Shown here: in pieces, positions 1 through 64,000 of the stretch
Position numbering within the stretch: the first letter of the stretch is position 1
How the letters are laid out: each line of letters starts with the position of its first letter
Virus record (IMG/VR): IMGVR_UViG_2706796243_000001
Length of the DNA stretch: 64,000 nt
DNA from: a virus
Lineage: Duplodnaviria > Heunggongvirae > Uroviricota > Caudoviricetes
Direction: 5' to 3' (one strand)
The notes under the pieces: generated by a model
What the model saw: only the letters and a program-made list of their open reading frames with translations
Told to the model about the DNA's origin: nothing
Databases searched by the model: none
Position numbers and translations under genes: made by a program

Positions 1-75
1 TTTTTACCATACAGGGTAGGCGAACGTACAGCTATTTATTAAAACGCCTCACAAAGCGATACAGGAGCTTTTAAG

Positions 76-921
76 ATGACAACCGTTTTCCACACCACAG
101 AGATTCTCGATCATACACAGAACGAATACCCTCACCCGGATCTTGAATCCGAGTTACTCAAGATATTTGAGCGCACAGAGCACGAGCTATCTTACCTTGA
201 ATTTTCAACTGATGAAGATGATGAGGCAGAGTTTAACAAACGACACGGGAATGTAGAGTCTGAGCTTTCTGAACTGAAGGATATAGCGAAGGGTTCAGAG
301 CTTTATGACTATAAGAATTATGTCACCCAACTGGAAGCGCTTGTCGTTACTCTCACAGACTCCCTGATCTCTGTTGGCAAACGGGCAGATACCCTGAGTA
401 AAGATATTTTGTCTGTTGATAACAAGATGGGTCGTGCAGAAATCTCGGATGAGTTTTTGTATCTGTCGGGAGAAGCGGTAAGGGAATTTAACACAGACTC
501 CAGCCTTTACAGCGCTCTTGAGTCTCGCGGTTGGAATAAGTTTCAGCGTGGTTTTGTTTTCAACATCATTCAGGAAGAGAGAACTGGTTACGCAGGTTCT
601 ATTGTTGTTGAGCTTATGCTGCATGGGAGCACTGCAAACAATATGGTTGTTGGTGTTCAGGACTGGATCACTCTTTGCGGTAAGACACTGTGTTTATGTG
701 ACGGTGATGATACCTTAAGAATAGATGCTGTCAATGGGAGCATTGATATTATCTTGACGAAGGATAAAAAGGTCTATCGCTTCAGGCTCTCAGAGATGAA
801 GGATCTTTTCATGGACGTGATGAATCCAACTGATGATGAAATCCTGATGTATAAAATGTCGCACCATGCAGAGTATGATATTTGTGGGTGGAGAGAGACT
901 TTCGGAAAGAAACCAAAATGA
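76..921 (+). CDS. hypothetical protein (281 aa)
   Basis: Long ORF with an upstream AGGAG-like site at ~63-70; no recognisable motifs. Confidence 0.5.
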   Translation: MTTVFHTTEILDHTQNEYPHPDLESELLKIFERTEHELSYLEFSTDEDDEAEFNKRHGNVESELSELKDIAKGSELYDYKNYVTQLEALVVTLTDSLISVGKRADTLSKDILSVDNKMGRAEISDEFLYLSGEAVREFNTDSSLYSALESRGWNKFQRGFVFNIIQEERTGYAGSIVVELMLHGSTANNMVVGVQDWITLCGKTLCLCDGDDTLRIDAVNGSIDIILTKDKKVYRFRLSEMKDLFMDVMNPTDDEILMYKMSHHAEYDICGWRETFGKKPK

Positions 922-948
922 AAACCGTGTGATATTTAGGAGGAAGGT

Positions 949-1536
949 ATGAGTTTAGATTTGGAAATGGAATCGAAACCATCTACAAAACATCGTAGTT
1001 TAGTATGTGGTGTTGGCATAAACGATGCACCGTTTATCACGAGTATGCGGAAAGATGGAAAACTCCATCACCATACGGCCTACAAGGATTGGCACAATAT
1101 GATAAACAGATGCTACAGCGGTAAATACCCCTCTTATCATGGGGTTGTTGTGGTCGATAAGTGGCATTATTTTATGAACTTTCATACATGGTGGTGCAAC
1201 AATTATCAACAAGGATATGCACTTGACAAAGATTTGCTGGTAGAAGGGAACAAGGCTTACGGCCCTGATACTTGTATTTACATCCCTGTGTGGTTGAACA
1301 GTTATATTTCTCGAAATGGAAAACATGCAAGAGGTGTAACATTTGACAAAAAACTTTGTAAGTTCAAGGCACAGAGATCTAAAAATGACCCAAGGGGAAG
1401 GTATATAGGATATTTTGACACAGAGGAAGAGGCACATGCTGCATGGGAATCTGAGAATATATTTGATAACGACCTGAAATCACTTGATATTTCTCTTCAA
1501 GAACTTGTTTTGAAACGGTACGGTTTTTCAAAATGA
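949..1536 (+). CDS. putative freestanding homing-endonuclease-like protein with C-terminal AP2-type DNA-binding domain
   Basis: RBS GGAGGAAGG before the ATG. W-x2-M-x2-RC...Y.GV.V...W..F..F..W block followed by a GRYIGYFDTEEEAHAAWE AP2-like segment. Paralog of the ORF at 52611..53252. Confidence 0.5.
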   Translation: MSLDLEMESKPSTKHRSLVCGVGINDAPFITSMRKDGKLHHHTAYKDWHNMINRCYSGKYPSYHGVVVVDKWHYFMNFHTWWCNNYQQGYALDKDLLVEGNKAYGPDTCIYIPVWLNSYISRNGKHARGVTFDKKLCKFKAQRSKNDPRGRYIGYFDTEEEAHAAWESENIFDNDLKSLDISLQELVLKRYGFSK

Positions 1537-1801
1537 TATTTGTTTGCCCTTGATATTTGTCGGGGAATTTTGAACTGGAAATCAAAATGAAATTCGAAAT
1601 GGTTTTTGAAATGGTTTTCCCTCATAGCCGGGTTGTAAATCCATTTTATTGTGATTTAAGATTTTGGAAAGTACAGCAACTTATCCCAAACCCCACCCAT
1701 GCAACATAATGATTACTAATGGAATTTCCATGCCCCGGTACGATAATTGTGGCAAAATTCCAGAAATGTTAAATCCCTTTTGTTGGGTTTTAAGTCCGAG
1801 T

Positions 1802-2005
1802 ACTCGATCAAGTTTTCGATTTCAAAATCGTATTTTTTCTTTATCGCTGAAAAAATTTTTCTGGATAACACTGGGTACTCGATCGGTTTTTCAAAATCGA
1901 AAACGTATTTTTTCTGTCTATCGAAAAAATTTTTCCGCGCGGTTCTCGATCGAGTTTTCAGTTTTGAAAACGTATTTTTTCTATAGAGCGAAAAAATTTT
2001 TTAGG
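1802..2005. repeat. three tandem ~70-bp direct repeats (CTCGATCNAGTTTTC...AAAACGTATTTTTTCT...GAAAAAATTTTT)
   Basis: Repeat units begin at about 1802, 1877 and 1945. Each unit carries A/T tracts and near-palindromes (CGATTTCAAAATCG, GAAAAAATTTTTC). Confidence 0.8.
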
Positions 2006-2349
2006 GATCGGTAATTTTCTCACACACGCACACGCGATGTCAAGAGAAATTTTTTGTTGAATGAGAATCATTCTCATTTGCAGAATAGCGGGCAGGTTCG
2101 GTGTTTGTCTCGCGATTCCCGTTACCCCTCGCCATGTGTAAATAATAGCATAACCACTCCACGGATCAAGCGTCTTTACAAATCTTTACAAATGTCATCA
2201 GGTCGAACTACCGGCGATCCACCTTCCGACCTGGCACCCGCGCCCGGTACGTTAGCCCCGCCTTTTCGCCGTGGGGTGGCGTTTCCTCTTCTTTGAACTA
2301 ACTATAACCCAGGGCCGCGCCGATTGCAAGCCCCAGGACCAAATATTTT

Positions 2350-2532
2350 TTACAGGGTATCCGCTAAAACTTCCCCGTTTTCCGCTACCACTTTCGCCCG
2401 GTAGAATCCGCCGTTAAGCATACGCAAGGCATGAGGCAACGGCACCGATCTAGACTGACAATGATTTGCTGATGTTTCCCAGGTGAAAAGGGTCACCATT
2501 GTTTCGCTTGTTACTACGTTTACGTTTTCCAT
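2350..2532 (-). CDS. hypothetical small protein (60 aa), divergently transcribed
   Basis: The minus-strand sequence upstream reads GGGTAAAGAAAATG (the same SD type as the plus-strand early genes) with a TTGCAT-17-ACTATA promoter-like sequence. Confidence 0.35.
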   Translation of the reverse strand: MENVNVVTSETMVTLFTWETSANHCQSRSVPLPHALRMLNGGFYRAKVVAENGEVLADTL

Positions 2533-2639
2533 TTTCTTTACCCGCCGTTGTTGTCTCAGTCCTTATATAGTACACGATCCCCGCCAGGATGCAACAAGTA
2601 TAAAGGAAAAACTTTTTTAAAAATTTTTGTCCTGGGGTA

Positions 2640-2668
2640 TTGACGGGAGTTAGTAAGCCGTTTACTAT
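2640..2668 (+). promoter_or_regulatory. sigma70-like early promoter TTGACG-17-TACTAT
   Basis: -35/-10 hexamers with a 17-nt spacer, upstream of the 2720 ORF. Confidence 0.5.
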
Positions 2669-2719
2669 GTATCACATCAGGGCGACACACCGACGCCCCA
2701 CACTGAAAAGGTAAAGCAA

Positions 2720-3250
2720 ATGGACACTATCGAAACTTTCAATTATTCCGAAAACGGCATTGATTTTAGCGTTGACGTTGTATGCTTTAATACAAATGAT
2801 ACATTTGGCGATGAGTGGGAATTGACCGACGATCACCAGGGCGGGGTCACTGTAAAGAATCCTAACGCGGATCGCAATAGTTATAAATATGCTATCCCGT
2901 TACAATACAGCCTGAAAGAGCGGATCGCAGACTTGATCGCCCGTGGTGATGATAACCCATCGCGCCACGCTTACGAGGCCGCACAGGACGCTTTGGAGCG
3001 CGATTTAAACGCCAGTGATTATGGTTTCAGTGTGACCGCCACCGCGAACGGGATCACCCTCCTGGATAATGAGATTATTGGTTGTAGTTTTACCTATTCA
3101 TACCAGGACGAAAGCGATTTGTTGACCGAAGCAAAAGAAGTTTACAACGGCAACGGGATCAACGGTGAAGCGCTGGACGCTGCAAAAAAGGCAGGCGCGG
3201 AGATCATCGCAAACTTTGACGGCCTGAAAAATATTTTAGAAAAAGCTTGA
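2720..3250 (+). CDS. hypothetical protein (176 aa)
   Basis: AAAGGTAAAGCAAATG RBS/start; acidic protein. Confidence 0.55.
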   Translation: MDTIETFNYSENGIDFSVDVVCFNTNDTFGDEWELTDDHQGGVTVKNPNADRNSYKYAIPLQYSLKERIADLIARGDDNPSRHAYEAAQDALERDLNASDYGFSVTATANGITLLDNEIIGCSFTYSYQDESDLLTEAKEVYNGNGINGEALDAAKKAGAEIIANFDGLKNILEKA

Positions 3251-3275
3251 TCACCAAGTCCGGATCGGTTATCTT
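3247..3275 (+). promoter_or_regulatory. PeSL-type promoter TTGATC-17(..CGGATCGGT)-TATCTT
   Basis: The conserved CGGATCGGT spacer core is shared with the promoters at 4400 and 8473. Confidence 0.5.
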
Positions 3276-3282
3276 ACTAACA

Positions 3283-3302
3283 AGCCGGGGACGCGCCCCG
3301 GC
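3283..3302 (+). repeat. PeSL stem-loop GCCGGGG-ACGC-CCCCGGC
   Basis: Perfect GC-rich inverted repeat in the 5' leader of the next ORF. Confidence 0.7.
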
Positions 3303-3322
3303 ACTAACGAGAGGTAAACAAA

Positions 3323-3562
3323 ATGGAAACATTATTGATTGACAATGACGGGTCTTTGTTGGCGGAAGTTACGGCGATTGACGCGCCTTTGTGGTGGCAA
3401 CAAAAGGGGCTAACCAAAACCCGATCCGGGTATGGGACCAAGATCCCTACACAATGGAAAGTTAATTTCCAGGGGCGTGATCGTCGGGTATACGTTGATC
3501 AATATAGTAACGCCGGACACACTTATATAATTGTGAAAGGTCAAAAAATAACTGTAAGATAA
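3323..3562 (+). CDS. hypothetical protein (79 aa)
   Basis: GAGAGGTAAACAAAATG RBS/start. Confidence 0.5.
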   Translation: METLLIDNDGSLLAEVTAIDAPLWWQQKGLTKTRSGYGTKIPTQWKVNFQGRDRRVYVDQYSNAGHTYIIVKGQKITVR

Positions 3563-3565
3563 TTG

Positions 3566-3595
3566 TTGACGCTGGCTAATGTGTGGGGTTATAAT
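3566..3595 (+). promoter_or_regulatory. sigma70-like promoter TTGACG-18-TATAAT
   Basis: Consensus hexamers upstream of the 3647 start. Confidence 0.55.
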
Positions 3596-3646
3596 CTCCA
3601 CACATTGACAAGCGAAACAAATCAACCACACAAACGAGGTTACACC

Positions 3647-4398
<752 letters not shown>

Positions 4399-4399
4399 C

Positions 4400-4428
4400 T
4401 TGCAAACCATCGGCGGATCGGTTACATT
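4400..4428 (+). promoter_or_regulatory. PeSL-type promoter TTGCAA-17(..CGGATCGGT)-TACATT
   Basis: Same architecture as the promoters at 3247 and 8473. Confidence 0.5.
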
Positions 4429-4437
4429 ATTAATCAA

Positions 4438-4456
4438 GGCGGGAGAGGTTCCCGCC
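4438..4456 (+). repeat. PeSL stem-loop GGCGGGAG-AGG-TTCCCGCC
   Basis: Inverted repeat immediately after the promoter and before AAAGGTAAAGAAAATG. Confidence 0.65.
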
Positions 4457-4476
4457 AGACTGAAAAGGTAAAGAAA

Positions 4477-4875
4477 ATGGCAAAGTTTAAAACATCTATC
4501 AATCTGTATGACGCTGTAAACCGCCTGGCCTCATTGTCACGCACGAACCAAACCGGGGATTTTTTCGTTGTTGTTGATTCCTTTGATTTTGGTCGCGATG
4601 TTAACGGAAACACGATCAACAAATACCGCGCCACGCTTCACCGTGGGGATCTGGTATCCGTCCAAAATGGTTACACTGGTTTCGGTGTGCTGGTCCTGGA
4701 GTCGCCCCGTCGCCGGGAACAATCACACAACGAAGGGCAAAGCGCAGCGCTTTACTGGCTTGAAAAAATCGGTTATGATCTGGCTTATGAATCAATGACC
4801 GAAGCGCCCCACACTAAAAAGCGCGCTTATCGCCATGTGTACCGGGTAACTAACAATTATTTAAAGGCGGTGTGA
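4477..4875 (+). CDS. hypothetical protein (132 aa)
   Basis: AAAAGGTAAAGAAAATG RBS/start. Confidence 0.55.
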   Translation: MAKFKTSINLYDAVNRLASLSRTNQTGDFFVVVDSFDFGRDVNGNTINKYRATLHRGDLVSVQNGYTGFGVLVLESPRRREQSHNEGQSAALYWLEKIGYDLAYESMTEAPHTKKRAYRHVYRVTNNYLKAV

Positions 4876-4876
4876 A

Positions 4877-5062
4877 ATGGTCGTAAGCATGGATAACGGG
4901 CAAGTTTTAACGATCTTTAATTCTGCAAACCGCACAATTGAGGACGTAAAGCAAGAGGCAAGCCAACGGATCGACAATCTAAAGATCCCCGGTAAGCTGT
5001 TAGATGATAGCTTGAAAGTGATCGCCGCTTTCGATTCTTTCGGGAAAGAAATCATTAAATAA
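4877..5062 (+). CDS. hypothetical small protein (61 aa)
   Basis: ATG two nt after the preceding stop, with AAGGCGG upstream. Confidence 0.35.
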   Translation: MVVSMDNGQVLTIFNSANRTIEDVKQEASQRIDNLKIPGKLLDDSLKVIAAFDSFGKEIIK

Positions 5063-5158
5063 TTGTTGACTCTTAATAGGTGGGGCTTTAAGATAAGCCC
5101 TACCAAGTAAGAGAAATAACCCGGCAATAATGCCAAACCAAACAAAAGGTAAATTATC

Positions 5159-5725
5159 ATGAATAACAAAATCACTTTCAACGATCAAGATGTTGCCGTT
5201 TTCAACTTCCTGAAAGAAAAAGGGATTGATTTTAAAGCGGTATATGGTGGCGTTAACAACGATCCAGAATGGCAAGCTGATTTGTTTTTCGTGAGTTTCG
5301 AAAAAGGCGGGAAGATTTACCGCTCTGAATTTAAAACGGGAACGGGTCACCGTGTAGGCCGTCACACTGGCTTAACCCCAACCGACGCAAGAGAATTAGC
5401 TAAAGTTGATGCTAAGGTTTCCATCGTTGATCAAAATAACTGGACACGCGACGATTACAAGCGCAACGACAATAAAGCAATGTCTTTCGGTTACCGTGTT
5501 TATGTTGCGACACCTTGCGCCGCAAACGTGCTTTCCTGCCTGCTGTCAGATATTGATCTGGGATCTGAATCTCATGCTGATTTTTGCGCTAATATGGGCT
5601 ATGATGAGGATAGCCGCAAAGGTTTAGAGATTTATCTTGCTTGTCAGAAGACGGGCGAGGAACTCCGCAAAGTGTTTACAGGTGAAGACCTGGAGACACT
5701 CCGCGAGATGTTAGAGGATTATTAA
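5159..5725 (+). CDS. hypothetical protein (188 aa)
   Basis: AAAAGGTAAATTATCATG RBS/start, preceded by a TTGACT promoter-like sequence and the hairpin GGGCTT/AAGCCC (5082-5100). Confidence 0.55.
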   Translation: MNNKITFNDQDVAVFNFLKEKGIDFKAVYGGVNNDPEWQADLFFVSFEKGGKIYRSEFKTGTGHRVGRHTGLTPTDARELAKVDAKVSIVDQNNWTRDDYKRNDNKAMSFGYRVYVATPCAANVLSCLLSDIDLGSESHADFCANMGYDEDSRKGLEIYLACQKTGEELRKVFTGEDLETLREMLEDY

Positions 5726-5727
5726 AA

Positions 5728-6075
5728 GTGTTTAAAATCCTGTTTTTGGTGGCTGCTGCTGCTATCTACTGGAAGATCCCCGCCAGGTTATGGCGGGGCC
5801 TGCTGTGGGTTTATTATGAATACAGGATCGGCAAAGTGTACCATTATTTAGAATACAGATTCCACGGGAACCACTACCACACCCGGCGATCTGGTCCGTT
5901 AAATGATCTTGAGGGTAACGGCTTATTGTGTGAAGTGAAAAAGCGGGGCGGAGTAGTCACGTATCACAAAGAAGGCACAAAGGAGCAGATCGCGGAGATC
6001 ATCGAATGGCGAGCTAATGAATTAGCCGAGAAACAAGGCCGGATCTTTGAACATGCAAACAACAACCGAAAATAA
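5728..6075 (+). CDS. hypothetical protein, N-terminal TM helix (GTG start)
   Basis: GTG start eight nt after GAGGA; hydrophobic N-terminus. Confidence 0.35.
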   Translation: MFKILFLVAAAAIYWKIPARLWRGLLWVYYEYRIGKVYHYLEYRFHGNHYHTRRSGPLNDLEGNGLLCEVKKRGGVVTYHKEGTKEQIAEIIEWRANELAEKQGRIFEHANNNRK

Positions 6076-6091
6076 AACGAGGGTTTAAAAT

Positions 6092-6295
6092 ATGCGCAAC
6101 ATTGAAAAGATGACAAGCAAGCGTGATCGCCTGGCATATGGGGAAGTAAACGAGCGACGCCAGCGAAACGACAAACTACACAAGCCGGAGCGCATCGCCA
6201 AAACCTGGACGCCGGACCGCTACGATCCAAATCTTAACAAGCGGTTAGCCGAAAGAAAGCGCGCTTTACAGTGGCAAGCCGTACAAGATGATTAA
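6092..6295 (+). CDS. hypothetical basic small protein (67 aa)
   Basis: GAGGG RBS; Arg/Lys-rich. Confidence 0.4.
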   Translation: MRNIEKMTSKRDRLAYGEVNERRQRNDKLHKPERIAKTWTPDRYDPNLNKRLAERKRALQWQAVQDD

Positions 6296-6302
6296 ACGAA
6301 AG

Positions 6303-6327
6303 GCCGGGATAATTCCCGGCTTTTTCT
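6303..6327 (+). terminator. rho-independent terminator (GGCCGGGA-TAAT-TCCCGGC + TTTTTCT)
   Basis: GC hairpin of the PeSL hairpin family followed by a T-run. Confidence 0.7.
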
Positions 6328-6560
6328 ATGCAGAAAAGTGAATTTAAGGAGATCTCCGCGAGGTGATGCACTTGCCAGGGTCAAGCCTGGAAGCGCTTAG
6401 AAAGCGTTTTAGAGCGTTTTGCAGGGTATGACATAACCCCGCCACGCTCAAAGGCCCTTAAATTTAGTAACGCAGTGAAACTATCTGCATAATTGTCGCT
6501 ATTCATGCAAAATCGCTGCATATGAGAACAATTCTCAACAAAAATAATTTAAAATAGTGC

Positions 6561-6589
6561 TTGCGTCCTGCTGTGGTTATGTTATCTTT
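6561..6589 (+). promoter_or_regulatory. sigma70-like promoter TTGCGT-17-TATCTT
   Basis: Hexamers upstream of the 6640 ORF. Confidence 0.4.
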
Positions 6590-6639
6590 AATGCGTAGGG
6601 CGGCAATGGTGCCAACCACACAAACCAAAGGTAAATAAA

Positions 6640-6924
6640 ATGCAAAACGTAAAATCTCAGATCGCGGCGCTTGAATCTCAATTCCTGGGTAAAATGGTTT
6701 ACCACAATTACGGGCAAATCGGTTTCGGTGTGGTTACTGGCATTGATGACCGTGATCCGCTTAAATTACGTTTGCGTGTTAAGTTTACCCGCCACAATAC
6801 CCCTGAGCATATCAAAAAATATGACAACCGGGCGGATCGTGTTCGTTGCCTCTTGCCTCAATCGGTCACGGTTTCCCGTGTACGTTATGAGGATTACAAC
6901 CGCACAAACCAGATCAAAAAATAA
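6640..6924 (+). CDS. hypothetical protein (94 aa)
   Basis: CAAAGGTAAATAAAATG RBS/start. Confidence 0.5.
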   Translation: MQNVKSQIAALESQFLGKMVYHNYGQIGFGVVTGIDDRDPLKLRLRVKFTRHNTPEHIKKYDNRADRVRCLLPQSVTVSRVRYEDYNRTNQIKK

Positions 6925-6927
6925 CGC

Positions 6928-6955
6928 TTGACACCCGCGCCGCTTATGCTATGAT
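6928..6955 (+). promoter_or_regulatory. sigma70-like promoter TTGACA-16-TATGAT
   Basis: Hexamers directly after the stop of the 6640 ORF. Confidence 0.45.
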
Positions 6956-7000
6956 TCTACATAGGCGGCAACGGTGCCACCACAAACGAGGGTAAACAAA

Positions 7001-7102
7001 ATGTTAGATTATACTAATTCTTGGTGTGTGGTGGCGCAGGTATCTTTTTTGGTCGCAATGCTTGCCGTTGTTGCTATCTATATCATTTTAGAGGATAATT
7101 GA
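7001..7102 (+). CDS. putative 33-aa hydrophobic peptide (not in ORF track)
   Basis: GAGGGTAAACAAAATG RBS/start. Translation reads MLDYTNSWCVVAQVSFLVAMLAVVAIYIILEDN, a single TM helix. Confidence 0.3.
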   Translation: MLDYTNSWCVVAQVSFLVAMLAVVAIYIILEDN

Positions 7103-7104
7103 TC

Positions 7105-7323
7105 ATGTTCGGATTTATTGTAATGGCTTGTCACATTTCCCTTACGACCATGAAATTAGAGTGTAATTGGATTGTAAAGGAAACTTTTACAGAAGAAAAG
7201 GCTTGCAACGTGTACGAAAACAGCTATAATCTTCTGAAAGGCGAGCAATTCGGCCTTTGTGATGAGTTGAAAGATGGCGCTAAAAAAGGCGACAAAACCC
7301 AAATTCTTTACCTGAAAAAATAA
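7105..7323 (+). CDS. hypothetical protein (72 aa; ATG 7105)
   Basis: GAGGATAATTGATCATG. Confidence 0.4.
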   Translation: MFGFIVMACHISLTTMKLECNWIVKETFTEEKACNVYENSYNLLKGEQFGLCDELKDGAKKGDKTQILYLKK

Positions 7324-7333
7324 GGTTAATCAA

Positions 7334-7519
7334 ATGTTTGAAGTTTTCGCGGGTATCTGTTTTTATGGCGCATCTATGATGATGCAATGTGATGATTTTG
7401 TTATTGAATCATACGATGATCCGCTATCTTGCGAGATCGCCGCTAGTGGTTTACGCCGTGATCCTGATTATATCAATCCGGCCTGTATTCCTTCGCCAGA
7501 AGTGGAACCAATGCCATAA
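7334..7519 (+). CDS. hypothetical small acidic protein (61 aa)
   Basis: AAGG upstream of the ATG. Confidence 0.4.
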   Translation: MFEVFAGICFYGASMMMQCDDFVIESYDDPLSCEIAASGLRRDPDYINPACIPSPEVEPMP

Positions 7520-7565
7520 AAACATTTGACAACGGCGATCCGTTGATCAATAATTACCAGACAAG

Positions 7566-7584
7566 GCCGGGAGCGGTTCCCGGT
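7566..7584 (+). repeat. PeSL stem-loop GGCCGGGA-GCGG-TTCCCGGTC
   Basis: Follows a TTGACA promoter-like sequence at 7526. Confidence 0.65.
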
Positions 7585-7603
7585 CACCTGGTAGAGGTGA
7601 ATC

Positions 7604-7720
7604 ATGAAAGGTTACAAAGTAGAATACACTACAGAAAACCCGGTTTACATTGAGGCGCGTTTTATGTGTCGCCTGGTGTGGTCTTTCGTGATCTTCCTGC
7701 TGTTATTATCTTTCATCTAA
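7604..7720 (+). CDS. putative 38-aa membrane peptide (not in ORF track)
   Basis: GGTAGAGGTGAATCATG. Translation reads MKGYKVEYTTENPVYIEARFMCRLVWSFVIFLLLLSFI. Confidence 0.3.
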   Translation: MKGYKVEYTTENPVYIEARFMCRLVWSFVIFLLLLSFI

Positions 7721-7735
7721 AACGAGGTTTTAAAA

Positions 7736-8077
7736 ATGGAACTTGCAAATAAATTCTTTTTCCTGGCTGGCGTTTCCGATAATGCAAAATGTGATTTTCG
7801 TCGTTTCGATGATAAAACCTTAATGCGTTTTTGCCATGTTAATGACGCTGTGAACGGGGATCGCCTGGACATTATGATCCGCACGGAAACAACCATTGAT
7901 CACGCATCACAGCAGGCAGTAAAAGATCATTACGTGTCTTATCAGCTTGAAGGCGCGAAAGGCTACGTAAAGCAGGCTGACAGCTTGCCGATCCGTCAAT
8001 CTGTGGACGTGTTCGCCGTGGTTGTTGCGATTGTGAATGATGTTTTTCCGGTTGACTCTGAAAACCAGATCGGCTAA
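7736..8077 (+). CDS. hypothetical protein (113 aa)
   Basis: ACGAGG RBS. Confidence 0.5.
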   Translation: MELANKFFFLAGVSDNAKCDFRRFDDKTLMRFCHVNDAVNGDRLDIMIRTETTIDHASQQAVKDHYVSYQLEGAKGYVKQADSLPIRQSVDVFAVVVAIVNDVFPVDSENQIG

Positions 8078-8089
8078 AGTATTCTTAAA

Positions 8090-8109
8090 GGCCGGGGATC
8101 GCCCCCGGT
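8090..8109 (+). repeat. PeSL stem-loop GGCCGGGG-ATCG-CCCCCGGTC
   Basis: GC inverted repeat in the leader of the 8132 ORF. Confidence 0.65.
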
Positions 8110-8131
8110 CATAATGGGAAGGTAAAGATTT

Positions 8132-8464
8132 ATGAAAAATAAAAATGTTTATTGGTCATCCTCATGCGGTCGCCTTTGTCTCATCTTTCGGGACCGTGAG
8201 CAGGTAGAAGAGATCGCCCACTCTGGGGACTGTGAAGCGTCAACGGTGGAGGCCCTGCCTTATTTCCGGGACGGCTTACAGTTTAGCGCATACAGCGACC
8301 AAATGATCCGCGATTACCTGGCCGAAACAGGGATCGAGCGTGAAGGGGTAGACGGGATCGACAATATGGATCGCCACACCCTGGAAATGTACCTGCTATG
8401 GATCGCCGCTGGTGATATGCTGGACATTTTCAACGTTGGCGATGATTACGGCGAGGATGAATAA
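8132..8464 (+). CDS. hypothetical acidic protein (110 aa)
   Basis: GGGAAGGTAAAGATTTATG. Confidence 0.5.
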   Translation: MKNKNVYWSSSCGRLCLIFRDREQVEEIAHSGDCEASTVEALPYFRDGLQFSAYSDQMIRDYLAETGIEREGVDGIDNMDRHTLEMYLLWIAAGDMLDIFNVGDDYGEDE

Positions 8465-8472
8465 AAAAAAGC

Positions 8473-8501
8473 TTGCAAGCCAGGCGCGGATCGGTTAATA
8501 T
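8473..8501 (+). promoter_or_regulatory. PeSL-type promoter TTGCAA-17(..CGGATCGGT)-TAATAT
   Basis: Same spacer core as the promoters at 3247 and 4400. Confidence 0.5.
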
Positions 8502-8509
8502 CTTTTTGA

Positions 8510-8531
8510 GGCCGGGGAATGGTTCCCCGGC
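8510..8531 (+). repeat. PeSL stem-loop GGCCGGGGAA-TG-GTTCCCCGGC
   Basis: Perfect inverted repeat. Confidence 0.7.
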
Positions 8532-8552
8532 AAGCCGGAAAGGTAAACAAAA

Positions 8553-8942
8553 ATGCAAAATTTCATCACTATCAGCAATAATGACAAACTGCAATCTTTG
8601 ATCGGTATCTTAAACGATGTTTCGCCGTTTATCGTTAAAAATCTTTATGCACATTTGAAAAATGTTAAGCCCGCTATCTGGTCTGCATATTGCCACGACC
8701 AGGACGAAAGCGCGGCGGCGTACATGCTCGAAATGTTAAAGGATAGTATGCAATTTTGTTTATCTCAAAGCGTTATTAATGAAGTTGATAGCCGTTTATC
8801 TTTGGCTATGGAATATCAAGCGCAAGCGGTGTATAATCAGTTAGACATTGAAGAGCAGCAAGATCAAGACTTATTCTGGGATCGTGCTGATGCTCAAAGC
8901 GCCTTTGATGACCGTTTAGCAATGTATGCTAACGAATACTAA
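8553..8942 (+). CDS. hypothetical protein (129 aa)
   Basis: GGAAAGGTAAACAAAAATG. Confidence 0.5.
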   Translation: MQNFITISNNDKLQSLIGILNDVSPFIVKNLYAHLKNVKPAIWSAYCHDQDESAAAYMLEMLKDSMQFCLSQSVINEVDSRLSLAMEYQAQAVYNQLDIEEQQDQDLFWDRADAQSAFDDRLAMYANEY

Positions 8943-8951
8943 ACAAAACAA

Positions 8952-8970
8952 GGCCGGGGACATCCCCGGC
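8952..8970 (+). repeat. PeSL stem-loop GGCCGGGG-ACAT-CCCCGGC
   Basis: Perfect inverted repeat with no T-run. Confidence 0.65.
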
Positions 8971-8992
8971 ATAATCTGAAAGGTAAATTAAA

Positions 8993-9217
8993 ATGATTAA
9001 AAATGCAACTGGTCAAACTGAATTTTTACGCAACCTTATTGCAGGTGAAAAATCTGTGTGGTATTGTAAGGATCAAAACGTCGATCCGGAAATGCGGAAA
9101 ATGACCGCCACCGTTTGCAAAGCGAAATTAGGCTTTAAGATCCGCCAATCAAAAGCCCTGATAGTTACCCCGGATTCTATCCCGCAAGCGATCATTATTG
9201 TCGAGCGCATATCATGA
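8993..9217 (+). CDS. hypothetical protein (74 aa)
   Basis: GAAAGGTAAATTAAAATG. Confidence 0.45.
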   Translation: MIKNATGQTEFLRNLIAGEKSVWYCKDQNVDPEMRKMTATVCKAKLGFKIRQSKALIVTPDSIPQAIIIVERIS

Positions 9218-9441
9218 AAAAAGTTATTTTTGACAACAAGAAAAACACCGTTACCGCTCAAAAGGTCGGGGAGTATATCGAACTAACGGATCTGTATAGT
9301 GACGCGCCGATCCGCCTGTCTCCTGAAGAGTATAAAAATAGTGAGCTTGTCAAGCATGTTGTAGCTATGGAATTTGAATTTTTCGAATACCTGGCCGATT
9401 TTGACGATGATTTTAATAGTGATGGGCTTTACGGCGCATAA
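9214..9441 (+). CDS. hypothetical acidic protein (75 aa)
   Basis: ATGA start/stop overlap with the preceding ORF. Confidence 0.45.
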   Translation: MKKVIFDNKKNTVTAQKVGEYIELTDLYSDAPIRLSPEEYKNSELVKHVVAMEFEFFEYLADFDDDFNSDGLYGA

Positions 9442-9458
9442 CCACACAACCAGGACAA

Positions 9459-9941
9459 ATGATCATGAAATATGAAATAACCCCGGAAGATATGAAAGGG
9501 CGCGGCCTGGATAGCGCACGATACACCCTTACAAAGCGTGAAAATCTGCAACTGTTTTCTATCTGCTTTATTCATCCGGACGATCCTGATTTTCAATCCG
9601 ATCCTGTAGAGTTCTGGGCTAGTGGCTGGGACACCGCCTACAGTGAATTGATGGACAATGTAACCACGTTTGAATCTTTCGGCCTGTCAAGTTTTAGCGA
9701 GACGGATCGCCCCCTGGAATGTGAGCAGGTGAGAGCGTGGATCAATCACTACAACACCCTTGATCACCTGGTCTTTATCTTCGGGGAGACAAAAGAAGAG
9801 ATGATTAGAAAAGCGCTTGACTTTAACGATCATTGTGCTTATGTGCTTCGCAAAATGTGCGAAATGGTGGACGCATTGAGGAAGGCGGAAAGTTTCGACG
9901 GCGGATCGGTTTACAGTCAATCAATGCACCGTTACCGATAA
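9459..9941 (+). CDS. hypothetical protein (160 aa)
   Basis: ORF with normal amino-acid composition. Confidence 0.5.
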   Translation: MIMKYEITPEDMKGRGLDSARYTLTKRENLQLFSICFIHPDDPDFQSDPVEFWASGWDTAYSELMDNVTTFESFGLSSFSETDRPLECEQVRAWINHYNTLDHLVFIFGETKEEMIRKALDFNDHCAYVLRKMCEMVDALRKAESFDGGSVYSQSMHRYR

Positions 9942-9974
9942 GGCCAAAATCTTTACAAAACCAGGGCTTGCTTT

Positions 9975-10172
9975 ATGGCTGTTTTGTCAAGTGTTTTTTA
10001 TGGCTGGATTGCCTGCCTTGTACTCAGTGACGCAACGGCCCAGACAGTTAACACCATGATCGACGGCTTGCAATTGGCGTTTTATTGTGTGGTGAAATAT
10101 CACAGATTTAAACGGTTCGACCGTTATGATCTACCGTTCATCATTGCCGGATCACTGGCTATCATGTTGTAA
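9975..10172 (+). CDS. hypothetical membrane protein (65 aa)
   Basis: Two hydrophobic segments; followed by a terminator. Confidence 0.4.
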   Translation: MAVLSSVFYGWIACLVLSDATAQTVNTMIDGLQLAFYCVVKYHRFKRFDRYDLPFIIAGSLAIML

Positions 10173-10176
10173 GTAA

Positions 10177-10200
10177 GGCCGGGAATTGTCCCGGCTTTTG
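10177..10200 (+). terminator. rho-independent terminator (GGCCGGGAAT-TG-TCCCGGC + TTTTG)
   Basis: Hairpin of the PeSL family plus a T-run, closing the plus-strand early block. Confidence 0.65.
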
Positions 10201-12322
10201 CATATCACACAAACACCCCAAACACAACACCAAATCTTTACCCGCTTTTATGTTGGTTGCAATATCGCAACTGAGAATTATTCTCACCAACCCCGTTGGC
10301 AATTATGCAAAAAAGTGAATTTAAAGAGATCCCAGGAAAGGAATATAACGGCAAGGCTAACGAGAAAACACGCTCAAAACTCGTTATATTGCGTTTAAAA
10401 GGGTATTGCTTATCGCCTTTGACCCACTAACACCCCAAAATTGATAACGCATGTTATCAACTGAATAAAACACGCATTTTTAAGCGTTTCATGTGAATAC
10501 GTGATAATAACTCTCATTTGATAACTTTTCTCATCTAAGCCATTGTGTGAACTGTCTTTTTTGAGCATAAAAATAAAATCTTGTCAAATAAAATAATCGT
10601 TCGCGTGATCGTGGTGAGTGGCGCGAGCGTAGCGAGCGACACTATAACACGAGAGTAACTCAAATGATAATACTTATCATTTTCGTTCGCGTTATCGTGG
10701 CTCGTAGACGCTACGATATAATCACATACGTGATTAAGCAACGGCTAATCATTTACATTATTATTCATTTACAATGAATAGTTACACAATGAAATTATCA
10801 CACTCGCCACGATAACACCGATCAACTAACGTTGATCGCTCTCGTGTTATAGTGTCCAGATAAAGGGGATTCACAAAACCCCTTTGGTCAATCTGGACAT
10901 TGTTTTCCGTGGCGAAAACAACCCGTAAGGGCTTTGTGTTATAGTGTCGCGAGGTGATGAAAGTCAAGATCTTTTTATTAGCAATAAATCGCCGTTAATG
11001 GTTGACAAACCATGATTAATCGATCTGTAAATCAGGCCGCTGGCCTGCTGAAAGGCTTGTTTTTGAGCATAAAAGATGCCTCAAGTGTCAAGCTTTTTCT
11101 TGATAGGAAAAGTCTATTAATCCCTTGTGTAGCAATACAGAAAATAGTTACAATAAGTAACTATTTCAATGCTTTAGCATTGCCGGGTATCCGGTCCATC
11201 ACAGGGCTAAACGAGAATTGTTATCATGTGGCAAAATGCTCAAAAGCAGAGTATTGCTAAAAACAATTTTCCCTCCCTGTCAAGTGTTTTGTGCGAAATT
11301 TACAAAATATTTTTATTTGCGGAATGATTTTCATTTAGAAATTGAAATGAAAATCGAAATTATAATGATTATGAAAAGCATTATCATCTACAAAACACCC
11401 CACAAAATGAATAATAACAGGTGTAAACTGTCACAGTGGTAACATATAGCAGGCTAATCATCGTCATAGTAATGGTTCATTGATGCAATGGTAACATAGT
11501 GCAACTATCACCCATGCAACAGTCCGATCTGTGGTGCGTATAACGTGTATTATGTTAAATAGACCAACCCACACAAAAGTAAGCAAGTCAAGGGCAAATC
11601 GTGCTGTAAGCTGGCTAATCAATCAAATCATCATAGTTTCATTAGGCAATCATTAGTCACACAAGTAATCATCATGCAATCATCGTGCCAAAAACTCGCA
11701 AGGGTCTCGACATCGGACCACTCAGATATTTTGTAAAGATCCTTGACAACCTTCGGGGGCTGTGATTGTCCGTCTAGCACATCAGACATAGAGCCAACGG
11801 ATATTTTTCGTCCCCAAGAGATACAAGACAGGGCCTCTTTTATTTCCCTCCGGGCGGGGGAGGGGTGGGTTTTGATATGTTTACCCGTATACGGGTTAGC
11901 CTGTGGCTAATCGCCCTGCGATATGTTTACAGCATCGACACTTCAGGCTACATGTGTCGAAGAAATGCAATTCCTTAAACATGTTGTGTTGCAGAGCAAT
12001 GAACGAGTTCACCCGTGCAACGGGCATTGTGTGTTAATGAAATGTACAACCTTTCACGCAGGAGCGGTGGTACAGTTCAACAATCAGGACATCCAACGTC
12101 CGTAAAGATTGTTGAATGAGAATTATTCAATTCTCAGGTGCAAGGCACCCTTGGTGTTTGTTTCGTGCAGACCTTCAGCACCTGTGACTCTTTAGGTAAT
12201 AGTAGCAGGGCTGACAGTTTACGTCAAGAGGAAATTGATGTGCCTCTTTAGACAAAATTGATGGGACTCTTCAGGCAGGAATAGAGGAGCCACTTCAGGC
12301 TCCCCTTGTGTGGTGGGTCACT

Positions 12323-12703
12323 TCAGGTAAAGATCAATTTAAAGACGAGAATGAGAACAAGTGCTACAAGAGCGTATATTCCCCGCATTACTAATTGATG
12401 TGTGGGACTGGGATCTATGGGGATAATCATCATCTTTTGTACACTGTTGGTGATAACATTCCCTTGATCATCTAACCACTCTCTTACACTTTTCCTTCTC
12501 TCTTCTTCCAACCATTTTGTGTGGGCCTTATGCTCCTCTATAATTTTCTTTGCGTTTTCCAGGGAGTGGTATGGGTTTCCTGCAATCATATCGAAGTTGT
12601 CTCTTACGCTGGGCGTAAAGTGGCGCAGTGGTTCACCTTTGTAGAAAACTTCCCACGATTCTAGTCCATATTCCCTTTTGTGGAGGATCTTGTAATCACT
12701 CAT
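12323..12703 (-). CDS. hypothetical tail-anchored membrane protein (126 aa; start trimmed to ATG 12703)
   Basis: GAGGTG RBS before MSDYKIL...; C-terminal TM helix. The N-terminal extension in the track looks non-coding. Confidence 0.45.
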   Translation of the reverse strand: MSDYKILHKREYGLESWEVFYKGEPLRHFTPSVRDNFDMIAGNPYHSLENAKKIIEEHKAHTKWLEEERRKSVREWLDDQGNVITNSVQKMMIIPIDPSPTHQLVMRGIYALVALVLILVFKLIFT

Positions 12704-12893
12704 GCTGCACCTCAGAACGGGTTCAGAAGGACACATGCTGCGAAGTTGCAGAGCGCAAGGAGTTGAGAGGGAAGCATCCACCAGCGCTTCCCTTCTGGGA
12801 ACATCTGCACAAGACCTCTGCATCCGACAAGTTCGAAGACCACATTGACAGATACCAGAAGCCATAAGGCCCAGAGTATTGCGAACAGGGCTG

Positions 12894-13121
12894 TCATATT
12901 GTGTACTCCACGTTGATCTGGGACAGTTGTACCTCTTCCGATTGAGGAATGGCTACAAATTTAGATGTTCTCAGATTGAATGCAGTGACAAATCCACGGA
13001 AATCACCCATAGTTGATTCACCAACAATATGCGGCTGACCACAGTAAATGAATCCATCCCCTATGTCGAGAGAACGTGCAGCCACACAGGTTTTATTCTT
13101 TTCAGTGACGGTTACTTTCAT
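12894..13121 (-). CDS. hypothetical protein (75 aa)
   Basis: Tightly packed minus-strand ORF. Confidence 0.4.
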   Translation of the reverse strand: MKVTVTEKNKTCVAARSLDIGDGFIYCGQPHIVGESTMGDFRGFVTAFNLRTSKFVAIPQSEEVQLSQINVEYTI

Positions 13122-13348
13122 AAATTCTCCTTAAAAGTATGGTAAGGGTTAGGATTTTGCGGCACGGCCTGCGGCGCTGGAGAGCTATAGAGTTTAGTCA
13201 CCTCGTAGCCGTCTTTTGCGCAAAGGATCTTAAAGGCTGAATCTGCATCTTCACGTTCAACGAAGTCAATAACCTGACTTGTTAAAGCAATTGATCGGGT
13301 GGCAGAATAACCTTCACACTTCTTGATAACAACTAATAATTTAAACAT
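13118..13348 (-). CDS. hypothetical protein (76 aa)
   Basis: ATGA-type overlap with its neighbours. Confidence 0.4.
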   Translation of the reverse strand: MFKLLVVIKKCEGYSATRSIALTSQVIDFVEREDADSAFKILCAKDGYEVTKLYSSPAPQAVPQNPNPYHTFKENL

Positions 13349-13349
13349 T

Positions 13350-13673
13350 CTATCTCCTTAACCAGTTCTCAACTGGAATATTTTTAAAACTCAAGTGCCA
13401 GCGATGTGGCTTATGTCCACGCCTGTGGTCAAGGAGACAGGTGTCCTCCGGAACCTTCAGGTGCATACCGTCAATGTCATAATACACCCCATCGATAAGT
13501 GTGTAAACATGTCCTTCGATATCACTGTAATGGATCTCCGCCTGCGGGAAGATATGTTTTAGCACAAGGGCCACCTGATAACATTTCCCGTTTTTACCTA
13601 CCCATGAGGCATCAACTTGAGGCGGGAATATGTCTCTAATTTTTCTGATAAGGCTTGTTATGTTATTTTCCAT
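13350..13673 (-). CDS. hypothetical protein (107 aa)
   Basis: ORF within the minus-strand array. Confidence 0.45.
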   Translation of the reverse strand: MENNITSLIRKIRDIFPPQVDASWVGKNGKCYQVALVLKHIFPQAEIHYSDIEGHVYTLIDGVYYDIDGMHLKVPEDTCLLDHRRGHKPHRWHLSFKNIPVENWLRR

Positions 13674-13687
13674 ATCTCCCCGTCTTT

Positions 13688-13990
13688 TTATTTATTGAAA
13701 AATTTTCTGGCAGCTTTTTGTGCCTGACCTTGACGCTTGAATTCCTCCTCTCGGAAACGCCACTTTCCATTATCACTGTCGAACCAGACTTCTCTTTTAA
13801 TAAATTCAAGAATGCTGTCCCCACCCATCTCTTTCTCCTTTGATTGTTCGTAAGCCTCTTCAGATTCAAACCAGTTATCTATAGAATCTCCGTGAATTTC
13901 CATAAGCAACTTTGCGTAGGTTATGCTTTGCATCTTATCTCCAGAGCTTAAACTTGTAACGGATAACAGATCCAAGCAACATACCCGCAT
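13688..13990 (-). CDS. hypothetical protein (100 aa)
   Basis: ORF; charged. Confidence 0.4.
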   Translation of the reverse strand: MRVCCLDLLSVTSLSSGDKMQSITYAKLLMEIHGDSIDNWFESEEAYEQSKEKEMGGDSILEFIKREVWFDSDNGKWRFREEEFKRQGQAQKAARKFFNK

Positions 13991-14129
13991 AACTCAAGAT
14001 GGCGAGCAACATCACCATGAAAAGTGCGCCTGGTCCGTAGTTGGAAGCCAGAAAGATAATGAATGCCAGAATTGTGAAAATTAACGGTATCCCGATAATT
14101 GCGTTCTTCATGTTGTTTGTGATCTTCAT
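13935..14129 (-). CDS. hypothetical membrane protein (64 aa, two TM helices)
   Basis: Hydrophobic; overlaps the 3' end of the neighbouring ORF. Confidence 0.35.
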   Translation of the reverse strand: MKITNNMKNAIIGIPLIFTILAFIIFLASNYGPGALFMVMLLAILSYAGMLLGSVIRYKFKLWR

Positions 14130-14395
14130 ACAATCTCCTTCAGTGGTTGAAAACTGACTGGTAGTGTACCACCGTTAACCCATTTTAAGCAATCATTATA
14201 TCCAGGCAGTCTCTTTTCACCACCCATGCCTTTGTACACCCACGGGATGTATGAGCTTTTGAACTCACGTTTACCACTCTCAGACTGGTAATACAGCCAC
14301 ATACCCTTTTCATTTGTTCCTTCATCTATCCAGCGGATCACCCAATCTGAAGTGCCGATCATTTTCAGTTTTCTTCGTTTAAACCACCCAAACAT
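14126..14395 (-). CDS. hypothetical protein (89 aa)
   Basis: ORF. Confidence 0.4.
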   Translation of the reverse strand: MFGWFKRRKLKMIGTSDWVIRWIDEGTNEKGMWLYYQSESGKREFKSSYIPWVYKGMGGEKRLPGYNDCLKWVNGGTLPVSFQPLKEIV

Positions 14396-14571
14396 TCTGG
14401 TCTCCTTTCAACGTATCGCCATGTTTTCTTGTAGTGTGCAATAACTTCTGCTGTCTTGTCAAGAGGAACACCTGATTTTATAAGCCTCCACTCCCCATCC
14501 AACGAACAACCGTCGCTGCTCATCCTGCCATAAATACTGTACTTCATCTGACCCCCTTGCGTAATCTCCAT
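14365..14571 (-). CDS. hypothetical protein (68 aa)
   Basis: ORF. Confidence 0.35.
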   Translation of the reverse strand: MEITQGGQMKYSIYGRMSSDGCSLDGEWRLIKSGVPLDKTAEVIAHYKKTWRYVERRPECLGGLNEEN

Positions 14572-14667
14572 ATCTGTATTATGACATCAAGAAATAAAGT
14601 GTCAAGTGTTGACCGCAAATGAATTTGTTGGTATGCTCCCCACATAGATTTTAGAGGAGGGATTATT

Positions 14668-16071
14668 TTGAACTACAGTGATTTTGGCGTTACTTGTGCA
14701 GAAGAACTTGAGCAGGATGAGTGGAGTTTGTCGAGGCCGACCTTTGAGACACCAAAAGGCGGCGTGTTGACTGTTGTGGGGTATAATGGCAGGTATCGGA
14801 GAGAGAAAAAATACACTGTCCACTGTTCGGAATGTGAAAAGGATAAGGAATTATTTGGGGATGGGTTGTTTTCTACAATCAGATCAAATCTTTCCACATT
14901 GGGCCAAATCCCTTGTGGGTGCTCACATGCCTACAGGAGAAATAATTCTCAGTACAAGATCGTTATAGAAAGGAAACTGCCTGAAGGTATTACCTTCCAC
15001 CCGGCTAATCTTTTATCCCCAATAAGGTCTAAAACCAGAATAACACTTGTATGTGAGAAACACGGTGAGTTTAAGGATAGCCCTAGCAACATCTTGAATT
15101 TTGGTGGTCGTTGTGCCAAATGTGGATATGAGAGTGCTTCCAAAAAAAGGTCCCTTAATGAAGAAGACATATTTTGCAGATTGCCCGGCCACATGGAGTT
15201 CGTCGGGAGAAAGGATGGTAAATTTATCTTGAGGTGCAAAAGTCACGGTTTGGAGGTATCTGACAAGCATCTTTCTAGGATTTCTAAGGGTTGTAGATTG
15301 TGTGGTAATGAAAGAACCTCTTTAGCAAGAGCGGTTGATGAAGAGCAACTTATTGAAAGATGTTTATCAGCCTGTATCTCAAAAGGTGCAGGTTATGATA
15401 AGTTGGTCTACTCTCCACGAGGTGTTTTTTACTCTTCACTCTATATTACCTGCCAAAAGCATGGCACTTTATGCAAGTCAGGGTCTTCGTTGGTAAATTT
15501 CATACACAAGGGTGACAAGGGGTTTTGCTGGGAGTGCAGAAGAGAAGCAATCCGTGAGAAGAGATGGTTGAAAGATCTGAAAGCCAGGGTTGTAGATTTT
15601 TGTAACCGGGTGGGTGTATCCTTCTTGCGTTTTGAAAAAATAAATGGTGTTTCAAGCTGTTTGCGACTACTGTGCAGTGAGCACGGTGAGTACACTACAA
15701 GCTACGGAAGCCTTAGACAGCTCTCTGGATGTCCATCATGCGCAGGTCATTCTCAACGGCAGTGTTATTTGCATCAGGTTTTCGACCAAGCGACACCTCA
15801 AGGTATTAAATTCGGGATAGCAAAGGATTGGGTGGTGAGATTAAGGAATTTGAACAATAAGAATCTCTTTCAAATGGAAAACTTGGGTGTTTGGGAATTT
15901 GATACAGTGTATAGCTGTAAGGCCGCAGAGAGAGAATGTAAACAAACCCTTAAAACAGGTGTCCTTTCCGCCCGTGAGATGAAAGATGGTTGGACAGAGA
16001 CCGTCTCTGTGCTAGACTTAGAAAAAGTCATCGCCATTTATGAAAAACATGGCGGCAAACGCATAAAATAA
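14668..16071 (+). CDS. protein with five tandem C-x2-HG...C-x2-C zinc-ribbon repeats fused to a C-terminal T5orf172/MUG113 (GIY-YIG-related) domain
   Basis: Strong RBS GAGGAGGG. The C..HGxF...C..CG module repeats five times. The C-terminus reads IKFGIAKD..RLRNLN...DGWTETVSV, matching the T5orf172 pattern KIG.T.....Rl..l......dGwTE.F. It is a plus-strand gene inside a minus-strand block. Confidence 0.6.
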   Translation: MNYSDFGVTCAEELEQDEWSLSRPTFETPKGGVLTVVGYNGRYRREKKYTVHCSECEKDKELFGDGLFSTIRSNLSTLGQIPCGCSHAYRRNNSQYKIVIERKLPEGITFHPANLLSPIRSKTRITLVCEKHGEFKDSPSNILNFGGRCAKCGYESASKKRSLNEEDIFCRLPGHMEFVGRKDGKFILRCKSHGLEVSDKHLSRISKGCRLCGNERTSLARAVDEEQLIERCLSACISKGAGYDKLVYSPRGVFYSSLYITCQKHGTLCKSGSSLVNFIHKGDKGFCWECRREAIREKRWLKDLKARVVDFCNRVGVSFLRFEKINGVSSCLRLLCSEHGEYTTSYGSLRQLSGCPSCAGHSQRQCYLHQVFDQATPQGIKFGIAKDWVVRLRNLNNKNLFQMENLGVWEFDTVYSCKAAERECKQTLKTGVLSAREMKDGWTETVSVLDLEKVIAIYEKHGGKRIK

Positions 16072-16086
16072 CAAGAGGAGAATAGT

Positions 16087-16398
16087 ATGCTTTCATTAGA
16101 AGATAAAGGTGGGCGTCCAGACCGTAACGAACCAGATCAACGTGTTCGCCAGGATACCATTTGCCTGATATACGGATTTAGCCCAGAGAATCCTTTGACA
16201 GGGCAGTTGAACGGGAGGGAATGTTACGTTATCCAAAGGTCGCAACTTGGACCGGACAGGATTCCTTATGGCCCTGATGAGATGTGGTTCGAATGCCACG
16301 TAAGGGGTGTTCCGGTCACACCCGATCTCCCAATACATCACCTAATGCTTCTTGATGACTCGGACAGACTGGTGATTGAAAAATTATCCATTCAATAG
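16087..16398 (+). CDS. hypothetical protein (103 aa)
   Basis: GGAGAATAGTATG RBS; co-oriented with the 14668 gene. Confidence 0.4.
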   Translation: MLSLEDKGGRPDRNEPDQRVRQDTICLIYGFSPENPLTGQLNGRECYVIQRSQLGPDRIPYGPDEMWFECHVRGVPVTPDLPIHHLMLLDDSDRLVIEKLSIQ

Positions 16399-16405
16399 AT
16401 AAAAG

Positions 16406-16430
16406 AAAACCCGCTCAAGGCGGGTTTTCT
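16406..16430. terminator. bidirectional rho-independent terminator AAAACCCGC-TCAAG-GCGGGTTTT
   Basis: Perfect hairpin flanked by A and T runs between convergent genes. Confidence 0.7.
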
Positions 16431-16924
16431 TATGCACTAAGGACTATAACTTTCTCTTTGTTGGCAGAAACATACTGCTCAACAAGCTTACCAGACAGAA
16501 TCCTTTCAAGAAGCCTACCGGGGAACCTACCAAACTTCTTCATCAGTAAATCGAAGTCAACACCTTTAGTCATTCTCAGCATAGCTGCCTCCTCATCAGT
16601 TGGGGAGGCGGGATCAAGGAACATATCCCTGCTGTAAACTTCTTTATCACCTATATAAACATTGTCAGGGTATACCCAGATATGTTCATCCTTGTTTGTG
16701 ACCATTTTAAAGATTTGCTCATCCTTACCAGGACTTCTTGTTACTATCAGCTTTGGGTAGATAATACCATCAACTACTGAGGTGTGTTTTCCCTGCACAG
16801 TAAGGATTACCGACCATTCAGATCCTGAGTTAACCCCAGACACTGCACCTGCAATACCGGGCAATCCGCAAATCATTTGGTGATTTGTATCTCTGACAAA
16901 CGATCTTATTAACTCTTTTTGCAT
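16430..16924 (-). CDS. hypothetical protein (164 aa)
   Basis: ORF; no motif recognised. Confidence 0.5.
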   Translation of the reverse strand: MQKELIRSFVRDTNHQMICGLPGIAGAVSGVNSGSEWSVILTVQGKHTSVVDGIIYPKLIVTRSPGKDEQIFKMVTNKDEHIWVYPDNVYIGDKEVYSRDMFLDPASPTDEEAAMLRMTKGVDFDLLMKKFGRFPGRLLERILSGKLVEQYVSANKEKVIVLSA

Positions 16925-17304
16925 AGGGTCTCCAAATCCTTAATCCATTGGAACTTATCAGTGTAAATCATCTGGTTCTTTTTGCTACGGTTTAATTTTG
17001 CGGGGATGACCTGGATGTTATCACCACAGTTAAGGCCAGAAACAATCTTTGCACGGAGGGGCAGCATGTGGTCGGACTCCCAACGGATGCCCGTTTCACG
17101 CATCCTCTCGTTGCAAAGAGTGTTGGCCTCTTCCCTGACGAAGATGTCCCATTCACTGTTCATAGTTGCACGTTTTTCTGCCTCAATACGGTCAAGGCGG
17201 ATCTGAAGCTGCCGTGCCTTACCCTCTGGTGTGGAACGACGCAAGCGATCTATTTCCCGTCTACGGGCAGCGTACATTTTGTAGTAATCTCCTCTGTCTC
17301 TCAC
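16909..17304 (-). CDS. HNH endonuclease-domain protein
   Basis: WESDHMLPL...CGDNIQVIPAKLNRSK matches the HNH His-Me finger DH..P.......N....C..CNR.K. Confidence 0.55.
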   Translation of the reverse strand: MRDRGDYYKMYAARRREIDRLRRSTPEGKARQLQIRLDRIEAEKRATMNSEWDIFVREEANTLCNERMRETGIRWESDHMLPLRAKIVSGLNCGDNIQVIPAKLNRSKKNQMIYTDKFQWIKDLETLCKKS

Positions 17305-17313
17305 AAAATCTCC

Positions 17314-17871
17314 TCAAAATAATGGATAAAAGTATACAAGAATGCTGATAATTGTATAAATAATAAACACTGCGAAGAATATTTTGTTTGGAGGGTTTCT
17401 GAACCAGTCTTTTATACGGTAACCCCACCCAAGCGACTTCTTGTGCTCGTTTATTACTCTGTCGATAGTCCTGTAAAGGTCTCTTATGGCGCTCTCAAAC
17501 CCCTCATAATGGTCAAAAGCCTCTTCAAGGTCCCTTGTGTCAAGTTTACCCATGTCACCGACACGGAATGTGTATGTCATTGGGTTTTGCGAATCTACTC
17601 CACGAGTTACTTCCAGTCGCCCTACACGAATGGTATAAAGGATGCTGTTTTTAGCATCCCTGATAATAAGAACTCGTTCATCCGCAGCATATTTACGAAC
17701 AAGTGCGATACAACCTTTTGAGTTTTCTATAAAACCCTTTTCCAGCAGGGTGTGCCAGTGCTCTTGTAGGGTAGGGTGTTCTCGAACCAATTTCTGAAAC
17801 ATACTACCTCCTATCATATTATTAACCACCATTTTATCACGGATAGCCTCAATTATACATAGGTGCAGCAT
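17314..17871 (-). CDS. hypothetical protein (185 aa), N-terminal TM helix
   Basis: ORF. Confidence 0.5.
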   Translation of the reverse strand: MLHLCIIEAIRDKMVVNNMIGGSMFQKLVREHPTLQEHWHTLLEKGFIENSKGCIALVRKYAADERVLIIRDAKNSILYTIRVGRLEVTRGVDSQNPMTYTFRVGDMGKLDTRDLEEAFDHYEGFESAIRDLYRTIDRVINEHKKSLGWGYRIKDWFRNPPNKIFFAVFIIYTIISILVYFYPLF

Positions 17872-17883
17872 GTTTCAGATTAA

Positions 17884-18114
17884 TCAACACTTTACAGAGC
17901 ACTTATCGCATGGACAAGACAACCCGTGGAAACATAAACCACCATCTTTTCGAATACCAGTGCCACCGCACTGTGGACATGCGTCATGAAGGCATTTTGA
18001 ATTTACACCAACAAGTTCACCAACCTTTTTAAGGTCATCACCAACGGAGGTAGGTATGGAGAACCTCTTCTTCAGGATCTCAGCCTGCTCTGGAGTTAAA
18101 AGTCCGTAGCTCAT
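17884..18114 (-). CDS. small Cys-rich (zinc-ribbon) protein (76 aa)
   Basis: CPQCGGTG...C.C..C. Confidence 0.4.
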   Translation of the reverse strand: MSYGLLTPEQAEILKKRFSIPTSVGDDLKKVGELVGVNSKCLHDACPQCGGTGIRKDGGLCFHGLSCPCDKCSVKC

Positions 18115-18472
18115 TCCAACTCCTTCAATTCAAGCCAGCAAGAGAAGTCACTCACCCACTCACCAATCCCGTCCATTTCTTCAGGGAACTCCTCTGGTGA
18201 TTTCTCATGGTCGTTTTTATAGTCCTGACGATATTGCTCAAGCAATTCCTTCTGCTTCTCAATGAATTCTTCAATTTTCATTTCGTCTCCTCATTACATA
18301 ATGAAACAGGGCAGCAAGGGGCCATGCAAAACCGACTGCGAAGCATATCTCCGACCAATCATGATCTGTTCTGGCCTTGTATACCTGGCGGAGAACTTTA
18401 TCGTTCTCCATCTTTACAGAATACACCACTGCAACAATTGCGTACAGAACACCTAACAATCCTACAATGGCT

Positions 18473-19552
18473 TCAAGCATCGATCTTGGCCCAGCAGATA
18501 TCTTGAGCGGTCATAAGTACACGAGCGGCGAGTTCAAGATCGGTTGTTTTTGGGAGATCTGTCTTTTTGTACAGGTCTTCTCGGATATAACGATCTTTCT
18601 CGTCAGCCCAAGCAAGAAGCTCTTCAAGGGTCCACTTGCCACCACGGATATCAAGCAGTTCCTGAGCGTCAGGCCGCTTAACCAGAACTTTACCGTCAGT
18701 AAGAATCTCTTCCGCCATACGCATCAGGCGCACGAGGTGCATCGCATGTTTGGTATCGTATCCGAACTGGACTTCGAGTTCATGACGAGCCTCATTGCGA
18801 TTTTCCTTCCACGTCCAGTAGTTCCGGTGCTTCTCTTTCGCCAGCTTGTGCTCTTCTGCCAGATATTTTACGATAAACAAAGGCTTACGCTTTTTATCCG
18901 CATCGGTCAGTTGCTGGTAATCGACATTACGAATCGATCCGTCAGCATTGAATAGGCCAGAACTATTAAAGTTCTCCATCACACCGTAAACGTTGTTACC
19001 GTAAGGTACGAGGATGCAGAAGCTGTTCAGGCCGTCCAGTGCCTGCATGAAATCCTCATGTTTCAGTAACGGGTGCTCGCTGTAGTTATGCACCAAGCGG
19101 AAAAACTCCTTCTGGGTTGGCTTTGCTTCAGGTTGTGGATTGCTGATCCACTTATCGTGACCACGAATACGCTTAAGCTGTGCCATTGCATAGCCTGAGA
19201 AGCTAAAGGCCACCTTGCTCGATAGCAGTTCTGGTGCCATTGTACGTAGATAGTCATACGCATCAGAGCTTTGCAGAATATCCTTCTCATCTACGAACAT
19301 AAGCTCGATGATGTTGGGGTTCATCTCCACGAAAAGCTTCATGAAGTTTGTCAGTTCATAAATCTTCCCATCTTCTTCGTCAGCAAGGGTTTGCTCCTTG
19401 ATATTGAAGAATGGTGTGCGGATGAACTTCGGTTCTGCACAGAAAAGCCCTCGGATATCGGTATCCGATGTTGGGAGGTTAGTCCCATAAGCGATGCTGC
19501 CAGAGTAGCAACGCATCAAGTCTACAGTTTTCATATTTCTCCTTAAGAGCAA
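18473..19552 (-). CDS. Pol-beta-superfamily nucleotidyltransferase, C-terminal helical region with an R-x4-H (HEPN-like) motif
   Basis: N-terminal SGSIAYGTNLPTSDTDIRG matches the minimal NTase signature G[GS]x9-13Dx[DE]; downstream RNEARH. Confidence 0.55.
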   Translation of the reverse strand: MLLRRNMKTVDLMRCYSGSIAYGTNLPTSDTDIRGLFCAEPKFIRTPFFNIKEQTLADEEDGKIYELTNFMKLFVEMNPNIIELMFVDEKDILQSSDAYDYLRTMAPELLSSKVAFSFSGYAMAQLKRIRGHDKWISNPQPEAKPTQKEFFRLVHNYSEHPLLKHEDFMQALDGLNSFCILVPYGNNVYGVMENFNSSGLFNADGSIRNVDYQQLTDADKKRKPLFIVKYLAEEHKLAKEKHRNYWTWKENRNEARHELEVQFGYDTKHAMHLVRLMRMAEEILTDGKVLVKRPDAQELLDIRGGKWTLEELLAWADEKDRYIREDLYKKTDLPKTTDLELAARVLMTAQDICWAKIDA

Positions 19553-19905
19553 ACAAGATTGGATGGTCGGTTTTTATCCCAGAAATTCAAGAGATCTTGG
19601 TACTTGATCTTCTCCTCCAAGAATTTCGCCTCGTCTCTCAAACGAATGATCTCCTGAATCAATAAAACTACCTCGTCCGGATACCAGCCTGTTGGCTCTT
19701 CTGCCTTGATCATGCACTCGCCCGACTTCCATTTCGACATGGAATAACGGTGTGCTGGATCTGGGTGATTAGGCCAAGAATCAACAAGGATTTTCGCCTT
19801 ATTTCCCTTGATTTGGTTTACCTTACCAGGGCGCAATTCATTGCCTCCCCAGTAGATATAAACCTCGTCACCAATCTTCAAGTCCTCTCCACGAACGTCT
19901 TTCAT
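19543..19905 (-). CDS. hypothetical protein (120 aa)
   Basis: ORF. Confidence 0.45.
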   Translation of the reverse strand: MKDVRGEDLKIGDEVYIYWGGNELRPGKVNQIKGNKAKILVDSWPNHPDPAHRYSMSKWKSGECMIKAEEPTGWYPDEVVLLIQEIIRLRDEAKFLEEKIKYQDLLNFWDKNRPSNLVCS

Positions 19906-19914
19906 TTATCCACC

Positions 19915-20247
19915 TTAGCTCAAGTAGCTCACCGATACAAGCACAAAGAAAAGAACATTCAGGCCGATGGATACCAGCATCTTTTCGTTCTTGATTACTT
20001 TCTCCTGCAAGATTGCACGGGCAGACAAAATATGTCTCCACATCCAAATCCCAAACAGGATTCCTGCGAACAGCCCAGCAGAAGGTGGGATCAGGGTTGT
20101 TACCATCATCAAGCCCTCGATAACGGCAAGGCAGACGAACATGGAGAAACTTCTTGCCTCCATCTTGAAATCTTCCCCGCTCATCCAGTGACGGGTCAGC
20201 AATACCACACCAAGCAGGGTGAATAGGGTATAAATTGTGTAGATCAT
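19915..20247 (-). CDS. hypothetical integral membrane protein (110 aa, ~4 TM helices)
   Basis: Hydrophobic profile. Confidence 0.45.
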   Translation of the reverse strand: MIYTIYTLFTLLGVVLLTRHWMSGEDFKMEARSFSMFVCLAVIEGLMMVTTLIPPSAGLFAGILFGIWMWRHILSARAILQEKVIKNEKMLVSIGLNVLFFVLVSVSYLS

Positions 20248-20429
20248 TATTCGGCGTCCTTTAACAGTTGTTGTTCAACACCTTTTACCACATCCCGCAG
20301 GGCGAGGTCAAAGAAATTCGTATTCTTTTTGTAATCTGACCCGATAGTTCGGATCTCAGTAGTAGCGATCAGCGTAGCTGAACGGATCATCTCGATAATC
20401 ACACTGCGGTCAAGTTCACTTACTTTCAT
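20247..20429 (-). CDS. hypothetical protein (60 aa)
   Basis: Short ORF. Confidence 0.3.
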   Translation of the reverse strand: MKVSELDRSVIIEMIRSATLIATTEIRTIGSDYKKNTNFFDLALRDVVKGVEQQLLKDAE

Positions 20430-20430
20430 C

Positions 20431-20919
20431 TTATTCTCCTTTCAGTCGGAATGATTTGATCATTGTGATCAGGTCTTTTTCAGGTTGTGTGTAGTTATGC
20501 ACCACATTTCCCATTTCATCGCGGTACTGGTTGGCTACCACAGGGGCGATGTACTTACCGGGTTGGTACAGATTGACCACATCGGAATACTGCGGGTCAT
20601 ACATGTACTGTGGCAATACCACAGCTACTGCTGTCATAGCGCCGTTCAGTGCATCCTGTTCTTCACAGAAAGAGGCCCACGGATAAGTGCTGCTCAGAGG
20701 TTTCAACTTCTCACACAGTTCTTGCAATGACGACTGGTATCCACCATTGAGGACGATCACGGTCTTATCGCGGTCAGCCCAATCCCACAACAGGTTTCCG
20801 GCATTGTTCCGGCGTTGAGAGTAATCCAAGAACATCTCAGACATCGCGTGTGCTGACTGGATACCTGCGTGAATGCCAGCAATGTATTGATTTACCACGC
20901 AGTACATACGTGTCTTCAT
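20431..20919 (-). CDS. hypothetical protein (162 aa), weak PTH2-like N-terminus
   Basis: CVVNQYIAGIHAGIQSAHA loosely resembles the PTH2 GKiAAQcsHA segment; tentative. Confidence 0.4.
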   Translation of the reverse strand: MKTRMYCVVNQYIAGIHAGIQSAHAMSEMFLDYSQRRNNAGNLLWDWADRDKTVIVLNGGYQSSLQELCEKLKPLSSTYPWASFCEEQDALNGAMTAVAVVLPQYMYDPQYSDVVNLYQPGKYIAPVVANQYRDEMGNVVHNYTQPEKDLITMIKSFRLKGE

Positions 20920-21134
20920 TTCTTTCTCCTTGCAATAACAAAATCTTCTTCAAAAATGGCGGCAATGGTGCCACCCACCAAACAGAAAAGTCCGAGAGGC
21001 CAAAAGACGATCATCAGCAGCCCGATGCCGACGGATGATGAACTTATCTTATCCATACAAAACCAATCCAACGCCAGAATCGTCAACATAGCCAGTATAC
21101 CAATGCACAAATAAATTACAAGCTCAATAGGCAT
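20916..21134 (-). CDS. hypothetical membrane protein (72 aa)
   Basis: Two TM helices; contains the dispersed 18-mer GGCGGCAATGGTGCCACC on the opposite strand. Confidence 0.35.
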   Translation of the reverse strand: MPIELVIYLCIGILAMLTILALDWFCMDKISSSSVGIGLLMIVFWPLGLFCLVGGTIAAIFEEDFVIARRKK

Positions 21135-21144
21135 TATTTTTCCC

Positions 21145-21372
21145 CTATTTGAAAAATTGTGTGAACTTAAACATGGCGCTTCTGTACGATGGATGCAATG
21201 CGTAATTGCATCCCTTATCCACGCACCAGTCGCTTGCCTTGTTCCTTAAGGCCACGAGGCCGCACCATGCACAAACCTGCTTCCCTGCGTGTTTGTCAGC
21301 GTAAAAGTGATGTTTCTCGTATGTGTACTCTTCCTTATCCGATTTCTTCATACAGAACTCCTTACCAGGCAA
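21145..21372 (-). CDS. small Cys-rich protein (75 aa)
   Basis: CAWCG...C..KGC. Confidence 0.35.
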   Translation of the reverse strand: MPGKEFCMKKSDKEEYTYEKHHFYADKHAGKQVCAWCGLVALRNKASDWCVDKGCNYALHPSYRSAMFKFTQFFK

Positions 21373-22615
21373 TTTGACGCTGTGTGACGCTGCGGATTGC
21401 GTCGATACGTGCCACCCTAATCATTTCCCCGATCTCAATCCCTGTTTTGCCCTTGCTCAAACCTTCAGCGGAGATTACTTTGGTATCTACCGCCACCATG
21501 CACCGGAAAGCATCCATCAGAACGTAGCCCTGTGGGTAAGGTTCTGCTGCCTTTGTCGGGCCACGGCCTTTTGCATCACAGAAACATGCGTCAGCCAGGG
21601 CGCTGACCTTCATAGCTGTCTTGATGCTCTTTACGTTACCAGCAGCTTCGAAAAGCTTCATTAGTGATCGCGGTTTTGCACCCTTGTTTCCACCACGAGG
21701 GGCGATGCAATGAACACGCGTATGGTGCTCAGTCACGTAGCGAGCAACGTCACGGAAATCGTTTGGCACACGAATACGTTCACACAGTGCATCAACCGGA
21801 GCAAGCCCTGCCTCTTCATGACCGAGCAGGTTCCCATACTTGGAGAATGTCACGGCCTTGCCAAAGTCGTGACACAGGACTGCAAACTTCGTGTATGGGT
21901 TTGCCTCGTACTGGTCTGCGATATCTAGGCACAGCAATGTGTGTATGAATGCGTCACCTTCCGGATGGTGTTCCGGAGGTTGCTCTACACCACGCAGCGA
22001 TTCCAGTTCTGGCAACTCGCCCAGTTCTGCCATTGCTTCAGCATAGGAACGGAAGTTATCAGACCCAAGAGCCTTTTCCATCTCTTTCCACTTACGCTCG
22101 CCACTGATACTTTCAAGTTCGTGACGGTTCTGGTAACAAAGAGATTTGGTCTCCGGATGGAGATCCCATTCCTTACCCAACTGCGCTTTGAATCTGTAAG
22201 CTCTCAGAATACGCAGAGGATCATCAAGAAACGCCAACGTTGTGTGTCGCAGGACCTTCTTTTCGATATCATATTGACCACCGAACGGGTCAATGATTTC
22301 TCCGGTATCCAGATCCTGAGCCATCGCATTAATAGTCAGATCCCGACGAGACAGGTCTTCTGCCAGTGTTACATCAGGGCTGAAAAAGGTCTCAAAACCT
22401 TTGTGACCGCTTCCAACCTTACGTTCAGTTCGAGCGAGCGCGTATTCTTCCTTGGTCTCCGGATGGAGGTATACCGGGAAGGAAGCGCCAACCTGGATGA
22501 ACCCTTTTTCAATCATTTGTTCGTGTGTTGCACCCACAACCACGTAGTCACGGTCGTGGACTTCACGGCCCAGCAAACCGTCACGTACTGCGCCACCTAC
22601 CAAATATACCTTCAT
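21362..22615 (-). CDS. cca: CCA tRNA nucleotidyltransferase with HD phosphohydrolase domain (full-length, class II bacterial type)
   Basis: MKVYLVGGAVRDGLLG...DRDYVVVG N-terminus is collinear with E. coli Cca; HD motif HHPEGDAFIHT; 417 aa. Confidence 0.85.
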   Translation of the reverse strand: MKVYLVGGAVRDGLLGREVHDRDYVVVGATHEQMIEKGFIQVGASFPVYLHPETKEEYALARTERKVGSGHKGFETFFSPDVTLAEDLSRRDLTINAMAQDLDTGEIIDPFGGQYDIEKKVLRHTTLAFLDDPLRILRAYRFKAQLGKEWDLHPETKSLCYQNRHELESISGERKWKEMEKALGSDNFRSYAEAMAELGELPELESLRGVEQPPEHHPEGDAFIHTLLCLDIADQYEANPYTKFAVLCHDFGKAVTFSKYGNLLGHEEAGLAPVDALCERIRVPNDFRDVARYVTEHHTRVHCIAPRGGNKGAKPRSLMKLFEAAGNVKSIKTAMKVSALADACFCDAKGRGPTKAAEPYPQGYVLMDAFRCMVAVDTKVISAEGLSKGKTGIEIGEMIRVARIDAIRSVTQRQIAW

Positions 22616-22624
22616 CTTTTCTCC

Positions 22625-22915
22625 TTAGAAATCTTCGTGAATATATGTTTTATAAATTTGTCTTAATGATTTCTTGTTGCTGAAGATGTCATACTCTTCA
22701 AGACCAGTCTCACCCTCAATGAAGAAGGTAAATTGCACACTGTTCCAACCATGCCCGTGATTAGACAATACCACTTCGGTGCTCGACCTGTCAATAGCAA
22801 CTTCAGTAACAAGAAGAATTTCTTCCTGATCGTGAGTTTTTAAAAATTCACGGGCCTTTTCCATGTCGTCATTCCAACCATTCTGGGGGTCAGTCAATTT
22901 TGCATAGAGATTCAT
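22625..22915 (-). CDS. hypothetical protein (96 aa)
   Basis: ORF. Confidence 0.4.
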   Translation of the reverse strand: MNLYAKLTDPQNGWNDDMEKAREFLKTHDQEEILLVTEVAIDRSSTEVVLSNHGHGWNSVQFTFFIEGETGLEEYDIFSNKKSLRQIYKTYIHEDF

Positions 22916-23229
22916 TCGGTGATCCCCAGTTCTTCTGCGGTGTACACATCGTTGCCTTCATACCAAACACCGTTGATACGGAAAGCAAAAATTCGGTTTA
23001 GGATTCCACCACCAAACCCATCTCTGCTTCTGGATTTTCCACCTTTGGTAAGAAATACATCGCTACGGACTGTAGAGGTGAAACAAAACTGGCCTTCTTG
23101 GTCGAACACAACTACAGCGGTATCAGCAGGAACTTCCACAATTGTGGTTACCACCTGACCCACTGTGGAGGGTGTCCCCATGTTCTCATTGCACAGGTCT
23201 TTAACAACGGTGTATGTTTTATTAATCAT
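22912..23229 (-). CDS. hypothetical protein (105 aa)
   Basis: ORF with ATGA overlap. Confidence 0.4.
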   Translation of the reverse strand: MINKTYTVVKDLCNENMGTPSTVGQVVTTIVEVPADTAVVVFDQEGQFCFTSTVRSDVFLTKGGKSRSRDGFGGGILNRIFAFRINGVWYEGNDVYTAEELGITE

Positions 23230-23254
23230 TTATTTTCTCCTGTTTTGTTTCAGT

Positions 23255-23647
23255 TTAGACAAGGCCGTACTGCTTTTGTAACTTCCATTCTGCATCGGTG
23301 ATGTACATTTTACGCACTGTTTGTCGGATGTCGTAAAAGCCGATGTCGGTGTCTTTATTTTCAGCGTCGTACTTTTCTTCCCCAAGGGCTTCCAAAATAG
23401 AAGCGTCGTGGCCCATCGGGTCATAACCCAGTGCTGCCTTACGGAACATAAACAACCAGCGTCCCTCATCGTCCTGCTCGTCGTCTGCCATTTCCGGGAG
23501 ACTGTCTGCATGTTCCTGCCAGTAGTTGTACAGCTTAACAGCGTCCTCTGGGGATTTCAAGCCAAATGAAAGGTTTTCGTTTTGCCATCCCAGCCAATCA
23601 GCTATCGCCAAAAGCTTTTCACGGGCATTGAGTTCGGTCATCATCAT
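23255..23647 (-). CDS. hypothetical protein (130 aa)
   Basis: ORF. Confidence 0.45.
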   Translation of the reverse strand: MMMTELNAREKLLAIADWLGWQNENLSFGLKSPEDAVKLYNYWQEHADSLPEMADDEQDDEGRWLFMFRKAALGYDPMGHDASILEALGEEKYDAENKDTDIGFYDIRQTVRKMYITDAEWKLQKQYGLV

Positions 23648-23868
23648 TCCCCTTTGTAAATCGTCGCCATGAAGTCTTCACGATAAACATCCTTCAGTTC
23701 TGCGGAGAACTCTTTACTGCCGAACTCGTGCGTCCATACGGATCGGCCCAGGCGCTTTTCGACATCTTCGTGAAACAGGTTGAACGGACAGCAAAGGATT
23801 CCTGTGAACCCGGTGATGATCAGGGCCTGTTCTTTGGTAAGACTTTGTTTCATTTGTTGTTCTCCCAT
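23644..23868 (-). CDS. hypothetical protein (74 aa)
   Basis: ORF. Confidence 0.35.
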   Translation of the reverse strand: MGEQQMKQSLTKEQALIITGFTGILCCPFNLFHEDVEKRLGRSVWTHEFGSKEFSAELKDVYREDFMATIYKGE

Positions 23869-24125
23869 TGGTTCATGTATTTGACCAGATCTTTTAGTGA
23901 TCTATTTCCGTCGAGTGGATAAACCATATCGTCCTCCATCCCGCCGTGTTTCAACATCTTGATTAATCGAGTATACACACTCTCAGGGCGATTGCAACGT
24001 TTAACTTTCCAAATCTTCCCGTCAGGGCAGTAATCCTTCTCCTCTGTCGAGATATGGATAAGGTCACCCATGTATTCTCCGAAGCGGATGGTCTCTAAAG
24101 GACGGTAGTAAATGTAAAATCGCAT
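23850..24125 (-). CDS. hypothetical protein (91 aa)
   Basis: ORF. Confidence 0.4.
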   Translation of the reverse strand: MRFYIYYRPLETIRFGEYMGDLIHISTEEKDYCPDGKIWKVKRCNRPESVYTRLIKMLKHGGMEDDMVYPLDGNRSLKDLVKYMNQWENNK

Positions 24126-24180
24126 GTTGTTCTCCTCTGTTGGAAAACAGCTTAAGTGTTTATTTTCTCCATGTCAAGTA

Positions 24181-24212
24181 CAAAAACGAAAAAACCCGCC
24201 GAAGCGGGTTTA
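24181..24212 (-). terminator. rho-independent terminator (AAACCCGC-TTCG-GCGGGTTT + T-run on minus strand)
   Basis: Hairpin with a T-run on the minus strand, right after the stop at 24214. Confidence 0.65.
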
Positions 24213-24213
24213 T

Positions 24214-24495
24214 TTACCATGTTACGAAAAAGTTTATTGCAGTGCCTTGTTTTGTTGGTTGGTAGCTGATGATATCGACTGTGAAACCGCCACCACGAAG
24301 ATCGCCAACAATATGGGGCAGATAATCATTCATCTCCTCCGGGAACTGGAGAGAAAGTCCCATCCCGTACATCCCCTTCCTCGCACACTGCGCTATCCCG
24401 TCCACTATCTGATCGTACAGTTCCTTCAGTGACTCCGGGGTTTGCTTTTCTCCGTTGTTTGCGATCTCTCGCATCTTGTTTGCGACATTCGTCAC
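24214..24495 (-). CDS. hypothetical protein (93 aa)
   Basis: Normal composition; overlaps the 3' tail of the MTase ORF in another frame. Confidence 0.4.
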   Translation of the reverse strand: MTNVANKMREIANNGEKQTPESLKELYDQIVDGIAQCARKGMYGMGLSLQFPEEMNDYLPHIVGDLRGGGFTVDIISYQPTKQGTAINFFVTW

Positions 24496-25006
24496 TCTGT
24501 CCCTCCAGGAAATAAAATGGCTTCAGGCCGAGCTTGTTTTTCTTGTCCCAAACAAACCAGGCATAACCACTGCCATCGGTTTTTCCATCGTCTGTAAATG
24601 ATGGCCTTTGAGAAAGAACCAAAAGAGAACTGATTGGGTTCTCCTGCCACCACTCCCAACGCTTCATGCTCTCAAGGAATCCTATCCTCAACAACATGAT
24701 CACAACATCCGCCTCTCCAAGTGCCTTGGTGACGAACTCTTGCGCCAAAGAGTATGGTGGGTTGGTCACAACCATATCTACGTGGTTGTACTCGGTGTTA
24801 AGATAATCTACGCCCTGACGGATTTCACCCCACGCGCTTCCCAAAGGCAGGAAGTTGTAGATCCTACCGGAGCCTCTGCAAGGCTCCAAGTAAGTTTTGG
24901 TGTAATCAATCGGGATAACCTTTAAAAGGGCCTCAACAGCCCAAGTCGGGGTTTCGTAGACATCGTATGCCCTGCGCTCTTCCTTCTTTTTTAAAGGTGC
25001 AGACAT
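24326..25006 (-). CDS. DNA N6-adenine methyltransferase (DPPY motif); the C-terminal ~55 codons are low-complexity and may be read-through
   Basis: VVTNPPYSL motif IV; ends WFVWDKKNK, after which the reading frame overlaps the next gene. Confidence 0.65.
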   Translation of the reverse strand: MSAPLKKKEERRAYDVYETPTWAVEALLKVIPIDYTKTYLEPCRGSGRIYNFLPLGSAWGEIRQGVDYLNTEYNHVDMVVTNPPYSLAQEFVTKALGEADVVIMLLRIGFLESMKRWEWWQENPISSLLVLSQRPSFTDDGKTDGSGYAWFVWDKKNKLGLKPFYFLEGQSDECRKQDARDRKQRRKANPGVTEGTVRSDSGRDSAVCEEGDVRDGTFSPVPGGDE

Positions 25007-25962
25007 TAGCTCCCCATTTGCTCCAGAATACTTGCAACGATTTCCTCAGAGGCTTTGAGGATTTCACCAATCAGTTCCTGGCGATTTCGAGTGGTAACCT
25101 TCAGAGGTTCTTCAGAGCCTGCTGCCAGCGCACCGATCTGAGACAGGATGGATTGCAGTTCTTCCACATTGAAGGCATCAAAATCTTTTGCACTCAGCGT
25201 GGATACATCGAACTTGAACATTTCCCCGTCAACATCAATCTTCAGAAACACGCTCTCAGGCTCACCTTCTGGCAGGTTGTTCAGGTCAACATTCTCAACG
25301 ACCTTTTTCTCCTCTTTAGCCTTCTTCTCCCCGGAAATGATTGGGTTCTGACCTTGCTGCATACGTTTGATGTTTTTCTCATCCAACAGCACCGCAGTGG
25401 TACGCTTAACGATCTCGATCTCATCCATCCACACCTGACCACCACCTTTGATGGTTGCAATCTCAGTATCGGTCAGAACCCCGGTGTAGAAGGTGTCAAT
25501 CAGACGATCAAAATAATGCTTCTCGAATGCAATCTGAGCGTACATGTTTGCACCATCACCGAAAGTTCCGCCCTGATAATTATGGAACATGAACTCTGTC
25601 AGTGGTGACACTGTGCGATCCTTACAGGCCAGCCACAAAACTGTCCCGGCAGAACAAACGTTGCCTTCGGCATGGGTGACGATCTGTGCCTGACTCTCAC
25701 GGATCGCACTGACATACGCCATAGCGATATAAACTACCCCACCAGGACTGTTAATCACCACCCGGATCGTGTCATCAGGGCTTGCCTGGCGGATAACTTG
25801 CAGACGATCCTGATGGTCTTCCAGCCATGACAGATCATCAATGTAGATGACGTGATCGTGAGAGTGGACCGGGTAGCTATAAATGTTCCCACTCATCCCC
25901 GGCAGCATACCGAAAAAGTTTTTGTTCTGTTCCATGTTAATCCTCCTCGCGAGCGTTTGCAA
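25006..25962 (-). CDS. ClpP-family (S14) serine peptidase-like protein
   Basis: INSPGGVV...YIAMAY ClpP-like core, followed by an acidic/Lys-rich C-terminal extension. Confidence 0.6.
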   Translation of the reverse strand: MQTLARRINMEQNKNFFGMLPGMSGNIYSYPVHSHDHVIYIDDLSWLEDHQDRLQVIRQASPDDTIRVVINSPGGVVYIAMAYVSAIRESQAQIVTHAEGNVCSAGTVLWLACKDRTVSPLTEFMFHNYQGGTFGDGANMYAQIAFEKHYFDRLIDTFYTGVLTDTEIATIKGGGQVWMDEIEIVKRTTAVLLDEKNIKRMQQGQNPIISGEKKAKEEKKVVENVDLNNLPEGEPESVFLKIDVDGEMFKFDVSTLSAKDFDAFNVEELQSILSQIGALAAGSEEPLKVTTRNRQELIGEILKASEEIVASILEQMGS

Positions 25963-26428
25963 TGTAGCCTTTCAGAATGTAAGCATTCTTCATCAGCCAG
26001 TCAATGTAGTACCCTGTCTCGTCATCCACAAGCACTTGATCGCTGTACTTGAATGTCACGAGAACTTTTCTTGCCCTCTCAGAGGCTAACGCTGCTGTGT
26101 GCAGCAATGTGAACTCATTCAGTTCCTTCGGACTGATATTCACATAACTCGATTCACGACCCTGATGATCCAGATAAATCAGATGATTAAGTAGATCACG
26201 TCTGTCCGGAAACATCCAACGAGCATCACGTTCAGCCACCTTTTCGCTGTAGATAATACGAGTAAGAAACCCATCATTCATCTCGTACAAACTCTGTGCT
26301 ATTACCTTACGGTAAAAGGTGAAAAGCTTCGTTACTTCTTCCTCGAAAAATTCAGGCTCGACAACACCACAATTCTTCAGTTCCATAAGTTTTCGATGGG
26401 AAACAACCCCATGAATACTAACTGTCAT
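25937..26428 (-). CDS. hypothetical protein (163 aa)
   Basis: ORF. Confidence 0.45.
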   Translation of the reverse strand: MTVSIHGVVSHRKLMELKNCGVVEPEFFEEEVTKLFTFYRKVIAQSLYEMNDGFLTRIIYSEKVAERDARWMFPDRRDLLNHLIYLDHQGRESSYVNISPKELNEFTLLHTAALASERARKVLVTFKYSDQVLVDDETGYYIDWLMKNAYILKGYIANAREED

Positions 26429-26435
26429 ACTCCTC

Positions 26436-26759
26436 CTATCGAGCTATCAGGTACTTAACTTCACCGTCATCTCCACGGTATCCTGCATCCACAATGTAAA
26501 ACAGCCCGAAATTGTCCAGCTTTACTGTATCTCCGACCACAAGAGTTTTCTTGGACTCGTACTCTAGAGATTCAGTCAGATGTTTGAACTGATTCGTGTC
26601 ATCTGTGGTGCAAACATAACGAATCTCCCCACCTGCTTCGGTAACATAAATCCGTTTTCCCGTCTTTTTAGCCAGAACCCAGCCCTTTCTTTCAACCTTC
26701 ACAAGGCAGTAGGACTGATTCAGCTTCTCTCTAAACCTGGACACCTCGTTTCCTCTCAA
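26436..26759 (-). CDS. hypothetical protein (107 aa)
   Basis: ORF. Confidence 0.45.
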   Translation of the reverse strand: MRGNEVSRFREKLNQSYCLVKVERKGWVLAKKTGKRIYVTEAGGEIRYVCTTDDTNQFKHLTESLEYESKKTLVVGDTVKLDNFGLFYIVDAGYRGDDGEVKYLIAR

Positions 26760-27408
26760 GACTGGTCAGGAACTGCTCAAGCAAGGCCAAGCGCTCCGGA
26801 GTGTTTAGGTTAAGCGTCCTCACGCCATACTTTTTGGCGAGATTGACAGCCGTTGCAGTTCCGCCTTTTGGGTTGCCATGCTTATCTTCCGAAGCATAGT
26901 AAAGGCAGAAGGCAGAGGGCTTTGGATCAAGGATGTTTGCTCCCAGAACTTGATGCACATTACGGGAATGGAGTGCAAAAGCACCTCTTTTCCTTTTCAG
27001 AGCCTCATAATTCGGATGGATTTCCTCAACCAACTGATCCCTTTTATGCTTTTGTTCAGGCATGAGATGATCAAGGTAACTCAAGGGATAATCCCAGAAG
27101 TCCCAAAGGTCTTCATTGTCTGAAGCAAAGCCGTCCCAAGGGATGTAAATCTCTGCCAAGCGTGTACGATACTCTTTCTTCTTTCCATTGTCAAGAGTTT
27201 CGTCATATTTTTGCATCCCTCTCTGAAATGCAGCATCCGCTCCTCCAGCTTTCCCACTTCGAAGAGTGAATCCGAGCCTGGCGAGACGGAAAGCAGCGTC
27301 TTCCATGACGCTGATAACCTCTGGGGGTGTTTCGCGTGATCCTACCCCAGTATAATATGCCATATTCCTCCTGTTAAGAAGCCATCGGCGTGTACAGTTT
27401 TGCGTCAC
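26731..27408 (-). CDS. SLOG/DprA-like Rossmann-fold protein (predicted nucleotide or ADP-ribose binding)
   Basis: YTGVGSRETP...LRSGKAGGADAAFQ matches the DprA/SLOG G-x-G-sR and SGgA.G.D motifs. Confidence 0.45.
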   Translation of the reverse strand: MTQNCTRRWLLNRRNMAYYTGVGSRETPPEVISVMEDAAFRLARLGFTLRSGKAGGADAAFQRGMQKYDETLDNGKKKEYRTRLAEIYIPWDGFASDNEDLWDFWDYPLSYLDHLMPEQKHKRDQLVEEIHPNYEALKRKRGAFALHSRNVHQVLGANILDPKPSAFCLYYASEDKHGNPKGGTATAVNLAKKYGVRTLNLNTPERLALLEQFLTSLERKRGVQV

Positions 27409-28162
27409 GGTCAGCCATCAGGCCAAGAGCGATGTCGCGAACCATACCACCACGAACGATATCCTCATTCGGGTCATCAAAGGACACAGTACCCACACCT
27501 GCAAGGTTGTGTCGCTGGGTAAACTCAATCAGCCACTCCAGGCCAGACTGACCATAAATGTCTTTCTGACTGGCATCACCCATCACAACGAGTGTACAGT
27601 TATCGGAAATACGAGTAATGATACTCAGCATTTCTTCTGGGGTACTCTGCTGGGCTTCGTCGATCAGCAGGAAGCTCTTTTCGTCGAATGAACGACCACG
27701 GATGCTTTCCAATTCCTGAACTTCGATACGCCCATTTAAACCGTCTTTCAGAGCATTGTAATATGCCCCGTCGCCCATGCGCTTGCGGATGGTATCCAAC
27801 ATGTTACGAACATAGGGGAACAGCTTTTCCAGTGAAGTACCCGGTTTGAAGCCGGAGGTTTTACCCGTCTGCACGTATGGACGAGCGACAATGATCTTGT
27901 CGAGTTCGTTTCTACGTAGCAAGTCGGCAGCGTGGGCGGATGCCAGGTAGGTTTTACCTGTCCCGAAGATACCTTTCGCAATGATGATATTGCAAGTTTG
28001 CAATTTGTGAAGGTAATCCTGCTGCTTTTCATTCAGAGCAACCAGAGCCGGGGCGCTGTTACGTTCCTCATCGAATTTCGGGTGGTGCTTTGCTTGTCTT
28101 TCTGCACGTTGTTGCTGACGAGCCGAAAGTTTTAATGCACGAGCCTCTTTGCTTCTTCCCAT
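27374..28162 (-). CDS. phoH: PhoH-like ATPase
   Basis: Walker A GIFGTGKTYLA; PhoH-family collinear motifs. Confidence 0.85.
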   Translation of the reverse strand: MGRSKEARALKLSARQQQRAERQAKHHPKFDEERNSAPALVALNEKQQDYLHKLQTCNIIIAKGIFGTGKTYLASAHAADLLRRNELDKIIVARPYVQTGKTSGFKPGTSLEKLFPYVRNMLDTIRKRMGDGAYYNALKDGLNGRIEVQELESIRGRSFDEKSFLLIDEAQQSTPEEMLSIITRISDNCTLVVMGDASQKDIYGQSGLEWLIEFTQRHNLAGVGTVSFDDPNEDIVRGGMVRDIALGLMADRDAKLYTPMAS

Positions 28163-28173
28163 ATTGGTTCTCC

Positions 28174-28884
28174 TTACGAGGTTAGAACAGATTTTGCCTT
28201 TTTGTAATAGGCTGTGCGCTCGGCAAGGTGATTTGTACCACCGTTTACCAGCTTGGTAATTTTCACGATATCATCAGCATCGCAAGCGGCGTTGATGTTT
28301 CTCGTGTCCCAATACCAACCAGCGCTGGCAACTGCATACTCAGGCTGTTCAAGCAACTCAGGGTGGTTAACGAGGTCAAGACCGAGTGCTTTACCGCAAG
28401 CCTTGTAGTTTGCGAGTCCGGTCACCTGAATCAGACCTCTCCCCTTGTACTTGGCACCATCCCCATCTTTCTGGGGTGTGTTTCCAAGTCTTTCTGCAAT
28501 AGGACCAGTGTCGTACTTGTCAAAGTAGGCATCGTTACCGAGTTCACGTACATACCGGAACTCCGCCGACTCCACACCAATCTGAGACAGGAATCCTGCA
28601 ACCCGATTTACCGTATTAATCTCTGTCTTTTCAAACAGGTCATTGAGCGGCTTCAGGAATTTTGCATTCCTCCCAGAACTTGCACCAACGGGGAAGATTT
28701 TGTCCAGTTGTGCTTGGGTGAGTTTCAAAGTACCTCCTTTATTGTTTCCACTGGTAGCCTGTGCAATGCACTTTTGCAGTGCGGCTTTTGTAGCGGGTCC
28801 GTACAATCCATCAGCACCAGACTTGCCGACGCTAAACCCACCTTCGATCAGCATACGCTGAATCTCCGCAATTGCAGCATTCAT
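28174..28884 (-). CDS. endolysin: N-terminal peptidoglycan-binding domain plus GH19 (chitinase-like) catalytic domain
   Basis: GADGLYGPATKAAL (PG_binding_1), then FLSQIGVESAEF...YDTG...LGN...GDGAKYKGRGLIQVTGLANY (GH19). Confidence 0.75.
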   Translation of the reverse strand: MNAAIAEIQRMLIEGGFSVGKSGADGLYGPATKAALQKCIAQATSGNNKGGTLKLTQAQLDKIFPVGASSGRNAKFLKPLNDLFEKTEINTVNRVAGFLSQIGVESAEFRYVRELGNDAYFDKYDTGPIAERLGNTPQKDGDGAKYKGRGLIQVTGLANYKACGKALGLDLVNHPELLEQPEYAVASAGWYWDTRNINAACDADDIVKITKLVNGGTNHLAERTAYYKKAKSVLTS

Positions 28885-28902
28885 TGAAGACCTCCTTTCG
28901 GA

Positions 28903-29328
28903 TTAGCCCTCTCCGAGCGCCTCTTCAAAAGCCGTTTCAAGTCGGGCGGCAATCCCAGAAATCTTGATGGTGATACGTTCTTGGTAGATCGCGTAAGCAA
29001 GCTCGTGCGGTGTCAGCGCTTCTTTCAGAAGGTCAACCATCGTATCCATCACCTTCTGCATAACCTCTTCAGAAAGAGCTTTCTTCAGCTTAACCTGAGC
29101 AGCATTAAGCTCTTTCTCCATCGCAGCATCCTGGCCTTTACGTGCGTCAGCCTTCATTTGCTTTAGGGCTTCAATTTGATACTGAGTTTGTTCCGTAAAC
29201 TGATTGATCAGTCTTGGGAAAACAAGGCCCACAAACTCACGGGCCAGTTCCTCCGAATCTCCGAGCAGCAGCGTTTCCAGTTGCGATTGTGGCACAAAGG
29301 TCTGTTCTTCGTTGATAACGTCAGTCAT
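28903..29328 (-). CDS. hypothetical coiled-coil protein (141 aa)
   Basis: GAGGTA RBS; heptad-rich. Confidence 0.45.
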   Translation of the reverse strand: MTDVINEEQTFVPQSQLETLLLGDSEELAREFVGLVFPRLINQFTEQTQYQIEALKQMKADARKGQDAAMEKELNAAQVKLKKALSEEVMQKVMDTMVDLLKEALTPHELAYAIYQERITIKISGIAARLETAFEEALGEG

Positions 29329-29336
29329 GGAGTACC

Positions 29337-29477
29337 TCAGTAGTTGCCACGGGCAGCAGCGTCAGCTACCAGTTGCATCAGTTCGTCTTCAGTGGTGCGC
29401 TTGTTCTTACGCTTTTTGCCACGGAGTTCCAGTGCCAGTTCTTTCTGGTATGCCTTACGCAGTGTCTTCTTACTCAT
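29337..29477 (-). CDS. putative 46-aa highly basic peptide (not in ORF track)
   Basis: Translation reads MSKKTLRKAYQKELALELRGKKRKNKRTTEDELMQLVADAAARGNY; fills the gap between nrdG and the next gene. Confidence 0.3.
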   Translation of the reverse strand: MSKKTLRKAYQKELALELRGKKRKNKRTTEDELMQLVADAAARGNY

Positions 29478-29951
29478 CTACTTCTCCTCTATCCATACAC
29501 CGTTTATTTTTACCCACATCCTCTGGTTGTCAGAACCTCTGAACCTTTTGGTTGTAGGATTGCACTCATCATACTTGCCGTCCATTATAATGTCAACAAG
29601 TTTTTTAACCCTTTCAGGGACTTCTTCGAAGGTGTATCCAGTCCACACCATGATATCCCTGCTATCTCCGAATACTGCACGGACACGCAGGATAACTTTT
29701 ACGACCTCATCAACATTTTGCGGGTCAAGTGGTTCACCTCCGAGTATCGACAAGCCCTTGATAAATGGCCTTCCCATATCTTTGATGATCCTGAGAACAT
29801 CCGCATTGGTGAAAGGCTGACCGTAGTTATACGACCAAGCTTTTTGGTTAAAGCAGCCACGACATCCGTGACTGCAACCGCTAACCCAAAGGGAGCACCT
29901 GACCCCCTCTCCGTTCACGAGGTCTGTTGGTTCATAACCACAGAAATTCAT
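29478..29951 (-). CDS. nrdG: anaerobic ribonucleotide reductase activating protein (radical SAM)
   Basis: C-x3-C-x2-C cluster GCSHGCRGC; sits directly downstream of nrdD. Confidence 0.85.
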   Translation of the reverse strand: MNFCGYEPTDLVNGEGVRCSLWVSGCSHGCRGCFNQKAWSYNYGQPFTNADVLRIIKDMGRPFIKGLSILGGEPLDPQNVDEVVKVILRVRAVFGDSRDIMVWTGYTFEEVPERVKKLVDIIMDGKYDECNPTTKRFRGSDNQRMWVKINGVWIEEK

Positions 29952-32029
29952 ACGTGTTTCACCCTTTGCAGCACCTCTTCCATCTTACCCTTGTTGTAGG
30001 GTCGTGAGTTTGGTGCTGACAGATATCCGGAAACTCGACGAATCACAGAAATCGTTCCTTCTTCATGGTTCCCGCAAGAAGGACATTCGAATCCTTTTGC
30101 AGTCGCCTTGAACTCACCGCTGAATCCGCATTTAAAGCACTGATCCACTGGCTGATTGATACCGAAATAATGAATGTTCTCGTACCCATAGTTAATAAGC
30201 GCTTCAAGAGCCTGCATATTATGCTTCAGGTTCGGGGTTTCCACGTATCCGATATTACCGCCGTTACTGATCTCTGCGAAACCTGATTCGTAATCCCACT
30301 TACTGAATGGGTCGCTGTTGAGCCACACAGGTTGGTGGAAAGAGTTTGTCAGGTAATCTCTTTCAATCAAACCAGGATGTTTCTCCTGTAACTTGCTTGC
30401 AAAGCGATAACACAGGCTTTCCGCAGGTGTTCCATACAGGCTGAAACCTAACCCACTGCGCTCCTTGAACTCTGCACAGATATCCTTCATGTACTTCAGG
30501 ATATTCATCGCCATCTCCTTGCGTACTGGCTCATCATAAAGGATTTCCACAGCCTCATAAAGGCCGACAAACCCGATACTAATGGAGGCGTACCCGTCAT
30601 AGAAGAGTTTACTGATCTTCTCATCAGGCCCGAGCCTTGCCAGAGCACCTTCCATGAACAATGTCGGGTTCTGGGATGCCGTAACATCCATCAGACGACC
30701 AACACGAAGCATGTGTGCCTCATAAGCCATTTCCATATGCTTATCAAGCAGTTCTGTGAAGAAACCTTTTCCGGCTTTTGCTTCGGCTGCAATCATGGGT
30801 AAGTTTAATGATACCACGCCAAGATTGAAACGTCCATCGTACTTTTCTCCATTTTCGGTTGCAAAGTGAGATAAAAAGCTTCGACAACCCATGCTCGTCA
30901 CCTTGCCGTCCGAAGATCCGGTCACTTGCATGTTCAACGGTACTGAGATGAAGTCGGGGTAAATTCTCTCAGCACAACACTCCATAGCCAGCAACTTCAG
31001 ATCATAATTCGGATCGCCAGGATTCATGTTTACACCTTCCTTCAGGAAGAACACAACTTTCGGGAACACTGGGGTCACCTTATCAGCGCCGAGGCCCTCT
31101 TTGTGGACCTTTAGATAATTATAAGTGATCATCCTACCGAACATTGATGTATCCAAACCAAGGCTGATCGTAATGAACGGAGACTGACCATTTACGCTCA
31201 TCAGGGTATTGACCTGATAAAGCAGTGTCTGCATTGCATCATAAACCATTTTGTTGGTCGGACCAACGGCGTTCCTGTGGCTCTGGAACTGCTTCACATT
31301 CTTCATGAAGCTCATTTCAACGTATTGCTTCAGACCTTCGTCGATGTGAGCACAAGTCTGTCCACCATACTGGCTTGACGCTACAGCCTGGATGATTTGT
31401 GTCAATACAGTGGTTGCCACACCAATTGATTTCGGCTTCTCAATCTTAGCATTGCCGATCTTGAAACCATTTTCAAGCATGTCCCGGTAATTTACCAAGC
31501 AACAGTTTGTCAGAGGGCTTACCAGGTAATCAAGGTCGTGAATATGTCCAAAACCCTCTGTATGCCATTCTGCGAGGTTTTTAGGCAGTATCTGGGTCAA
31601 TGCCACATGTTTACTCAAAATCCCCGCTAAGAGGTCCCTGTGCGTGTTTACGACCGTGCTTGGTTTGTTTGCATTCTCACGGGTGAACTCTTCTGCGGAT
31701 TGGTCCAAGAATCCGGTGATATCTGCATAAAGTTTTCCCTTTCCTTCACGCGCGTTGTCACGATCATGGCGATACTCAATATAGGCGCGAGCAGCGTCAC
31801 GGAGTAGAGGTTCTTCCATCAACAGATTTTCCACTTCACGATGGAAATCTTCAACATGTCTCACAGGTGTCGTCATGAATAGCTTGAAAGTCCTCTGACC
31901 GATACGGACCGCAGTGTGATGTGCTGCTTCTGGGTCCATACCTGTTGCTAACAGAGCGGCCTCAACCGCTCGTTTAACTTTTTCCAGAGAGAAGTCTTCA
32001 ACACGCCCATCGCGTTTTACTACTTTCAC
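29948..32029 (-). CDS. nrdD: anaerobic ribonucleoside-triphosphate reductase (class III)
   Basis: N-terminal ATP-cone; C-terminal glycyl-radical motif RRVSGYL; Zn ribbon C-x2-C...C-x2-C. Confidence 0.9.
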   Translation of the reverse strand: MKVVKRDGRVEDFSLEKVKRAVEAALLATGMDPEAAHHTAVRIGQRTFKLFMTTPVRHVEDFHREVENLLMEEPLLRDAARAYIEYRHDRDNAREGKGKLYADITGFLDQSAEEFTRENANKPSTVVNTHRDLLAGILSKHVALTQILPKNLAEWHTEGFGHIHDLDYLVSPLTNCCLVNYRDMLENGFKIGNAKIEKPKSIGVATTVLTQIIQAVASSQYGGQTCAHIDEGLKQYVEMSFMKNVKQFQSHRNAVGPTNKMVYDAMQTLLYQVNTLMSVNGQSPFITISLGLDTSMFGRMITYNYLKVHKEGLGADKVTPVFPKVVFFLKEGVNMNPGDPNYDLKLLAMECCAERIYPDFISVPLNMQVTGSSDGKVTSMGCRSFLSHFATENGEKYDGRFNLGVVSLNLPMIAAEAKAGKGFFTELLDKHMEMAYEAHMLRVGRLMDVTASQNPTLFMEGALARLGPDEKISKLFYDGYASISIGFVGLYEAVEILYDEPVRKEMAMNILKYMKDICAEFKERSGLGFSLYGTPAESLCYRFASKLQEKHPGLIERDYLTNSFHQPVWLNSDPFSKWDYESGFAEISNGGNIGYVETPNLKHNMQALEALINYGYENIHYFGINQPVDQCFKCGFSGEFKATAKGFECPSCGNHEEGTISVIRRVSGYLSAPNSRPYNKGKMEEVLQRVKHV

Positions 32030-32041
32030 TCATCTACCCCC

Positions 32042-32305
32042 TCAGATGTTTGCATTGACGTATGCAATGAACTCATCGGCTGTTCCGATGTACCGGGTGC
32101 TGGTTTCATCATCCATAAAGATACGGGGTACGGTTGTCGGGATCACTGGAGAGCATTTTGCCACCAGTTCCTCTTTGGTGTAGTTTTTTTCCAAGGTCAG
32201 ATACATAAACTCCAGACCTTTGGATTTAGCGAACTCTTTTGCCCGGACGCAGTGTTGGCAATTGTCCTTGCCGTAGATAATGAAAATGTTGTCTTTGATA
32301 CTCAT
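32042..32305 (-). CDS. nrdH: glutaredoxin-like protein NrdH
   Basis: CQHC redox motif; 87 aa; next to the nrd genes. Confidence 0.7.
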   Translation of the reverse strand: MSIKDNIFIIYGKDNCQHCVRAKEFAKSKGLEFMYLTLEKNYTKEELVAKCSPVIPTTVPRIFMDDETSTRYIGTADEFIAYVNANI

Positions 32306-32652
32306 TATTTCTCCGTTTCGAAGGTAAAAACAAAAACTGGGATGTTGCCAGTATAATCAACGTCATAACCTTTCACAACCATATCAGCCACAAAGTTACA
32401 ACTGTCGTGGAATGGTCCACTTCCGGTGTACTCAAGTTGCAATCGCCCTTGCTCACCCAGAAGCTTTTTCAGTCGGACAACCCAAGGGCTTTGACCTTGA
32501 ATAAAGACCTTAGCACAGGCCACACCATTCAGACGGCGAGAGCATGAAACCTTGACATCACAATCCAGGCCCATAATACGCTCACCATCGAAAGTGACAT
32601 GAATCTTGGTGGGGTCGTAAGCAACCCCGAAATCAAAAATCGAATTGTCCAA
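32305..32652 (-). CDS. hypothetical protein (115 aa)
   Basis: ORF between nrdB and nrdH. Confidence 0.45.
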   Translation of the reverse strand: MDNSIFDFGVAYDPTKIHVTFDGERIMGLDCDVKVSCSRRLNGVACAKVFIQGQSPWVVRLKKLLGEQGRLQLEYTGSGPFHDSCNFVADMVVKGYDVDYTGNIPVFVFTFETEK

Positions 32653-32661
32653 TGTTACTCC

Positions 32662-33750
32662 TTAAAAGTCCCAGACTTCACCGTCTGTATCGTTGACTGC
32701 CGCATTTAAACGATAATCCGTGTTTGTCTGCTCCTGGTTTGCGTTCTGCTGACGGCTTGGATTCATCCAGATATCCATAAACGGCAGAGGATCGCGCTTA
32801 GGAGCTTCGAAATCTTTTGGAATACCGTAGTAGTCATAAATCGGAGCACAGTTCCAGTCAGTCCAGTCTTTCAGGAGCGGCGCATTCAATCCGATGATTG
32901 CACGACCATCACTGAACAGGTAATCACCCCAACCATACTCTTTTGTTCGAACTTCGTCAAGGATTTCCTTGATCTCGTGCTTAATGGCATTAAAACTAGC
33001 CTTCCACACCGGGTCTTTCAGAAGGATATCAATAACCTCGAAATCCATCTTGGTGTGCAGCATTTCATCCAGCATGATTTTCTGGACAAGCTGACCGACC
33101 TGAACAAACACACCCTGTTCTGCCAAGGCAAAGGTACACGCGAAGCTGGAGATAAATTCAATCCCTTCCAGACCGATCAGCGCGAACAATGCACGTAGGA
33201 TACAACGTCGAACCTGTTCTTTGTCTACAGACTCAGGATCGAGACGATAATGTGCTCCAAGAACTTCAAGTTCACGCATGTACTTGACGATCACACCAGA
33301 ACGTTCGAGAACTGCCTGATTGTTTTGAATATCTTCAATAATTTGCCGAGAGTTTGGCAAACACTGACGGACGATATCAGAATAAGTCAGGGCGTGGAGA
33401 ACTTCGATCTCAGATTGCTTCATCATCATGGCGAAAAGTTCACTGTTTGTGATGAAAGGTGCAAACAGACAGATGATCGCCTGTGCTGCAACACTATCTG
33501 CCTCCCACTGCCACATCAGGGTCTGAACCATGACATCATACGTGGATTTGCTACAGGTTGCAAAGTCAGTGATTGACTGATTTAGCTCAACTTCGTCTTC
33601 AGACCAATCCTGTTCCTTTTGAGCCTTGTACAGGTCAAACAGGGCTGGGTATTTTTTGTAGATGGAGTCATACAGACCCATTTGCTGTCCGAGGAACAGC
33701 GGATAATCACCAGTTTTATGAGCGGTGTTCTCAGCGTTGAATACTGCCAT
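32662..33750 (-). CDS. nrdB: ribonucleotide reductase class Ia beta subunit
   Basis: Di-iron ligand E..H motifs; length and position next to nrdA. Confidence 0.9.
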   Translation of the reverse strand: MAVFNAENTAHKTGDYPLFLGQQMGLYDSIYKKYPALFDLYKAQKEQDWSEDEVELNQSITDFATCSKSTYDVMVQTLMWQWEADSVAAQAIICLFAPFITNSELFAMMMKQSEIEVLHALTYSDIVRQCLPNSRQIIEDIQNNQAVLERSGVIVKYMRELEVLGAHYRLDPESVDKEQVRRCILRALFALIGLEGIEFISSFACTFALAEQGVFVQVGQLVQKIMLDEMLHTKMDFEVIDILLKDPVWKASFNAIKHEIKEILDEVRTKEYGWGDYLFSDGRAIIGLNAPLLKDWTDWNCAPIYDYYGIPKDFEAPKRDPLPFMDIWMNPSRQQNANQEQTNTDYRLNAAVNDTDGEVWDF

Positions 33751-33792
33751 TAATTCGCCTCCGGAAAAATAGGGGCCGAAGCCCCATAAGAA

Positions 33793-36108
33793 TTACAATG
33801 CACAACCTTCACAGTACGGGTCTTCAACCGAGGTGTCTGCAATCAGTGGATAATCCTTGCGGGTCTCTTCCTCTGCTTGCTTCTTCGCCTGAAGTTCTGC
33901 GGTGAGTGAGTCGCCAGCACCAACCTTCGAGTTCAAGTAGTACCAAGTCTTCATCCCCATCTTCGTTGCACGGATCAGGTAACCGATCTGGTCCTTCATC
34001 GAGATCTTTCCGTCTTTCAACTGGGTATAGTCGATGTAGAGGTCAGCACTAATCGCCTGCCCTGCGAACTTCTGAATGACGGCGTAAATGTCAATCAGGT
34101 CGTTGGTGTTAATATCCCACGCAGAGGTGTAGTAATCCTTCAGTTCTTCATACTCAGGCACGATAAACAGCACAGACCCTTGCGGTGATTTCTTGAAGAT
34201 AATGTGATCTCGCACCGGGTAAAGCCCGTTAGTAGTGTTCGTCGCCAGAGAAGAACTTTCGTTCGGCATATAAGCTTCCAACACACTATTGCGGATACCA
34301 CCAACTTCGATAATCTCTTGTCGTAAAGTTTCCCAATCCTGCTTGAGACTTGGATTCTTCACAACTCCATCAACTGCCTTGTTGTAGGTGTCGATTGGCA
34401 ACCACCCTTGTGGGTACTTGGTCTTGTTCATCCACGGAGCTACACCACGCTCTTTTGCAAGACGCAGGCTTGCCTTATGTAAGCTGAAGCTGTGCAGTTC
34501 TGCCAGGTCATGAACCAACTGCTTGCTCTCAGCAGAGCCGTAAGCAACCTTGTGTTTCGCAATGTAATGAGCAAGGTTTGTCAAACCAACACCGATTGAA
34601 CGACGAGACTTGGCAGTGTGTTCCATATTCTCATACGGATAATCCATGATATCCATAACGTTGTCGATCATAAGAACGGTGTAGTAAGCAACATCCTCGT
34701 ACTCTTCCGGAGAAACACGCCCAGCAACCAGAGATGACAGGAAGCAAAGAGCGACCTCACCATCGTCTGCAAAGGTATCAAAGATGTTACGCATATCTTT
34801 GTATCCCTTGGTAGGCAGACAGATTTCTTGGCACAGGTTGGAGGAATAAATCGTCTCCAGGAAAGGCGTGTGCCGGTTCATCTCGTCAGGCCAGTAAACG
34901 TACAGGCGACCTGTTTCTGCTCGTTGGGTAATGATCTCTAGTGCCAGATCGCGAGCCTTCACCCAAGTTTTAGGGATCTTAGTATCCGCTGCCACACGAG
35001 CAACTTCTGCATCAAATTCCTGCATGGTCATCTTGAACATACCTTCGTGTAGTTGAGGTGCGTCCTTGTAAGATACCAGCATCCAGTCAAGGTTCTTCGC
35101 CACACGGTTCATGAACGACTGGTTAATACCAATGGAGTAATCCATTGTGTTAATACGTTTTGAAGAAACTGTTTGCGGGTTCTTAAGGCGCAACAGTTCT
35201 TCGATCTGCGGGTCAAGGGCCAGGAAAGAGATCGTAGCAGAACCACCACGGGTGGACTGACGGTTTTCTTTCACCCCGGCATCAATGCCACGGTAATATG
35301 GGAGTTTACCCATGTGTTTGATCGTATTGCCACGAACGCCGTCACCAATTGAGCGGGAGGAGAGGTAGTAGCCAATACCTGCCTGTGCAACTGTCATCGT
35401 ATACGCAACTTCACGAGCAACACCAATGCTTTTCGCTGTATCGTCAGCCTTGATAATGCAGCAGGACGCATATCCAGTTCGTCCGGTACGGAGACCGTTC
35501 AGATACGGTGTCGGAGCATTGATCTTCAGATCCGACAGATACGTATAAAGCTTAATGACATCCTTGATACGACGATCACGAGGCATACGCTTCATTACCG
35601 CCATCGCAATACCCATAAACATCATCTGCGGTGACTCAAAAAGAACATCGTTGATGTTGTCTTTGATACCGTACTTGTCACGGAATTGCTTCAGGACGGC
35701 GTAGCCGTAGTCAAGGTCCTTGGAATGATTAATGACACTCTCAAGTTCCACCAACTCCATCTGACCATAACCCATGTCTTCCCAGTAACCCTTCTCAATC
35801 ATCTCGTGATAGAAATTATAAAGAGCAGGGATCTTGCTGAAACCGCCATAAGCTTCTTTGTAGATCTGCCCGATCAGAACTCGCCCAGCCATCCTTGAAT
35901 GGGCTTCGTCTTTTCGGCTCACGCAGGCATCGATCAATGCTTGGTTTACTTCACGAGTGGTGCAACCATCATACAGGCGCTTGTAGGCGTCCATAGAGAT
36001 ATGTGACCAGTTACCATTACCGTCATCACCAAAGATCGCTGCCTTGTTCAGGCGTTCTGGTTCAAACGGCACCTTGGTTCCATCACTCTTTACAACTGTA
36101 TTGATCAA
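33793..36108 (-). CDS. nrdA: ribonucleotide reductase class Ia alpha subunit
   Basis: 771 aa; ATP-cone; catalytic motifs and C-terminal CxxC tail (YCEGCAL). Confidence 0.9.
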   Translation of the reverse strand: MINTVVKSDGTKVPFEPERLNKAAIFGDDGNGNWSHISMDAYKRLYDGCTTREVNQALIDACVSRKDEAHSRMAGRVLIGQIYKEAYGGFSKIPALYNFYHEMIEKGYWEDMGYGQMELVELESVINHSKDLDYGYAVLKQFRDKYGIKDNINDVLFESPQMMFMGIAMAVMKRMPRDRRIKDVIKLYTYLSDLKINAPTPYLNGLRTGRTGYASCCIIKADDTAKSIGVAREVAYTMTVAQAGIGYYLSSRSIGDGVRGNTIKHMGKLPYYRGIDAGVKENRQSTRGGSATISFLALDPQIEELLRLKNPQTVSSKRINTMDYSIGINQSFMNRVAKNLDWMLVSYKDAPQLHEGMFKMTMQEFDAEVARVAADTKIPKTWVKARDLALEIITQRAETGRLYVYWPDEMNRHTPFLETIYSSNLCQEICLPTKGYKDMRNIFDTFADDGEVALCFLSSLVAGRVSPEEYEDVAYYTVLMIDNVMDIMDYPYENMEHTAKSRRSIGVGLTNLAHYIAKHKVAYGSAESKQLVHDLAELHSFSLHKASLRLAKERGVAPWMNKTKYPQGWLPIDTYNKAVDGVVKNPSLKQDWETLRQEIIEVGGIRNSVLEAYMPNESSSLATNTTNGLYPVRDHIIFKKSPQGSVLFIVPEYEELKDYYTSAWDINTNDLIDIYAVIQKFAGQAISADLYIDYTQLKDGKISMKDQIGYLIRATKMGMKTWYYLNSKVGAGDSLTAELQAKKQAEEETRKDYPLIADTSVEDPYCEGCAL

Positions 36109-36117
36109 ACTTTCTCC

Positions 36118-36348
36118 TTATTTTTCTTCGAATTGAGCAAGATACTTATCAGCTTCGTCAACGTCTTCGTCTGGTTTATCATCCTGACCCGGCGTAGTGA
36201 CGTTAACTATTTTACCAGAATACTCATCATAGTAAACATCGTCGTACATCTTGCTGTCATCGGTTAAATCATTGAAGTAGAGCCACCCGGCGTAGTGATG
36301 CTTGTCATCGAAGCCACGGTCTTTCCACTTGGTCTTCTCTTTACTCAT
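36118..36348 (-). CDS. hypothetical acidic protein (76 aa)
   Basis: ORF. Confidence 0.4.
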   Translation of the reverse strand: MSKEKTKWKDRGFDDKHHYAGWLYFNDLTDDSKMYDDVYYDEYSGKIVNVTTPGQDDKPDEDVDEADKYLAQFEEK

Positions 36349-36875
36349 TATTCCCCCAGACCAAATGCGTCACTGAGACGTGCTTCATCTTCACTATCGA
36401 ACGTAATATCAAACGAATCTGGACGATCTCCACGTTTGGTGTACTTACGGGTATTAACCTTCTCATTCACTGGAATATCGTATGGGAGATCAAGAACGAA
36501 CTCCATGTCGCGCTCGGAGTAAATCCCTACGTCGAGAATATCAACACCGTTATAAATTTTTGCATACGGATAATCCGGACGCATGTCACCAACAAAGATT
36601 GTTGTTTTACGGTACGTATAGGGCAAATTCGCACATCGTACATTTTTCATGTTAAGCATTGTTACTTGCTTAGGATTCCCTTCACTATCGGTGACTTGGA
36701 AGCCTACTGCATAAAGGGCAGCACGGAGTCCACTATCTTGGGTTACATCGAATCCGGGTACGGTTCTCAGAAAGTCCAAAGTGACCGAAATATGTTGGGT
36801 TGGTTTGCGTTTTGTTTTACTCATGTAATCTCCATTCTGCCTATAATCGGGGAGTATTTTCTCCCCGCAATTCAT
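36348..36875 (-). CDS. hypothetical protein (175 aa)
   Basis: ORF. Confidence 0.45.
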   Translation of the reverse strand: MNCGEKILPDYRQNGDYMSKTKRKPTQHISVTLDFLRTVPGFDVTQDSGLRAALYAVGFQVTDSEGNPKQVTMLNMKNVRCANLPYTYRKTTIFVGDMRPDYPYAKIYNGVDILDVGIYSERDMEFVLDLPYDIPVNEKVNTRKYTKRGDRPDSFDITFDSEDEARLSDAFGLGE

Positions 36876-36917
36876 ACATCCAAGATACGTATTACTGGAA
36901 ACTTTGTCAACCAGAAA

Positions 36918-37349
36918 CTACGTTATTTCCAGTTGTTCGCTCACATAACGCCCAGTCATGGGATCTCTCAGATTTTCAGGCTTCAGCCCTGTTTCTATAG
37001 CATGTTCAGTGTTCTCTTTCTCGGTTACCCATTCAAGATTTGAGACCTTGTTGTTTCTCTTATCACCATCTTTATGATTCACAAATGGCTTGTTGAGTGG
37101 GTTAGGTAGGAAAGCCTCAGCAATCAACCTATGCACCCTGAAAGTTTTTACAACACCGTTGTTTGCCAATCTAACAGTCAGATAGCCTGTGCCATGCTCA
37201 GAACACTTTCTTTTCTTTGCAGGGACAAACTGTGGCGCTGTTCTTTTTCCGTGGCGAGTTTTCTCAACCCACCTTTCAAGAGACCAAACATTACCATCAG
37301 TATCTACCTGATAAATCCCTTCATATCCAGCTACATCAACCTTCAACAT
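36918..37349 (-). CDS. freestanding HNH homing endonuclease (NUMOD4 + HNH_3); start trimmed to ATG 37349
   Basis: N-terminus [23 protein letters not shown] (NUMOD4-like); HRLIAEAF...[18 protein letters not shown] (HNH_3). Inserted between thyX and nrdA. Confidence 0.65.
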
Positions 37350-38313
37350 AGTTATTAGGCAGTAATTGACGCAACTGAATCCAGCCTCGATAGTTCCCAC
37401 TCCATAGGCGACCTTTGCGATCAACATGGGTAATGCCTTCTTCCCAAGAAACTGGGTATTCCGCCAAATTGATGCTTGGGTCATAACCGTACTGGCTGAA
37501 CTCACCTTTCATCGGGGTTGCAACATGTTCAAAAGGAGAAGCGTGTACCTTATTACCGCTTAAAAGTTTCCCATAAATGTCTAAAGCTTTCTCTTTCGTG
37601 TTGTTAAGCACACGATAAGACACCTGAGCACAACAAGATGCAGAAATAGCCTTAGCTTCATCCACTGTCAAGATCACTGGTTTGTTGTTCTCGTCAAGAA
37701 CACAGTAATCAAATGTGTCTTCACTTGCCTGCTCTCCTACAGTGTATAGGTGATCAACATAAGGGGTGTGCCATTGCCCTGGCTTCAGATATTCAGGTAC
37801 TGATTCGTCAAATTCCTTTTTCATGGCCTCTGCTAAAGCGTAGATGGTTGGATCGGCATCCTTATCTACCCTCAACCACCAGAAATTCTCAAAGTCAGTT
37901 GCTGTCAAGACCGTTTTCATTCGCTGGAAAGGCTCAAGCAGGCGGTTCGCGATCTGTTTGTGGTAACCAGCATCTGCGAATTCTGCTGCAAACCGTGCCG
38001 CACTTAATCCTGCGAGTTTCCACCAATCTTCAGCCGAATACCCATCACCAAGCTGTGCGTCATGCTCACCAGCATCCTGCATTCCTGGTTGATTCTTTCC
38101 AAACTTAACTGGCATTGCAGGGTCTGTCTGAACCTGCTCGATCATCTTTTTGATCGGGATTGCACGGCTACTCATAGCGTTCCGACTGAACAGACGGTGA
38201 GTCATCAGTTCGCTGTGAATGATACGAGGGTACTCAAGCTCAAAAGTTGTAATACGGCGACCCTGCGGTGAAATACTATCCGCGACAACACGGGCAACTA
38301 CAGCTTTTTTCAT
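37336..38313 (-). CDS. thyX: FAD-dependent thymidylate synthase ThyX
   Basis: ThyX signature RHR..S.R ([17 protein letters not shown]); ~325 aa. Confidence 0.75.
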
Positions 38314-38633
38314 TATTGTGCTCCTTCCAGTTTCTTATACAGCGACTCTTTGTTTTCTTCTAAAACTTTAGCAAATGCTTGCTCAATAACTTTCTCAAGA
38401 ATGAGATTGCGATCTGCGAATTTTTGCTGGAAGGCTACCATTTCCTCAACCTCGTCGGTGGTGAATATTCCAAGGTATGCCTCAGTGATCAGACGGGAAA
38501 CGAAATCTTCGGTGATCCCAAGGTCTGCTGCATTGATCCCTACAGCATCAAGGCCGAGCACTTGTGGGATTTTTTCAGCACGACGCAGAAGTTCGTTTTT
38601 GATGATGTCGAAAGATTCTGGTTTAAGACTCAT
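38313..38633 (-). CDS. hypothetical protein (106 aa)
   Basis: ORF. Confidence 0.45.
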   Translation of the reverse strand: MSLKPESFDIIKNELLRRAEKIPQVLGLDAVGINAADLGITEDFVSRLITEAYLGIFTTDEVEEMVAFQQKFADRNLILEKVIEQAFAKVLEENKESLYKKLEGAQ

Positions 38634-38824
38634 TTGCCTCTCCTCTTGATTCGGTAAGGTGTTTCCGGGTCCATCCCGGCTTTAAACACCAGATATCGTG
38701 TCAGGATGTCCTGACACATGTCACTTGTTGCTTTGAAGGATATGAGGAAGGTTCCGTCCTCGGTGAATACCTCCACCCAATCCCCATAGTGGACAACGAA
38801 GTCTCCTGTGGGGCATCTCTTCAT
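38630..38824 (-). CDS. hypothetical protein (64 aa)
   Basis: ORF. Confidence 0.35.
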   Translation of the reverse strand: MKRCPTGDFVVHYGDWVEVFTEDGTFLISFKATSDMCQDILTRYLVFKAGMDPETPYRIKRRGK

Positions 38825-39462
38825 TAAGCAATATCCAGCACGAAGTCTTTGATGACGTTCCAGTCATCGCTCTCAAGATCGAGAGAGACGCGAAGCTCTT
38901 CAGATTGGTCATAAGGTGTCTTGAACTTGATCTTAATCACCTCTGGCCCAAACTGGTTCAGGAACTCATTACGGTCATCAATGATGACATCAATCTTAAT
39001 ACCAGCTTTGTTTTTTGTTGCATAAAAACCGTGACCACTTCCAGGTTCAATGCTGAAAAACTCCTCTGTCTCTCGTTTCAGGAATCTTACCTTGGACGAG
39101 AAATGGCCTTTCTTGCAGTAAGACACGAAATGGTTGAAGTGTCCAGCAGCCGCCCAACCTGCAACTGCATCAACAGCCCCGGCGCGGGGACGCAGTTTGT
39201 CGTACAGGTACGGATCTTCCCAAAACTCATACGGAGGTAACTGATTAACCTTCGCAGGAGGGAAGTATTTTGACAGATTATAATAATCCATCCCCTGCGG
39301 GTTTATATCCGGCAGGTTATAATCTGCCTTTACACCGTATACCTGCTCCATCCATTGAAGCCAGGGTGTGCCTGAATCTACGAACGTTAGGTCTACATCA
39401 ATACCGATGTTAAGTGGCTTACGCATTCTCTTCTCCATAGCTGATTGATCTCGCCCACTCAA
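38824..39462 (-). CDS. HAD-superfamily 5'(3')-deoxyribonucleotidase-like protein
   Basis: N-terminal DxDxT motif (IDVDLTFV). Confidence 0.5.
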   Translation of the reverse strand: MSGRDQSAMEKRMRKPLNIGIDVDLTFVDSGTPWLQWMEQVYGVKADYNLPDINPQGMDYYNLSKYFPPAKVNQLPPYEFWEDPYLYDKLRPRAGAVDAVAGWAAAGHFNHFVSYCKKGHFSSKVRFLKRETEEFFSIEPGSGHGFYATKNKAGIKIDVIIDDRNEFLNQFGPEVIKIKFKTPYDQSEELRVSLDLESDDWNVIKDFVLDIA

Positions 39463-40024
39463 GGACAGATTCGGCGCAGTCAGTCAACTTACCCTCTTTG
39501 TTATCGAAGTCTTTTTCATGACCTCGAATACCGTCAAGGTATAACCAGTTCCTGCTGTCGTTACCCCAATCATAGCCTTTCCGGTGAATACGTGCAAGGA
39601 AAAACTCACCACCAGTTGCATAAGCGTGATCAGAAAGCTCTCGGATTTCTTCCGGGAAACCACCATCAGAAAAAACAATAACCTCATCGTTCGCATAATT
39701 CTGCTTCAGTTTTTCAACCGCTGCCTTGCCAAACGCAGACTTGCCGAAGAGTGGTTTGATCACCTTCTCAGAGCAGTGAATCATCCACTGACGAGGAGAT
39801 ACATTCACACCATCAATCATCAGGTAGGGACTGGGGACCTCCTTGTAACGACGAGTGTACATAGCATCCCACAGGTCGCGAGAGATGCCAGCAGTCCTTA
39901 CAGCCACTTCAAACAGAAGTTCCTTAACTTCCTCGTGGTGCAGGTTTGGGTGACCATCGCACAGATAGGTGGAGATGTCATCTTTACCGCTCAACGGCGG
40001 TGCATTCAGAACGATAATATCCAT
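39419..40024 (-). CDS. deoxynucleoside monophosphate kinase-like (T4 gp1-like)
   Basis: N-terminal LNAPPLSGKDDIS resembles the T4 gp1 LSGVKRSGKDTTA P-loop. Confidence 0.5.
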   Translation of the reverse strand: MDIIVLNAPPLSGKDDISTYLCDGHPNLHHEEVKELLFEVAVRTAGISRDLWDAMYTRRYKEVPSPYLMIDGVNVSPRQWMIHCSEKVIKPLFGKSAFGKAAVEKLKQNYANDEVIVFSDGGFPEEIRELSDHAYATGGEFFLARIHRKGYDWGNDSRNWLYLDGIRGHEKDFDNKEGKLTDCAESVLEWARSISYGEENA

Positions 40025-40209
40025 CAGTACCCCGCATATTCTTGCATAGCGTTAACGATGTCCAGACAGGCCCCGATCTTATTAAAGCGCTCTTCATCAG
40101 ATTCCGATTCAACCAACTCCTCCAGACGCATGTCAAGATCACGAAGCTGCTTTATCAACCAGTCATTATCAAACGAGTCAGGGACTTTGATGCTGATAAC
40201 TCTACTCAT
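40024..40209 (-). CDS. hypothetical acidic protein (61 aa)
   Basis: ORF. Confidence 0.35.
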   Translation of the reverse strand: MSRVISIKVPDSFDNDWLIKQLRDLDMRLEELVESESDEERFNKIGACLDIVNAMQEYAGY

Positions 40210-40240
40210 TCTTCTCTCCTTTGCAAAAGGGCCGAAGCCC

Positions 40241-41215
40241 TTAAATGATATTCACAAGCGTGTTAGCCATCTCTTCCTTGGTACGGATGTTGCGACGGTC
40301 ACGCATAACAGAACCACAGCATTCACAGCGATATGCCTGGAATTTTGACAGGTAGGTTGTCCCCACCTTACCTTCCATAGGCAGTACCTTATCAGAGTTA
40401 CAACGAACGCAGCGAAGGACAGTGTTGTCGTCTTCTTCGTTATAAAGCGTCACGTTCGGGTGTTTCTTCATGAAAGGTCTAACTTTCAAGTAGATACCTT
40501 CAAGTGTCGGAATATCCCCGATGTTGTAAAACTCCATTTCTTCGAATGCTGCAACCTCACCGTGGAAGCAACGAATCCACAAGGTGATCCCTTCGTGATG
40601 GCGCTTACGGGCATCAAGCTCGAAGTAATTACACGCGGCCTCCAGAGCGTTGGACGGCAGGGAGAAAGCCGACTTCAGTTCTGCAAGTGTATCGATCACG
40701 ATGTACGGTGACGGCGGTTTCATACCGTGGAAAGCAAACCGTTGGTTAGCCCATCCTTTGTCGAAACGTGCGTTGTGTGCAATGAAAATATCACACTCAT
40801 CAAGGATATGCCACAGTTCTTCAACCAGTTCACGGTCGTCGTGGATATCGGTTTTGAACGTCTCATAATCCGGCAGCTTGCGACTGATAATCGCAGGGTT
40901 ATCCAACCACTTACCCGCCCATGTGTACATATAAGGCTCATGTTCTACGTGGGAAGGTGTTACAAACGCCTTGAATCGGTTAAAGACCCAAGCGAGCGTT
41001 GGTGATACCTCTACGTCACCAAGGAAGATCTTCGCGCCCGGATTGCGAACAACTGTCTCGGTGATCACCTGAGCAGCCTCTGCATCATACTGGTGCGCCT
41101 TCAGGATCAGACGGATATGAGATTCCTTACTCTCTTTCCCCAGATAACGACGAGCAATTTCACGGTTGCTCATACCTTTCGCTTTTAATTCAAGGATTTC
41201 TTCTGCACTCAGCAT
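40241..41215 (-). CDS. DEDDh (DnaQ-like) 3'-5' exonuclease with N-terminal HTH and C-terminal Zn ribbon (dexA-like)
   Basis: Exo motif DIFIAHNARFD (H-N-A-x-FD); HTH MSNREIARRY; C-terminal CVRCNS...CECCGS. Confidence 0.6.
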   Translation of the reverse strand: MLSAEEILELKAKGMSNREIARRYLGKESKESHIRLILKAHQYDAEAAQVITETVVRNPGAKIFLGDVEVSPTLAWVFNRFKAFVTPSHVEHEPYMYTWAGKWLDNPAIISRKLPDYETFKTDIHDDRELVEELWHILDECDIFIAHNARFDKGWANQRFAFHGMKPPSPYIVIDTLAELKSAFSLPSNALEAACNYFELDARKRHHEGITLWIRCFHGEVAAFEEMEFYNIGDIPTLEGIYLKVRPFMKKHPNVTLYNEEDDNTVLRCVRCNSDKVLPMEGKVGTTYLSKFQAYRCECCGSVMRDRRNIRTKEEMANTLVNII

Positions 41216-41451
41216 TACACCTCTCGGATAAATTCAACAATATCATTCACAGCAAAGTCACGGATGGCATCTTTCTCAACATCGTATGCTTTGATCATCC
41301 ACTGCGGCTCTTTGTGATACTCTGTGGAACCGAACCACATAATCGGGTCCATCACGGTTCGATAACCGTATTCACCCCGCCAGTTCTTGTAATAGAACTT
41401 CAGGGGCTTGCTCAAATTGTCCAGCAAATCTTTCCTCCGTTTGTCTGACAA
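41215..41451 (-). CDS. hypothetical protein (78 aa)
   Basis: ORF; overlaps the 3' end of the upstream gene. Confidence 0.35.
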   Translation of the reverse strand: MSDKRRKDLLDNLSKPLKFYYKNWRGEYGYRTVMDPIMWFGSTEYHKEPQWMIKAYDVEKDAIRDFAVNDIVEFIREV

Positions 41452-41902
41452 ACTCTGTAAGGTAAAGCGTTATGCTATCATGCTTCTGAGTACCTTTGGG
41501 GATGATCAGGCCGAGGTCAGTCTCCGCCCTTTCAATGATCTTGTCATTGGTACATCTCCTCAAGAACTTCAGCATATCGTCTTTGTACGCAGCATGGATA
41601 GGGAACCCGCTAAAATCCTGTTCCAAATAGTCAGCAAGATTTCGGAGCGCTGTGGACAAAGACGTATCTGTGTACGCAGACACGTACTTCATCCATGCCT
41701 TCAGCACATATCCTTCGAAGGTGTTCACACACTGACTCAAGACTCCACGACATTTACCATCGAAGTGGTCATGGTCCAAGCAAGGTTTGCGAAGTGGCTC
41801 CCCAAGCACAGGATCAAGACCCCCCTGCTCAAGGATTAATTTCTCCCTGAATGCAGCGATTTGTCTTGCATCTTTTACCCAAAGTCCTGGCGTCAATGGC
41901 AC
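41372..41902 (-). CDS. recombination endonuclease VII-like (T4 gp49 family)
   Basis: CLDHDHFDGKCRGVL matches the EndoVII zinc-binding core CxDHDH..G..RG.LC. Confidence 0.65.
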   Translation of the reverse strand: MPLTPGLWVKDARQIAAFREKLILEQGGLDPVLGEPLRKPCLDHDHFDGKCRGVLSQCVNTFEGYVLKAWMKYVSAYTDTSLSTALRNLADYLEQDFSGFPIHAAYKDDMLKFLRRCTNDKIIERAETDLGLIIPKGTQKHDSITLYLTEFVRQTEERFAGQFEQAPEVLLQELAG

Positions 41903-41946
41903 TACGACAGGTTTCTTCCTTGCCTTGGGTTTTGATGCAGGACTCC

Positions 41947-42561
41947 TTACCCTTTTTCTACGGATACTCCCTCCATGAACTTCTTCCCGATCAAATACGC
42001 ATCCGCATAATCCGCCTTACCAGCCGCGAGCGTAAGACCGTCTAACCAGCCAGGCATGTCGCACTCAACAGCCCTGACCATATGCGATTTTTCCATCTTC
42101 ACTTGGCCCGTTGAGTATACCTTCTTACCTGTCTTTTTGTCAACCTTTTCTTTCACAAAAGTGCGCTCTTCTTCCGGTAAAAGACCTCTTGCAAAAGATT
42201 TCACAGATGTTGGTGCAACAGTGTGGATTGAACCATACCCTAAAATACCAAACTGGTACAATGCGTACACAATGCAGTAAAAAAGGCCAGCCAAATCACG
42301 AGTTGCACTACCGATAGAACCAAGACTGAGGGCTTCCATGACGTAGTGGTCAATTCTGTGCTCCTCTGCCAAGGTTGTTATCTTGTTCACAATATAACGG
42401 ATTTGCTCATAAACGTTGTCAAAATAAACAACATCCTTCTGCCTCTTCCCTTTACTGTGTGTTGAGCCTGTCCTGATCATTTCCCTGTAAACGGGAACTC
42501 CATGTTCCCATATTACGACAGCACAGTGACTTAGGCTTTGGTCAACCGACATCAACTTCAT
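41947..42561 (-). CDS. hypothetical protein, possible RuvC/RNase-H-fold nuclease
   Basis: N-terminal LMSVDQSLSHCAVVIW loosely resembles the RuvC GIDPG...GyaV start; tentative. Confidence 0.4.
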   Translation of the reverse strand: MKLMSVDQSLSHCAVVIWEHGVPVYREMIRTGSTHSKGKRQKDVVYFDNVYEQIRYIVNKITTLAEEHRIDHYVMEALSLGSIGSATRDLAGLFYCIVYALYQFGILGYGSIHTVAPTSVKSFARGLLPEEERTFVKEKVDKKTGKKVYSTGQVKMEKSHMVRAVECDMPGWLDGLTLAAGKADYADAYLIGKKFMEGVSVEKG

Positions 42562-42859
42562 CGGAGTCTCCTACAGCTTGGTCCTTGAACAACACCAGAG
42601 AACACTCAAGGTCTCCATAAGCCACGCTTGTCAGGAGAACTAATCTCTCCCCCTCCACAAGCTCACAATCCTCCAGAAGAAGCACAGTGAATGCCTTATC
42701 AGGGTCAAGGAAGTCATCCGTGAAGACAACATAGTCCCCATCATCTGTTTCCAGCATTCTCCACAGCCCTGTTCCAACCATGAATTTTGGCTTCAGAGAG
42801 GACACGGAGAGGGCCTGGGTGTCCCTCATTACAGCATCCATGATCATCTTATCAATCAT
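42542..42859 (-). CDS. hypothetical acidic protein (105 aa)
   Basis: ORF. Confidence 0.4.
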   Translation of the reverse strand: MIDKMIMDAVMRDTQALSVSSLKPKFMVGTGLWRMLETDDGDYVVFTDDFLDPDKAFTVLLLEDCELVEGERLVLLTSVAYGDLECSLVLFKDQAVGDSDEVDVG

Positions 42860-43989
42860 ATAACCCCCACGCGACGAAGTTCAGTTGTGAGCGTAGTATG
42901 GTCGTTGGCAGTTCGCTTCATGTAAACCATCTGGAAGATGATTGAAGCCCATTGCCCTGCGGTCATCTTGCGCTGTAAACCATCCCAAGAGGTGAACTCA
43001 ACCCCATTAGGGAACCAAGTCTTGTACTGGTCAACGATTGCCGTCCACATTTCCTTCTCGTTCTGAAGATGCCCGATCAGGTTGAATGCAGCAGTATCTC
43101 CAAAACGCCCAGAGATATCGAAGCATTGATAAGGCTTGATATTGTCTGAACTGTCCCCGCAAAGCATCTGGTAGCCAAAGAACTTACGTCCCCATCCCTT
43201 GACCTTGTTTCCTTCCATCCAGATCTCACCCATAGAATCGTCGATAATCATCGGGATCGGGTGTTTCCAGTTTTTCTCCTCGCTATCACGCATCGTATCA
43301 AGAAGTAAACCCGGTGTTCCTTTCTGGTCCTTGTCGAACGACGCAACCATGTAGTTGAACTTACCAGTCGCCTGGAAGTGTTCCCATCCGGTATACATCA
43401 GAACAGACAGGTAATCATCTGCCTCAACACCATCAATGACCTTGGCATTATACTTCTTCTTGACATACTCGCGGGTTTCCTTCAACAGCAAAGGACGAAG
43501 GGTGTCTTCACGGTTTCCTTTGTAACGTTCCGGTGCTGGTAACAACAGACGGAAGTTGTTGTCCCCGCCGAGCACACCAAGGCCATTGCTGCTGTCCATT
43601 CCCAAATGTTCAAAGATAGCATTAATCTTTGTCTTCAGGATATGCAGGCAGTGTTCCACTGGTTCAGGGGTTTGAATATCTTCGATTAAGAAGTCATCTC
43701 TTCCCCAAGGGGTGAACTCACGGCCTTCAGCTTTCGCCTTCACTTCCATATTGGCGTTCTGGTCCTTCAACCATCCGCCAACCACCTTCTTGGTGGAACC
43801 CCAGAACTCTGTTCTGTTTTTAAAGATCTTTGACCGACCAGAAGCGATGTGAGTTGCCTTAATTGTACGCTTCTCAGCGCCAGCGGCAGACACAAAGCAA
43901 GTCTGGTCAAGGTCTAAAGCGATCACACAGTCATTCGTGACTTTATTTTTCCAATCTTTATCATACGGATATCCCACTAGCCCTCTCAA
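42856..43989 (-). CDS. rnh: 5'-3' exonuclease / RNase H (T4 rnh / FEN family)
   Basis: GVEADDYLSVL (compare T4 YEADDHIAVL) and LCGDSSDNIKP (FEN helix-hairpin-helix GDxSDN). Confidence 0.65.
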   Translation of the reverse strand: MRGLVGYPYDKDWKNKVTNDCVIALDLDQTCFVSAAGAEKRTIKATHIASGRSKIFKNRTEFWGSTKKVVGGWLKDQNANMEVKAKAEGREFTPWGRDDFLIEDIQTPEPVEHCLHILKTKINAIFEHLGMDSSNGLGVLGGDNNFRLLLPAPERYKGNREDTLRPLLLKETREYVKKKYNAKVIDGVEADDYLSVLMYTGWEHFQATGKFNYMVASFDKDQKGTPGLLLDTMRDSEEKNWKHPIPMIIDDSMGEIWMEGNKVKGWGRKFFGYQMLCGDSSDNIKPYQCFDISGRFGDTAAFNLIGHLQNEKEMWTAIVDQYKTWFPNGVEFTSWDGLQRKMTAGQWASIIFQMVYMKRTANDHTTLTTELRRVGVI

Positions 43990-44423
43990 TCGTTACTCAA
44001 ATACTCGTCCAAATACCGGACATCCAATTCCCATTTTTCCCGTTTACTGCGTTCGTGATATAAAGCGAAAGCCTCTTTCACGTACTGTTCTGCAATTTGT
44101 CTGGAGACACCATTGACCTTCATGAAGTGACGAAGAGCGATTTCCCCCCTACCACGAATACCCGCCAAACCAATATGTTTGACTTCGTGGCAGGATGGAC
44201 AAAGTGCGATCAGACCTTTTAGCGTGATCTTGCCATTGCCAAAGTCCCAGATTTCGTGACACTCTACGGGGTGTTTGGTTCCTTTTCCCCCGCAAATCTC
44301 ACATTTATAATTGGCTTTTGCATAACATTTCTTCCTTACGACATCCCAATTGGACTTAGAGAGGTGAGAGCGTAAGTTAGTGAACCAAGCTGTTTTAGGA
44401 ACCAGTTCAATCTCTAATTTCAA
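43986..44423 (-). CDS. Zn-finger / HNH-like small nuclease-fold protein (145 aa)
   Basis: CEICGG...HPVECHEIWDF...CPSCHEVKH. Confidence 0.4.
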   Translation of the reverse strand: MKLEIELVPKTAWFTNLRSHLSKSNWDVVRKKCYAKANYKCEICGGKGTKHPVECHEIWDFGNGKITLKGLIALCPSCHEVKHIGLAGIRGRGEIALRHFMKVNGVSRQIAEQYVKEAFALYHERSKREKWELDVRYLDEYLSND

Positions 44424-44944
44424 TGCACCTCCATAGTGTCAATTACTCGGTCAATCGCTTTGTGCCAGCAATTTCCGAGAAGGTTAAGACCTTTCCAGTT
44501 GGTTGGGTCCTCTACTCCTGGGTCGTTCTCAGCCATCTTGATTCCCCAGATTGCATCGTAGGGAGATGCCTCAACAAAGACCCTGCCTTCTTTACGAAGC
44601 TTGATAGCCGCATCCTTAATGGTGGGATTAGCCATCATCTTGGCATAAAGACCATTCACAACGATATTTTCACGAAACGCTTCCCATTTGCTGTTGTCGA
44701 AGTTCTTCACCCGCCGACCAAGTTTCTTAGCCTCTTGGGGGTGATAAACATTAGCAATATCAACCGCGATATTTGTATCGCCAAACAGCATAGCCTTTTC
44801 ATACATCATGAAGTGTTCTACAGTCCAGAACTTTGCACCAACCGCTTGGTGTTTTGGCATCCAGAAAGGATTGGCACAGCGATAATGATTACTGAAGATA
44901 TCGTATTGGGTGAAAAAGAAAACAAACTTATCCGTTACTCTCAT
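44420..44944 (-). CDS. NADAR (YbiA/DUF1768) family ADP-ribose-processing hydrolase
   Basis: FVFFFTQYDIFSNHY...WTVEHFMMYEKAMLFGD matches the NADAR signature F.....SNf....f.....EH..q..K. Confidence 0.7.
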   Translation of the reverse strand: MRVTDKFVFFFTQYDIFSNHYRCANPFWMPKHQAVGAKFWTVEHFMMYEKAMLFGDTNIAVDIANVYHPQEAKKLGRRVKNFDNSKWEAFRENIVVNGLYAKMMANPTIKDAAIKLRKEGRVFVEASPYDAIWGIKMAENDPGVEDPTNWKGLNLLGNCWHKAIDRVIDTMEVH

Positions 44945-45131
44945 TTCTGCCCCTCCATGTCATGAATCCGGCAATACCCAGAACCCATAGGAATCCAAAC
45001 CTTAAAGCCCATCCGGGAATTTCCAACACCGGGACCGTCCATGTGAAAAATGCGAACAGGAGGGTGCCTGTATACCACCCCAACAACATCGTAAAGGCAT
45101 AAAACAGAAGCAGGCCAAAGAACTTTTTCAT
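44928..45131 (-). CDS. hypothetical membrane protein (67 aa)
   Basis: Two TM helices. Confidence 0.35.
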   Translation of the reverse strand: MKKFFGLLLFYAFTMLLGWYTGTLLFAFFTWTVPVLEIPGWALRFGFLWVLGIAGFMTWRGRNESNG

Positions 45132-45140
45132 AAAATCACC

Positions 45141-45335
45141 TCAGTGGAATGTCTTTTTGGAAGGACAAGAACCAGCGCCATCCTTAACAAAGGATTCTGT
45201 GCGATTACCATCACTGTAAATGCAGACTTTGGAGCTTCCATCGGTGTATTCGTCCACCAAGGTGAGGGTGTTGACTGTGGCGAATGCCGGGGAAGAGAGC
45301 AGTAATACTGCTATGAAGAATTTTACTCGGATCAT
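45141..45335 (-). CDS. small secreted protein with signal peptide (64 aa; start trimmed)
   Basis: AGGAGA RBS before MIRVKFFIAVLLLSSPAFA; a signal peptide. Confidence 0.4.
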   Translation of the reverse strand: MIRVKFFIAVLLLSSPAFATVNTLTLVDEYTDGSSKVCIYSDGNRTESFVKDGAGSCPSKKTFH

Positions 45336-45398
45336 TTTGTATCTCCTTTTTATATGTTGAGACCCGATGATAATCATCACCGGGCCTTTTGTCAACTG

Positions 45399-46289
45399 TT
45401 ACTTACCTGCTGGCAGAGTAACGAACGGGGCTTGTGCTCCACTGGTCATATATACCGGGGTAACGCCATTCCACTTGTTAATGGCTTCCAGTTGCATGAT
45501 CTCCGGGTTTTTACGCAGAGCATCACCACGCATCTGAATGGATTCTGCTTCACCTTTAGCCAGTGCCACTTTAGCATCGGCCTCGCCCTGAGCTTGCAGA
45601 CGCTTAGATTCAGCTTCGCCGCGAGCGGCTTCGATCTGTTTCTGAGCTTCAGCCTTGGTCTGCTGGATTTCGTTCTCACGCAGCAGAGCTTTCTGAGTTG
45701 CTTCGATCTTCGCGTTGATTGACGCTGTTACCTGCGGTGGGTAAATCAGGTCATCGGTATATGACAGTTTTACAATCACAATACCAATCGGATCAAGCTT
45801 GGACTTAAGCTGCTTGGTAACACGTTCAAGCAACTGACTCTTACCATCACCAGCCAGCGTACCAATGTCCATTGAGCCAGCTTCTTTGATCAAGGCATCC
45901 GAGATATTCTGTCGAATGTTTACATCAGTGATTTCCTGAACACCTTTGCGGTAGGTCTGGAAAATCTTCGTGACCTTGGAGCGATCAACAAAGTATTCAA
46001 CACCGATTTTAGCGGATACCGTCATCGAATCCTTGGTCTGGAAGTTGAACGGCTGCTCGTAGTTATTCAACTGGTTGAATGTCGGGAACTGATAAATCTC
46101 TTCGTTCCAGGTCAACCAATACTTACCAACACCAACTTCTTGCTGCTGGACACCCTTTTCGTCACCATACAGGTCAACCTTTACGCCAACGTAACCCGCA
46201 GGCACGGTGGCACGTTCGCAACCAGTCAGGCCAATTGCACCCAGAGCGATCAGGCCAGCAAACAGTACACGTTTGATATTCTTAAGCAT
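45399..46289 (-). CDS. SPFH/band-7 (prohibitin/HflC-like) lipoprotein
   Basis: Lipobox LTGC after a signal peptide; SPFH core; coiled-coil and Ala/Gln/Glu-rich C-terminus. Confidence 0.75.
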   Translation of the reverse strand: MLKNIKRVLFAGLIALGAIGLTGCERATVPAGYVGVKVDLYGDEKGVQQQEVGVGKYWLTWNEEIYQFPTFNQLNNYEQPFNFQTKDSMTVSAKIGVEYFVDRSKVTKIFQTYRKGVQEITDVNIRQNISDALIKEAGSMDIGTLAGDGKSQLLERVTKQLKSKLDPIGIVIVKLSYTDDLIYPPQVTASINAKIEATQKALLRENEIQQTKAEAQKQIEAARGEAESKRLQAQGEADAKVALAKGEAESIQMRGDALRKNPEIMQLEAINKWNGVTPVYMTSGAQAPFVTLPAGK

Positions 46290-46515
46290 TAGTTTGGTTC
46301 TCCTCTTTGATTTTGTATTCAGTTTTTACGTTTTCGTCAACGTACTCATCAACAATCTTTGCTACGTAAGAAGCAGCAGACTTATTCTTGGAACGGGCCA
46401 GAGCCTGCAACTTTTCCCACGTAGACGCTTTAAGATTTAGCAGCATTAACCCCTCCACGTTTAATAAACACCTTTCGGAGCCAGTACCATACAACAACTG
46501 GGGCGGAGAATACAA
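46282..46515 (-). CDS. hypothetical protein (77 aa)
   Basis: ORF. Confidence 0.35.
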   Translation of the reverse strand: MYSPPQLLYGTGSERCLLNVEGLMLLNLKASTWEKLQALARSKNKSAASYVAKIVDEYVDENVKTEYKIKEENQTNA

Positions 46516-46633
46516 GGGCGAAACCGCCCATGACTAAAAGTGTATCCTTTGCTGAAACCAGAGTCGGTACTGCGAACCCGAAGATGAAGCACAAGAAAAC
46601 AAAAAGTCCAACACCATTCAGGTAATATTTCAT
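46430..46633 (-). CDS. hypothetical membrane protein (67 aa)
   Basis: Two TM helices; lies immediately after the SPFH gene, as HflC/NfeD-like pairs commonly do. Confidence 0.35.
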   Translation of the reverse strand: MKYYLNGVGLFVFLCFIFGFAVPTLVSAKDTLLVMGGFALVFSAPVVVWYWLRKVFIKRGGVNAAKS

Positions 46634-46947
46634 TAGTTGCTCCCGCGACCAAACAGAATATCGGCTTCTGTCATCTGCTCAACCTGCTCTTCCAGGTCTT
46701 TACGCTTTTTACCTGCTTGATACTGGCGATCAAATTCTGCGTTAATCAAGGTCTTGATGAACTTAGGATCGTAGTTGTGGCTGTCTTTTTCGACGGCAAC
46801 AATGTCTTTGAACTGGCTTGCCGCATCTTTCTGAGCGATTTTGGCATCAACACCTTCCTGAACAACCTTCTTCAGGCGTTCACGCTCAACAGCGTCAGAA
46901 GGCAGGGTGTTTTTCAGTTCTACTTTGATTTTAGGCATACGTGGCAT
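46633..46947 (-). CDS. hypothetical protein (104 aa)
   Basis: ORF; charged. Confidence 0.45.
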   Translation of the reverse strand: MPRMPKIKVELKNTLPSDAVERERLKKVVQEGVDAKIAQKDAASQFKDIVAVEKDSHNYDPKFIKTLINAEFDRQYQAGKKRKDLEEQVEQMTEADILFGRGSN

Positions 46948-47015
46948 AGTTTTGTTTCTCCTCTGTTTGTTTAGTCAGTTAAGTATAACTATTTAAATAT
47001 TTTTGTCAAACACTT

Positions 47016-47246
47016 TTACGAATCAATTCCTACAATCTTTCCACCTATTGCTTCGATCTGGGCGATGTAGGTAGGAAGATTTTCCAGACTACATTCATAC
47101 GCGAATTTTTTGGTATTCCCCCAACGTCGCTTCATAGTGAAGCGAAGCATATATCGTGCTGTGGGGCCGCGATTAATCATCGTAATACCAAGACGCTTCA
47201 ACATGTCCCGAACTTCTTTGATCGTGTTTTCGTACTTATCTTCCAC
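47016..47246 (-). CDS. hypothetical protein (76 aa)
   Basis: ORF. Confidence 0.4.
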   Translation of the reverse strand: MEDKYENTIKEVRDMLKRLGITMINRGPTARYMLRFTMKRRWGNTKKFAYECSLENLPTYIAQIEAIGGKIVGIDS

Positions 47247-47300
47247 CAGTTTCTCCTCTCTGTCTTGATGGGGTCCATTATATAGACCCCCTCTTTATTG

Positions 47301-47993
47301 TCAAGCGATAATTTTCGGTTCTACGAAAGTGGTTGGCTTCATGATCTTGCCTTTACTATCGAAGAACACAATATGTTCACCACTACGCACAGCAGTTACA
47401 GAGTTGTAACGTCCTTTGGAGCGTATTTCAATCTCCTTGCATTCAGCAGTCAGCAACTCGTCATCAGTGTACAGATGAAGGGTTGGATGAACATCGCGAA
47501 GTTGTGCGATTGTAGGGTACTTAGAATCGTTTGACGTAAGCACTTGGCGCATATTGTAGTCCAAGTTAATATCTAATCGATAGCATAACGCTACAGACCG
47601 CTCAAGAACAGCACGAACAGATTCAATGGATAATGGTGTATTGAAAATGAGTTCTACCATCTCACCAATGTTGAACTGTACCATCCCATCAGGCTTCATT
47701 GCTTTTTCCCAACGAATACCAGAAGATTCAAGCAACCAGAAAGCATAGGACGAGACGACAAAGAGATCGCAAGCACCATCTACAACCTCGATACGATTGC
47801 CATCTTCAAGAGCCTTAACAAGCTCTTTGAATTCTTCTTCAACGAAAGAGAATTGCAAATCAATCGGAGTAGCCTTACCGCCGCGAGCGACACGAGCAAT
47901 ATGGTTCCATTGGGCTACATGACGACCATATTCAACAAGGTCTTTCGGTTTTGTCATTGACAGTAGGGTTTCATAAGTTACGCCGAAGTTCAT
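47301..47993 (-). CDS. MazG-like nucleoside triphosphate pyrophosphohydrolase (tentative)
   Basis: EEEFKELVKALEDGNRIEVVDGACDLFVV resembles the MazG E..EL...........E.GD core. Confidence 0.4.
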   Translation of the reverse strand: MNFGVTYETLLSMTKPKDLVEYGRHVAQWNHIARVARGGKATPIDLQFSFVEEEFKELVKALEDGNRIEVVDGACDLFVVSSYAFWLLESSGIRWEKAMKPDGMVQFNIGEMVELIFNTPLSIESVRAVLERSVALCYRLDINLDYNMRQVLTSNDSKYPTIAQLRDVHPTLHLYTDDELLTAECKEIEIRSKGRYNSVTAVRSGEHIVFFDSKGKIMKPTTFVEPKIIA

Positions 47994-48002
47994 TTATTCT
48001 CC

Positions 48003-48374
48003 TTAATTAACAACATCTGAAGCATGATCACCATCAGGCTGATCACGAATAATTCTTAATGGCAGCAGCGCTCCGTTCTTTGCAACGAAAAGACACTTAT
48101 CGCCATAACTCCCGTTCTTATACCACGAATAGGAGGTATTAACCTTGTATGCCATGCCATCAAACTGGCATGTCATTGTGTTCCACAACGGTTTGATAAG
48201 GGCCAGCGTCACAAGACCCAATACAACCGCCCAGACAATCAGTAAACGCTTAATCTTTCCCTGAGTCCAGTCGATAAAATCATCGAGCTTATCTTTACGG
48301 AATCGGTAGGCGAGATAAATCCCGCCACCAGTGAGTATTGTTGCACCAAGCAACGCCAGTCCATACCAGATCAT
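48003..48374 (-). CDS. hypothetical membrane protein (123 aa)
   Basis: Two N-terminal TM helices. Confidence 0.45.
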   Translation of the reverse strand: MIWYGLALLGATILTGGGIYLAYRFRKDKLDDFIDWTQGKIKRLLIVWAVVLGLVTLALIKPLWNTMTCQFDGMAYKVNTSYSWYKNGSYGDKCLFVAKNGALLPLRIIRDQPDGDHASDVVN

Positions 48375-48838
48375 TATGCACGTACCTCAGTGACTTTTAC
48401 AGCAGTTTCACCACGGATCTGGACATTAGACCCATCGTCGAGTTCAAGAATGGTGTCATCACCACTTACCTTGACCCCTTTGACGAGATATTCTTTGCCC
48501 CACATCTCAACCTTATCACCCATCACCACGTTCTTAGCCTTGTAATCACCAGGTAGACGATCTTCATCGGTCACAGGCTCATACAGGTCGCTAAAATCCT
48601 GTGGTGACATTGCACGGAATTGGTCGCCAACCTTAACGATATAATCACCAGGAAAAGCTTGGGTCCCATTCACATCCATGTTACGGATGTCTCGTGTGTG
48701 AATCTCTGAGTCTTTCCAGACACCAGTCTCCATCCACTTTGTCACTTGACCAACACCTGTGCTCGAACCATTGAACACATGTGCTTCCACTTCTTGAGGT
48801 TTTCTCTTATAAAATGCCATCAGTATACAGGCTCCCAT
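48374..48838 (-). CDS. hypothetical protein (154 aa)
   Basis: ORF. Confidence 0.45.
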   Translation of the reverse strand: MGACILMAFYKRKPQEVEAHVFNGSSTGVGQVTKWMETGVWKDSEIHTRDIRNMDVNGTQAFPGDYIVKVGDQFRAMSPQDFSDLYEPVTDEDRLPGDYKAKNVVMGDKVEMWGKEYLVKGVKVSGDDTILELDDGSNVQIRGETAVKVTEVRA

Positions 48839-50121
48839 GTTAATGAATCAACTTCTCGTACACTCTGCCCTACAGGGAACTGAGGAACACCGTCGTCAGT
48901 CCTTGCTTGGAATGTGAAGTTGATGAACTTACCGACCAGAAGTAACATTCTCGCTTGAGAACGTTCTTCACGCGTCCCCTTCATCTTACAGTTAAATCTG
49001 GTTCCGTCTTTTTCTTCGCAGAGGAGAACGCCCTCACCGTTTTTGTCCTCCACAGAGTCCAACACCTTCGCTTCACCATCCTGGAACAGCTTCCATTTCT
49101 GAAGGTCGGAAGATCGCTGACCGAATTCATACACGCCTTTGAAGTTGCGGATAATAACACCTTCATAACCCTCTTGCATGTATCGCCCAATGAACCGCTT
49201 AACCGCATCTTCATTCAGGACAAACTCACCACGAACAACATTTATTTTTGGTGCATTGACCTCACAATCAAGTGAATACATCACGCTAACAAGATCAGAT
49301 AGTCGGTTTTTATCATGGCTCTCTGAATGCCACGGGCTGTTTGCGTTTACAGGAATATCGAAAATGTGATATTCAAGGTCCAAACTTGAGTAACCGCCAT
49401 ATCGGTCAACATCTTTCACCGGTTCAATACTTACATCGTATTCATCACCATCAAAATCTTTCCATACTTGCTCACCGTTGTCAATAGCTTTCTGATAGCG
49501 TTTCAGATCTGATTGGTAATCCTTTTCAATCTCAACCTCGATCTGCTCAGGTGTACGCCACTTCTTAGCCAGAGCAACAATCTTCTGTAAGCTCAGACCA
49601 TGAATATATAGTTCACCATCAAATTTGTCAAACCCAGTATGCTCTGCAAGTTCTTTTGTCTGCTGCAACAATGCACCTTGAACAGGGTACGTCTTGTTTC
49701 CGCGACTATTAAATACTGGGATACCATCTTTGTCAAGAGTTACAAGGGCGCGTACCCCATCAAGCTTAGGCTGCACATAAGCAGGGTAAACTAATGCTTT
49801 TGAACGTTTAATTGCATCGTGTGCGAGCATGGGAGAGAAGTTCTCCTCAGTCTGTAACGCCTCTTTTGTCTCACGATAACCAAGGCGTACTTGCTTCTCC
49901 CATTTTGATCGCGCTTCAAGCACAGCCTGAAATGCAGCAGTTGTTTGATTAGCACGACCAACATTTTTCATTTCACATTTGGTACGTTTTTGCTGTACCT
50001 TTCCATTTTCTTTACCAAACTCAACAACTACCTCATCGCCCTCTGTTCTAACATTCCAGACCTGATAAGATCCGTCCTTGTTAATGGCGTACAGTGTTGG
50101 GGTATCTAAAGCAATCGACAT
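48820..50121 (-). CDS. ATP-dependent DNA ligase
   Basis: Motif I KLDGVRAL (KxDG) and later nucleotidyltransferase motifs; 433 aa. Confidence 0.8.
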   Translation of the reverse strand: MSIALDTPTLYAINKDGSYQVWNVRTEGDEVVVEFGKENGKVQQKRTKCEMKNVGRANQTTAAFQAVLEARSKWEKQVRLGYRETKEALQTEENFSPMLAHDAIKRSKALVYPAYVQPKLDGVRALVTLDKDGIPVFNSRGNKTYPVQGALLQQTKELAEHTGFDKFDGELYIHGLSLQKIVALAKKWRTPEQIEVEIEKDYQSDLKRYQKAIDNGEQVWKDFDGDEYDVSIEPVKDVDRYGGYSSLDLEYHIFDIPVNANSPWHSESHDKNRLSDLVSVMYSLDCEVNAPKINVVRGEFVLNEDAVKRFIGRYMQEGYEGVIIRNFKGVYEFGQRSSDLQKWKLFQDGEAKVLDSVEDKNGEGVLLCEEKDGTRFNCKMKGTREERSQARMLLLVGKFINFTFQARTDDGVPQFPVGQSVREVDSLTWEPVY

Positions 50122-50897
50122 TATTTCTCCTTACCTTGTAATGCTGTCTTACATTCAAGATGATCTTCCACAATCTTGATGAAATTGTTGTTGCTGAAAG
50201 CCTCTACAGCACCACAACGGAATTGCATAACACCATGAGCATCATACTGCTCTTGCTCAAGATAGTTGATACGTGGGTTTACCACAAGCACCTTTGTTCC
50301 TCTACGAACAGCAGGAAACAACTCCCAGTTGAAGTTGATGACTGTATTTGAGCATCCGACAACGATCACCATATCTTCATTGGTAAGGGTGTCAAGGATG
50401 TCATACATCCTGCTGTATTCTGGTGCAAATTCACCAAAGAACACAACATTGGGCTTACACCATTTATACTGATCAGGATCAACCTCGTTATAGCCTACAT
50501 CAATAATCTCCGGCTTTCCTTTCGGGTTGTCCTTGACAATGATTTCCTTCAGGTATCCATGAATGTAGACCGTATCCTCTTTCGGCACACCAGCACGTTC
50601 CAAAAGATCATCAACGTTGGTGGTCAAGTTAACAACCTGCCCTGGATAACGCTGGAACCACTCTGCAACGCGAAGGTGAGCCAGGTTCGGATGAACAGTC
50701 GGCAGTTCAGCACGACGCTTATTGTAAAACATGTGGGTTTTATGGTAGAAGTTTCCACGGAATGCGTGGATATTGCAAACCTCTTCCAGATCGTATTCAT
50801 CCCACAACGCCTTACCTGTTGACTCATCAGTACGGAAAGTTCGAACACCACTCTCAGCAGAGAAACCAGCACCAGAAATAACAATCAAACGTCTCAC
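50121..50897 (-). CDS. Sir2-family NAD-dependent protein deacylase / ADP-ribosyltransferase
   Basis: GAGFSAESGVRTFR Rossmann NAD-binding motif typical of sirtuins. Confidence 0.8.
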   Translation of the reverse strand: MRRLIVISGAGFSAESGVRTFRTDESTGKALWDEYDLEEVCNIHAFRGNFYHKTHMFYNKRRAELPTVHPNLAHLRVAEWFQRYPGQVVNLTTNVDDLLERAGVPKEDTVYIHGYLKEIIVKDNPKGKPEIIDVGYNEVDPDQYKWCKPNVVFFGEFAPEYSRMYDILDTLTNEDMVIVVGCSNTVINFNWELFPAVRRGTKVLVVNPRINYLEQEQYDAHGVMQFRCGAVEAFSNNNFIKIVEDHLECKTALQGKEK

Positions 50898-50906
50898 TTA
50901 TTTCTC

Positions 50907-51314
50907 CTATTGTAATTTCAACGAGTTACGCAGACGACGCTCTTGAGCATCTCGTGTTTCCTGCGGAACGCTGTGAATAGAATCGTTACCATGACGGTTT
51001 TCAACCACCAAGCTAACTACTTGATATCCATAATCATTAGCCAAGTCAAGGTACGGTTTAATTTCTTTCTCGCTGGTTGAGGTATTTGAAACGATCACGC
51101 GATCATAACCGATATCCATTGCCAGGCGAACGTTTTTCTGGCACCACTCGTGCGCCTTGTGCTGGTTTTCCTGCTTCCACCGGTACTCACCATCAACATA
51201 GTGGAACATATCCGCTTCGTAATGTGGAACATTGCTGTCATTCTTCAGGAGTTCTGCAACGGTTGATTTACCCGCACCAGAAACCCCACGAAGGATGATT
51301 AATGTCTTTTCCAT
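50907..51314 (-). CDS. P-loop polynucleotide 5'-kinase-like protein (T4 Pnk kinase-domain-like)
   Basis: Walker A GVSGAGKST; 135 aa; collinear with the N-terminal kinase domain of T4 Pnk. Confidence 0.5.
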   Translation of the reverse strand: MEKTLIILRGVSGAGKSTVAELLKNDSNVPHYEADMFHYVDGEYRWKQENQHKAHEWCQKNVRLAMDIGYDRVIVSNTSTSEKEIKPYLDLANDYGYQVVSLVVENRHGNDSIHSVPQETRDAQERRLRNSLKLQ

Positions 51315-51323
51315 ACCCTCTCC

Positions 51324-51689
51324 TCAGTAATTGTTTCTCAGAATGGTTACACCATACCGTGCCAAACTATCTTTTGCAAGCATAAACTTATGCCCTGCTG
51401 AAGGGTTCGATGTGTGAACGAACAGCTTGACCGGGCCAAAGAGCATCTTTCCGAAGACAATCTTTTCCTCAAGCGCCAGGAAACACCAATACCCATCATG
51501 ATCAGAATCTTCTCCAAGATCATTATCGAAGTGCCACTCCGTGACACGACGATATGGTTTTGACCGATTTTCGAGAAACTGAATAAAATCCTGCGAATTT
51601 TTTATCCACAAGGCATCTGGATGCCCGTAATTAACGGGGTCCCTTAAGTCATCGAGCCACACCAACATAAAAACGACTCCCACGGTCAA
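51324..51689 (-). CDS. hypothetical protein (121 aa)
   Basis: ORF. Confidence 0.4.
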   Translation of the reverse strand: MTVGVVFMLVWLDDLRDPVNYGHPDALWIKNSQDFIQFLENRSKPYRRVTEWHFDNDLGEDSDHDGYWCFLALEEKIVFGKMLFGPVKLFVHTSNPSAGHKFMLAKDSLARYGVTILRNNY

Positions 51690-52626
51690 AGAGATCTTCT
51701 ATCGTAAAATAATCTTCAACTATCTTACGACGCTGCTGTGAATCCATAGCTGACCAAGCATCTTTGGTGTAGTATTCACGAATATGGTCAAGCAATTCGT
51801 AATACTCTTCATCAATACGCTGCTTTGCGTTGTCTGGATGATCCCAGATCATATCCCACTTGTTATCACCACCACGCATCAAGAACTTCTTCGCCAGATA
51901 ATGAGGGGATTTGATTTTCAACAGTAAGCTGAACGGATAGTTTGGCTCACGCACAACATAACCTTCGTGGTTGCAATGCTTTGACATTTCAACAACATCT
52001 GAAAATTTAACCATCTGGTGAACTTCAGGACGCTTGAATTTAGTAACATTCGCGATTCCGTCAAGAGCACCTTCAGGCAGCATAAAACTTGTGCCGTCAC
52101 GGTTCTGGATTCGAGCACCAATCAGGTACGCCCCAGGCTCTTCATCAACAATATGCGGATCAGATGGATCACAGATTTCGAAGATGAACGTCGCCTTTGC
52201 ACTTTCTGTCCACTTAATGAAGTGCTCAATGTCATTGCATTCAGCAATGATGTGATTCTTCGCCAGAACTGCAAAGTCTGATTCCAGAGTTCCTGTAGTT
52301 GACACCACAAGCTGGCCCTTATACACACCAGCGGATGCCATAAATCCATTAACTTTACGAACTGCATCAACCACCTTGTCTGCCGGAAGGTCTGTGCCAT
52401 TTTCGAAGTGATTGAAAATCTTGGTGAAAGGCCAGATAACCACATTGTCATCCGAATCAACCACCATGCCACGGCATTCCAGGAGACGTGGATCTGTGTT
52501 CCACAGATTATCCCAGAAGACATTGTTTTTGTACTTCAGAACTGATAGGCCAGCGAACGGGCCATCAGTGTAAGTCTTCTTGGTGACCAGCTTTTTAGCG
52601 ACCAGATCGTCTACGTTAAAGAGCAT
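51649..52626 (-). CDS. ATP-dependent RNA ligase (Rnl2-like nucleotidyltransferase)
   Basis: Motif I KVNG, motif III FIFEIC, motif IV EGYVVR and motif V LKIKS are all present; 325 aa. Confidence 0.6.
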   Translation of the reverse strand: MLFNVDDLVAKKLVTKKTYTDGPFAGLSVLKYKNNVFWDNLWNTDPRLLECRGMVVDSDDNVVIWPFTKIFNHFENGTDLPADKVVDAVRKVNGFMASAGVYKGQLVVSTTGTLESDFAVLAKNHIIAECNDIEHFIKWTESAKATFIFEICDPSDPHIVDEEPGAYLIGARIQNRDGTSFMLPEGALDGIANVTKFKRPEVHQMVKFSDVVEMSKHCNHEGYVVREPNYPFSLLLKIKSPHYLAKKFLMRGGDNKWDMIWDHPDNAKQRIDEEYYELLDHIREYYTKDAWSAMDSQQRRKIVEDYFTIEDLFDRGSRFYVGVAR

Positions 52627-53252
52627 GTTTCTTCTCCCATTAGGATGTCATATTCAATTTTTGCAATAATATCTTGCAGCTTTTGTCTTATTCTAACATC
52701 CTGTTCTGAGATTGCAAGAGATTTTGCATGATTTCTCTTTTCAATTTGCCAAGCTTTATGAGCATCGGTTTCTGTTCTGAAACTACCAATATACCTTCCT
52801 TTGTAGTGGCAGTAAAATGTGTCCGCAAGGCGGGTTTCTTTGGAAACCCCTATCATATACTTGCCATTTTTCTTAACAGATGAAAAGAATTGATTACATT
52901 CTTGTGTTACGAATGCACAAGACTCTGGTGAGTATATTTTTCCGTCACCGAGGATATCCTTATCCAAGTAGAGGCCAGCAACATCCGTATCACCAACCCA
53001 CGAAATGAAATTGGAAAGGTAATACCATTCATCGCATACTGATACACTTTCATAATATTGGTGTTTATTGTGCTTTACAAGACATCTTCGCAACATATTT
53101 CGCCACTTAAGATATACAGGATGGAAAATCCTTTTTCCATCAACAACCCTCTGTGTAATTATATCAGAGTCATTGATACCAAGAGGGGAGCTAAGATCTT
53201 TTTTCATAACCATCTGCCTGATAATACGTTGTATTATACGGTGTCTCAACAC
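52611..53252 (-). CDS. freestanding homing-endonuclease-like protein with AP2 DNA-binding domain (paralog of 949..1536)
   Basis: YLKWRNMLRRC...YESVSVCDEWYYLSNF and GRYIGSFRTETDAHKAW; overlaps both neighbouring genes. Confidence 0.5.
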   Translation of the reverse strand: MLRHRIIQRIIRQMVMKKDLSSPLGINDSDIITQRVVDGKRIFHPVYLKWRNMLRRCLVKHNKHQYYESVSVCDEWYYLSNFISWVGDTDVAGLYLDKDILGDGKIYSPESCAFVTQECNQFFSSVKKNGKYMIGVSKETRLADTFYCHYKGRYIGSFRTETDAHKAWQIEKRNHAKSLAISEQDVRIRQKLQDIIAKIEYDILMGEETCSLT

Positions 53253-53547
53253 TGAAGCTTACCTGGCATAATTCCTGAGCCAAGTATGTCCCAAGTTCAA
53301 CAGCCATGTCAAGAATTTCATGTTCTGGTCGCTCAAAACGAGGATACTGCATGATACGCACAGTCATACCGTCTTCCACACCACCAGTATAAACATAAGT
53401 ACAAGGGGAAATCTGCACACATGCTCCCCTCATCACCCAGTGTCGGCAAAGATTTTCCGCCTGGTTGTAACTGCCAGCAATATGTATTGTGGCGTAAAAA
53501 GATTTTGATGTTTTCTTAGGCAAGAAATTGCGTTTTTGGTTGTGCAT
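53191..53547 (-). CDS. hypothetical protein (118 aa)
   Basis: ORF. Confidence 0.4.
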   Translation of the reverse strand: MHNQKRNFLPKKTSKSFYATIHIAGSYNQAENLCRHWVMRGACVQISPCTYVYTGGVEDGMTVRIMQYPRFERPEHEILDMAVELGTYLAQELCQVSFSVETPYNTTYYQADGYEKRS

Positions 53548-53556
53548 ACCATCTCC

Positions 53557-54150
53557 TCAGTGATGAATATCGTAAATAGGCTTTTTAAGGCACTCAGAAA
53601 CGGCCTCAAGCATCGTCAAAGGACGACCGTGGACATCCCAACCCACATCAAGGATTCGTCCACCAGGTGCCTTATATGAGCCGTGGCTATGTCCGTGGAG
53701 CATGACTGATCCGTGGTGTGCTTTATTCCAAGATGCAAACGGGTAGTGCGACATACACACCCGAACTTTTTCTTTTCCTGTGCTGAAATCAATTTCTTTA
53801 TAGTCAACAACTTCGTGACCAAACTCGCGAAATACCCGCTTTGTCGTGTGGTTGTCGTGGTTGCCACCAACCAAAATGATCTTTCCGTTGATTCGGCTAA
53901 GAATGTCACGAACCTTCGGCTCCACATGCTTACCATACGCGATCACAAAATCACCTAAATGTGCAACAACATCATCAGGTTTCACATGTTTGTTCCATGT
54001 TTTAACCATGTCGTCATTCATCTTGACAACACTCGCTGAATCTTCTTTCGGTCCGTACAGGTTTTTACGGAACTTATCACAGGATGGGAAACCAAGAATA
54101 TTGGTATGCCACCAATGTGTATCTGATGTTACATGATCGATATTAGTCAT
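53557..54150 (-). CDS. calcineurin-like metallophosphoesterase
   Basis: GDFVIAYG, GNHD and GHSH motifs. Confidence 0.7.
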   Translation of the reverse strand: MTNIDHVTSDTHWWHTNILGFPSCDKFRKNLYGPKEDSASVVKMNDDMVKTWNKHVKPDDVVAHLGDFVIAYGKHVEPKVRDILSRINGKIILVGGNHDNHTTKRVFREFGHEVVDYKEIDFSTGKEKVRVCMSHYPFASWNKAHHGSVMLHGHSHGSYKAPGGRILDVGWDVHGRPLTMLEAVSECLKKPIYDIHH

Positions 54151-54524
54151 TTCTTTTTCTTCCTTTTCGTTGTTTTCTTATACAGCCCTAAAGCGGCGTT
54201 CTCTTGGGCGCACGTCATAACCTCTGTGAGTCCACGCCTTTCCAGTTCAGGCATGTTTAGTTCCCACCACCCCAGCCAGTAAATTTCATCTTTTGTAAGT
54301 GGTTCTGCGTTAGGATCTGCCTCTTGATCGTGCAAGCGTTGAATGGCTTCTTTGATGATCTCAACCTTTGTATTGAAAACAAAAGCTGTTGTATCGAATT
54401 TTTCCCTTACAGGTTTCTTGATGTCTTTTTTCATTTGTCCATGTCCTCCGCAGGGTATGCGTACAGAAGGTATTGGTTTCCACGGGGCAGATTGTTGTGC
54501 TGCCAAGTAATAAGCTTCAAGCAC
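54147..54524 (-). CDS. hypothetical protein with poly-Lys C-terminus (125 aa)
   Basis: ORF. Confidence 0.4.
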   Translation of the reverse strand: MLEAYYLAAQQSAPWKPIPSVRIPCGGHGQMKKDIKKPVREKFDTTAFVFNTKVEIIKEAIQRLHDQEADPNAEPLTKDEIYWLGWWELNMPELERRGLTEVMTCAQENAALGLYKKTTKRKKKK

Positions 54525-54730
54525 ACCAAGTTGACGACATTTCGATCACCATGAATGTACACACATGACTCCAACCACGACTTACCAATATCCACACGGC
54601 TGTCGAGATACAGTTTTGTATTGAACCGCTTTTCAGCGACAGCCATGATGTTCTTGAGAGCCATAAAAGCCTCTCTGCATACAGATTTTTCACCAGATAT
54701 GTGACTAAGCTTCAAAATAATCCTCCACAA
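54431..54730 (-). CDS. hypothetical protein (99 aa)
   Basis: ORF. Confidence 0.35.
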   Translation of the reverse strand: MWRIILKLSHISGEKSVCREAFMALKNIMAVAEKRFNTKLYLDSRVDIGKSWLESCVYIHGDRNVVNLVCLKLITWQHNNLPRGNQYLLYAYPAEDMDK

Positions 54731-54826
54731 TAGCCCTCAGAGCCTCTGAGCGGCCCTGTATTGAATTAAAATGGTGTGAGGAACCCAAGTGTACCACCAC
54801 ACCAACAAAACGTCTCAGAGAGGCTC

Positions 54827-55156
54827 TCAGAGCGTTATGAGAATCTCACTCAGATCCACCACACAATTATTACCTTCGATGTGCTCCACTGTCAAGTCTT
54901 TCATCTGAGTCACCACCACATTTGGTCTGCGTAGACGACCACGAACAGAGTCGTAGTAATTTCCAAACACCTCCTGTGCAGATTTACCATCTGGTAACAC
55001 CACACAAACTTTCTGATCCTTATTGCATTCATGAAAGACTTCACGTACCATCATCAATCGTGTGGTTTCTTCATCTGTAGGCATCGCCTTACGACGACTC
55101 TTACCACACACCATATCTCCAACAGCTTTAGCTTGTTTACTTGACAACATTAACAC
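54827..55156 (-). CDS. hypothetical protein (109 aa)
   Basis: First gene of the minus-strand block; divergent promoter region upstream. Confidence 0.45.
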   Translation of the reverse strand: MLMLSSKQAKAVGDMVCGKSRRKAMPTDEETTRLMMVREVFHECNKDQKVCVVLPDGKSAQEVFGNYYDSVRGRLRRPNVVVTQMKDLTVEHIEGNNCVVDLSEILITL

Positions 55157-55488
55157 TCTCCTCTAAAACGATAGGAGCATTGTACATGAACAAAACGAGA
55201 AGTCAACTCTTGACAACAGATTTTTGTTCATCCATACTGACCCAACTGACCCAACTGAGCCACTGGCTCTATGACTGTAGAATATATAGATCATACTTAA
55301 AGATCTTTTATATAGATCTTATGTTTTATTGTTTTGATTTTAAAAGATCATAAGTTAGTTTAATTGATAGGTTAGTATTGTATTCCTTTTTGGGAATAAT
55401 TAGACATTCCCGATTGGGAATAATTAGGTTGACATCTGCGTTACGTTGGTGTACATTCTAATTATATCTGTTCTGGAATAAATAGGAG

Positions 55489-55851
55489 ATGGTGGTGGAG
55501 ATAAAGATTGGTGATAACACTGTGAACATAAGGGATGGCTCTTACGTCACTATCCCGACACAGTGGCTTTTTGATGACCGTCTCTCACCACAAGATTTGC
55601 AAAGGTTGATAAAATTGTGGTGGAGGTATGATTACTTCAAGAGTTTAAACCCTGATGGTGGTGATGAGGTATTCTTTCCATCTCAAAAATCTTTGTGTCA
55701 TCTTTTTGGGTTGAGTGAGAAGTCACAACCGAAAGTATCAGAGTTCTTGACAAAGATAGAGTATCTTGGATACATTCGCCGCATACGCTCTGGTTTTCAA
55801 GATTCTAAAGGGAATGCAAAACCAAGGCATTACATAATTGTTAATAGATAG
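55489..55851 (+). CDS. winged-helix DNA-binding protein (120 aa)
   Basis: AGGAGA RBS; wHTH-like SQKSLCHLFGLSEKSQPKVSEFLTKIEYLGYIRRI. Confidence 0.5.
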   Translation: MVVEIKIGDNTVNIRDGSYVTIPTQWLFDDRLSPQDLQRLIKLWWRYDYFKSLNPDGGDEVFFPSQKSLCHLFGLSEKSQPKVSEFLTKIEYLGYIRRIRSGFQDSKGNAKPRHYIIVNR

Positions 55852-55859
55852 AGGATGTT

Positions 55860-56420
55860 ATGCTTGAAGTTATAAAATCGAAAGAGATAAGTGCTTCTGA
55901 AAAGGTTCTTTTGATGTTTATGGGGTTGAATGGTGTTGGGGTTTATACTTACCAAGATTTCATAAACTCCACAGGGTTGAGTAGAGCCACTGTTGGTAGG
56001 TCACTCTCTTCTCTGTATGAAAAGGGTTGGATCGAGAAGAAAACCGCCATCTCTGACAGTGGAGCGGAGAGTATTCAGTACAGTATTTCGTTTGGTGATT
56101 CTACAAATCCAAAATTTGAAAGAACCTGCTACGTTTATGTTCAAGAGCTTGCAGGCCCAGGCTTAACAATCGGAAAAGTTGGTATAGCATTTAATGTTTT
56201 CGAAAGAATGCGCCAACAATCAAAGAAAAGTTTGTTTCAGCACAAACTGATGTACTCCAAGCTGTTCAAAAGTTATGCTGAAGCTGCCAAAGTTGAGCAG
56301 ATTGTGTTGAGTGCGATCCCACAATTTGTTTGTGAAAAAGATTGGTTACCTGACGGCTTCACAGAGACAATCCACAAGCAAGATATTTTAAAGGCTATTC
56401 AAATAATTGAGGAGAAATAA
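55860..56420 (+). CDS. winged-helix DNA-binding protein (186 aa)
   Basis: YQDFINSTGLSRATVGRSLSSLYEKGWIEKK, a MarR/Rep-like wHTH. Confidence 0.5.
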   Translation: MLEVIKSKEISASEKVLLMFMGLNGVGVYTYQDFINSTGLSRATVGRSLSSLYEKGWIEKKTAISDSGAESIQYSISFGDSTNPKFERTCYVYVQELAGPGLTIGKVGIAFNVFERMRQQSKKSLFQHKLMYSKLFKSYAEAAKVEQIVLSAIPQFVCEKDWLPDGFTETIHKQDILKAIQIIEEK

Positions 56421-57222
56421 AATGAGTTTAGAACTTCGTCTGAACAACCTGATAGTCCCTGTTGATCGCCTTACATTCAAGGGTGGTGAAGAACAGGTTA
56501 AGATCGATTTAAGTTATGCACCAAAAGGTCACATTGGTTTTGTTGACATCACAGCAAAAATCAAGACATCTGCGGATGTTATGGCTCTTGCTCTGCTGGC
56601 AGATGCTTGCTCTCGACTTGATAACATTGATATTCATGCACAGTATGTCCTTCACCTGCCGTACATCCCCTATGCGCGTCAAGATCGTGTTATGCAACCT
56701 GGCGAGGCATTGTCCATCAAGGTTTTTGCAAACATCGTTAACTCACTTGGGTTTGATAAGGTTATCGTAGATGACCCGCACAGTGATGTTTCTGCTGCAC
56801 TTCTGAACAATGTTCGTATTCGGCACCAACATGAACTTGCAGCATCCTATAGTGATGTACTTGCTGGTAGGGATGTTACGATTATCGCACCAGATGCCGG
56901 AGCACGTAAAAAAGCGCAGAAGGTTTCTGAACATCTCCGTCTTCCGCTTGTTGAAGCAGGTAAGGTCCGTGATGTAAAAACTAACGAGATCACAGGTACT
57001 GCTGTCTTCGGGGATGTTACTGGTCGTGAATGTGTCATCGTTGATGACATTTGTGATGGTGGTCGCACATTCATCGCCCTTGCACAAGCGTTGAAGGAGA
57101 ATGGTGCAAAACGTGTTATCCTTTATGTAACACACGGTATTTTCTCATTCGGCAAGCAGGTCATTCTTGATGGTGGTGTAGATGAAATTTATGCATATCA
57201 CGACTGGACAGAAAACTTCTAA
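56407..57222 (+). CDS. ribose-phosphate pyrophosphokinase (PRS)-like protein; candidate ADPR-PP synthetase (Adps-like)
   Basis: PRTase PRPP-binding loop VIVDDICDGGRTF; shorter than bacterial Prs at 271 aa; lies directly upstream of the NAMPT-like gene. Confidence 0.7.
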   Translation: MRRNKMSLELRLNNLIVPVDRLTFKGGEEQVKIDLSYAPKGHIGFVDITAKIKTSADVMALALLADACSRLDNIDIHAQYVLHLPYIPYARQDRVMQPGEALSIKVFANIVNSLGFDKVIVDDPHSDVSAALLNNVRIRHQHELAASYSDVLAGRDVTIIAPDAGARKKAQKVSEHLRLPLVEAGKVRDVKTNEITGTAVFGDVTGRECVIVDDICDGGRTFIALAQALKENGAKRVILYVTHGIFSFGKQVILDGGVDEIYAYHDWTENF

Positions 57223-57289
57223 AATTTCTTGACATAGTATAAAACGGGTGCAAGAATGCACCCACAAATTTCACAGAGGAGAAACAAAC

Positions 57290-58984
57290 ATGCTGCATAA
57301 AGAAAGCCCGATTACTTTCGCTGATTTTTACAAACCGAGTCACATCTCGATGTATGACAAACGTTCTGAAATTGTTCAGGACAATATGACCGCCCGTAAC
57401 GCAAAGCACTTTATCCACTTCGCAGACAATGACCACCGTGTGATGTTTGCTGGTATTCAGGGATTCATCAAGTGGTTCCTGATCGATATGTTTAATGAAA
57501 ACTTTTTCAAACGCTCAAAGGAAGAAGCGATTTCAGATTATAAAGAAATTTGCGAACTGAGTATTGGACCGGGTATGGTGGAAATGTGGGGTTTTGAGAA
57601 GCTACACGATCTTGGTTATCTACCTCTGGAAATCCGTGCTTTACCAGAAGGCACTCTGGCTCCGGTGCAGGTTCCAATGTTCACTATCCAGAATACCCAT
57701 CCGGATTTTTACTGGTTACCGAACTTCCTGGAAAGTGTGATGTCAGCAGAAACCTGGAAAACAATCACAACTGCAACAACATTCTGGCAATATCGTAAAC
57801 TGTCTGAGAAATGGGCTGCTGAAACATGTGATAATAATCTGCATGTTCCTTTCCAGAACCACTGTTTTGCATATCGTGGTGAAGGTGGGACACATGACGC
57901 AGCACAGAGTGAATTTGGTCAACTGATCAGTTCTATGGGTACTGATACCATTCCCGCGATTGTGTATGCAAATCGTTATTACAACATGAAAGGTAAGTTC
58001 GTTTCTGGGTCTATCCCTGCATCTGAACACAGTGTTGCAACAACCAATATCGGTTTCATCGTTAATGAGATTGAAGAAAACACAGCAAATCAAGAATTCC
58101 TGAGCCTTGATCATAAACGTTATCTTGCAGAAGTCGAGTTCCTGAAGCGCTACATCACGGAAATTTTTCCGAAAGGTTTTGTTTCCTACGTTGCAGATAG
58201 CTATGACTTCTGGGCGATTATCACGAAAGCAGCAGCAATCTTGAAACATGAAATTCTTTCTCGTGAAGGTCGTGTTGTATTTCGTCCTGACTCAGGTATC
58301 CCTGAGCATATTATTGCCGGGTATCGCTGCTTGGGTGAGTTCGATGACTGGTCAGATGCTCACACAGCATTACAGGATGATTCAAACTCTGAAGTTGCTA
58401 AGATTGAGGGTAAATATTATCGCATTCTGGTAGATGATGAAGATAATGCATTCTTTGATTTCCAAGAGTCAGGTCTTGAAGATCATGAGGTAAAAGGTGC
58501 AGTAGAATGTTTGTGGGAAATCTTTGGTGGAGAAGTTAACTCCAAAGGGTACAAAGTTCTTGATAGTCATGTCGGCCTGATCTACGGTGACTCTATCACT
58601 GTTGCTCGTGCAAAAGATATCTTTGAACGACTGAAAGATCGTGGCTTTGCATCGAGTAACATCGTGTACGGTGTTGGTTCTTACACAACCCAGTACACAA
58701 CTCGTGATTCACTGGGTATGGCTGTGAAAGCAACGGGTGCAGTTATCGACGGCAAGCAGATCATGGTTGTCAAAGAGCCGAAGACTGACCTCGGTAAGAA
58801 ATCTGCAAAAGGTTTCCTGAAGGTTATTCGTGATGAAGACAATCAGTTAAAACTGGTTGACAATCTGGAGGTGCATGAGGTACAGTCTCGTGATAACGAA
58901 CTCCGTTGTGTCTTCCGAGACGGTCAGTTGATGATTGACGAAGACCTGACACAGATTCGTGATCGGGCAGCTTCTCAGCTTTAA
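57290..58984 (+). CDS. nicotinamide phosphoribosyltransferase (NAMPT/NadV)-like protein; candidate Namat
   Basis: GAGGAG RBS before ATG 57290; ~565 aa NAMPT-family protein with G.DS..YG.GS blocks; terminator follows. Confidence 0.75.
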   Translation: MLHKESPITFADFYKPSHISMYDKRSEIVQDNMTARNAKHFIHFADNDHRVMFAGIQGFIKWFLIDMFNENFFKRSKEEAISDYKEICELSIGPGMVEMWGFEKLHDLGYLPLEIRALPEGTLAPVQVPMFTIQNTHPDFYWLPNFLESVMSAETWKTITTATTFWQYRKLSEKWAAETCDNNLHVPFQNHCFAYRGEGGTHDAAQSEFGQLISSMGTDTIPAIVYANRYYNMKGKFVSGSIPASEHSVATTNIGFIVNEIEENTANQEFLSLDHKRYLAEVEFLKRYITEIFPKGFVSYVADSYDFWAIITKAAAILKHEILSREGRVVFRPDSGIPEHIIAGYRCLGEFDDWSDAHTALQDDSNSEVAKIEGKYYRILVDDEDNAFFDFQESGLEDHEVKGAVECLWEIFGGEVNSKGYKVLDSHVGLIYGDSITVARAKDIFERLKDRGFASSNIVYGVGSYTTQYTTRDSLGMAVKATGAVIDGKQIMVVKEPKTDLGKKSAKGFLKVIRDEDNQLKLVDNLEVHEVQSRDNELRCVFRDGQLMIDEDLTQIRDRAASQL

Positions 58985-58990
58985 ATTATC

Positions 58991-59011
58991 AGCCCCTTCG
59001 GGGGCTTTTCT
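58991..59011 (+). terminator. rho-independent terminator AGCCCC-TTCG-GGGGCT + TTTTCT
   Basis: Hairpin plus T-run after the NAMPT-like gene. Confidence 0.7.
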
Positions 59012-59023
59012 GATAGGTAGGCT

Positions 59024-59311
59024 ATGGAAAATCCATGCAAGTGGCATGAAGTCCCAGTACGAGATTGCCTTACGTGTAATAACACACCAACAAACCCGTA
59101 TTATATTAAGGAGCCTAAGATGTTTGGACCAGTAATGATGGAGTGCAAAGTCTGTAAACAGGAATTTGAAGCTGATCTTGAGGCCCACGGCCCAGGCGTT
59201 TGCATCATTTCCTTTGGCTGCGGTCATCAGATGAACGCCAGCAAGGATAAAACAGTGTGGGTAAACACTAAAACAGGAAAAATTGATTTGGAAGAGGAAT
59301 CCTGTGCGTAG
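59024..59311 (+). CDS. Zn-finger protein (95 aa)
   Basis: CLTCNN...CKVCKQ...CGH. Confidence 0.4.
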   Translation: MENPCKWHEVPVRDCLTCNNTPTNPYYIKEPKMFGPVMMECKVCKQEFEADLEAHGPGVCIISFGCGHQMNASKDKTVWVNTKTGKIDLEEESCA

Positions 59312-59795
59312 TTTAACGCAAGAGTATCTCAAAACCCGTTTGCATTACGATCCGCAGACAGGCATTTTCACATGGTTAAAAGAGGGTTTTTCAAGAAAGG
59401 AAGACGCTACCCGCCTTGGTGGAACAGAGTGTTCTTGCGTTGGAAAGCACGGTTATGTTGTAATACGTATTGATGGAAAACTATACTTGGCTCATAGACT
59501 TGCATATCTCTATATGACTGGAGAAATGCCTGAATTTGTTGACCATGATGACAGGATAAGGACCAACAATGCGTGGGTAAACCTGAAGAAAGCAACACGC
59601 GAAATGAATAATAGGAATGTCACTGCATCTTCAAACACTGGACATGTTAACATAACGTGGGTTGAAAAACGAAAGCATTATGTTGTGACAATAAAATGGG
59701 GAACTGAAAAACGAAATAAAACATTCAGGAACCTTGATGATGCAATATTTTGGCGAGATAGAGAAAAGGAGATATTGAGTGCGAAATCCAGTTAG
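59283..59795 (+). CDS. HNH homing endonuclease with AP2 domain
   Basis: HRLAYLYMTGEMPEFVDHDDRIRTNNAWVNL (HNH_3) followed by HVNITWVEKRKHYVVTIKWGTE (AP2). Confidence 0.65.
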   Translation: MIWKRNPVRSLTQEYLKTRLHYDPQTGIFTWLKEGFSRKEDATRLGGTECSCVGKHGYVVIRIDGKLYLAHRLAYLYMTGEMPEFVDHDDRIRTNNAWVNLKKATREMNNRNVTASSNTGHVNITWVEKRKHYVVTIKWGTEKRNKTFRNLDDAIFWRDREKEILSAKSS

Positions 59796-59985
59796 TCGTC
59801 ATGATTTCAATCGTGCATCTGTACACACAGACCAGAAGAAGGCGTGGGAGCCGGACATCCTTGATGGTCTGGAGGAACATTTCCTTGAGATTGATAATCC
59901 GAAGGAAGATGAGGAAGAGCTTGACCCCAAGACGTTAGCACTAGCAGAATATCGTCGTGGTGTCAAGGCATCAGGGATTGTTTGA
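59779..59985 (+). CDS. hypothetical acidic protein (68 aa, GTG start)
   Basis: AGGAGA seven nt upstream of the GTG. Confidence 0.3.
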   Translation: MRNPVSRHDFNRASVHTDQKKAWEPDILDGLEEHFLEIDNPKEDEEELDPKTLALAEYRRGVKASGIV

Positions 59986-60065
59986 TTGACAAAAATAGTG
60001 ACCACTGATAAGATCTAAGCTATCGAATCAACTCGAAATTCTTAACAACTTAACGGTAGGTCATT

Positions 60066-60311
60066 ATGTTTAAATTAAAGCTTGTACATAAATCAGATAA
60101 TGGAGAGCACATTGAGCACGAATCACACCACCCAACCCTTGACGAAGCGACTGAAGAAGCTAATGACATCGCTTTTTCTACGACTGGCTTTGGCATTGAG
60201 GCATGGCAATACGTTGCATCCTTCGGAGAAGAAGGCGGCTTATACTATTTCTACCCCGTTGACGGTGATTCCACAATCAAGTACGCTCTCCGAATCTTCC
60301 GGACAGTATAA
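60066..60311 (+). CDS. hypothetical acidic protein (81 aa)
   Basis: GGTAGG RBS. Confidence 0.4.
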   Translation: MFKLKLVHKSDNGEHIEHESHHPTLDEATEEANDIAFSTTGFGIEAWQYVASFGEEGGLYYFYPVDGDSTIKYALRIFRTV

Positions 60312-60375
60312 AAACCGCAAGCAGCGCCGTGCTGAAGCGGCGATTACACGTTCAAAGCGAAAAGGAGTAAAAAGA

Positions 60376-60495
60376 TGAAAGACGAATTTGACGGATTTAT
60401 TGGTTACGGTGAAGGCATTCGCCAGGCTGAAGACGTAGATATTTTCGTAGGTTTCGGAGAGGGTATTTCTTCTGATGAAAGACCAGACCTTTGAC
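60376..60495 (+). CDS. putative 39-aa peptide (not in ORF track)
   Basis: AAGGAG RBS before MKDEFDGFIGYGEGIRQAEDVDIFVGFGEGISSDERPDL; internal GxGEGI repeat. Confidence 0.25.
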
Positions 60496-60730
60496 TCAAT
60501 CTTTGAATTGAGCGACAGAGACTGGCCCACTGATACATTCCGTAATTTTTATTACCACACTGAATGTGATGTGTGCGGCCTTCCGTTCATGGGTCCAAAG
60601 AAGGTAACCACCTGCAATGTTTGTAAACAGAATGTTTCTGTTTCGGACATTTCCTGAAGTAAATTGGGACCTTTTGCAGTAAAATAGATCATGCAGATAC
60701 TACTGCTGCACATAACCCAGGAGAAATAAA

Positions 60731-60970
60731 ATGTTTAAAAAGGCTATTCTTGGCGCGGTTCTGGTAGGGACACTGGCAGTAACTGGTTGCACCAGCCACA
60801 AAACTGAGCGTCTTGAAAAACTGTCAGGCGATGTTGCAACTCTCAACCAGAAAGTTGATCAACTGCAATCTGACGTTGATGTGATGAAGCAGGATGTTCT
60901 GATTGTTCGCGGTGACGCTGCACGAGCTAACCAGCGTCTTGACAACCAGGCGACTTCATATCGCAAGTAA
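60731..60970 (+). CDS. lpp: Braun's (murein) lipoprotein Lpp homolog
   Basis: Signal peptide plus lipobox LAVTGC; mature part reads LSGDVATLNQKVDQLQSDVDVMKQDV...AARANQRLDNQATSYRK. It is collinear with E. coli Lpp, including the C-terminal YRK. Confidence 0.8.
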   Translation: MFKKAILGAVLVGTLAVTGCTSHKTERLEKLSGDVATLNQKVDQLQSDVDVMKQDVLIVRGDAARANQRLDNQATSYRK

Positions 60971-60979
60971 TACCAGAAG

Positions 60980-61009
60980 CACCGGAAATAAAAATCCGGT
61001 GCTTTTTTT
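60980..61009 (+). terminator. rho-independent terminator CACCGGA-AATAAAAA-TCCGGTG + CTTTTTTTC
   Basis: Hairpin plus T-run after lpp. Confidence 0.75.
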
Positions 61010-61020
61010 CATTTTAGGTG

Positions 61021-61049
61021 TTGACAATGGTTTCTTTAACCATTAGTAT
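61021..61049 (+). promoter_or_regulatory. sigma70-like promoter TTGACA-17-TAGTAT driving the tRNA
   Basis: Consensus -35 box, 17-nt spacer and -10 box about 20 nt upstream of the tRNA 5' end. Confidence 0.55.
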
Positions 61050-61069
61050 TCATCTCACCAAGACGGAAT

Positions 61070-61146
61070 GGTTCTGTAGCTTAGTTGGTTAGAGCGCTTC
61101 CCTCATAAGGAAGAGGTCGCAGGTTCAATTCCTGCCAGAACTACCA
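61070..61146 (+). tRNA. tRNA-Met (anticodon CAU; could also be an Ile lysidine type), CCA encoded
   Basis: Cloverleaf: acceptor GGTTCTG/CAGAACT, D-arm AGCTTAGTTGGTTAGAGC, anticodon arm CTTCC-CTCATAA-GGAAG, T-arm GCAGG-TTCAATT-CCTGC. Confidence 0.8.
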
Positions 61147-61159
61147 AACAGGAGATGCA

Positions 61160-61327
61160 ATGAAACGTGTATATGAGTTTTTTGGTATCATTGAAAAACC
61201 AAGTATGTCAGAATCATGGAAAAGCCGATTTGATTCTATCAAGGCAACCTCGGTTCATACATATGATCGTTATGACCTTTCACTCGGTCTTCATAAAGAA
61301 GTGAAAAAAGATTTAAAAAACGATTGA
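61160..61327 (+). CDS. putative 55-aa protein (not in ORF track)
   Basis: CAGGAGATGCAATG RBS; MKRVYEFFGIIEKPSMSESWKSRFDSIKATSVHTYDRYDLSLGLHKEVKKDLKND. Confidence 0.3.
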   Translation: MKRVYEFFGIIEKPSMSESWKSRFDSIKATSVHTYDRYDLSLGLHKEVKKDLKND

Positions 61328-61352
61328 CAAAGGAAGTGAGAGAGTTTAGTAT
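61324..61352 (+). promoter_or_regulatory. sigma70-like promoter TTGACA-17-TAGTAT
   Basis: Same hexamer pair as the tRNA promoter; lies upstream of the basic-protein gene. Confidence 0.5.
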
Positions 61353-61396
61353 TACCAACGTCAACGAGACATTAGCAAATAGAGGAGAAATAAAAC

Positions 61397-61726
61397 ATGG
61401 CTAAGAAAAACGCAAACAAGAAAGTTTCTGCAATCGACGCAATCAAACAGCCGTTCCAGTTTGAGTCCAAGTCTACGCAGACCCACTCTGCCCCTCATGA
61501 TGTTCGTCTGGGCGGTGTAACAAAGACGGTTTCTATTCGTAAGAAGCGTCGTGATGAAGATGGCAACGTTGTATCTATCTGGGAATCAGTTTCCCGCGTT
61601 GAAGGTGGTCAGGTCATTTCTGCCTCACATCGTGTTCGCACTGGCAAGACCAAGCGTGAACGCGCTGGTAAAGCTAAAGACGCTAAGGTTGTTGAAGCCG
61701 TAGCGCCGAAAGGTAAGAAGAAGTAA
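61397..61726 (+). CDS. highly basic Lys/Arg-rich protein (109 aa), possible nucleic-acid-binding or internal protein
   Basis: Strong RBS AGAGGAGAAATAAAACATG; about 25% K+R. Confidence 0.55.
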   Translation: MAKKNANKKVSAIDAIKQPFQFESKSTQTHSAPHDVRLGGVTKTVSIRKKRRDEDGNVVSIWESVSRVEGGQVISASHRVRTGKTKRERAGKAKDAKVVEAVAPKGKKK

Positions 61727-61838
61727 TTCCTCCGGCATGGGGATAGACGAAGCTGGCTGCGGCGATGCGTCTTAAAATAAAGGGCCGTGGCAACCGTGAC
61801 GATCCCGTGCAACGTCTTGAAAAACACGGGCCAGATTC

Positions 61839-61914
61839 GGGGTATTAACACAGCGGTTAGTGTAGCGGCCTCTTAAGCCGAAGGTCGAAGGTTCGAATCC
61901 TTCATGCCCCACCA
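61839..61914 (+). tRNA. tRNA, probable Lys (anticodon CUU), CCA encoded
   Basis: Acceptor GGGGTAT/ATGCCCC (one G-U pair), D-stem ACAC/GTGT, anticodon loop CTCTTAA (one mismatch in the stem), T-arm GAAGG-TTCGAAT-CCTTC. Confidence 0.6.
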
Positions 61915-61935
61915 ACTTTATAAAGGAGCAAATAA

Positions 61936-62124
61936 ATGTTCGGATCTCTGTTACGCATGGCTGGTGATGTTGTTGGTACTGCTGTTGCTGTTACTGCAAC
62001 TGTTGCAGAACCTTTTGTGGATGTCGCAGTAGAGGTTGTTCACGCTGCCGATGAGATGATCGTATCTCCGACCGCAGACGTTGTTGGTGAAGTTTGTGAT
62101 TCTATTAAGGACGTTGTACGATGA
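61936..62124 (+). CDS. hypothetical Val/Ala-rich acidic protein (62 aa)
   Basis: AAAGGAGCAAATAAATG RBS. Confidence 0.45.
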   Translation: MFGSLLRMAGDVVGTAVAVTATVAEPFVDVAVEVVHAADEMIVSPTADVVGEVCDSIKDVVR

Positions 62125-62258
62125 GCGGCGGCATGATTTTTCTGGCAATGCTTGTCATTTGTGCGATTATCATTCTTTGGCATTACTGGTCGTGGTTCGA
62201 AAACAACCCGACAACCGAAGAAATAATCAAAGATTCGCTTGACAAACACAATCTGTAA
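62121..62258 (+). CDS. putative 45-aa membrane peptide (not in ORF track)
   Basis: ATGA overlap with the preceding ORF; MSGGMIFLAMLVICAIIILWHYWSWFENNPTTEEIIKDSLDKHNL. Confidence 0.3.
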   Translation: MSGGMIFLAMLVICAIIILWHYWSWFENNPTTEEIIKDSLDKHNL

Positions 62259-62299
62259 GTGTAGTATTTAAAACCTAATTTAACGCAAAGGAGAACTTA

Positions 62300-62911
62300 A
62301 TGTCTGATTCTAAAACTGTAATTTCCGTAACTGAACGTGCCACCAAAGCTGTAACCGCTGCTGCAACCAACCTTTCCAAGGTAGTTGCCGATCTTCAAAC
62401 CCTGGCGGAAGGCTCTGAGCAGATCAGTCAGGAGATTCAGTTCAAACAACAGGAACTGGGACAGATTGAAGTTCAGTTTAACGAAAAGCTGGCTGAAGAA
62501 AAATCCAAGCTGAAGATCAAGGTTCTGGAAAACGAAGAAGGCGTTCTGTCAAACCTGCTGAAATCTCGCGGTCTGGTTGCAATCGATCCTTCTGTTGTTG
62601 AAGAACTGCGTAATGAACTGGCTGTTGCACAGGACAATAACGAAGACGCGATCAATGCCGCTGTTGCTGATGTTAAGCGCAGTGCTGCAATCGAACTGAA
62701 CGCAGCGAAGTCCAATCTGGAATCTGCACACAAAGTTGAAATGGCAGAACTGACTGCTAATAGTAAAGCGAAAGATGACCGTATCGCAATGCTTACTGAA
62801 CAGCTTGAAGCTGCTCGTGCTGACCTGAAAGCTGAACGTGAAACCCGTCTCGCTATTGCTCAGGCAGATGCTGGTCGCCAAGGCGTTGTAGTCAACACTG
62901 GCAAAAACTAA
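62300..62911 (+). CDS. Ala/Glu-rich coiled-coil protein (203 aa)
   Basis: Strong RBS AAGGAGAACTTAATG; heptad-rich and low complexity, so likely highly expressed; scaffold- or PspA-like. Confidence 0.55.
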   Translation: MSDSKTVISVTERATKAVTAAATNLSKVVADLQTLAEGSEQISQEIQFKQQELGQIEVQFNEKLAEEKSKLKIKVLENEEGVLSNLLKSRGLVAIDPSVVEELRNELAVAQDNNEDAINAAVADVKRSAAIELNAAKSNLESAHKVEMAELTANSKAKDDRIAMLTEQLEAARADLKAERETRLAIAQADAGRQGVVVNTGKN

Positions 62912-62988
62912 TATGCTGTGCCGACAAGGAAGTCGGCAAATAATTTGCAGTAACTTTAAAATTCAAAATTAAATGAGAGGAGAATAAT

Positions 62989-63636
62989 ATGTCTACTAAG
63001 ATTTCTGTAACCCGCGCTTTGGCTACTCTGACCAAGATCGAGGGTAAAATCGAGAAACGTGTTGACCAGCTTAACACTGTTCACATTGCAAAAGGTATTG
63101 ACGGTAACCGTCAGATCCCTGGTTCTCTGATCAGTGTTGATGCCTTTGAGAAAGCTGCGAAAGCAGACTATCAGGGCCTGCAAGACCTCCTGAAAGTTCG
63201 TGACGAACTGAAAGCTGCCGTTGTGCAGTCCAACGCAACCACCAAGGTTACCGTTGGTGACCAGGAGATGACAGTTGCTCAGGCAATTGAACGCAAACGC
63301 ACCATTCAGTACAAAGAGCTTCTGCTTGCCAAGCTGAAAGCCCAGTACAACCATGCTCAGGCTCGCCTGAACAAGGAGAATATGGAGTTCGAAGCGAAAC
63401 TGGAACAGGCTCGCGCACCGTACATCGGTCGTGACAAGTCTCCGGATGCTGAACAACTGAAGGTCGTAGAAGGTCCGACCCGCATGATCAGCACCCCGTC
63501 TATCGTTGACCCTCTGGGTCTGGCAGACACCATCCGCTCTCTGGAAGCAGAGATCGAAGACTTCACTTCCAACGTTGACTTTGCACTGTCAGAGATCAAT
63601 GCGAAGACTGAAGTAGAGATTGAGGGATCACTCTAA
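62989..63636 (+). CDS. coiled-coil protein (215 aa)
   Basis: Strong RBS GAGAGGAGAATAATATG; codon usage typical of highly expressed genes. Confidence 0.55.
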   Translation: MSTKISVTRALATLTKIEGKIEKRVDQLNTVHIAKGIDGNRQIPGSLISVDAFEKAAKADYQGLQDLLKVRDELKAAVVQSNATTKVTVGDQEMTVAQAIERKRTIQYKELLLAKLKAQYNHAQARLNKENMEFEAKLEQARAPYIGRDKSPDAEQLKVVEGPTRMISTPSIVDPLGLADTIRSLEAEIEDFTSNVDFALSEINAKTEVEIEGSL

Positions 63637-64000
63637 AATTAATTGCGGGAATTATGAAAAAGATCTTGTAATTCCTGTTTTTAACTGGTAAAGTTTTTAA
63701 ATGCTGTTTTTGGTTAGCGAAGTTGGAAAAATCTTGCCTCTACCGAGGCCGGAGGTTAAACTGCCTCGAACTTAATCATATAGGATGATACCTTGACGTA
63801 TGTTCTTCGGACTACAACTCCGAACGAAACAAACTTCGAATCGCGAGATCGAATAGTTCAAAGTTCAAAACTCAAAGATTAAAGTTCAAAGGTTAACGTT
63901 TAAACTTGAAACTTTCAAAACACAAAGATAAAATTTCGTTGATTATTGAAATCCTGGGTCAAAGGTAATTAGCTCACAAGATATGGCTAACCACACCTCC

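Follow-up and report, generated by a model that had tools for sequence, protein, structure and literature searches.

The T4 origins oriF and oriG and the primary origin of T7 each consist of a promoter and a downstream unwinding element, and at T4 oriE and the λ origin repeats are combined with transcription. The locus described here, an array of three tandem 67–75-bp units, resembles T4 oriF(uvsY), oriG(34) and oriE and the T7 origin in that a host-type promoter points into A+T-rich, non-coding direct repeats in the early region of a large lytic phage. It differs from these origins in belonging to an rV5-like phage and in having units that each carry three distinct boxes; in addition, neither RepEA nor RepEB nor any other initiator was recognized by homology, and less stable DNA exists elsewhere in the genome. 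With λ and the iterons of P1 oriR and pSC101, the array shares repeated, partly palindromic, binding-site-like motifs beside A+T-rich DNA and, in most genera, a cluster of GATC sites. However, its unit is about three times longer than an iteron, DnaA boxes are lacking and no adjacent initiator gene with a recognizable fold is present. Our literature searches returned neither an experimentally defined replication origin for rV5-like or Felix O1-like phages nor a paper describing the array; the rV5 paper marks just a "non-coding" box.

The window, that is, the entire 64-kb stretch of DNA analyzed, corresponds by its coordinates to the final 64 kb of Salmonella phage SSE121 (positions 83746–147745). 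Over the region compared, 1.25 kb around the array, it is 100% identical to SSE121 and to Salmonella phage PVP-SE1, both members of the genus Seunavirus in the subfamily Vequintavirinae (rV5-like). These phages are not T4-like, although an earlier sequence-only reading of this DNA had proposed a comparison with T4-like origins. The array (window positions 1800–2008; window numbering is used below unless stated otherwise) lies at 85.5 kb of the 147.7-kb genome, within a 1.18-kb gap (1537–2719) that is bordered by a gene for an HNH/AP2 homing endonuclease on the left (949–1536) and by the gp200 gene on the right (2720–3250). In relatives devoid of the endonuclease, an equal gap of ~1.2 kb lies directly 3' of the homologue of gp205, the syntenic upstream protein gene (76–918). 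For gp205, no Pfam match was found and the PHROG family is listed as of unknown function; it has close homologues only, and the AlphaFold model obtained for it is of too low confidence to be relied on (pLDDT 48.7). The gap also houses a real short gene, gp201 (2353–2532, minus strand; Pfam DUF7170, E = 6e-26).

Three tandem repeats of ~70 bp had previously been noticed at this locus, with starts at 1802, 1877 and 1945. We confirmed the repeats as units of 75, 67 and 67 bp, with the earlier starts off by 2–3 nt. A repeat search placed three 67-nt copies, all in register, at 1800, 1875 and 1942 (spacing 75 and 67), copies 2 and 3 being 70% and 78% identical to copy 1, and Tandem Repeats Finder reported 1874–2001 with a period of 67, 1.9 copies, 81% matches and a score of 179. 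By comparison, no tandem repeat with a period of at least 30 appeared in 60 simulated 64-kb sequences, half of them (30) generated with the composition of the window and 30 with that of the local AT-rich segment. The sequence pattern said to be shared among the repeats is indeed present in all three units, in the order CTCGATC, TTTTC, AAAA(T/C)CGTATTTTTTCT and GAAAAAATTTTT, and the internal palindromes were likewise found (CGATTTCAAAATCG at 1817–1830 and GAAAAAATTTTTC at 1849–1861).

Alignment of the units delineates three conserved boxes, all of them short and partly palindromic: box A (GTWCTCGATCG), box B (AAAAYCGTATTTTTTCT) and box C (GAAAAAATTTTT). Unit U1 (1800–1874, 75 bp) contains box A as GTACTCGATCA (1800–1810), box B as AAAATCGTATTTTTTCT (1824–1840) and box C as GAAAAAATTTTTC (1849–1861). 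In unit U2 (1875–1941, 67 bp), the boxes read GTACTCGATCG (1875–1885), AAAACGTATTTTTTCT (1900–1915) and, again, GAAAAAATTTTTC (1923–1935). Unit U3 (1942–2008, 67 bp) carries box A as GTTCTCGATCG (1942–1952), embedded in the palindrome CTCGATCGAG, box B as AAAACGTATTTTTTCT (1967–1982) and box C as GAAAAAATTTTTT (1990–2002). The array has an A+T content of 68%, and the unit as well as its motifs are single-copy, with no second locus in the 147.7-kb genome. A CRISPR-like array was rejected, as similarity spans the whole unit with no alternation of repeats and spacers. Two physical properties ascribed to the repeats in the earlier reading did not hold up. A/T tracts are not phased at about 10 bp, as AA/TT periodicity showed no power at 10–10.5 bp and a weak 11-bp peak represents the sixth harmonic of the 67-bp unit. 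Neither is the DNA notably bent: wedge-model curvature reaches at most ~18 degrees per 30 bp, compared to a genome 99th percentile of 22.5.

The array is real and it is not protein-coding. In SSE121 and PVP-SE1, a frame stays open across the array, and in PVP-SE1 this frame is annotated over the repeats as gp202 (1730–2014), a match to phrog_25933; annotations also exist in GAP31, Mydo and KpS8. However, in GAP31, LNA4, SalP219 and rV5 each of the three forward frames is interrupted by stops within the array, the 67-bp period is not divisible by three, a Pfam match is lacking, and the RefSeq record of SSE121 leaves the gap without annotation. Moreover, the GAP31 annotators themselves remarked on the poor ribosome-binding site. 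Because stops occupy all forward frames in such close relatives, we regard PVP-SE1 gp202 as spurious and consider the probability that the array is a protein-coding exon to be negligible; the earlier description of the block as non-coding therefore stands.

Related phages keep the repeat at this locus, and it is strongly conserved. Exactly three units are present in Seunavirus (GAP31, LNA4, SalP219, 4MG and EC152), Mydovirus (Mydo and KpS8), Avunavirus (Av-05), Henunavirus (pEp_SNUABM_01) and Certrevirus (P7_Pc and CR3); the copy of the array in rV5 is degenerate. Of 11 Vequintavirinae-like IMG/VR contigs recovered by a motif scan, ten gave three profile matches, with only two units detected in the remaining one. 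In Seunavirus, Mydovirus and Avunavirus, successive units start 74–76 and then 67 bp apart; the corresponding distances are 74 and 71 bp in Henunavirus and 78 and 63 bp in Certrevirus. In 18 of 21 cases, the best match of a unit in another genome has the same unit index, from which we conclude that the triplication is old and stable and does not represent a variable-number repeat. A three-unit array with conserved spacing and positional orthology was thus found in every Vequintavirinae genus examined.

Compared to GAP31, Mydo, Av-05 and pEp01, the array is 84.8, 77.5, 70.3 and 65.4% identical, respectively, while the corresponding values are 56.9, 45.7, 48.2 and 37.2% for the upstream gene, gp205, and 70, 48, 41 and 45% for the left flank. 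In the region examined, the array ranks with the best-conserved non-coding sequences, and, being better conserved than the flanking genes across the subfamily, it almost certainly constitutes a functional DNA control site. It is best read as a cis-acting, single-copy, non-coding element under strong purifying selection. Certrevirus units retain boxes A and B, with box C and the A6T6 part absent. GATC sites, which form a cluster of four to seven within ~210 bp in most genera, are frequent in the array yet lost in pEp_SNUABM_01, so that Dam methylation sites are not essential.

The left flank carries further copies of one of the boxes. The sequence-only reading had pointed out GAAATGG mini-repeats beside the array; these are present and belong to a motif family shared with the core of the units. 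Two tandem 12-bp mini-repeats, GAAATGGTTTT(T/C), occupy 1596–1618 on the plus strand, where Tandem Repeats Finder reported 1.9 copies of GAAATGGTTTTT; they resemble box B and are conserved in relatives. The motif AAATGG[AT]TTT occurs merely three times in the 147.7-kb genome, each time within 1597–1646. Box B is a relative of these AAATGGWTTT mini-repeats; in pEp_SNUABM_01 and rV5, box B of the units reads AAAATGGATTTTC. In addition, a 25-bp repeat, TAAATCCATTTTATTGTGATTTAAG (1636–1660), which is conserved in Seunavirus, contains an inverted box-B-like site on the reverse strand (AAAATGGATTTA), and a second copy, also assigned to the minus strand and 84% identical, directly precedes U1 (1770–1794). 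Altogether, four further box-B-like sites lie within the 200 bp to the left of the array, giving seven such sites of ~11–16 bp in 400 bp, an iteron-like arrangement, although the motif is loose. At the left edge of the gap, TGATATTTGT occurs twice, 17 bp apart (1534–1560, plus strand), and in two or three copies in relatives.

To the right, the array adjoins a cluster of candidate promoters, in keeping with the earlier placement of the block at a non-coding junction between transcription units. No sigma-70 promoter was found within the units, either by eye or in a promoter scan. Immediately beyond U3, a sigma-70-type promoter, P_L, is predicted on the minus strand (2014–2043), with TTGACA at 2043–2038, an 18-nt spacer and TGaGAAAAT at 2022–2014 (scan score 10/12 plus TG motif). 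Transcription from P_L would start at about 2007, at the edge of U3, and would cross the array leftward; on reading the sequence downstream of P_L, no ATG is encountered for ~280 nt. The extended –10 element of P_L is kept in seven genomes from four genera at 4–8 bp from the end of U3, with a variable spacer sequence. A second leftward candidate, P_L2, lies at 2169–2142 on the minus strand. A rightward candidate, P_R (2057–2086, plus strand; TTGAAT, 18-nt spacer, CAGAAT), was read by eye and falls below the threshold of the scan. It overlaps a perfect, Fur-box-like 19-bp palindrome, AATGAGAATCATTCTCATT (2060–2078); rV5-like, Certrevirus and Aeromonas phages retain this palindrome, with one to four copies in relatives. 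Together with a gp201 promoter and a gp200 promoter candidate at 2640–2668 from the scan, five candidate promoters are thus located in the ~650 bp that follow the array on this side.

The position of P_L raises the question of whether the array acts as RNA. It might form the body of a minus-strand non-coding RNA with three repeated A-rich/U-rich modules, which could pair, as an antisense RNA, with read-through transcripts of the upstream operon or sequester a host protein or toxin that binds RNA. P_L is conserved, its predicted start falls exactly at the U3 edge, and folding compared to shuffled sequences is more favorable for the minus strand (z = –3.2) than for the plus strand (z = –1.5). 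A precedent exists in the pseudo-ToxI repeat RNA of phiTE, a phage of the same subfamily, which likewise derives from a tandem repeat in a non-coding gap (PMC3475682). However, pseudo-ToxI consists of 36-nt units of expandable copy number, unlike the 67–75-bp units fixed at three copies in all genomes here, and its locus (106714–106772 in phiTE, flanked by tRNA-Tyr and phiTE_203 and close to the terminase gene) is not syntenic with the array, so that identity with pseudo-ToxI was rejected. More generally, a type III antitoxin-like array would be recognized by repeats of ~34–36 nt, variable copy number and synteny with phiTE, none of which applies. The plus-strand alignment revealed no conserved structure or covariation (RNAalifold –11.7 kcal/mol, covariation term +0.95), Rfam gave no hit at E ≤1 in a scan of 1–6000, and no terminator is evident. 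We therefore consider a repeat-module RNA unlikely.

Each unit also contains a T6...A6 inverted repeat followed by a T run, as might be expected if the array were a series of intrinsic terminators ending the upstream operon, and in Av-05 U1 this element forms a strong hairpin with a T-run (–12 kcal/mol). Yet the hairpins otherwise amount to merely 0 to –5 kcal/mol, they are absent in U1 of GAP31, SalP219 and pEp01 and in both U1 and U3 of Mydo, the A6T6 part is missing altogether from Certrevirus units, and none of the candidates passes a terminator scan. As tandem terminators would, moreover, leave the invariant box A unexplained, we regard this function as highly improbable. Given the unsupported plus-strand RNAalifold structure and the weak or lost T6/A6 hairpins, we suggest that constraint acts at the level of the DNA rather than of an RNA.

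Our best reading of the array is a single-copy, protein-binding cis element, whereby protein binding, promoter activity and any role in replication are inferred. One way in which such an element may work is as a regulatory or insulating part of an early promoter hub, providing an operator-like platform for a phage early protein or a host nucleoid protein, for example H-NS. The bound protein would switch off, roadblock or insulate transcription at the junction where rightward transcription out of the upstream operon converges with the leftward transcripts of P_L and P_L2. The accumulation of promoters and Fur-like palindromes next to the array, the fixed distance between P_L and U3, and the partly palindromic nature of the boxes, as is usual for sites of protein dimers, are all consistent with this possibility. 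Furthermore, box C agrees with ten of 11 positions of the UP-element consensus, and rV5 contains an exact copy of TCGATAAATT, the H-NS nucleation motif (matches counted by hand). On the other hand, no conserved ORF follows P_L for at least 280 nt, leaving no obvious target gene, and the motifs are confined to a single locus in the genome, whereas a regulator of temporal expression should serve several promoters. A hub regulator is thus possible but rather doubtful.

That the unit and its motifs are single-copy points to a site needed only once per genome, as an origin would be, rather than to a promoter or terminator signal of general use. As the array combines such a unique site with a promoter directed into A+T-rich repeats and with strong constraint, we rank a transcription-activated replication origin first among the readings, a predicted function that we nevertheless put forward only tentatively. 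In this scenario, the array and the four box-B-like sites to its left would form a ~400-bp platform for sequence-specific protein binding. Host RNA polymerase would start at P_L, 4–8 bp from U3, and would transcribe leftward across the array, where the DNA melts easily. The opened or RNA-hybridized DNA would then be used by a box-bound protein, of phage or host origin, to load the phage helicase-primase. A promoter directed into the element, as is characteristic of transcription-primed origins, is provided by P_L on the evidence of its motifs. Duplex stability of the array is low (z ~2.5), its best windows ranking at about 760–1590 of ~147,500 (top 1.1%), without constituting the genome minimum.

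Of the earlier reading as an iteron-type origin or DNA-bending regulatory array, the non-coding and conserved character of the repeats is upheld, but the units are 67–75-bp composites, compared to iterons of 17–22 bp, and no DnaA or IHF consensus site is conserved across seven genomes. Other observations also count against an origin. No recognizable initiator gene lies beside the array, and P_L is not evident in Certrevirus. The GC skew does not switch at the array, with values of +0.145 to its left and +0.063 to its right. The least stable DNA in the genome is found instead in a divergent intergenic region at 55157–55488, which also coincides with the cumulative GC-skew minimum (genome position 139008) and contains GATC-rich repeats. 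By these sequence features, this region is a competing origin candidate with a more classical signature.

The location of the array also invites comparison to sites that act at the ends of virion DNA. The injection stop signal (iss) of T5 belongs to a non-coding region of 1662 bp that contains palindromes and direct repeats of 66 bp and is conserved above the level of neighboring ORFs (bioRxiv 10.1101/866236). The array resembles iss Repeat Region 3 in its situation within a large stretch devoid of genes, a few per cent of the genome away from a putative chromosome end, in its direct and inverted repeats and palindromes, and in being conserved more strongly than nearby ORFs. Among relatives, a 514-bp terminal repeat has been placed at 116316–116829 in Klebsiella phage KPP-1 (PMC9862379) and a 459-bp terminal repeat has been described for phage Gotham (PMC7471380), although the literature on the packaging mode conflicts between terminal repeats and headful packaging (PMC7471380, PMC9862379, PMC3475682, PMC13211470). 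The KPP-1 repeat maps to about 11035–11621 in the window, in another gene-free region of 1.7 kb; as this is ~9–9.5 kb to the right of the array, the array itself was rejected as a virion terminus or terminal repeat.

The array could still be a DNA-transaction site tied to the virion ends, either an injection stop or checkpoint as in T5 or a pac site. Its distance of ~9.5 kb (~6.6% of the genome) from the end deduced by homology to KPP-1 is similar to that of the T5 iss, at 7.9% from its end, and genes for HNH endonucleases are inserted beside both loci. Moreover, the GenBank records of EC152 and RUS_R7 begin within the array; however, assemblers typically break at repeats, which better explains these starts. 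In addition, the array shows no sequence similarity to the T5 iss, lacks its paired DnaA boxes and is not part of a long terminal repeat. Between the array and the putative end, ten larger gene products are without recognizable function and gave no match to A1, A2 or dmp, and these phages are not known to inject their DNA in two steps. The terminal repeat lies elsewhere, the terminase gene is separated from the array by ~69 kb on the circular map, and the published accounts of packaging are, as noted, in conflict. We therefore judge a site tied to the virion ends to be quite improbable. By analogy to T5, the array and the flanking motif clusters might serve as a DNA-entry checkpoint in contractile-tailed rV5-like and Felix O1-like phages, in which case the small early genes of the terminal ~9.5 kb would be the first to enter and to be expressed, and the repeat platform would hold the remaining chromosome outside until released by a phage protein or by transcription from P_L; we consider this idea a long shot.

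The preferred reading, a conserved protein-binding control element, may extend beyond the Vequintavirinae. Felix O1 (Ounavirinae) encodes a gp200 homologue, upstream of which a gap of ~500 bp contains a unit like TTTTTCATTTTCAAAACGTGCAGGTA four times; after these copies come GTCAAGAGAAAAATTT and a degenerate palindrome. The hub part of this gap aligns with the Vequintavirinae hub, albeit weakly overall, with a mean column identity of 60% over five sequences. This similarity suggests that the arrangement of repeats and promoter hub predates the split of Vequintavirinae and Ounavirinae. rV5-like and Felix O1-like phages are widely used candidates for biocontrol and therapy. The array marks a region that genome engineers should leave intact and, together with the neighboring Fur-box-like operators, provides a point of departure for studying how the program of these phages is set in motion.

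A second candidate for a replication origin, competing with the array of three tandem 67-75-bp units, is a divergent intergenic region at window positions 55157-55488. No other DNA in the genome is as unstable as this region (z = 4.5 to 5.4), which coincides with the minimum of the cumulative GC skew (genome position 139008). It also carries repeats of its own, namely three copies of ACTGACCCA, two copies of GGGAATAATTAG and a 13-bp ATATATAGATCTT-like repeat with several AGATC sites.

Repeated units are also found in Felix O1, a phage of the Ounavirinae, in which four copies of a 26-34-bp unit resembling TTTTTCATTTTCAAAACGTGCAGGTA lie at record positions 7978-8239 (1699-1960 of locus L048), upstream of both a GTCAAGAGAAAAATTT promoter-like motif and the homologue of gp200, the gene that borders the gene-free gap of SSE121 on the right. 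The direct repeats (at least 24 bp) named in the consulted passage of the Felix O1 genome paper do not include these four imperfect copies. To the right of the array in SSE121, two tandem copies of TCTTTACAAA (window 2173-2192) are kept in all genera examined; no good -10 element was found downstream of them. Further copies of this motif, at genome positions 93695, 95475 and 75253, border other gene-free regions.

The supposedly non-coding gap also contains a 60-aa ORF, gp201, on the minus strand (window 2353-2532), which matches Pfam DUF7170 (E = 6e-26) and phrog_4653 and carries no annotation in the RefSeq entry of SSE121. This ORF is a real gene. As read from the alignment, TTGCAT and, 17 nt further on, TACTAT form a conserved promoter-like motif to the right of gp201 (about 2600-2570). 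At the other side of the gap, SSE121 and PVP-SE1 have an HNH/AP2-type homing endonuclease gene (window 949-1536) inserted between the gap and the syntenic gene gp205. By our own reading of the record, the same junction in the Certrevirus P7_Pc holds a gene that looks homologous to it and is annotated only as "hypothetical", while the endonuclease gene is missing in GAP31, 4MG, SalP219, Mydo and Av-05. Because the gene is present at this site in SSE121 and PVP-SE1, and likely in P7_Pc, and missing in the five other phages, the junction between gp205 and the gap seems to serve recurrently as a target for homing.

At window positions 9942-11630, gene clusters running rightward and leftward meet in a 1.7-kb gene-free region that shares homology with the 514-bp direct terminal repeat of the Klebsiella phage KPP-1 (PMC9862379). 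This region includes several stretches that rank among the most curved and least stable of the genome, and it is probably where the virion DNA physically ends, even though the genome of PVP-SE1 has been described as circularly permuted.

The gap to the right of the array also holds a candidate rightward promoter (window 2057-2086), and overlapping it is AATGAGAATCATTCTCATT, a perfect palindrome of 19 bp. Counted by hand, the version found in relatives, TGATAATCATTCTCA, fits the Fur 7-1-7 consensus at 13 of 14 positions, and the rV5 copy, GATAATGATAATCGTTCTC, fits the 19-bp Fur box at 17 of 19. The palindrome occurs in one to four copies per genome across the Vequintavirinae and is also present in some Aeromonas phages; a literature search found no paper tying Fur boxes to these phages. 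A candidate product of the Fur-box promoter is a small RNA of ~200 nt, corresponding to an almost invariant block rich in G+C (CGAACTACCGGCGATCCACCTTCCGACC...GCCCCGCCTTTTCGCCGTGGGGTGGCGTTT; window 2195-2295) that ends in a terminator-like hairpin. Phages of Klebsiella and Proteus keep this block at ~75% identity, and Certrevirus has it in duplicate. RNAalifold gave -14 kcal/mol with one compensatory pair, weak support for a structure, and a search of Rfam returned no match for the block. Additional Fur-like sites (window 10270, 10660-10684 and 11361-11385) cluster in the gene-free region by the putative terminal repeat. Given the palindrome at the candidate promoter and these further sites, we suggest that early phage transcription may be under the control of host iron status.

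Follow-up and report, generated by a model that had tools for sequence, protein, structure and literature searches.

The window analysed here, a continuous stretch of 64,000 nt, corresponds to bases 83746–147745 of the 147,745 bp genome of Salmonella phage SSE121 (NC_027351.1); window bases 1–15000 are 100% identical to positions 83746–98745 of that genome. SSE121 is a virulent myovirus of the genus Seunavirus (Vequintavirinae), and phage PVP-SE1 is 99.8% identical to it. The window starts with a block of small, early-type ORFs on the plus strand; many of the early ORFs of SSE121 are without known function. The phage also encodes the ribonucleotide reductases NrdAB and NrdDG. Two long stretches of the window carry no annotated genes, 1537–2719 and 9942–11630, and the second of these is conserved at 70–97% in Seunavirus and Mydovirus phages. 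Two unannotated ORFs were noticed in them. A 65-aa ATG ORF (9975–10172), absent from the RefSeq annotation, ends just before a strong terminator (10175–10199) and may be the real last gene of the plus strand block, and a 60-aa ORF on the minus strand (2350–2532) has a phage-typical RBS context (GGTAAAGAAAATG) and matches GAP31_044 in position. A 52-aa ORF (10410–10568) and the small ORFs within 2079–2296 were rejected, being without an RBS, unconserved, or interrupted by indels that are not multiples of three.

Several palindromes are scattered through the non-coding DNA of the window. The initial annotation had described a 15-bp palindrome at four intergenic positions, and this description is accurate. 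Three copies are perfect inverted repeats: TGAGAATCATTCTCA (2062–2076, site 1), TGAGAACAATTCTCA (6523–6537, site 2) and TGAGAATTATTCTCA (10272–10286, site 3). They are the only occurrences of TGAGAA-N3-TTCTCA in the 147,745 bp genome, and the mean number of such palindromes in 100 dinucleotide-preserving shuffles of the window was 0.00. The fourth, TGAGAATTATTCAATTCTCA (12117–12136, site 4), has a 5-bp insertion that sets the half-sites 8 nt apart instead of 3; when spacers of 0 to 13 nt were scanned genome-wide, this N8 form was the sole match besides N3. All four lie outside annotated CDS. Sites 1 and 4 have the 15-nt TTGTTGAATGAGAAT in common (2054–2068 and 12109–12123), as had been reported, and their similarity runs about 50 nt beyond it; GGTGTTTGTYTCGYG is also common to both. 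Site 4 is probably a decayed paralog of the site-1 module rather than a working variant. Only the perfectly symmetrical members had been listed in the initial annotation. They belong to a larger family, and related sites that are stronger (10663, 11370, 11210, 10500 and 10517) had been missed.

The family has the form of the box recognized by Fur, the ferric uptake regulator, a dimeric winged-helix protein. In its 7-1-7 form the enterobacterial Fur box reads TGATAATnATTATCA. The motif TGAGAATnATTCTCA fits it at 12 of 14 specified positions, and the true E. coli sites of the ent/fep cluster show 1–4 mismatches to the same consensus. The palindromic 19-mer of the phage is the same as that of the host box (GATAATGATAATCATTATC) found at ryhB, fhuA, exbB, fecI and fepB-entC. 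For scoring, a matrix was derived de novo with a palindrome-constrained Gibbs sampler from the upstream regions of 12 E. coli K-12 genes, picked from general knowledge, that we take to be Fur-regulated (fepA-fes, fepD-entS, fepB-entC, fhuA, cirA, fecI, fecA, tonB, exbB, fur, ryhB and fiu). The sampler converged on AATGATAATCATTATCATT, and the training sites score 6–21.5 bits under their own matrix. Several of the E. coli sites it found (fhuA, exbB, ryhB, fecI) contain the GAGAAT/ATTCTC half-site of the phage boxes; those at ryhB and fecI read AATAATAATCATTCTCATT and TATGAGAATGGTTATCATT, respectively.

Under this matrix, the box at site 1 (starting at 2060) reaches 21.9 bits, which exceeds every training site. 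It shares 17 of 19 positions with the box located at E. coli ryhB, and the match to the host consensus extends over all 19 positions, the flanking AAT/ATT included. The box at 10663 (21.3 bits) is near the top of the training range, while those at 11370 (16.5 bits), 6521 (14.4 bits) and 11210 (13.2 bits) fall inside it (6.1–21.5 bits). The poor flanks of site 3 (10270) limit it to 9.3 bits, and site 4 (12117), at less than 7 bits, fails the Fur matrix. The whole SSE121 genome holds 6 matches of at least 14 bits where 0.4 are expected, and the non-coding DNA of window positions 1–13000 (3,749 nt) holds 10 of at least 10 bits where 0.27 are expected. None of 500 dinucleotide shuffles of that non-coding DNA reached 10 such matches, so the enrichment is not a by-product of A/T-richness.

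The positions of the boxes were compared with those of promoters, all of which are predictions. Box 1 (AATGAGAATCATTCTCATT, 2060–2078, enclosing the palindrome at 2062–2076) lies at the left edge of a conserved non-coding element. To its left, a leftward sigma-70-type promoter with a TG extension (TTGACA-18-GAAAAT, 2014–2043, minus strand) is conserved in the Seunavirus genomes compared, and box 1 occupies −71 to −53 relative to it, just upstream of its A-tract. Box 2 (6521–6539, core 6523–6537) occupies −74 to −56 of a plus strand promoter read from the sequence in front of gp133 (TTGCGT-16-TATCTT with TG extension, 6561–6588), just upstream of its A/T-rich, UP-like stretch; both boxes are thus placed at about −72 to −54. 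Box 3 (10270–10288) has its perfect 7-1-7 core at 10272–10286. It plausibly covers the −10 of a weak putative plus strand promoter, TTGCAA-16-TATTCT (10257–10284, an 8/12 match that is sub-threshold in the promoter scan), the TATTCT of which (10279–10284) is inside the box.

Further along the same non-coding region, two adjacent Fur-like boxes span 10500–10535, starting at 10500 (11.9 bits) and 10517 (10.3 bits). They lie at the end of a unit of about 200 bp (10304–10516) that is paralogous to another at 6327–6537, and they align with site 2, which ends that other unit. Each unit has TATGCAnAAAAGTGAATTTAAnGAGATC at its start and a Fur-like box at its end. A terminator of the form GCCGGGA....TCCCGGC precedes each, directly at 6327 in one case and about 100 nt before 10304, beyond box 3, in the other. 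A separate 8-4-8 palindrome, TTGATAACGCATGTTATCAA (10441–10460), is situated between Fur-like boxes and is not explained by the Fur matrix.

The strong box AATGATAATACTTATCATT at 10663 is overlapped by a second box shifted by 6 bp (10669, 13.5 bits), the pair spanning 10663–10687. A leftward sigma-70-type promoter with TG extension (TTATCA-18-TATAGT, 10641–10670, minus strand) has its −35 hexamer inside box 10663; no other site shows operator geometry as clearly, the promoter itself being predicted. The −10 block of this promoter is one of three copies of CTCTCGTGTTATAGTGTC, at 10638–10655 (minus strand), 10839–10856 (plus) and 10936–10950 (plus), each with the extended −10 TGTTATAGT; the three copies suggest a divergent promoter cluster within the 9942–11630 region. 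The box AACGAGAATTGTTATCATG (11210–11228) is kept in phages EspYZU14 and LNA4. Four overlapping boxes make up a cluster at 11346–11388, with starts at 11346, 11358, 11364 and 11370 (spacings of 12, 6 and 6 bp) and scores of 10.0, 10.6, 11.6 and 16.5 bits; this cluster is also present in KE22 and EspYZU14.

The non-coding element that box 1 borders (2079–2296, about 215 bp) is widespread, matching 360 phage records by BLAST at 75–100% identity, and a Fur box array always stands at its border. The groups that carry it include Seunavirus, Certrevirus (PhiTE), Mydovirus and Phapecoctavirus (Stephanstirmvirinae), and in rV5-type phages the match is limited to its first ~70 nt. The last ~75 nt are almost invariant, and the indels within the element are not multiples of three. 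At the 3′ end of its plus strand is a terminator-like hairpin with invariant G·U pairs and a pyrimidine tail. Conserved leftward promoters are predicted inside the element (2169–2142) and just to its right (2329–2301), both on the minus strand. Searches against Rfam returned two tRNAs only for the whole window at the gathering threshold, and nothing relevant for positions 1900–2450 at E≤10. The predicted RNA fold of 2090–2295 is no more stable than its shuffles (z = +0.5). Covariation over 31 homologs is weak, with one covarying pair (AU in 17, GC in 14) and the remainder invariant. No match to the element was found by BLAST in 5,426 E. coli genomes, so it was not copied from host sequence. 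A direct repeat, TCTTTACAAA, occurs 2.1 times at 2173–2193 inside the element and is nearly invariant over the 31 loci. A plus strand promoter over site 1 (TTGAAT-18-CAGAAT) was considered as a conserved feature and rejected: position 2 of its nnGAAT hexamer is A, T or G across loci, and no conserved plus strand sigma-70 promoter can be defined at site 1 across the 31-locus alignment.

The boxes can be followed through related phages. At 31 distinct loci homologous to the 2079–2296 element, taken from a phage collection, IMG/VR and metagenomes, 1–6 boxes of at least 13 bits are found at the same (left) edge of the element, without exception. The spacing between tandem boxes is mostly 29 bp (36 of 52 intervals), and in most loci the distance between the proximal box and the conserved element is constant. 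At this array locus, two boxes are present in GAP31, LNA4 and KE22 and a single one in SSE121 and EspYZU14, a difference that fits the loss of one 29-bp unit. Among the orthologous sites of KE22, LNA4, GAP31 and EspYZU14 are TGATAATCATTCTCA, TGAGAAGCATTATCA and sequences like them; position 4 of the half-site interchanges between G and T (GAGAAT/GATAAT), with TGATAAT appearing at the same sites. Orthologous sites in relatives reach 23.5–25.1 bits, the box of phage 4MG being the perfect consensus at 25.1 bits. Elsewhere, EspYZU14 also has site 2, which GAP31, LNA4 and KE22 lack, site 3 is identical in the E. coli phage LNA4, and boxes 10500/10517 are conserved in relatives. The ortholog of box 10663 scores 23.3 bits in KE22 and 21.3 in EspYZU14; in GAP31 and LNA4, a symmetric T3C/A17G change lowers the Fur score to 13.5 bits. 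Relatives also possess extra strong Fur-like boxes, up to 22.8 bits, that have no SSE121 counterpart (L004 at 10130; L006 at 11751 and 11966; L007 at 11555 and 11591), so the set of boxes changes readily from one close relative to another.

Beyond the phages, the 19-mer of site 1 is found unchanged in the genomes of at least 120 bacterial species, against a chance estimate of about 2 in the 596 Gb searched. Twenty loci were picked by hand from these, without a formal enrichment test, and 10 hand-picked ORFs that start beside the match were scanned for domains. They comprise six TonB-dependent receptors (Plug domains), a Bfd ferredoxin, a P19-type protein for Fe2+ transport (Iron_transport), a solute-binding protein of the Fe type (SBP_bac_6) and an esterase, so that in this hand-picked sample all ten are iron-related or compatible with such a role. 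Judged by its sequence context, this bacterial neighborhood is as expected of a Fur box. The corresponding scan of IMG/VR with the 15-mer gave at least 120 matches and is uninformative as evidence, because 14 specified bases are expected many times by chance (an estimate).

Taken with the matrix scores, these observations argue that the palindromes and the related boxes are probably Fur-binding sites in our own estimate, with the Fur protein of the host as by far the most likely ligand. Phage CB7 of the related genus Certrevirus is reported to have no phage RNA polymerase and to use early promoters of the sigma-70/UP type (PMC7344957), and a host regulator acting on promoters of this kind would be plausible for that reason. 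The initial annotation had read the 7-1-7 symmetry as an operator for a dimeric HTH regulator, either a phage repressor or a host factor; the kind of site holds, the host-factor alternative is favored by the evidence, and the phage-repressor alternative is unlikely.

The main role of the boxes, to which we assign a probability of roughly 0.6, would be iron-dependent control of adjacent phage transcription by Fe-Fur. A virulent phage dependent on the sigma-70 RNA polymerase of its host would in this way carry sites for the host's ferric uptake regulator. In an iron-replete cell, dimers of Fe2+-Fur would occupy the boxes in 1537–2719, in 9942–11630 and upstream of gp133, and would modulate the adjacent promoters. 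A box over the −35 (10663) or over the −10 (10272) has the geometry expected of repression. Those at 2060 and 6521, above the UP-like stretch, could block the alpha subunit of the polymerase or act as anti-silencers. From the conserved leftward promoters at 2329–2301 and 2169–2142, polymerase would travel into the boxes, a roadblock geometry. Under iron limitation, Fur would leave the DNA and transcription would change, so that infection would be coupled to the iron status of the host; both the direction of regulation and the transcripts affected are likewise predictions. Such coupling would matter to the phage because NrdAB and NrdDG are iron-dependent reductases. Some features speak against this reading. 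The boxes lie in the path of the conserved leftward promoters and do not overlap them, none of the boxes has an iron-related gene downstream, discrete boxes 29 bp apart are an unusual architecture for a Fur operator, sites 3 and 4 are weak, site 1 is without a definable conserved plus strand promoter, and the GAP31 and LNA4 ortholog of box 10663 has a lowered Fur score.

The main rival to promoter control, with which it is compatible, is that the boxes act as a decoy. Replicating along with the phage genome, they would soak up Fe-Fur and derepress host iron uptake, feeding the ribonucleotide reductases that the phage encodes. Titration of this kind is established general knowledge: multicopy plasmids with Fur boxes derepress a Fur-controlled reporter, which is the basis of the Fur titration assay (FURTA), and many high-affinity boxes on a replicating element could similarly lower the level of free Fe-Fur. 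FURTA is a laboratory artefact of high-copy plasmids, of which the phage boxes would be a hypothetical natural equivalent. An array of one to six discrete, high-scoring boxes beside the conserved element would suit such a sink, as would the presence of about 10 boxes of at least 10 bits in the non-coding DNA of SSE121. The variation in copy number between close relatives, with the 29-bp spacing dominant, fits expansion and contraction of a repeat unit, and most array boxes do not overlap a recognizable promoter. On the other side, a cell contains thousands of Fur molecules, and the few boxes on each genome may be insufficient to titrate this abundant protein within a lytic cycle. SSE121 and EspYZU14 hold just one box at the array locus, and the fixed distance of the proximal box from the element in most loci suggests a local cis function. 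The variable multi-box arrays thus favor a sink, while the single box of SSE121 and the fixed proximal position favor a local role in cis; on balance we regard the decoy as an unlikely main function.

An alternative that dispenses with Fur is a dimeric regulator encoded by the phage, with Fur-like specificity by coincidence; we consider it improbable. The early ORFs without known function leave room for an unrecognized small protein of this kind. The phage half-sites prefer GAGAAT to the GATAAT of the Fur consensus (34 vs 16), and the symmetric change in the GAP31/LNA4 ortholog of box 10663 also counts in its favor. Against it, all 19 positions of the host consensus are matched, with the perfect consensus reached in 4MG, and the exact 19-mer adjoins iron-uptake genes in unrelated bacteria at the hand-picked loci. 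A tblastn search of the phage genome with E. coli Fur found no homolog below E=2, and gp212, annotated as a ‘transcriptional regulator’, has no Pfam match. No regulator gene adjoins any of the sites, and since the phage is also virulent, a phage repressor is unlikely. The two wHTH ORFs at 55489–55851 and 55860–56420, which the initial annotation had put forward as candidates, lie about 44 kb from the sites, and their HTH matches are all sub-threshold, so the proposal is unsupported for them. In PHROGs they are related to DnaD-like helicase loaders, replication initiators and a T5orf172-type endonuclease, and they look like replication or loader proteins. In the 55489–57222 region these ORFs are located directly upstream of genes for ribose-phosphate pyrophosphokinase and nicotinamide phosphoribosyltransferase, and one of them matches the ‘wHTH-PRTase associated’ Pfam family below threshold. 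Instead of regulating the palindrome, the two proteins could bind iterons or belong to an NAD module.

The weakest alternative, that the palindromes form a hairpin or cruciform (a terminator, or a processing, origin or packaging signal) and resemble Fur boxes incidentally, is very improbable: the SSE121 copies are perfect inverted repeats in regions rich in iteron-like repeats and promoters, and the GAP31/LNA4 change preserves self-complementarity, but the stems are A/T-rich around a 1–3 nt loop (1-nt center) and lack a U-tract, none of the four was called as a hairpin in the terminator scan (whose one nearby call, 10253–10274 upstream of site 3, overlaps that palindrome only in part), and neither the match to the Fur matrix nor the bacterial genomic context would be explained. 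Variation within the boxes bears on the same point. Perfect symmetry is found in only 4 of 42 distinct boxes, and the two halves of a box differ at 2.1 positions on average, compared with 1.95 for halves paired at random. The halves vary independently, and selection therefore acts on each half-site, not on self-complementarity, as would be expected of sites bound by a dimeric protein and not of an RNA or DNA hairpin.

Considered as Fur sites, the phage boxes resemble those of the host in their GAGAAT/ATTCTC half-sites and in the overlapping boxes in 6-bp phase at 10663/10669 and within 11346–11388. Unlike host Fur boxes, they reside on a virulent genome with no iron gene downstream, and unlike a compact host operator over its promoter, the main phage locus consists of arrays of discrete sites, 29 bp apart, in 1–6 copies. 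Fur boxes on phages have precedents. One is located at the stx1 promoter of Shiga-toxin prophages. Another is found at sitABCD on lambdoid coliphages (PMC6969025). These phages likewise carry a host Fur site and so wire phage-borne transcription into the Fur regulon, but they are temperate, and have single boxes at the promoters of cargo genes (a toxin and a metal transporter), whereas the SSE121-type boxes belong to a strictly lytic phage family, in which they occupy non-coding control regions and have no link to a cargo gene. Lytic cyanophages provide a second comparison, with PhoB boxes upstream of pstS and phoA, and with NtcA sites. The logic is shared, in that sites for a host nutrient regulator in a lytic genome make expression follow nutrient status. 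The regulator, the nutrient and the host group are different, and the cyanophage sites precede auxiliary metabolic genes, while the SSE121 boxes precede non-coding DNA or small early ORFs.

The type of site is thus well known, while conserved arrays of such boxes in the non-coding control regions of virulent phages are undescribed in the literature searched. No paper in that search connected Fur with Vequintavirinae or Stephanstirmvirinae, and the genome papers of rV5, PhiTE and CB7 mention neither Fur nor iron. If Fur does bind, a large group of lytic phages, isolated widely and infecting Salmonella, E. coli, Klebsiella, Cronobacter and Pectobacterium, would sense or manipulate the iron status of the host. 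Many phages of this group are under study for therapy and biocontrol, and as iron limitation is normal for bacteria inside animal hosts, the dynamics of infection could differ between broth and tissue. The cyanophage type of wiring to a host nutrient regulator would then extend to enterobacterial phages and to iron. A more specific proposal for the two subfamilies, which we put forward tentatively and hold to be on the doubtful side, is that Fur-box arrays are conserved throughout Vequintavirinae and Stephanstirmvirinae and could serve as an iron gate or roadblock for the hitherto undescribed ~215-bp element (an RNA or an origin-associated transcript), or as a sink for Fur that replicates with the phage and raises host iron uptake by derepression, for the benefit of the phage ribonucleotide reductases. 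Through its Fur-box neighbor, the conserved non-coding element becomes directly testable.

Immediately to the left of the box 1 region, three tandem repeats of 67–75 bp (1800–2008) each open with G(T)ACTCGATC and include A/T palindromes, for example GAAAAAATTTTTC. A relationship of these repeats to the pseudo-ToxI of PhiTE was considered and set aside, as units of 67–75 nt compare with 36 nt for ToxI and no resemblance was seen on inspection. The repeats are iteron-like and might mark a replication origin. PhiTE has about eight copies of GGTCTCGATC at the equivalent place (L017, 1090–1360).

Follow-up and report, generated by a model that had tools for sequence, protein, structure and literature searches.

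A gene-free interval of Salmonella phage SSE121 as a probable concatemer junction with a predicted direct terminal repeat and a conserved structured element

We analyzed a 64,000-nucleotide stretch of viral DNA (hereafter, the window), which is 100% identical to Salmonella phage SSE121 (Seunavirus, Vequintavirinae). Its long gene-free interval is, with a probability of roughly 0.85, a concatemer junction; homology to the termini of related phages suggests that SSE121 packages unit-length DNA with short direct terminal repeats (DTRs). The deposited record would then be a circular permutation opened elsewhere, so that the real chromosome ends would lie inside the interval. Besides the predicted DTR, the interval carries a structured element that is strongly supported as being maintained by compensatory substitutions.

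SSE121 is rV5-like, and the premise of an earlier sequence-only reading that the genome is T4-like was wrong. The long non-coding stretch described in that reading is real: no credible ORF lies in 10173-12322, between the end of the last credible + strand gene (10172) and the end of the first - strand gene (12323), and PVP-SE1 has a matching unannotated gap of 2.2 kb. The + strand block ends in the following feature.

10177-10199, + strand: intrinsic terminator GGCCGGG-AATTGT-CCCGGC followed by TTTT, read from the sequence, closing the + strand gene block

The matching terminator of PVP-SE1 is annotated as rho-independent, and a near-identical one, followed by a common 28-nt block, occurs at 6299-6354. 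No tRNA or tmRNA was found in the region, and Rfam 15 gave no match at E <= 1 over 9500-13000.

We compared the interval with 15 relatives for signs of coding. Mismatches showed strong third-position periodicity in the flanking gene at 9975-10172 (p = 3e-12) and none over 10221-12110; the largest phase share in the DTR was 0.37-0.41, versus 0.49-0.72 in flanking genes, and thus not coding-like. It is very improbable that the interval consists of real small protein genes, missed or inconsistently annotated, or of pseudogenes that decayed here but have intact counterparts in relatives. Relatives do annotate many ORFs of 30-120 aa here (13 in GEC_vB_MG, one of 120 aa in EspYZU14), and mismatches at 12111-12380 show a weak periodicity of three (p = 1e-4). 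However, the annotated ORFs vary in strand and frame among genomes, the weak signal overlaps repeat units of 23-24 nt, and the best-conserved stretches vary by paired compensatory changes rather than at third positions. The eight longest ORFs of the interval had no match in Pfam or PHROGs, in which the control, 9975-10169, matched phrog_17242 (E = 8e-34). Intact genes across the interval in relatives, which the sequence-only reading had said would point to pseudogenization or sequencing error, were absent, and the ORFs annotated there are tiny and inconsistent in strand and frame; the pseudogene reading was rejected.

The predicted DTR and its motifs are as follows; ^ marks a predicted cut, and no strand is assigned here or below unless one is given.

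11260-11774: predicted DTR of 515 bp (record positions 95005-95519), by collinear homology to the DTRs of relatives
11255-11264: left cut motif TGCTA^AAAAC, cut predicted between 11259 and 11260
11767-11780: right cut motif TGTCCGTC^TAGCAC, cut predicted between 11774 and 11775
11299-11310: left arm TTTACAAAATAT of a 12-bp perfect inverted repeat in the DTR, 39 nt from the left cut
11726-11737: right arm ATATTTTGTAAA of the same inverted repeat, 37 nt from the right cut
11534-11560: core motif of the DTR, GTGCGTATAACGTGTATTATGTTAAAT, whose conservation extends to Vequintavirus

The assignment builds on relatives whose termini have been demonstrated. In the Mydovirus KPP-1, twofold coverage and PhageTerm, which typed the packaging as T7-like, place a 514-bp DTR at 116,316-116,829 (PMC9862379). 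Both record ends of another Mydovirus, phage DP, are identical over 514 nt and annotated as repeat_region, with the same DTR boundaries as KPP-1, and one record end of KP12 (Mydovirus) falls on the same nucleotide as their right boundary. In Vequintavirus, the two record ends of HdK5 share an exact repeat of 459 nt, consistent with a reported terminal redundancy of 458 bp (PMC6563267); five other sampled records of this genus match the query at the same record coordinates, and a 459-bp repeat was reported for Gotham (PMC7471380). The SSE121 segment 11260-11774 shows collinear homology to these demonstrated DTRs at the same syntenic position, and both of its boundaries align with demonstrated ends, across 16 genomes and with HdK5. 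In all examined Seunavirus and Mydovirus relatives the homolog measures 514-517 nt, and its flanks are full of indels. Identity between SSE121 and the Mydovirus DTRs is about 70% over the first 362 nt; for the last 150 nt, alignment is local and limited to the vicinity of the cut site. The anchor gene beside the interval was within 2.5-5 kb of a record end in about 16 of the 60 records sampled.

The cut sites themselves are highly conserved. The left motif, TG(C/T)TA^AA(A/C)AC, is nearly invariant in the 16 genomes and aligns with the left end of HdK5. At the right, TGTCCGTC is invariant in all 16 genomes and occurs once in the window; DP, KPP-1, and KP12 end exactly at its boundary, and HdK5 reads GTCCGCC^TGGCAGCAC at the aligned position. 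Within the repeat, TTTACAAAATAT is kept in 15 of the 16 genomes, and DP and KPP-1 have the 12-bp arm motifs at matching places (DTR positions 40-51 and 466-477). By a rough calculation, about 0.008 perfect 12-nt inverted repeats are expected in 515 nt; the pair is therefore unlikely to be due to chance. The core motif lies at offset 275 of 515 in SSE121 and 264 of 459 in HdK5.

The predicted DTR is present as a single copy in the deposited SSE121 record, and from the homology we infer that virion DNA carries it at both ends, with cut positions that could be off by a few nucleotides. None of the Seunavirus records examined has two copies or ends on a predicted boundary, and our literature search found no report of genome termini for this genus. 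A scan of IMG/VR with an invariant DTR motif gave seven loci; none had a contig end at a predicted boundary, and two ended inside the structured element. A packaging signal had been among the functions proposed from the sequence alone, and this proposal was essentially right: the interval holds a homolog of the DTR at which virion ends are cut.

The structured element and its associated repeats comprise the following features.

10599-10856: conserved structured element of about 260 nt, about 400 nt upstream of the DTR
10599-10637: 5' GC hairpin
10638-10656 with 10838-10856: 19-bp outer helix
10663-10681: hairpin
10691-10701 with 10806-10816: 11-bp inner helix around a hypervariable core
10819-10838: hairpin
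10597-10700, + strand: 18-nt direct repeat TCGTTCGCGT(G/T)ATCGTGG in two copies, almost unchanged in 16 of 16 genomes
10806-10816: partial inverted copy, GCCACGATAAC, of the 18-nt repeat
10857-10950: 79-nt hairpin-bearing insertion (10857-10935) and third inverted-repeat arm (10936-10950)

The fold was recovered by RNAalifold. In the alignment, 99.5% of cells were paired and nine pairs changed on both sides, versus 21-52% and zero to two pairs, respectively, in slid controls, and none of 500 shuffles reached this pairing. The element is 83-95% identical to its Mydovirus counterparts, whereas matched fractions of the flanking gene are 40-59% when unaligned positions are counted as mismatches. 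Relatives swap whole stems yet keep the pairing, and hairpin-bearing insertions sit in loops. The architecture is kept from Seunavirus and Mydovirus to Vequintavirus with replacement of the helix sequences; Vequintavirus has an analogous 18-bp helix of other sequence. The 11-bp inner helix, which coincides with the repeated 18-mer, is invariant, and variation of the 18-mer among the 16 genomes is confined to two or three positions in its first copy.

Several repeats noticed in the sequence-only reading belong to this fold or adjoin it. The triple of inverted copies at 10638-10655, 10839-10856, and 10936-10949 was confirmed, with 18 perfect nucleotides between the first two and a second pairing, 15 nt and perfect, between 10636-10650 and 10936-10950. 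The palindrome reported as 8-3-8 exists but is 8-4-8, CGATCAAC-TAAC-GTTGATCG, at 10819-10838; similarly, both copies of the direct repeat were found, at 10597-10614 and 10683-10700 instead of 10598 and 10686. Two regulatory readings of these sequences were rejected. TGATAATACTTATCA resembles a Fur box, but because relatives change its stem in a compensating fashion (AAACGATA...TATCGTTT, AATGCGA...TCGCATT), the sequence must be a hairpin rather than an operator of fixed sequence. TATAAC in the inverted-repeat arm was considered as a -10 element; most genera have AATAAC, and there is no conserved -35.

The same inverted repeats had raised two further options, a mobile element of the MITE type or a scar left by the deletion of an element. 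The perfect 18-nt inverted repeats, 183 nt apart and with a third arm copy, would suit such an element, as would the presence or absence among relatives of the 79-nt piece between 13-nt direct repeats and the fact that the position of related small hairpin modules (AACCCGTAAACGGGC) differs among SalP219, Mydo, and LNA4. Specifically, the 10857-10950 unit is flanked by 13-nt direct repeats GTGTTATAGTGTC and missing in most relatives, and alignments skip from 10856 to 10936 in EspYZU14, KE22, KE23, LNA4, GAP31, 4MG, and SalP219; the hairpin AAAGGGG...CCCCTTT noted earlier was confirmed inside it, at 10862-10885. Nevertheless, the arm sequence occurs in the 64-kb window only at 10638, 10844, and 10936, and the inverted repeat occupies the same syntenic locus in every genome examined. 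There is no target-site duplication: the flanks, GCGAGC on one side and CAGATA on the other, are not duplicates, and in relatives the flanking bases just extend the helix. The arms co-vary, which indicates selection for pairing, and the element is better conserved than the neighboring genes. Mobile-element origin thus found no support, and we regard it as scarcely credible.

Small RNA genes, too, had been proposed from the sequence alone. An unlikely reading is that 10599-10856, possibly with more of the interval, is a structured non-coding RNA gene encoding a regulatory RNA or a replication pre-primer RNA; it is compatible with the DTR assignment and competes only with a DNA-level role of the element. 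The nested multi-helix structure is backed by covariation, a pattern to be expected no less of a DNA hairpin or cruciform. Replacement of stems with pairing kept, together with hairpin insertions in loops, resembles RNA expansion segments, and the upstream operon is already terminated at 10177-10199, so the element would be an independent unit. On the other hand, no Rfam family matched at E <= 1, and no conserved sigma-70 promoter or intrinsic terminator bounds the element; candidates are weak or unconserved, whereas annotated promoters of this phage are near-consensus. Both strands fold about equally well (z of -9.7 for the + strand and -8.0 for the - strand). Variation in pairs is almost all from Watson-Crick to Watson-Crick (23 double changes versus one G:U-type one-sided change), which fits a need for pairing on both DNA strands, and the unvarying inner helix coinciding with the repeated 18-mer looks more like protein-binding sites. 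A literature search found no Vequintavirinae transcriptome. The element is like the structured non-coding RNAs of phages in Rfam in its covariation-backed multi-helix architecture, but it differs from them in matching no Rfam family, in having no defined transcript, and in folding symmetrically on the two strands.

By analogy with T7, the most likely role of the element would be at the level of DNA: a hairpin or cruciform with protein-binding repeats, serving concatemer processing or replication priming; this is the weakest step of our argument. The element appears to be undescribed so far. Tentatively, it may represent a new class of cis-acting element (DNA hairpin or cruciform, or non-coding RNA) needed for DTR duplication or concatemer processing in rV5-like myoviruses, although we hold this to be possible rather than probable.

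In four independent assemblies (SalP219, SEW_6S, and the IMG/VR contigs L024 and L030), the break falls within or next to the structured element, not at the DTR. We put these breaks down to assembler-generated overlaps, hypervariability, and inverted repeats; alternatively, the DNA could be physically discontinuous at the element. The record ends of SalP219 and SEW_6S were rejected as physical termini because their start and end overlap by 127 nt and 91 nt, respectively, reflecting circularization by the assembler. For isim and ESCO13, the opening point of the record lies in the homologous non-coding region, yet neither record duplicates a repeat; these openings therefore say nothing direct about termini.

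Outside the element and the DTR, the interval contains further repeats and hairpins.

10272-10286: perfect 15-bp palindrome TGAGAATTATTCTCA, operator-like, recurring in intergenic spacers
10441-10460: hairpin TTGATAAC-GCAT-GTTATCAA, with a compensatory change in the 16-genome alignment
11843-11865, + strand: G+C-rich hairpin CCCTCC-GGGCG-GGGGAGGG with a T-run after it, resembling a terminator, close inside the predicted left genome end
11941-12327: dispersed CTTCAGG repeats (11941, 12269, 12293, 12321) and degenerate units of 23-24 nt (12227-12300), located beyond the DTR on its left-end side

Sites matching TGAGAATTATTCTCA with up to two mismatches number four in the window (2062, 6523, 10272, and 10502), and none of 100 shuffles reached four. 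The TGAGAATNATTCTCA palindrome (four sites versus 0.38 expected) and the pairing of the structured element are clearly above chance, and the two copies of TTTTGAGCATAAAA are not above chance by count alone. A 60-bp homology between this region and 2054-2115 had been proposed; a 20-nt core (19/20, E = 0.03) and a second block of 13 nt stood up, nothing more is shared, and the candidate reduces to a common 20-mer containing the palindrome. The hairpin at 10441-10460 was found as described, and relatives show a compensatory G:C to A:T change in it (TTAATAAC...GTTATTAA). An equivalent of the hairpin at 11843-11865, CCTCTCC...GGGGAGGGG, is present in the Vequintavirus isim, which also has CTCTTCAGG repeats at the same relative position as the CTTCAGG repeats. 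Four repeats had been counted in 12170-12330; exact CTTCAGG occurs there three times, the fourth copy being at 11941. In relatives, blocks similar to the CTTCAGG-repeat region are found again in spacers between genes of the - strand operon.

Such repeats also bear on the doubtful proposition that the interval is, or also contains, a DNA replication origin, with the 18-mers and GTAAC-type repeats as iterons, the AT-rich segment 11290-11420 as an unwinding element, and the hairpins as priming signals. G+C content, which is about 0.45 in the flanks, drops to 0.32-0.37 at 10300-10600 and 11050-11650; the repeats, both direct and inverted, are conserved; the isim DTR region has five tandem 15-nt units resembling GTAAACAGTC; and the non-coding DNA here is better conserved than the neighboring genes. 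However, the window has no site-specific skew inflection, and skew changes in rV5 follow transcription direction only (PMC3606486). No linked initiator gene and no array resembling DnaA boxes was seen, and terminase recognition and processing explain all of these features equally.

For the concatemer junction, we propose the following sequence of events. Replication would generate head-to-tail concatemers with one DTR copy between genomes, and terminase would recognize sequences in or beside the DTR, candidates being the iteron-like repeats and the symmetric pair of 12-bp inverted repeats that lie about 38 nt in from the two cuts. Cleavage would take place at TGCTA^AAAAC and TGTCCGTC^TAGCAC. 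Following the T7 model, strand-displacement or hairpin-primed synthesis would copy the DTR, leaving each packaged genome with a repeat at both ends. The 1.09 kb of 10173-11259 would then form a unique non-coding arm of the right genome end, carrying the operon terminator, the operator-like palindrome, and the structured element, and the 0.55 kb of 11775-12322 would form the non-coding arm of the left end, with its hairpin and CTTCAGG repeats.

If the assignment is correct, the point at which the deposited SSE121 and PVP-SE1 genomes are opened is arbitrary, and the second copy of the repeat is missing from both; the DNA in SSE121 virions would exceed the record by about 515 bp and end at record positions 95005 and 95519. 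Annotation would benefit, in that this DNA bears spurious ORFs in the records of several relatives, with even a "ligase" label among them, and the result is relevant to the engineering and rebooting of these therapeutic-candidate phages and to the reading of assemblies that break at the interval. How ends with short exact repeats are recognized, cut, and duplicated is understood mainly from T7. The interval supplies precise cis elements (two cut-site motifs, the symmetric 12-bp pair in the repeat, and the covariation-backed structured element) with which these steps can be studied in large myoviruses with short exact terminal repeats. If its proposed role is true, the structured element would be a non-T7 solution to the end-duplication problem.

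Like the predicted SSE121 junction, the T7 concatemer junction combines a short non-coding repeat (160 bp in T7) that would be duplicated in processing with DNA secondary structure adjoining the repeat, there a hairpin intermediate in repeat duplication. On the inner side of each terminal repeat, T7 also has flanking arrays of short repeats, to which the CTTCAGG repeats of SSE121 bear some likeness. By contrast, the two share no sequence homology, SSE121 is a myovirus, its predicted repeat is three times longer, and its structured element, to which we assign a role by analogy, forms a large domain of several hairpins at a distance of 200-400 nt from the repeat. We know of no phage RNA polymerase in this myovirus. 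For T7, a passage in PMC4281155, citing Chung & Hinkle 1990 and Molineux 2006, states that the terminal repeat needs duplication during processing and that a hairpin intermediate has been seen.

Among closer relatives, the rV5 map (Kropinski et al. 2013, PMC3606486) shows an unexplained "non-coding" box at the corresponding convergent junction, the same junction between two outward-facing gene blocks, drawn without ORFs. That paper gives the box no function, whereas our analysis ties the interval to a DTR and a structured element and would account for this box in rV5-like genomes. Short DTRs of Vequintavirinae and rV5-like phages measure 514 bp (KPP-1, DP), 458-459 bp (HdK5, EdH4, Gotham), 342 bp (BME3), and 328 bp (Schickermooser). 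With Vequintavirinae DTRs the predicted SSE121 repeat shares homologous sequence, convergent-junction synteny, cut sites, core motif, non-coding character, and similar length; as judged from these likenesses, it is a further case of this known kind of terminal repeat.

The window is 100% identical to Salmonella phage SSE121 (JX181824; Seunavirus, Vequintavirinae), and subtracting 83745 from a record position gives the window position. SSE121 is an rV5/PVP-SE1-like myovirus, which contradicts the T4-like assignment made in the sequence-only reading. Two tRNA genes expected in this phage group, tRNA-Met (CAT) at 61070-61146 and tRNA-Lys (CTT) at 61839-61914, lie on the + strand. In the databases, SEW_6S (PQ002171.1) is classified under Demerecviridae despite ~87-97% identity to SSE121 in the aligned parts of the locus, and a 'ligase' annotation in EspYZU08 (MW882934.1) covers non-coding DNA homologous to the interval analyzed here.

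The long ORF desert noticed between the convergent gene blocks is real: it runs from the end of the + strand block at 10172 to that of the - strand block at 12323, and the equivalent 2.2-kb gap in PVP-SE1 is unannotated. In comparison with 15 relatives, codon periodicity of mismatches was strong in the flanking gene at 9975-10172 (p = 3e-12), with nothing comparable at 10221-12110. Weak 3-periodicity at 12111-12380 (p = 1e-4) is in a different frame from the downstream - strand gene, and this stretch overlaps 23-24-nt repeat units; similar blocks reappear in - strand operon intergenic spacers of GAP31, DP and others. The eight longest ORFs of the interval had no match in Pfam or PHROGs, whereas a control ORF matched phrog_17242 (E = 8e-34). 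Across the interval, relatives carry no intact genes, their annotations containing only short ORFs inconsistent in strand and frame, and searches with Rfam and ARAGORN returned nothing. Sequence comparison thus establishes the non-coding status. Pseudogene and small-gene readings were rejected on the lack of coding periodicity, the lack of Pfam/PHROGs matches and paired compensatory variation. The flanking + strand gene at 9975-10172 is a real 65-aa gene, unannotated in the SSE121 GenBank record and homologous to PVP-SE1 gp180 (phrog_17242, E = 8e-34).

The suggestion of a packaging signal gained support, as the interval holds a homolog of the direct terminal repeats (DTRs) of KPP-1, DP and HdK5 with aligned cut sites:

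11260-11774, predicted DTR of SSE121 (515 bp)

Three independent lines give identical boundaries for the 514-bp DTR of the sister genus Mydovirus: twofold coverage and a PhageTerm call at 116,316-116,829 in KPP-1 (PMC9862379), record ends identical over 514 nt and annotated as repeat_region in DP, and one record end of KP12 that coincides with the last nucleotide of the DTR. The KPP-1 and DP repeats share the start AACAC(A/G)ATTCTC and the end GCTGTCCGTC, and the Mydovirus DTR maps collinearly onto 11260-11774. In a 16-genome alignment (carets mark cuts), the right boundary falls within TGTCCGTC^TA(A/G)CAC, of which TGTCCGTC is invariant in all 16 genomes and occurs once in the 64-kb window, and the left boundary falls within the nearly invariant TG(C/T)TA^AA(A/C)AC. 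A more distant comparison comes from the genus Vequintavirus: the two record ends of HdK5 are exact copies of each other over 459 nt, consistent with Korf et al. (PMC6563267), who reported a 458-bp redundancy, and five further sampled records match the query at equal record coordinates. In SSE121 orientation, the left cut of HdK5 (...ATTATGTCA^GACAAGTTTTTCTCC...TGTCAAGTG) aligns with 11259^11260 and its right cut (...TTTCGTCCGCC^TGGCAGCAC) with 11774^11775; the core motif GTGCG.ATAA.G.GTATTATGTTAAAT lies at offset 264/459 in HdK5 and 275/515 in SSE121.

The flanks of the DTR homolog are full of indels, whereas its length stays at 514-517 nt throughout the Seunavirus and Mydovirus relatives, including where identity is down to 78%. 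Within the DTR homolog, the arms of a 12-bp perfect inverted repeat (TTTACAAAATAT / ATATTTTGTAAA) are separated from the two cuts by 39 and 37 nt; the motifs occupy matching positions in the DTRs of DP and KPP-1 and are conserved in 15 of 16 genomes. The rV5 genome paper draws a 'non-coding' box at the homologous junction with no explanation (PMC3606486), and the neighbouring anchor gene lies no more than 2.5-5 kb from one of the record ends in ~16 of 60 sampled records of the wider rV5-like group. We infer the SSE121 DTR from homology to these demonstrated repeats, because none of the Seunavirus records holds two DTR copies or ends at the predicted boundary, and our literature searches yielded no description of termini in this genus.

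The conservation profile contained two conserved blocks, the DTR and 10376-10856. The latter shows 83-95% identity even to Mydovirus, which matches 40-59% of positions in the flanking gene when unaligned positions are counted as mismatches. Within it, RNAalifold recovered a nested fold of 10599-10856 unaided:

5' side of 10599-10856, GC hairpin
10638-10656 with 10838-10856, 19-bp outer helix
10663-10681, hairpin
10691-10701 with 10806-10816, 11-bp inner helix enclosing a hypervariable core
10819-10838, hairpin

Among 10 distinct sequences, 99.5% of cells were paired, compared with 21-52% when partners were slid, and both sides had changed in 9 pairs (0-2 in slid controls); none of 500 shuffles reached the observed covariation. 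Stems are replaced with pairing kept, for example AAATGATAAT..TTATCATTT by AATGCGA..TCGCATT. In the Vequintavirus phages isim and HdK5, a counterpart ~200 nt upstream of the DTR (fold z-score -9.3) shares the architecture, built on an 18-bp helix (GACATAATATAAAAGCAG / CTGCTTTTATATTATGTC) whose sequence differs almost entirely. Structural selection therefore acts on this element. This nested, covarying structure would also suit an RNA; however, folding is equally good on the + strand (z = -9.7) and the - strand (z = -8.0), a search for conserved promoters and terminators delimiting the element found none, and no Rfam family matched it. Nearly all variation exchanges one Watson-Crick pair for another (1 one-sided versus 23 double changes), and the inner helix, which never varies, falls on a repeated 18-mer. 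For these reasons we lean towards a DNA-level element, with hairpins or a cruciform and putative protein-binding repeats.

Most repeats listed in the sequence-only reading are present at slightly different coordinates. Its inverted repeat is the outer helix, its 8-3-8 palindrome is actually 8-4-8 (10819-10838), and of a proposed 60-bp homology to 2054-2115 only a 20-nt core and a 13-nt block are shared. A MITE remnant was rejected, as the inverted-repeat arm occurs at one locus in the 64-kb window and the arms co-vary.

A 79-nt insertion with a hairpin (10857-10935), bounded by 13-nt direct repeats, is missing in most relatives. The assemblies of SalP219, SEW_6S and two IMG/VR contigs, four independent cases, start or end at 10683-10948, within or next to the structured element and not at the DTR; the 91-nt end overlap of SEW_6S (10858-10948) differs by one nucleotide from the 92-nt unit bounded by GTGTTATAGTGTC (10857-10948). 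These breaks could reflect heteroplasmy, tandem-copy ambiguity, hairpin artefacts or physical discontinuity. Related small hairpin modules with AACCCGT(A)AA(C)GGGC occur in SalP219, Mydo, LNA4 and window 10915-10930, inserted in a hairpin loop, in the variable core or after the 3' arm, depending on the phage.

Other features lie in the interval and, for the palindrome, also elsewhere in the window:

2062-2076, 6523-6537, 10272-10286 and 10502-10516, palindrome TGAGAATNATTCTCA
11843-11865, GC hairpin with T-run, right of the DTR
11941, 12269, 12293 and 12321 (exact positions), CTTCAGG repeats, right of the DTR

The segment 10175-10331 (terminator, 28-nt block, palindrome TGAGAATTATTCTCA) repeats a module of the ordinary intergenic spacer 6299-6540: at 6299-6354 and 10175-10331, a near-identical terminator hairpin precedes the block ATGCA(G/A)AAAGTGAATTTAA(G/A)GAGATC (93% identical), so the pair represents a recurring intergenic module. 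The palindrome TGAGAATNATTCTCA is enriched (4 sites versus 0.38 expected in the window), and all its sites are in intergenic spacers. The palindrome, which differs by two bases from the Fur 7-1-7 consensus, may be an operator for some regulator. The GC hairpin and the CTTCAGG repeats have equal relative positions in Vequintavirus. In the isim DTR region, five tandem 15-nt units of the form GTGTAAACAGTCAAG precede the core motif by ~150-230 nt (reverse-complement junction); all that SSE121 has are scattered copies of GGTAACAT and GTAAAC between 11420 and 11505. These units and copies are candidate iterons or terminase-binding sites, and an origin of replication in the interval is a possibility compatible with the DTR.

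KPP-1 packaging is T7-type by PhageTerm (PMC9862379). By analogy with the T7 scheme for duplicating a terminal repeat (PMC4281155), concatemers would carry one DTR copy per junction; terminase would recognise sequences within the DTR or close to it before cutting at the two boundary motifs, and displacement or hairpin-primed synthesis would duplicate the DTR. Lying on the right-end side, the structured element might act in DTR processing or replication priming. The papers searched do not mention this element or the symmetric DTR-internal sites, in which some novelty resides. The predicted placement of the SSE121 and PVP-SE1 termini is new, but short DTRs, of 328-514 bp, were already known in this phage group, among them those of KPP-1 (PMC9862379), Gotham (PMC7471380) and HdK5 (PMC6563267).

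Follow-up and report, generated by a model that had tools for sequence, protein, structure and literature searches.

The gene gp153 probably encodes a homing endonuclease of T5orf172 type, a branch of the GIY-YIG superfamily; it is free-standing, and the best-supported reading is that it homes now or did so recently. It lies on the plus strand of the window, i.e., the 64,000-nucleotide stretch of viral DNA that was analysed and to which all positions refer; the 5 kb around it match Salmonella phage SSE121 (Seunavirus, Vequintavirinae) with 100% identity. The case is built on the domains of the protein, on the presence or absence of the gene at a fixed locus in related genomes, and on the mosaicism of its alleles. 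The protein is a new, divergent member of a family that has been described, with an architecture that is already known.

The 467 aa reading frame has exactly the coordinates and length given in a preliminary description of this DNA, and it has a ribosome binding site of its own, as stated there (Table 1). The TTG start is shared with the alleles of phages FENT2 and KPP-1. Databases label the product 'endonuclease' (RefSeq) or 'CapR homology domain-containing protein' (UniRef), and residues 12–465 match the PHROG profile phrog_681 ('endonuclease') over profile positions 88–541 of 576 (E 1.2e-86). The gene occurs at one place in the SSE121 record, and no paralogue was found elsewhere in that genome. 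Searches of PDB sequences with the whole protein and with a C-terminal profile gave nothing meaningful. The AF2 model has a mean pLDDT of 82.

Table 1. Features of the gp153 locus, with positions in the window.
Feature	Position	Strand	Properties and basis
Nuclease cassette with leader	14559–16072	+	Present in SSE121, NINP13076 and SalP219 (middle swapped); KE22 has 295 unrelated bp
Sigma-70-like promoter, TTGACA-16-CATAAT	14578–14605	−	Consensus scan, 11/12; serves leftward genes, half of divergent pair
Sigma-70-like promoter, TTGACC-17-TATGCT with TG	14609–14637	+	Consensus scan; 5′ of gp153
Shine-Dalgarno sequence, AGGAGG	14655–14660	+	7 nt 5′ of TTG; direct sequence reading
gp153	14668–16071	+	467 aa, TTG start; Zn-finger array and predicted T5orf172-type (GIY-YIG superfamily) endonuclease, phrog_681
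Module 1 (aa 25–103), CapR homology domain	14740–14976	+	Pfam PF21817, E 4.8e-15; AF2 pLDDT >94
Module 2 (aa 106–171), DUF723-like CxxHG…CxxC	14983–15180	+	Module 5 HMM match, 5.8e-12
Module 3 (aa 174–238), DUF723-like CxxHG…CxxC	15187–15381	+	Module 2 HMM, 5.7e-8; module 5 HMM, 4e-6
Module 4 (aa 244–300), DUF723-like CxxHG…CxxC	15397–15567	+	Module 2 HMM, 5e-7; module 5 HMM, 3e-3
Module 5 (aa 316–362), DUF723-like CxxHG…CxxC	15613–15753	+	Module 2 HMM, 2.7e-13; adjoins nuclease domain
Nuclease domain (aa 363–467), divergent T5orf172/MUG113	15754–16068	+	Predicted GIY-YIG fold; relatives, conservation, fold
gp154	16087–16398	+	103 aa, phrog_13562; backbone gene, homologue of PVP-SE1 gp173, read downstream of gp153
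12 bp stem-loop, bidirectional intrinsic terminator	16403–16431	both	Between plus-strand unit and convergent gp155; backbone feature

Zn modules and the C-terminal nuclease domain

The protein contains five Cys/His clusters, one of CapR type and four DUF723-like, a pattern that exceeds what chance would give. The preliminary description had likewise counted five modules but gave all of them a single pattern; modules 2–5 share C-x2-H-G-x14-20-C-x2-C, and the first cluster reads C53-x2-C56-x26-C83-x-C85. All four of these cysteines are invariant in 60 homologues, and residues 25–86 pass the Pfam CapR model (PF21817) at 55.9 bits (gathering cutoff 24.2). The putative Zn ligands of the other modules are C129/H132/C149/C152 (module 2), C190/H193/C209/C212 (module 3), C262/H265/C287/C290 (module 4) and C336/H339/C355/C358 (module 5). 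Those of module 2, together with G133, are conserved in at least 90% of the 60 homologues; in module 5, C336 and C358 are invariant and H339 and G340 reach at least 90%. Across the same homologues the Zn ligands are thus invariant or at least 90% conserved, save those of modules 3 and 4, which (C290 apart) are missing from most. Module 4 is the least conserved, with only four of the 60 homologues aligning there, and it is poorly modelled (residues 239–289 have an AF2 pLDDT <50).

Module HMMs cut out of the 60-sequence family alignment recognise one another as listed in Table 1. By these profiles modules 2–5 are mutual homologues, and module 1 is of a different type, at most distantly related to them. 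The SSE121 repeats are too diverged for repeat detection at the nucleotide level and are recognisable only as protein profiles. A scan with DUF723 (PF05265) picked up module 5 only, below threshold (E 0.02, 15.2 bits, cutoff 20.9); the KPP-1 allele scores 38.3 bits, above the cutoff, and precomputed annotation lists PF05265 and CapR for gp153 and nearly all of its homologues. In the AF2 model, each well-modelled module has a β-hairpin with the first pair of ligands at its end, followed by a third strand and a short helix; the second pair lies where a helix begins. The predicted fold is treble-clef-like. A Foldseek search of the PDB with the full-length model gave no significant match (HIGLE/Slx1 alone appeared, at low significance), and therefore no solved structure accounts for the Zn modules.

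Direct Pfam assignment of the C-terminus failed. The whole protein has no T5orf172 or MUG113 match at E ≤ 1, and the isolated domain has no T5orf172 match and a sub-threshold one to MUG113 (E 0.03, 15.3 bits, cutoff 22.3). Its identity was resolved by relatives and fold. Over its final 112 aa gp153 shares 43% identity (E 5e-31) with the C-terminus of ICP1 TcgB/Gp130, a domain that itself passes the Pfam T5orf172 gathering score (21.2, threshold 20). When 42 diverse C-termini of the family were scanned alone, 23 matched T5orf172 and 25 MUG113 (best E 3e-5), and no other Pfam family recurred among them. The predicted structure of the domain has the α/β fold of GIY-YIG nucleases. The similarity to T5orf172/MUG113 claimed in the preliminary description is therefore real, and since it is sub-threshold when gp153 is taken alone and is established through relatives and fold, we describe the C-terminus as a divergent member of T5orf172/MUG113 (PF10544/PF13455, GIY-YIG clan). 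None of the 120 best homologues carries a precomputed T5orf172 or MUG113 match, and Pfam-based censuses of T5orf172 consequently miss the gp153 branch.

Eight residues of the domain are invariant in the 60 homologues (Y367, K381, G383, R391, E421, G441, E444 and T445). Their places in the predicted fold, on strands 1 and 2, on helix 1 and in the loop that leads to the last helix, appear to fit the GIY/YIG/Arg/Glu set. In the AF2 model, Y367 is on strand 365–373, R391 is on helix 388–398, and K381 and G383 occupy the 'YIG' position. By position and spacing, Y367, R391 and E444 would be the catalytic Tyr and Arg and the metal-binding Glu. The domain is probably catalytically competent, since the T5orf172 domain of ICP1 Odn has been shown to cut DNA and its Glu mutant is inactive (PMC8263062).

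Locus layout and distribution among related phages

The anchor gene of the locus (the gp154 homologue) was found in 61 phage records. In part of these records the locus was scored, as occupied where a phrog_681 nuclease lies directly upstream of the anchor operon, with positions cross-matched to the nuclease hits. It is occupied in SSE121, NINP13076 (identical gp153 sequence), SalP219, FENT2, KPP-1, KB57, DP, K18PH07C1 and Iguana_ER37, and the nuclease is absent, as checked by annotation, from KE22, PVP-SE1 and GAP31. KP12 carries a C-terminal nuclease fragment at the anchor locus, and short, C-terminal-only relatives of this kind are also found in many rV5-like coliphages. Family members occur at unrelated loci in other phages, e.g., immediately upstream of terL in ICP1. 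Thus related genomes are polymorphic for the presence or absence of the nuclease gene at one fixed locus, in agreement with the earlier proposal of a freestanding nuclease insertion. Both points on which that proposal had been staked, similarity to T5orf172/GIY-YIG and a distribution that is not universal in relatives, were found.

The insertion is smaller than had been proposed. It is correct that gp153 is a plus-strand gene surrounded by minus-strand genes and followed by a small co-oriented ORF and a stem-loop, but these features are not the signature of an insertion, as PVP-SE1 and KE22 have all of them without the nuclease. PVP-SE1, the type species, has the order gp174 (−), divergent promoters, gp173 (+), terminators on both strands and gp172 (−); the promoters at the equivalent place and the rho-independent terminators on both strands were annotated by the authors of that genome. 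KE22 (flanks about 85–88% identical to SSE121) and GAP31 have the same layout. Since all three share it without a nuclease, the plus-strand island is ancestral together with its small ORF and terminator, and the inclusion of gp154 and the terminator in a mobile element was rejected. In a blastn comparison with KE22, homology breaks off after 14558 and starts again at 16073, immediately past the gp153 stop codon and just at the ribosome binding site of gp154. These breakpoints put gp153 downstream of the plus-strand promoter and ahead of the gene that comes first on that strand. The nuclease slotted in behind a promoter that was already there and in front of a small ancestral unit (gp173/gp154), a position that would allow its expression with no backbone gene interrupted.

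Promoter-like sites are no more numerous in this region than expected from shuffled sequence, so the argument for the two promoters is one of position and homology. The stretch from promoter through leader and ribosome binding site to TTG aligns with the nuclease-bearing loci of FENT2 (Seunavirus) and KPP-1 (Mydovirus) with scores of 113–120; against empty sites the scores are 45–58, and generic promoter hexamers alone are in common. Some phage homing endonucleases use a leader structure that sequesters the ribosome binding site; none of significance was found in the gp153 leader (z 0.71).

SSE121 has no homologue of gp174. Loss of this gene through insertion of the nuclease was considered and rejected: KPP-1 has a gp174 homologue beside its nuclease, so the absence of the one and the presence of the other are independent differences. 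A Pfam scan of the neighbouring genes gave no matches. KE22 has an extra gene of 945 nt without a PHROG match, which is therefore not an obvious second nuclease.

Several observations count against the homing reading. Backbone identity between SSE121 and KE22 does not step at gp153 itself (steps occur at about 17000 and about 18500), the protein taken alone falls below the Pfam thresholds, module 4 is poorly modelled, and the promoter-like sites are not enriched relative to shuffled sequence.

Allele mosaicism and possible functions

SalP219 and SSE121 are 98–100% identical over more than 1 kb to the left of the gene and about 2.5 kb to its right, whereas inside the gene 14782–15805 cannot be aligned at the DNA level. 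The SalP219 nuclease has 411 aa and four modules of different make-up. In codon-threaded alignments of SSE121 with SalP219, FENT2 and KPP-1, codons 1–30 and 421–467 show 86–100% nucleotide identity, with the exception of codons 421–450 of FENT2 (54% nt, 57% aa), and the middle of the gene shows only 4–50% aa identity. Between SSE121 and KPP-1 the gene termini and leader are 86–90% identical in nucleotides, while a neighbouring backbone protein is about 54% identical. Compared with the backbone, the gene ends are thus younger or under stronger constraint, and the gene appears to have moved horizontally, independently of the backbone.

The Zn array between the conserved ends is thus exchanged by recombination, much like the 'domain shuffling' of Barth et al. 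(PMC10448857), and target specificity would presumably change with it. A bolder version, which we regard as unlikely but put forward tentatively, is that the leader, the first ~30 and the last ~47 codons serve as recombination arms and the Zn array as an exchangeable specificity cassette, in which the CapR and DUF723 modules read DNA modularly, with about one module per short sub-site. If so, the nucleases of the near-identical phages SSE121 and SalP219 would differ in target, and the locus would offer a natural, possibly engineerable system to retarget a GIY-YIG nuclease.

We infer DNA binding by the modules, cleavage, the location of the target and homing itself as follows. The five independently folded Zn modules would bind a long, asymmetric DNA target in nuclease-less relatives, and the C-terminal GIY-YIG-type domain would cut near it. 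When a relative of KE22 or PVP-SE1 type shares the infected cell, repair of its cut allele would use the nuclease-bearing genome as template and so copy the gene. Whether a given nuclease gene homes is not decidable by bioinformatics (PMC10448857), and other functions have to be weighed. It is rather improbable that gp153 has been domesticated, i.e., that it no longer homes and instead cuts competitor DNA, whether from a co-infecting phage, from a satellite or from the host, as ICP1 Odn does, with the Zn array giving specificity. Odn is a precedent for the co-option of T5orf172 (PMC8263062; PMC10448857), the putative catalytic residues of gp153 are intact, the gene is maintained intact at one position next to the promoter in several lineages across two genera, and rapid swapping of DNA-binding arrays would also fit an arms race. 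However, nothing specific speaks for this role; the DNA-binding part is made of generic homing-endonuclease Zn modules and not of a captured target domain like the RepA_N of Odn, and a selfish element would account at least equally well for the patchy distribution in very close relatives.

The preliminary description had also offered roles as a transcription modulator or a counter-defence factor, both of which are improbable. In the first case gp153 would be mainly a DNA-binding regulator, with a Zn array that sits on the divergent promoter region to control transcription of the gp153–gp154 unit or of other genes, in the manner of PLE CapR or of autorepression by I-TevI. Module 1 is related to CapR, a promoter-binding repressor (PMC8096241), I-TevI doubles as a repressor (PMC10448857), and nuclease-bearing loci from different genera show unusual conservation of the leader and promoter region. 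On the other hand, no significant RNA structure was found in the conserved leader, closely related phages manage well without gp153, and the nuclease domain is complete, with its putative catalytic Tyr, Arg and Glu invariant in 60 homologues, which would be unexpected in a pure repressor. Homing endonuclease genes often decay once fixed, and gp153 could in principle be an inactive, decaying remnant; short C-terminal-only relatives exist (KP12, many rV5-like coliphages), and the protein lies below the Pfam T5orf172 threshold. This is very improbable, as is an unrelated counter-defence function: the reading frame is of full length and identical in NINP13076, all Zn ligands and family-invariant residues are kept and the predicted fold is confident, and nothing ties gp153 to a defence or anti-defence system. 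Because the putative catalytic set is intact and invariant, neither a remnant nor a regulator is likely to be the whole explanation.

For SSE121, the annotation 'endonuclease' can be refined to a probable T5orf172-type homing endonuclease with an array of one CapR and four DUF723-like modules, and the content of the insertion is corrected by excluding gp154 and the terminator. As far as the cited literature states, homing by T5orf172 nucleases has so far only been inferred. The homing reading would be convenient to examine at this locus, where KE22 provides a natural empty allele, SSE121 and SalP219 carry two different Zn arrays in backbones that are 98–100% identical, and divergent alleles occupy the same site in another genus. 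Such alleles would allow direct tests of cleavage, of target choice and of the effect of module swaps on specificity.

Comparison with known systems

I-TevI of phage T4 differs from gp153 in several respects. Its nuclease domain is N-terminal, the opposite order to gp153, and it is intron-encoded with a single linker Zn finger and an HTH DNA-binding domain, whereas gp153 is free-standing and has an array; searches of PDB sequences with gp153 and with a C-terminal profile detected no homology between the two. ICP1 Odn (Gp88) shares with gp153 a T5orf172 nuclease domain with catalytic Arg and Glu (putative in gp153), but its DNA-binding domain is a RepA_N captured from the target satellite, and it is an anti-satellite weapon rather than a homing enzyme. 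PLE CapR is similar in its Zn finger (CxxC…CxC), which binds DNA and is related to the N-termini of the ICP1 T5orf172 homing endonucleases; its CxxC-x24-26-CxC motif is required for DNA binding (PMC8096241), and module 1 of gp153 (residues 25–86) matches both this homology domain and the motif. CapR, however, is a satellite-encoded repressor, described as a domesticated derivative, while gp153 keeps the nuclease domain and four more modules.

The closest parallels are the T5orf172 homing endonucleases themselves. The preliminary description did not recognise the architecture of five Zn ribbons ahead of T5orf172, yet repeated CapR, DUF723 or DUF4379-type fingers in this position are typical: they occur in 87% of 229 T5orf172 homing endonucleases, often in multiple copies as 'beads on a string' (PMC10448857). 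In BFVD, 170 viral models match gp153 at E ≤ 0.001, the best of them mostly near full length. The 120 best homologues have two to six modules (three in 45, four in 62, five in 9 and six in 2), with at least five in 11, so that the five of gp153 are at the high end but inside the described range. The T5orf172 homing endonucleases of Vibrio phage Helene, with six repeats, also have, by description, a long tandem Zn-repeat array ahead of the nuclease domain, and there is evidence of repeat-mediated recombination in them (PMC10448857, Fig. 6); the same paper reports recombination and domain swapping within such arrays.

Differences from the enzymes of that survey (PMC10448857) are that the host of gp153 is a Salmonella Seunavirus, a group absent from the main text of the paper, and that its nuclease domain lies below the Pfam T5orf172/MUG113 models used for detection there. 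It is also carried in a small accessory plus-strand unit and not, like the ICP1-type genes, beside an essential gene such as terL. The ICP1 enzymes (TcgB/Gp130, Gp121, Gp165, Gp174 and Gp53) likewise have N-terminal Zn modules followed by a C-terminal T5orf172 domain, and residues 133–467 of gp153 are 27% identical to TcgB (E 9e-21). Like the homing endonucleases of ICP1 and of Barth et al., gp153 is free-standing and patchily distributed, and it shares with them array recombination and the swapping of domains between alleles.

Genes and promoter-like sites flanking the nuclease gene

A second nuclease-like gene, gp156, lies 0.85 kb from the homing endonuclease gene (gp153). With an E of 2e-18, its product falls into phrog_1035, 'endonuclease VII', which is also its annotation in relatives; a Pfam scan of the protein gave no match. 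The gene is kept in PVP-SE1, a relative without the nuclease gene, as gp171.

The 3′ end of the nuclease gene, which is highly conserved and shortly precedes the small backbone gene gp154, contains both weak promoter-like sites listed in the table. They might keep expression of gp154 independent, and might be part of the cause of the conservation of this 3′ end.

On the other side of the nuclease gene, a minus-strand gene of the phrog_19160 family (69 aa) adjoins the predicted divergent promoters in KE22, PVP-SE1, GAP31 and KPP-1, and is missing from the SSE121-type phages; no remnant of it was found by tblastn over the whole window. A further indel within the accessory-gene block is represented by an extra gene of KE22, for which a PHROG search gave no match; its neighbours on the two sides are the KE22 counterparts of SSE121 gp148 and gp149.

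Features near the nuclease locus (window coordinates unless a phage is named)
Feature	Position	Strand or orientation	Detail
Promoter-like site	15991-16018	+	weak, 9/12; last 80 nt of nuclease ORF
Promoter-like site	16040-16069	+	weak, 9/12; last 80 nt of nuclease ORF
gp156	16909-17304	minus	131 aa
gp161	18473-19552	minus	nucleotidyltransferase
phrog_19160 gene locus	14548-14608 (gene missing) vs KE22 5142-5351, PVP-SE1 gp174	minus	
KE22 extra gene	KE22 3254-4198	minus	314 aa
Second copy, small-ORF/gp155 region	NINP13076 6283-6968 = 16073-16757	inverted	79% identity
Second copy, gp151-152 region	NINP13076 7275-7550 = 14273-14548	inverted	74% identity

Mosaic boundaries and the second copy in NINP13076

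A sharp mosaic boundary is found at ~18500, the start of gp161, where the identity of SSE121 falls from about 99–100% to ~81% against SalP219, and from ~93% to ~82% against KE22. The comparison with KE22 shows a second step, from 87% to 98%, at ~17000. In Salmonella phage NINP13076 (MZ326168, a 161-kb record), homology to SSE121 stops at 17032, and beyond this point the small-ORF/gp155 and gp151-152 regions are present again, inverted and diverged. The duplicated regions could be the product of a chimeric assembly joining two Seunaviruses, or of a real rearrangement.

Short relatives of the nuclease gene

Short matches to gp153 occur in KP12 (OM835951, 137945-138376) and in many rV5-like coliphages (e.g., AV123, KKE7M and EC.P2; ~408 nt). 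They cover only residues ~322/332-466, at 41–51% identity, spanning one Zn module and the T5orf172-like domain. Such genes either represent a minimal nuclease with a single module or are what is left of a longer gene.
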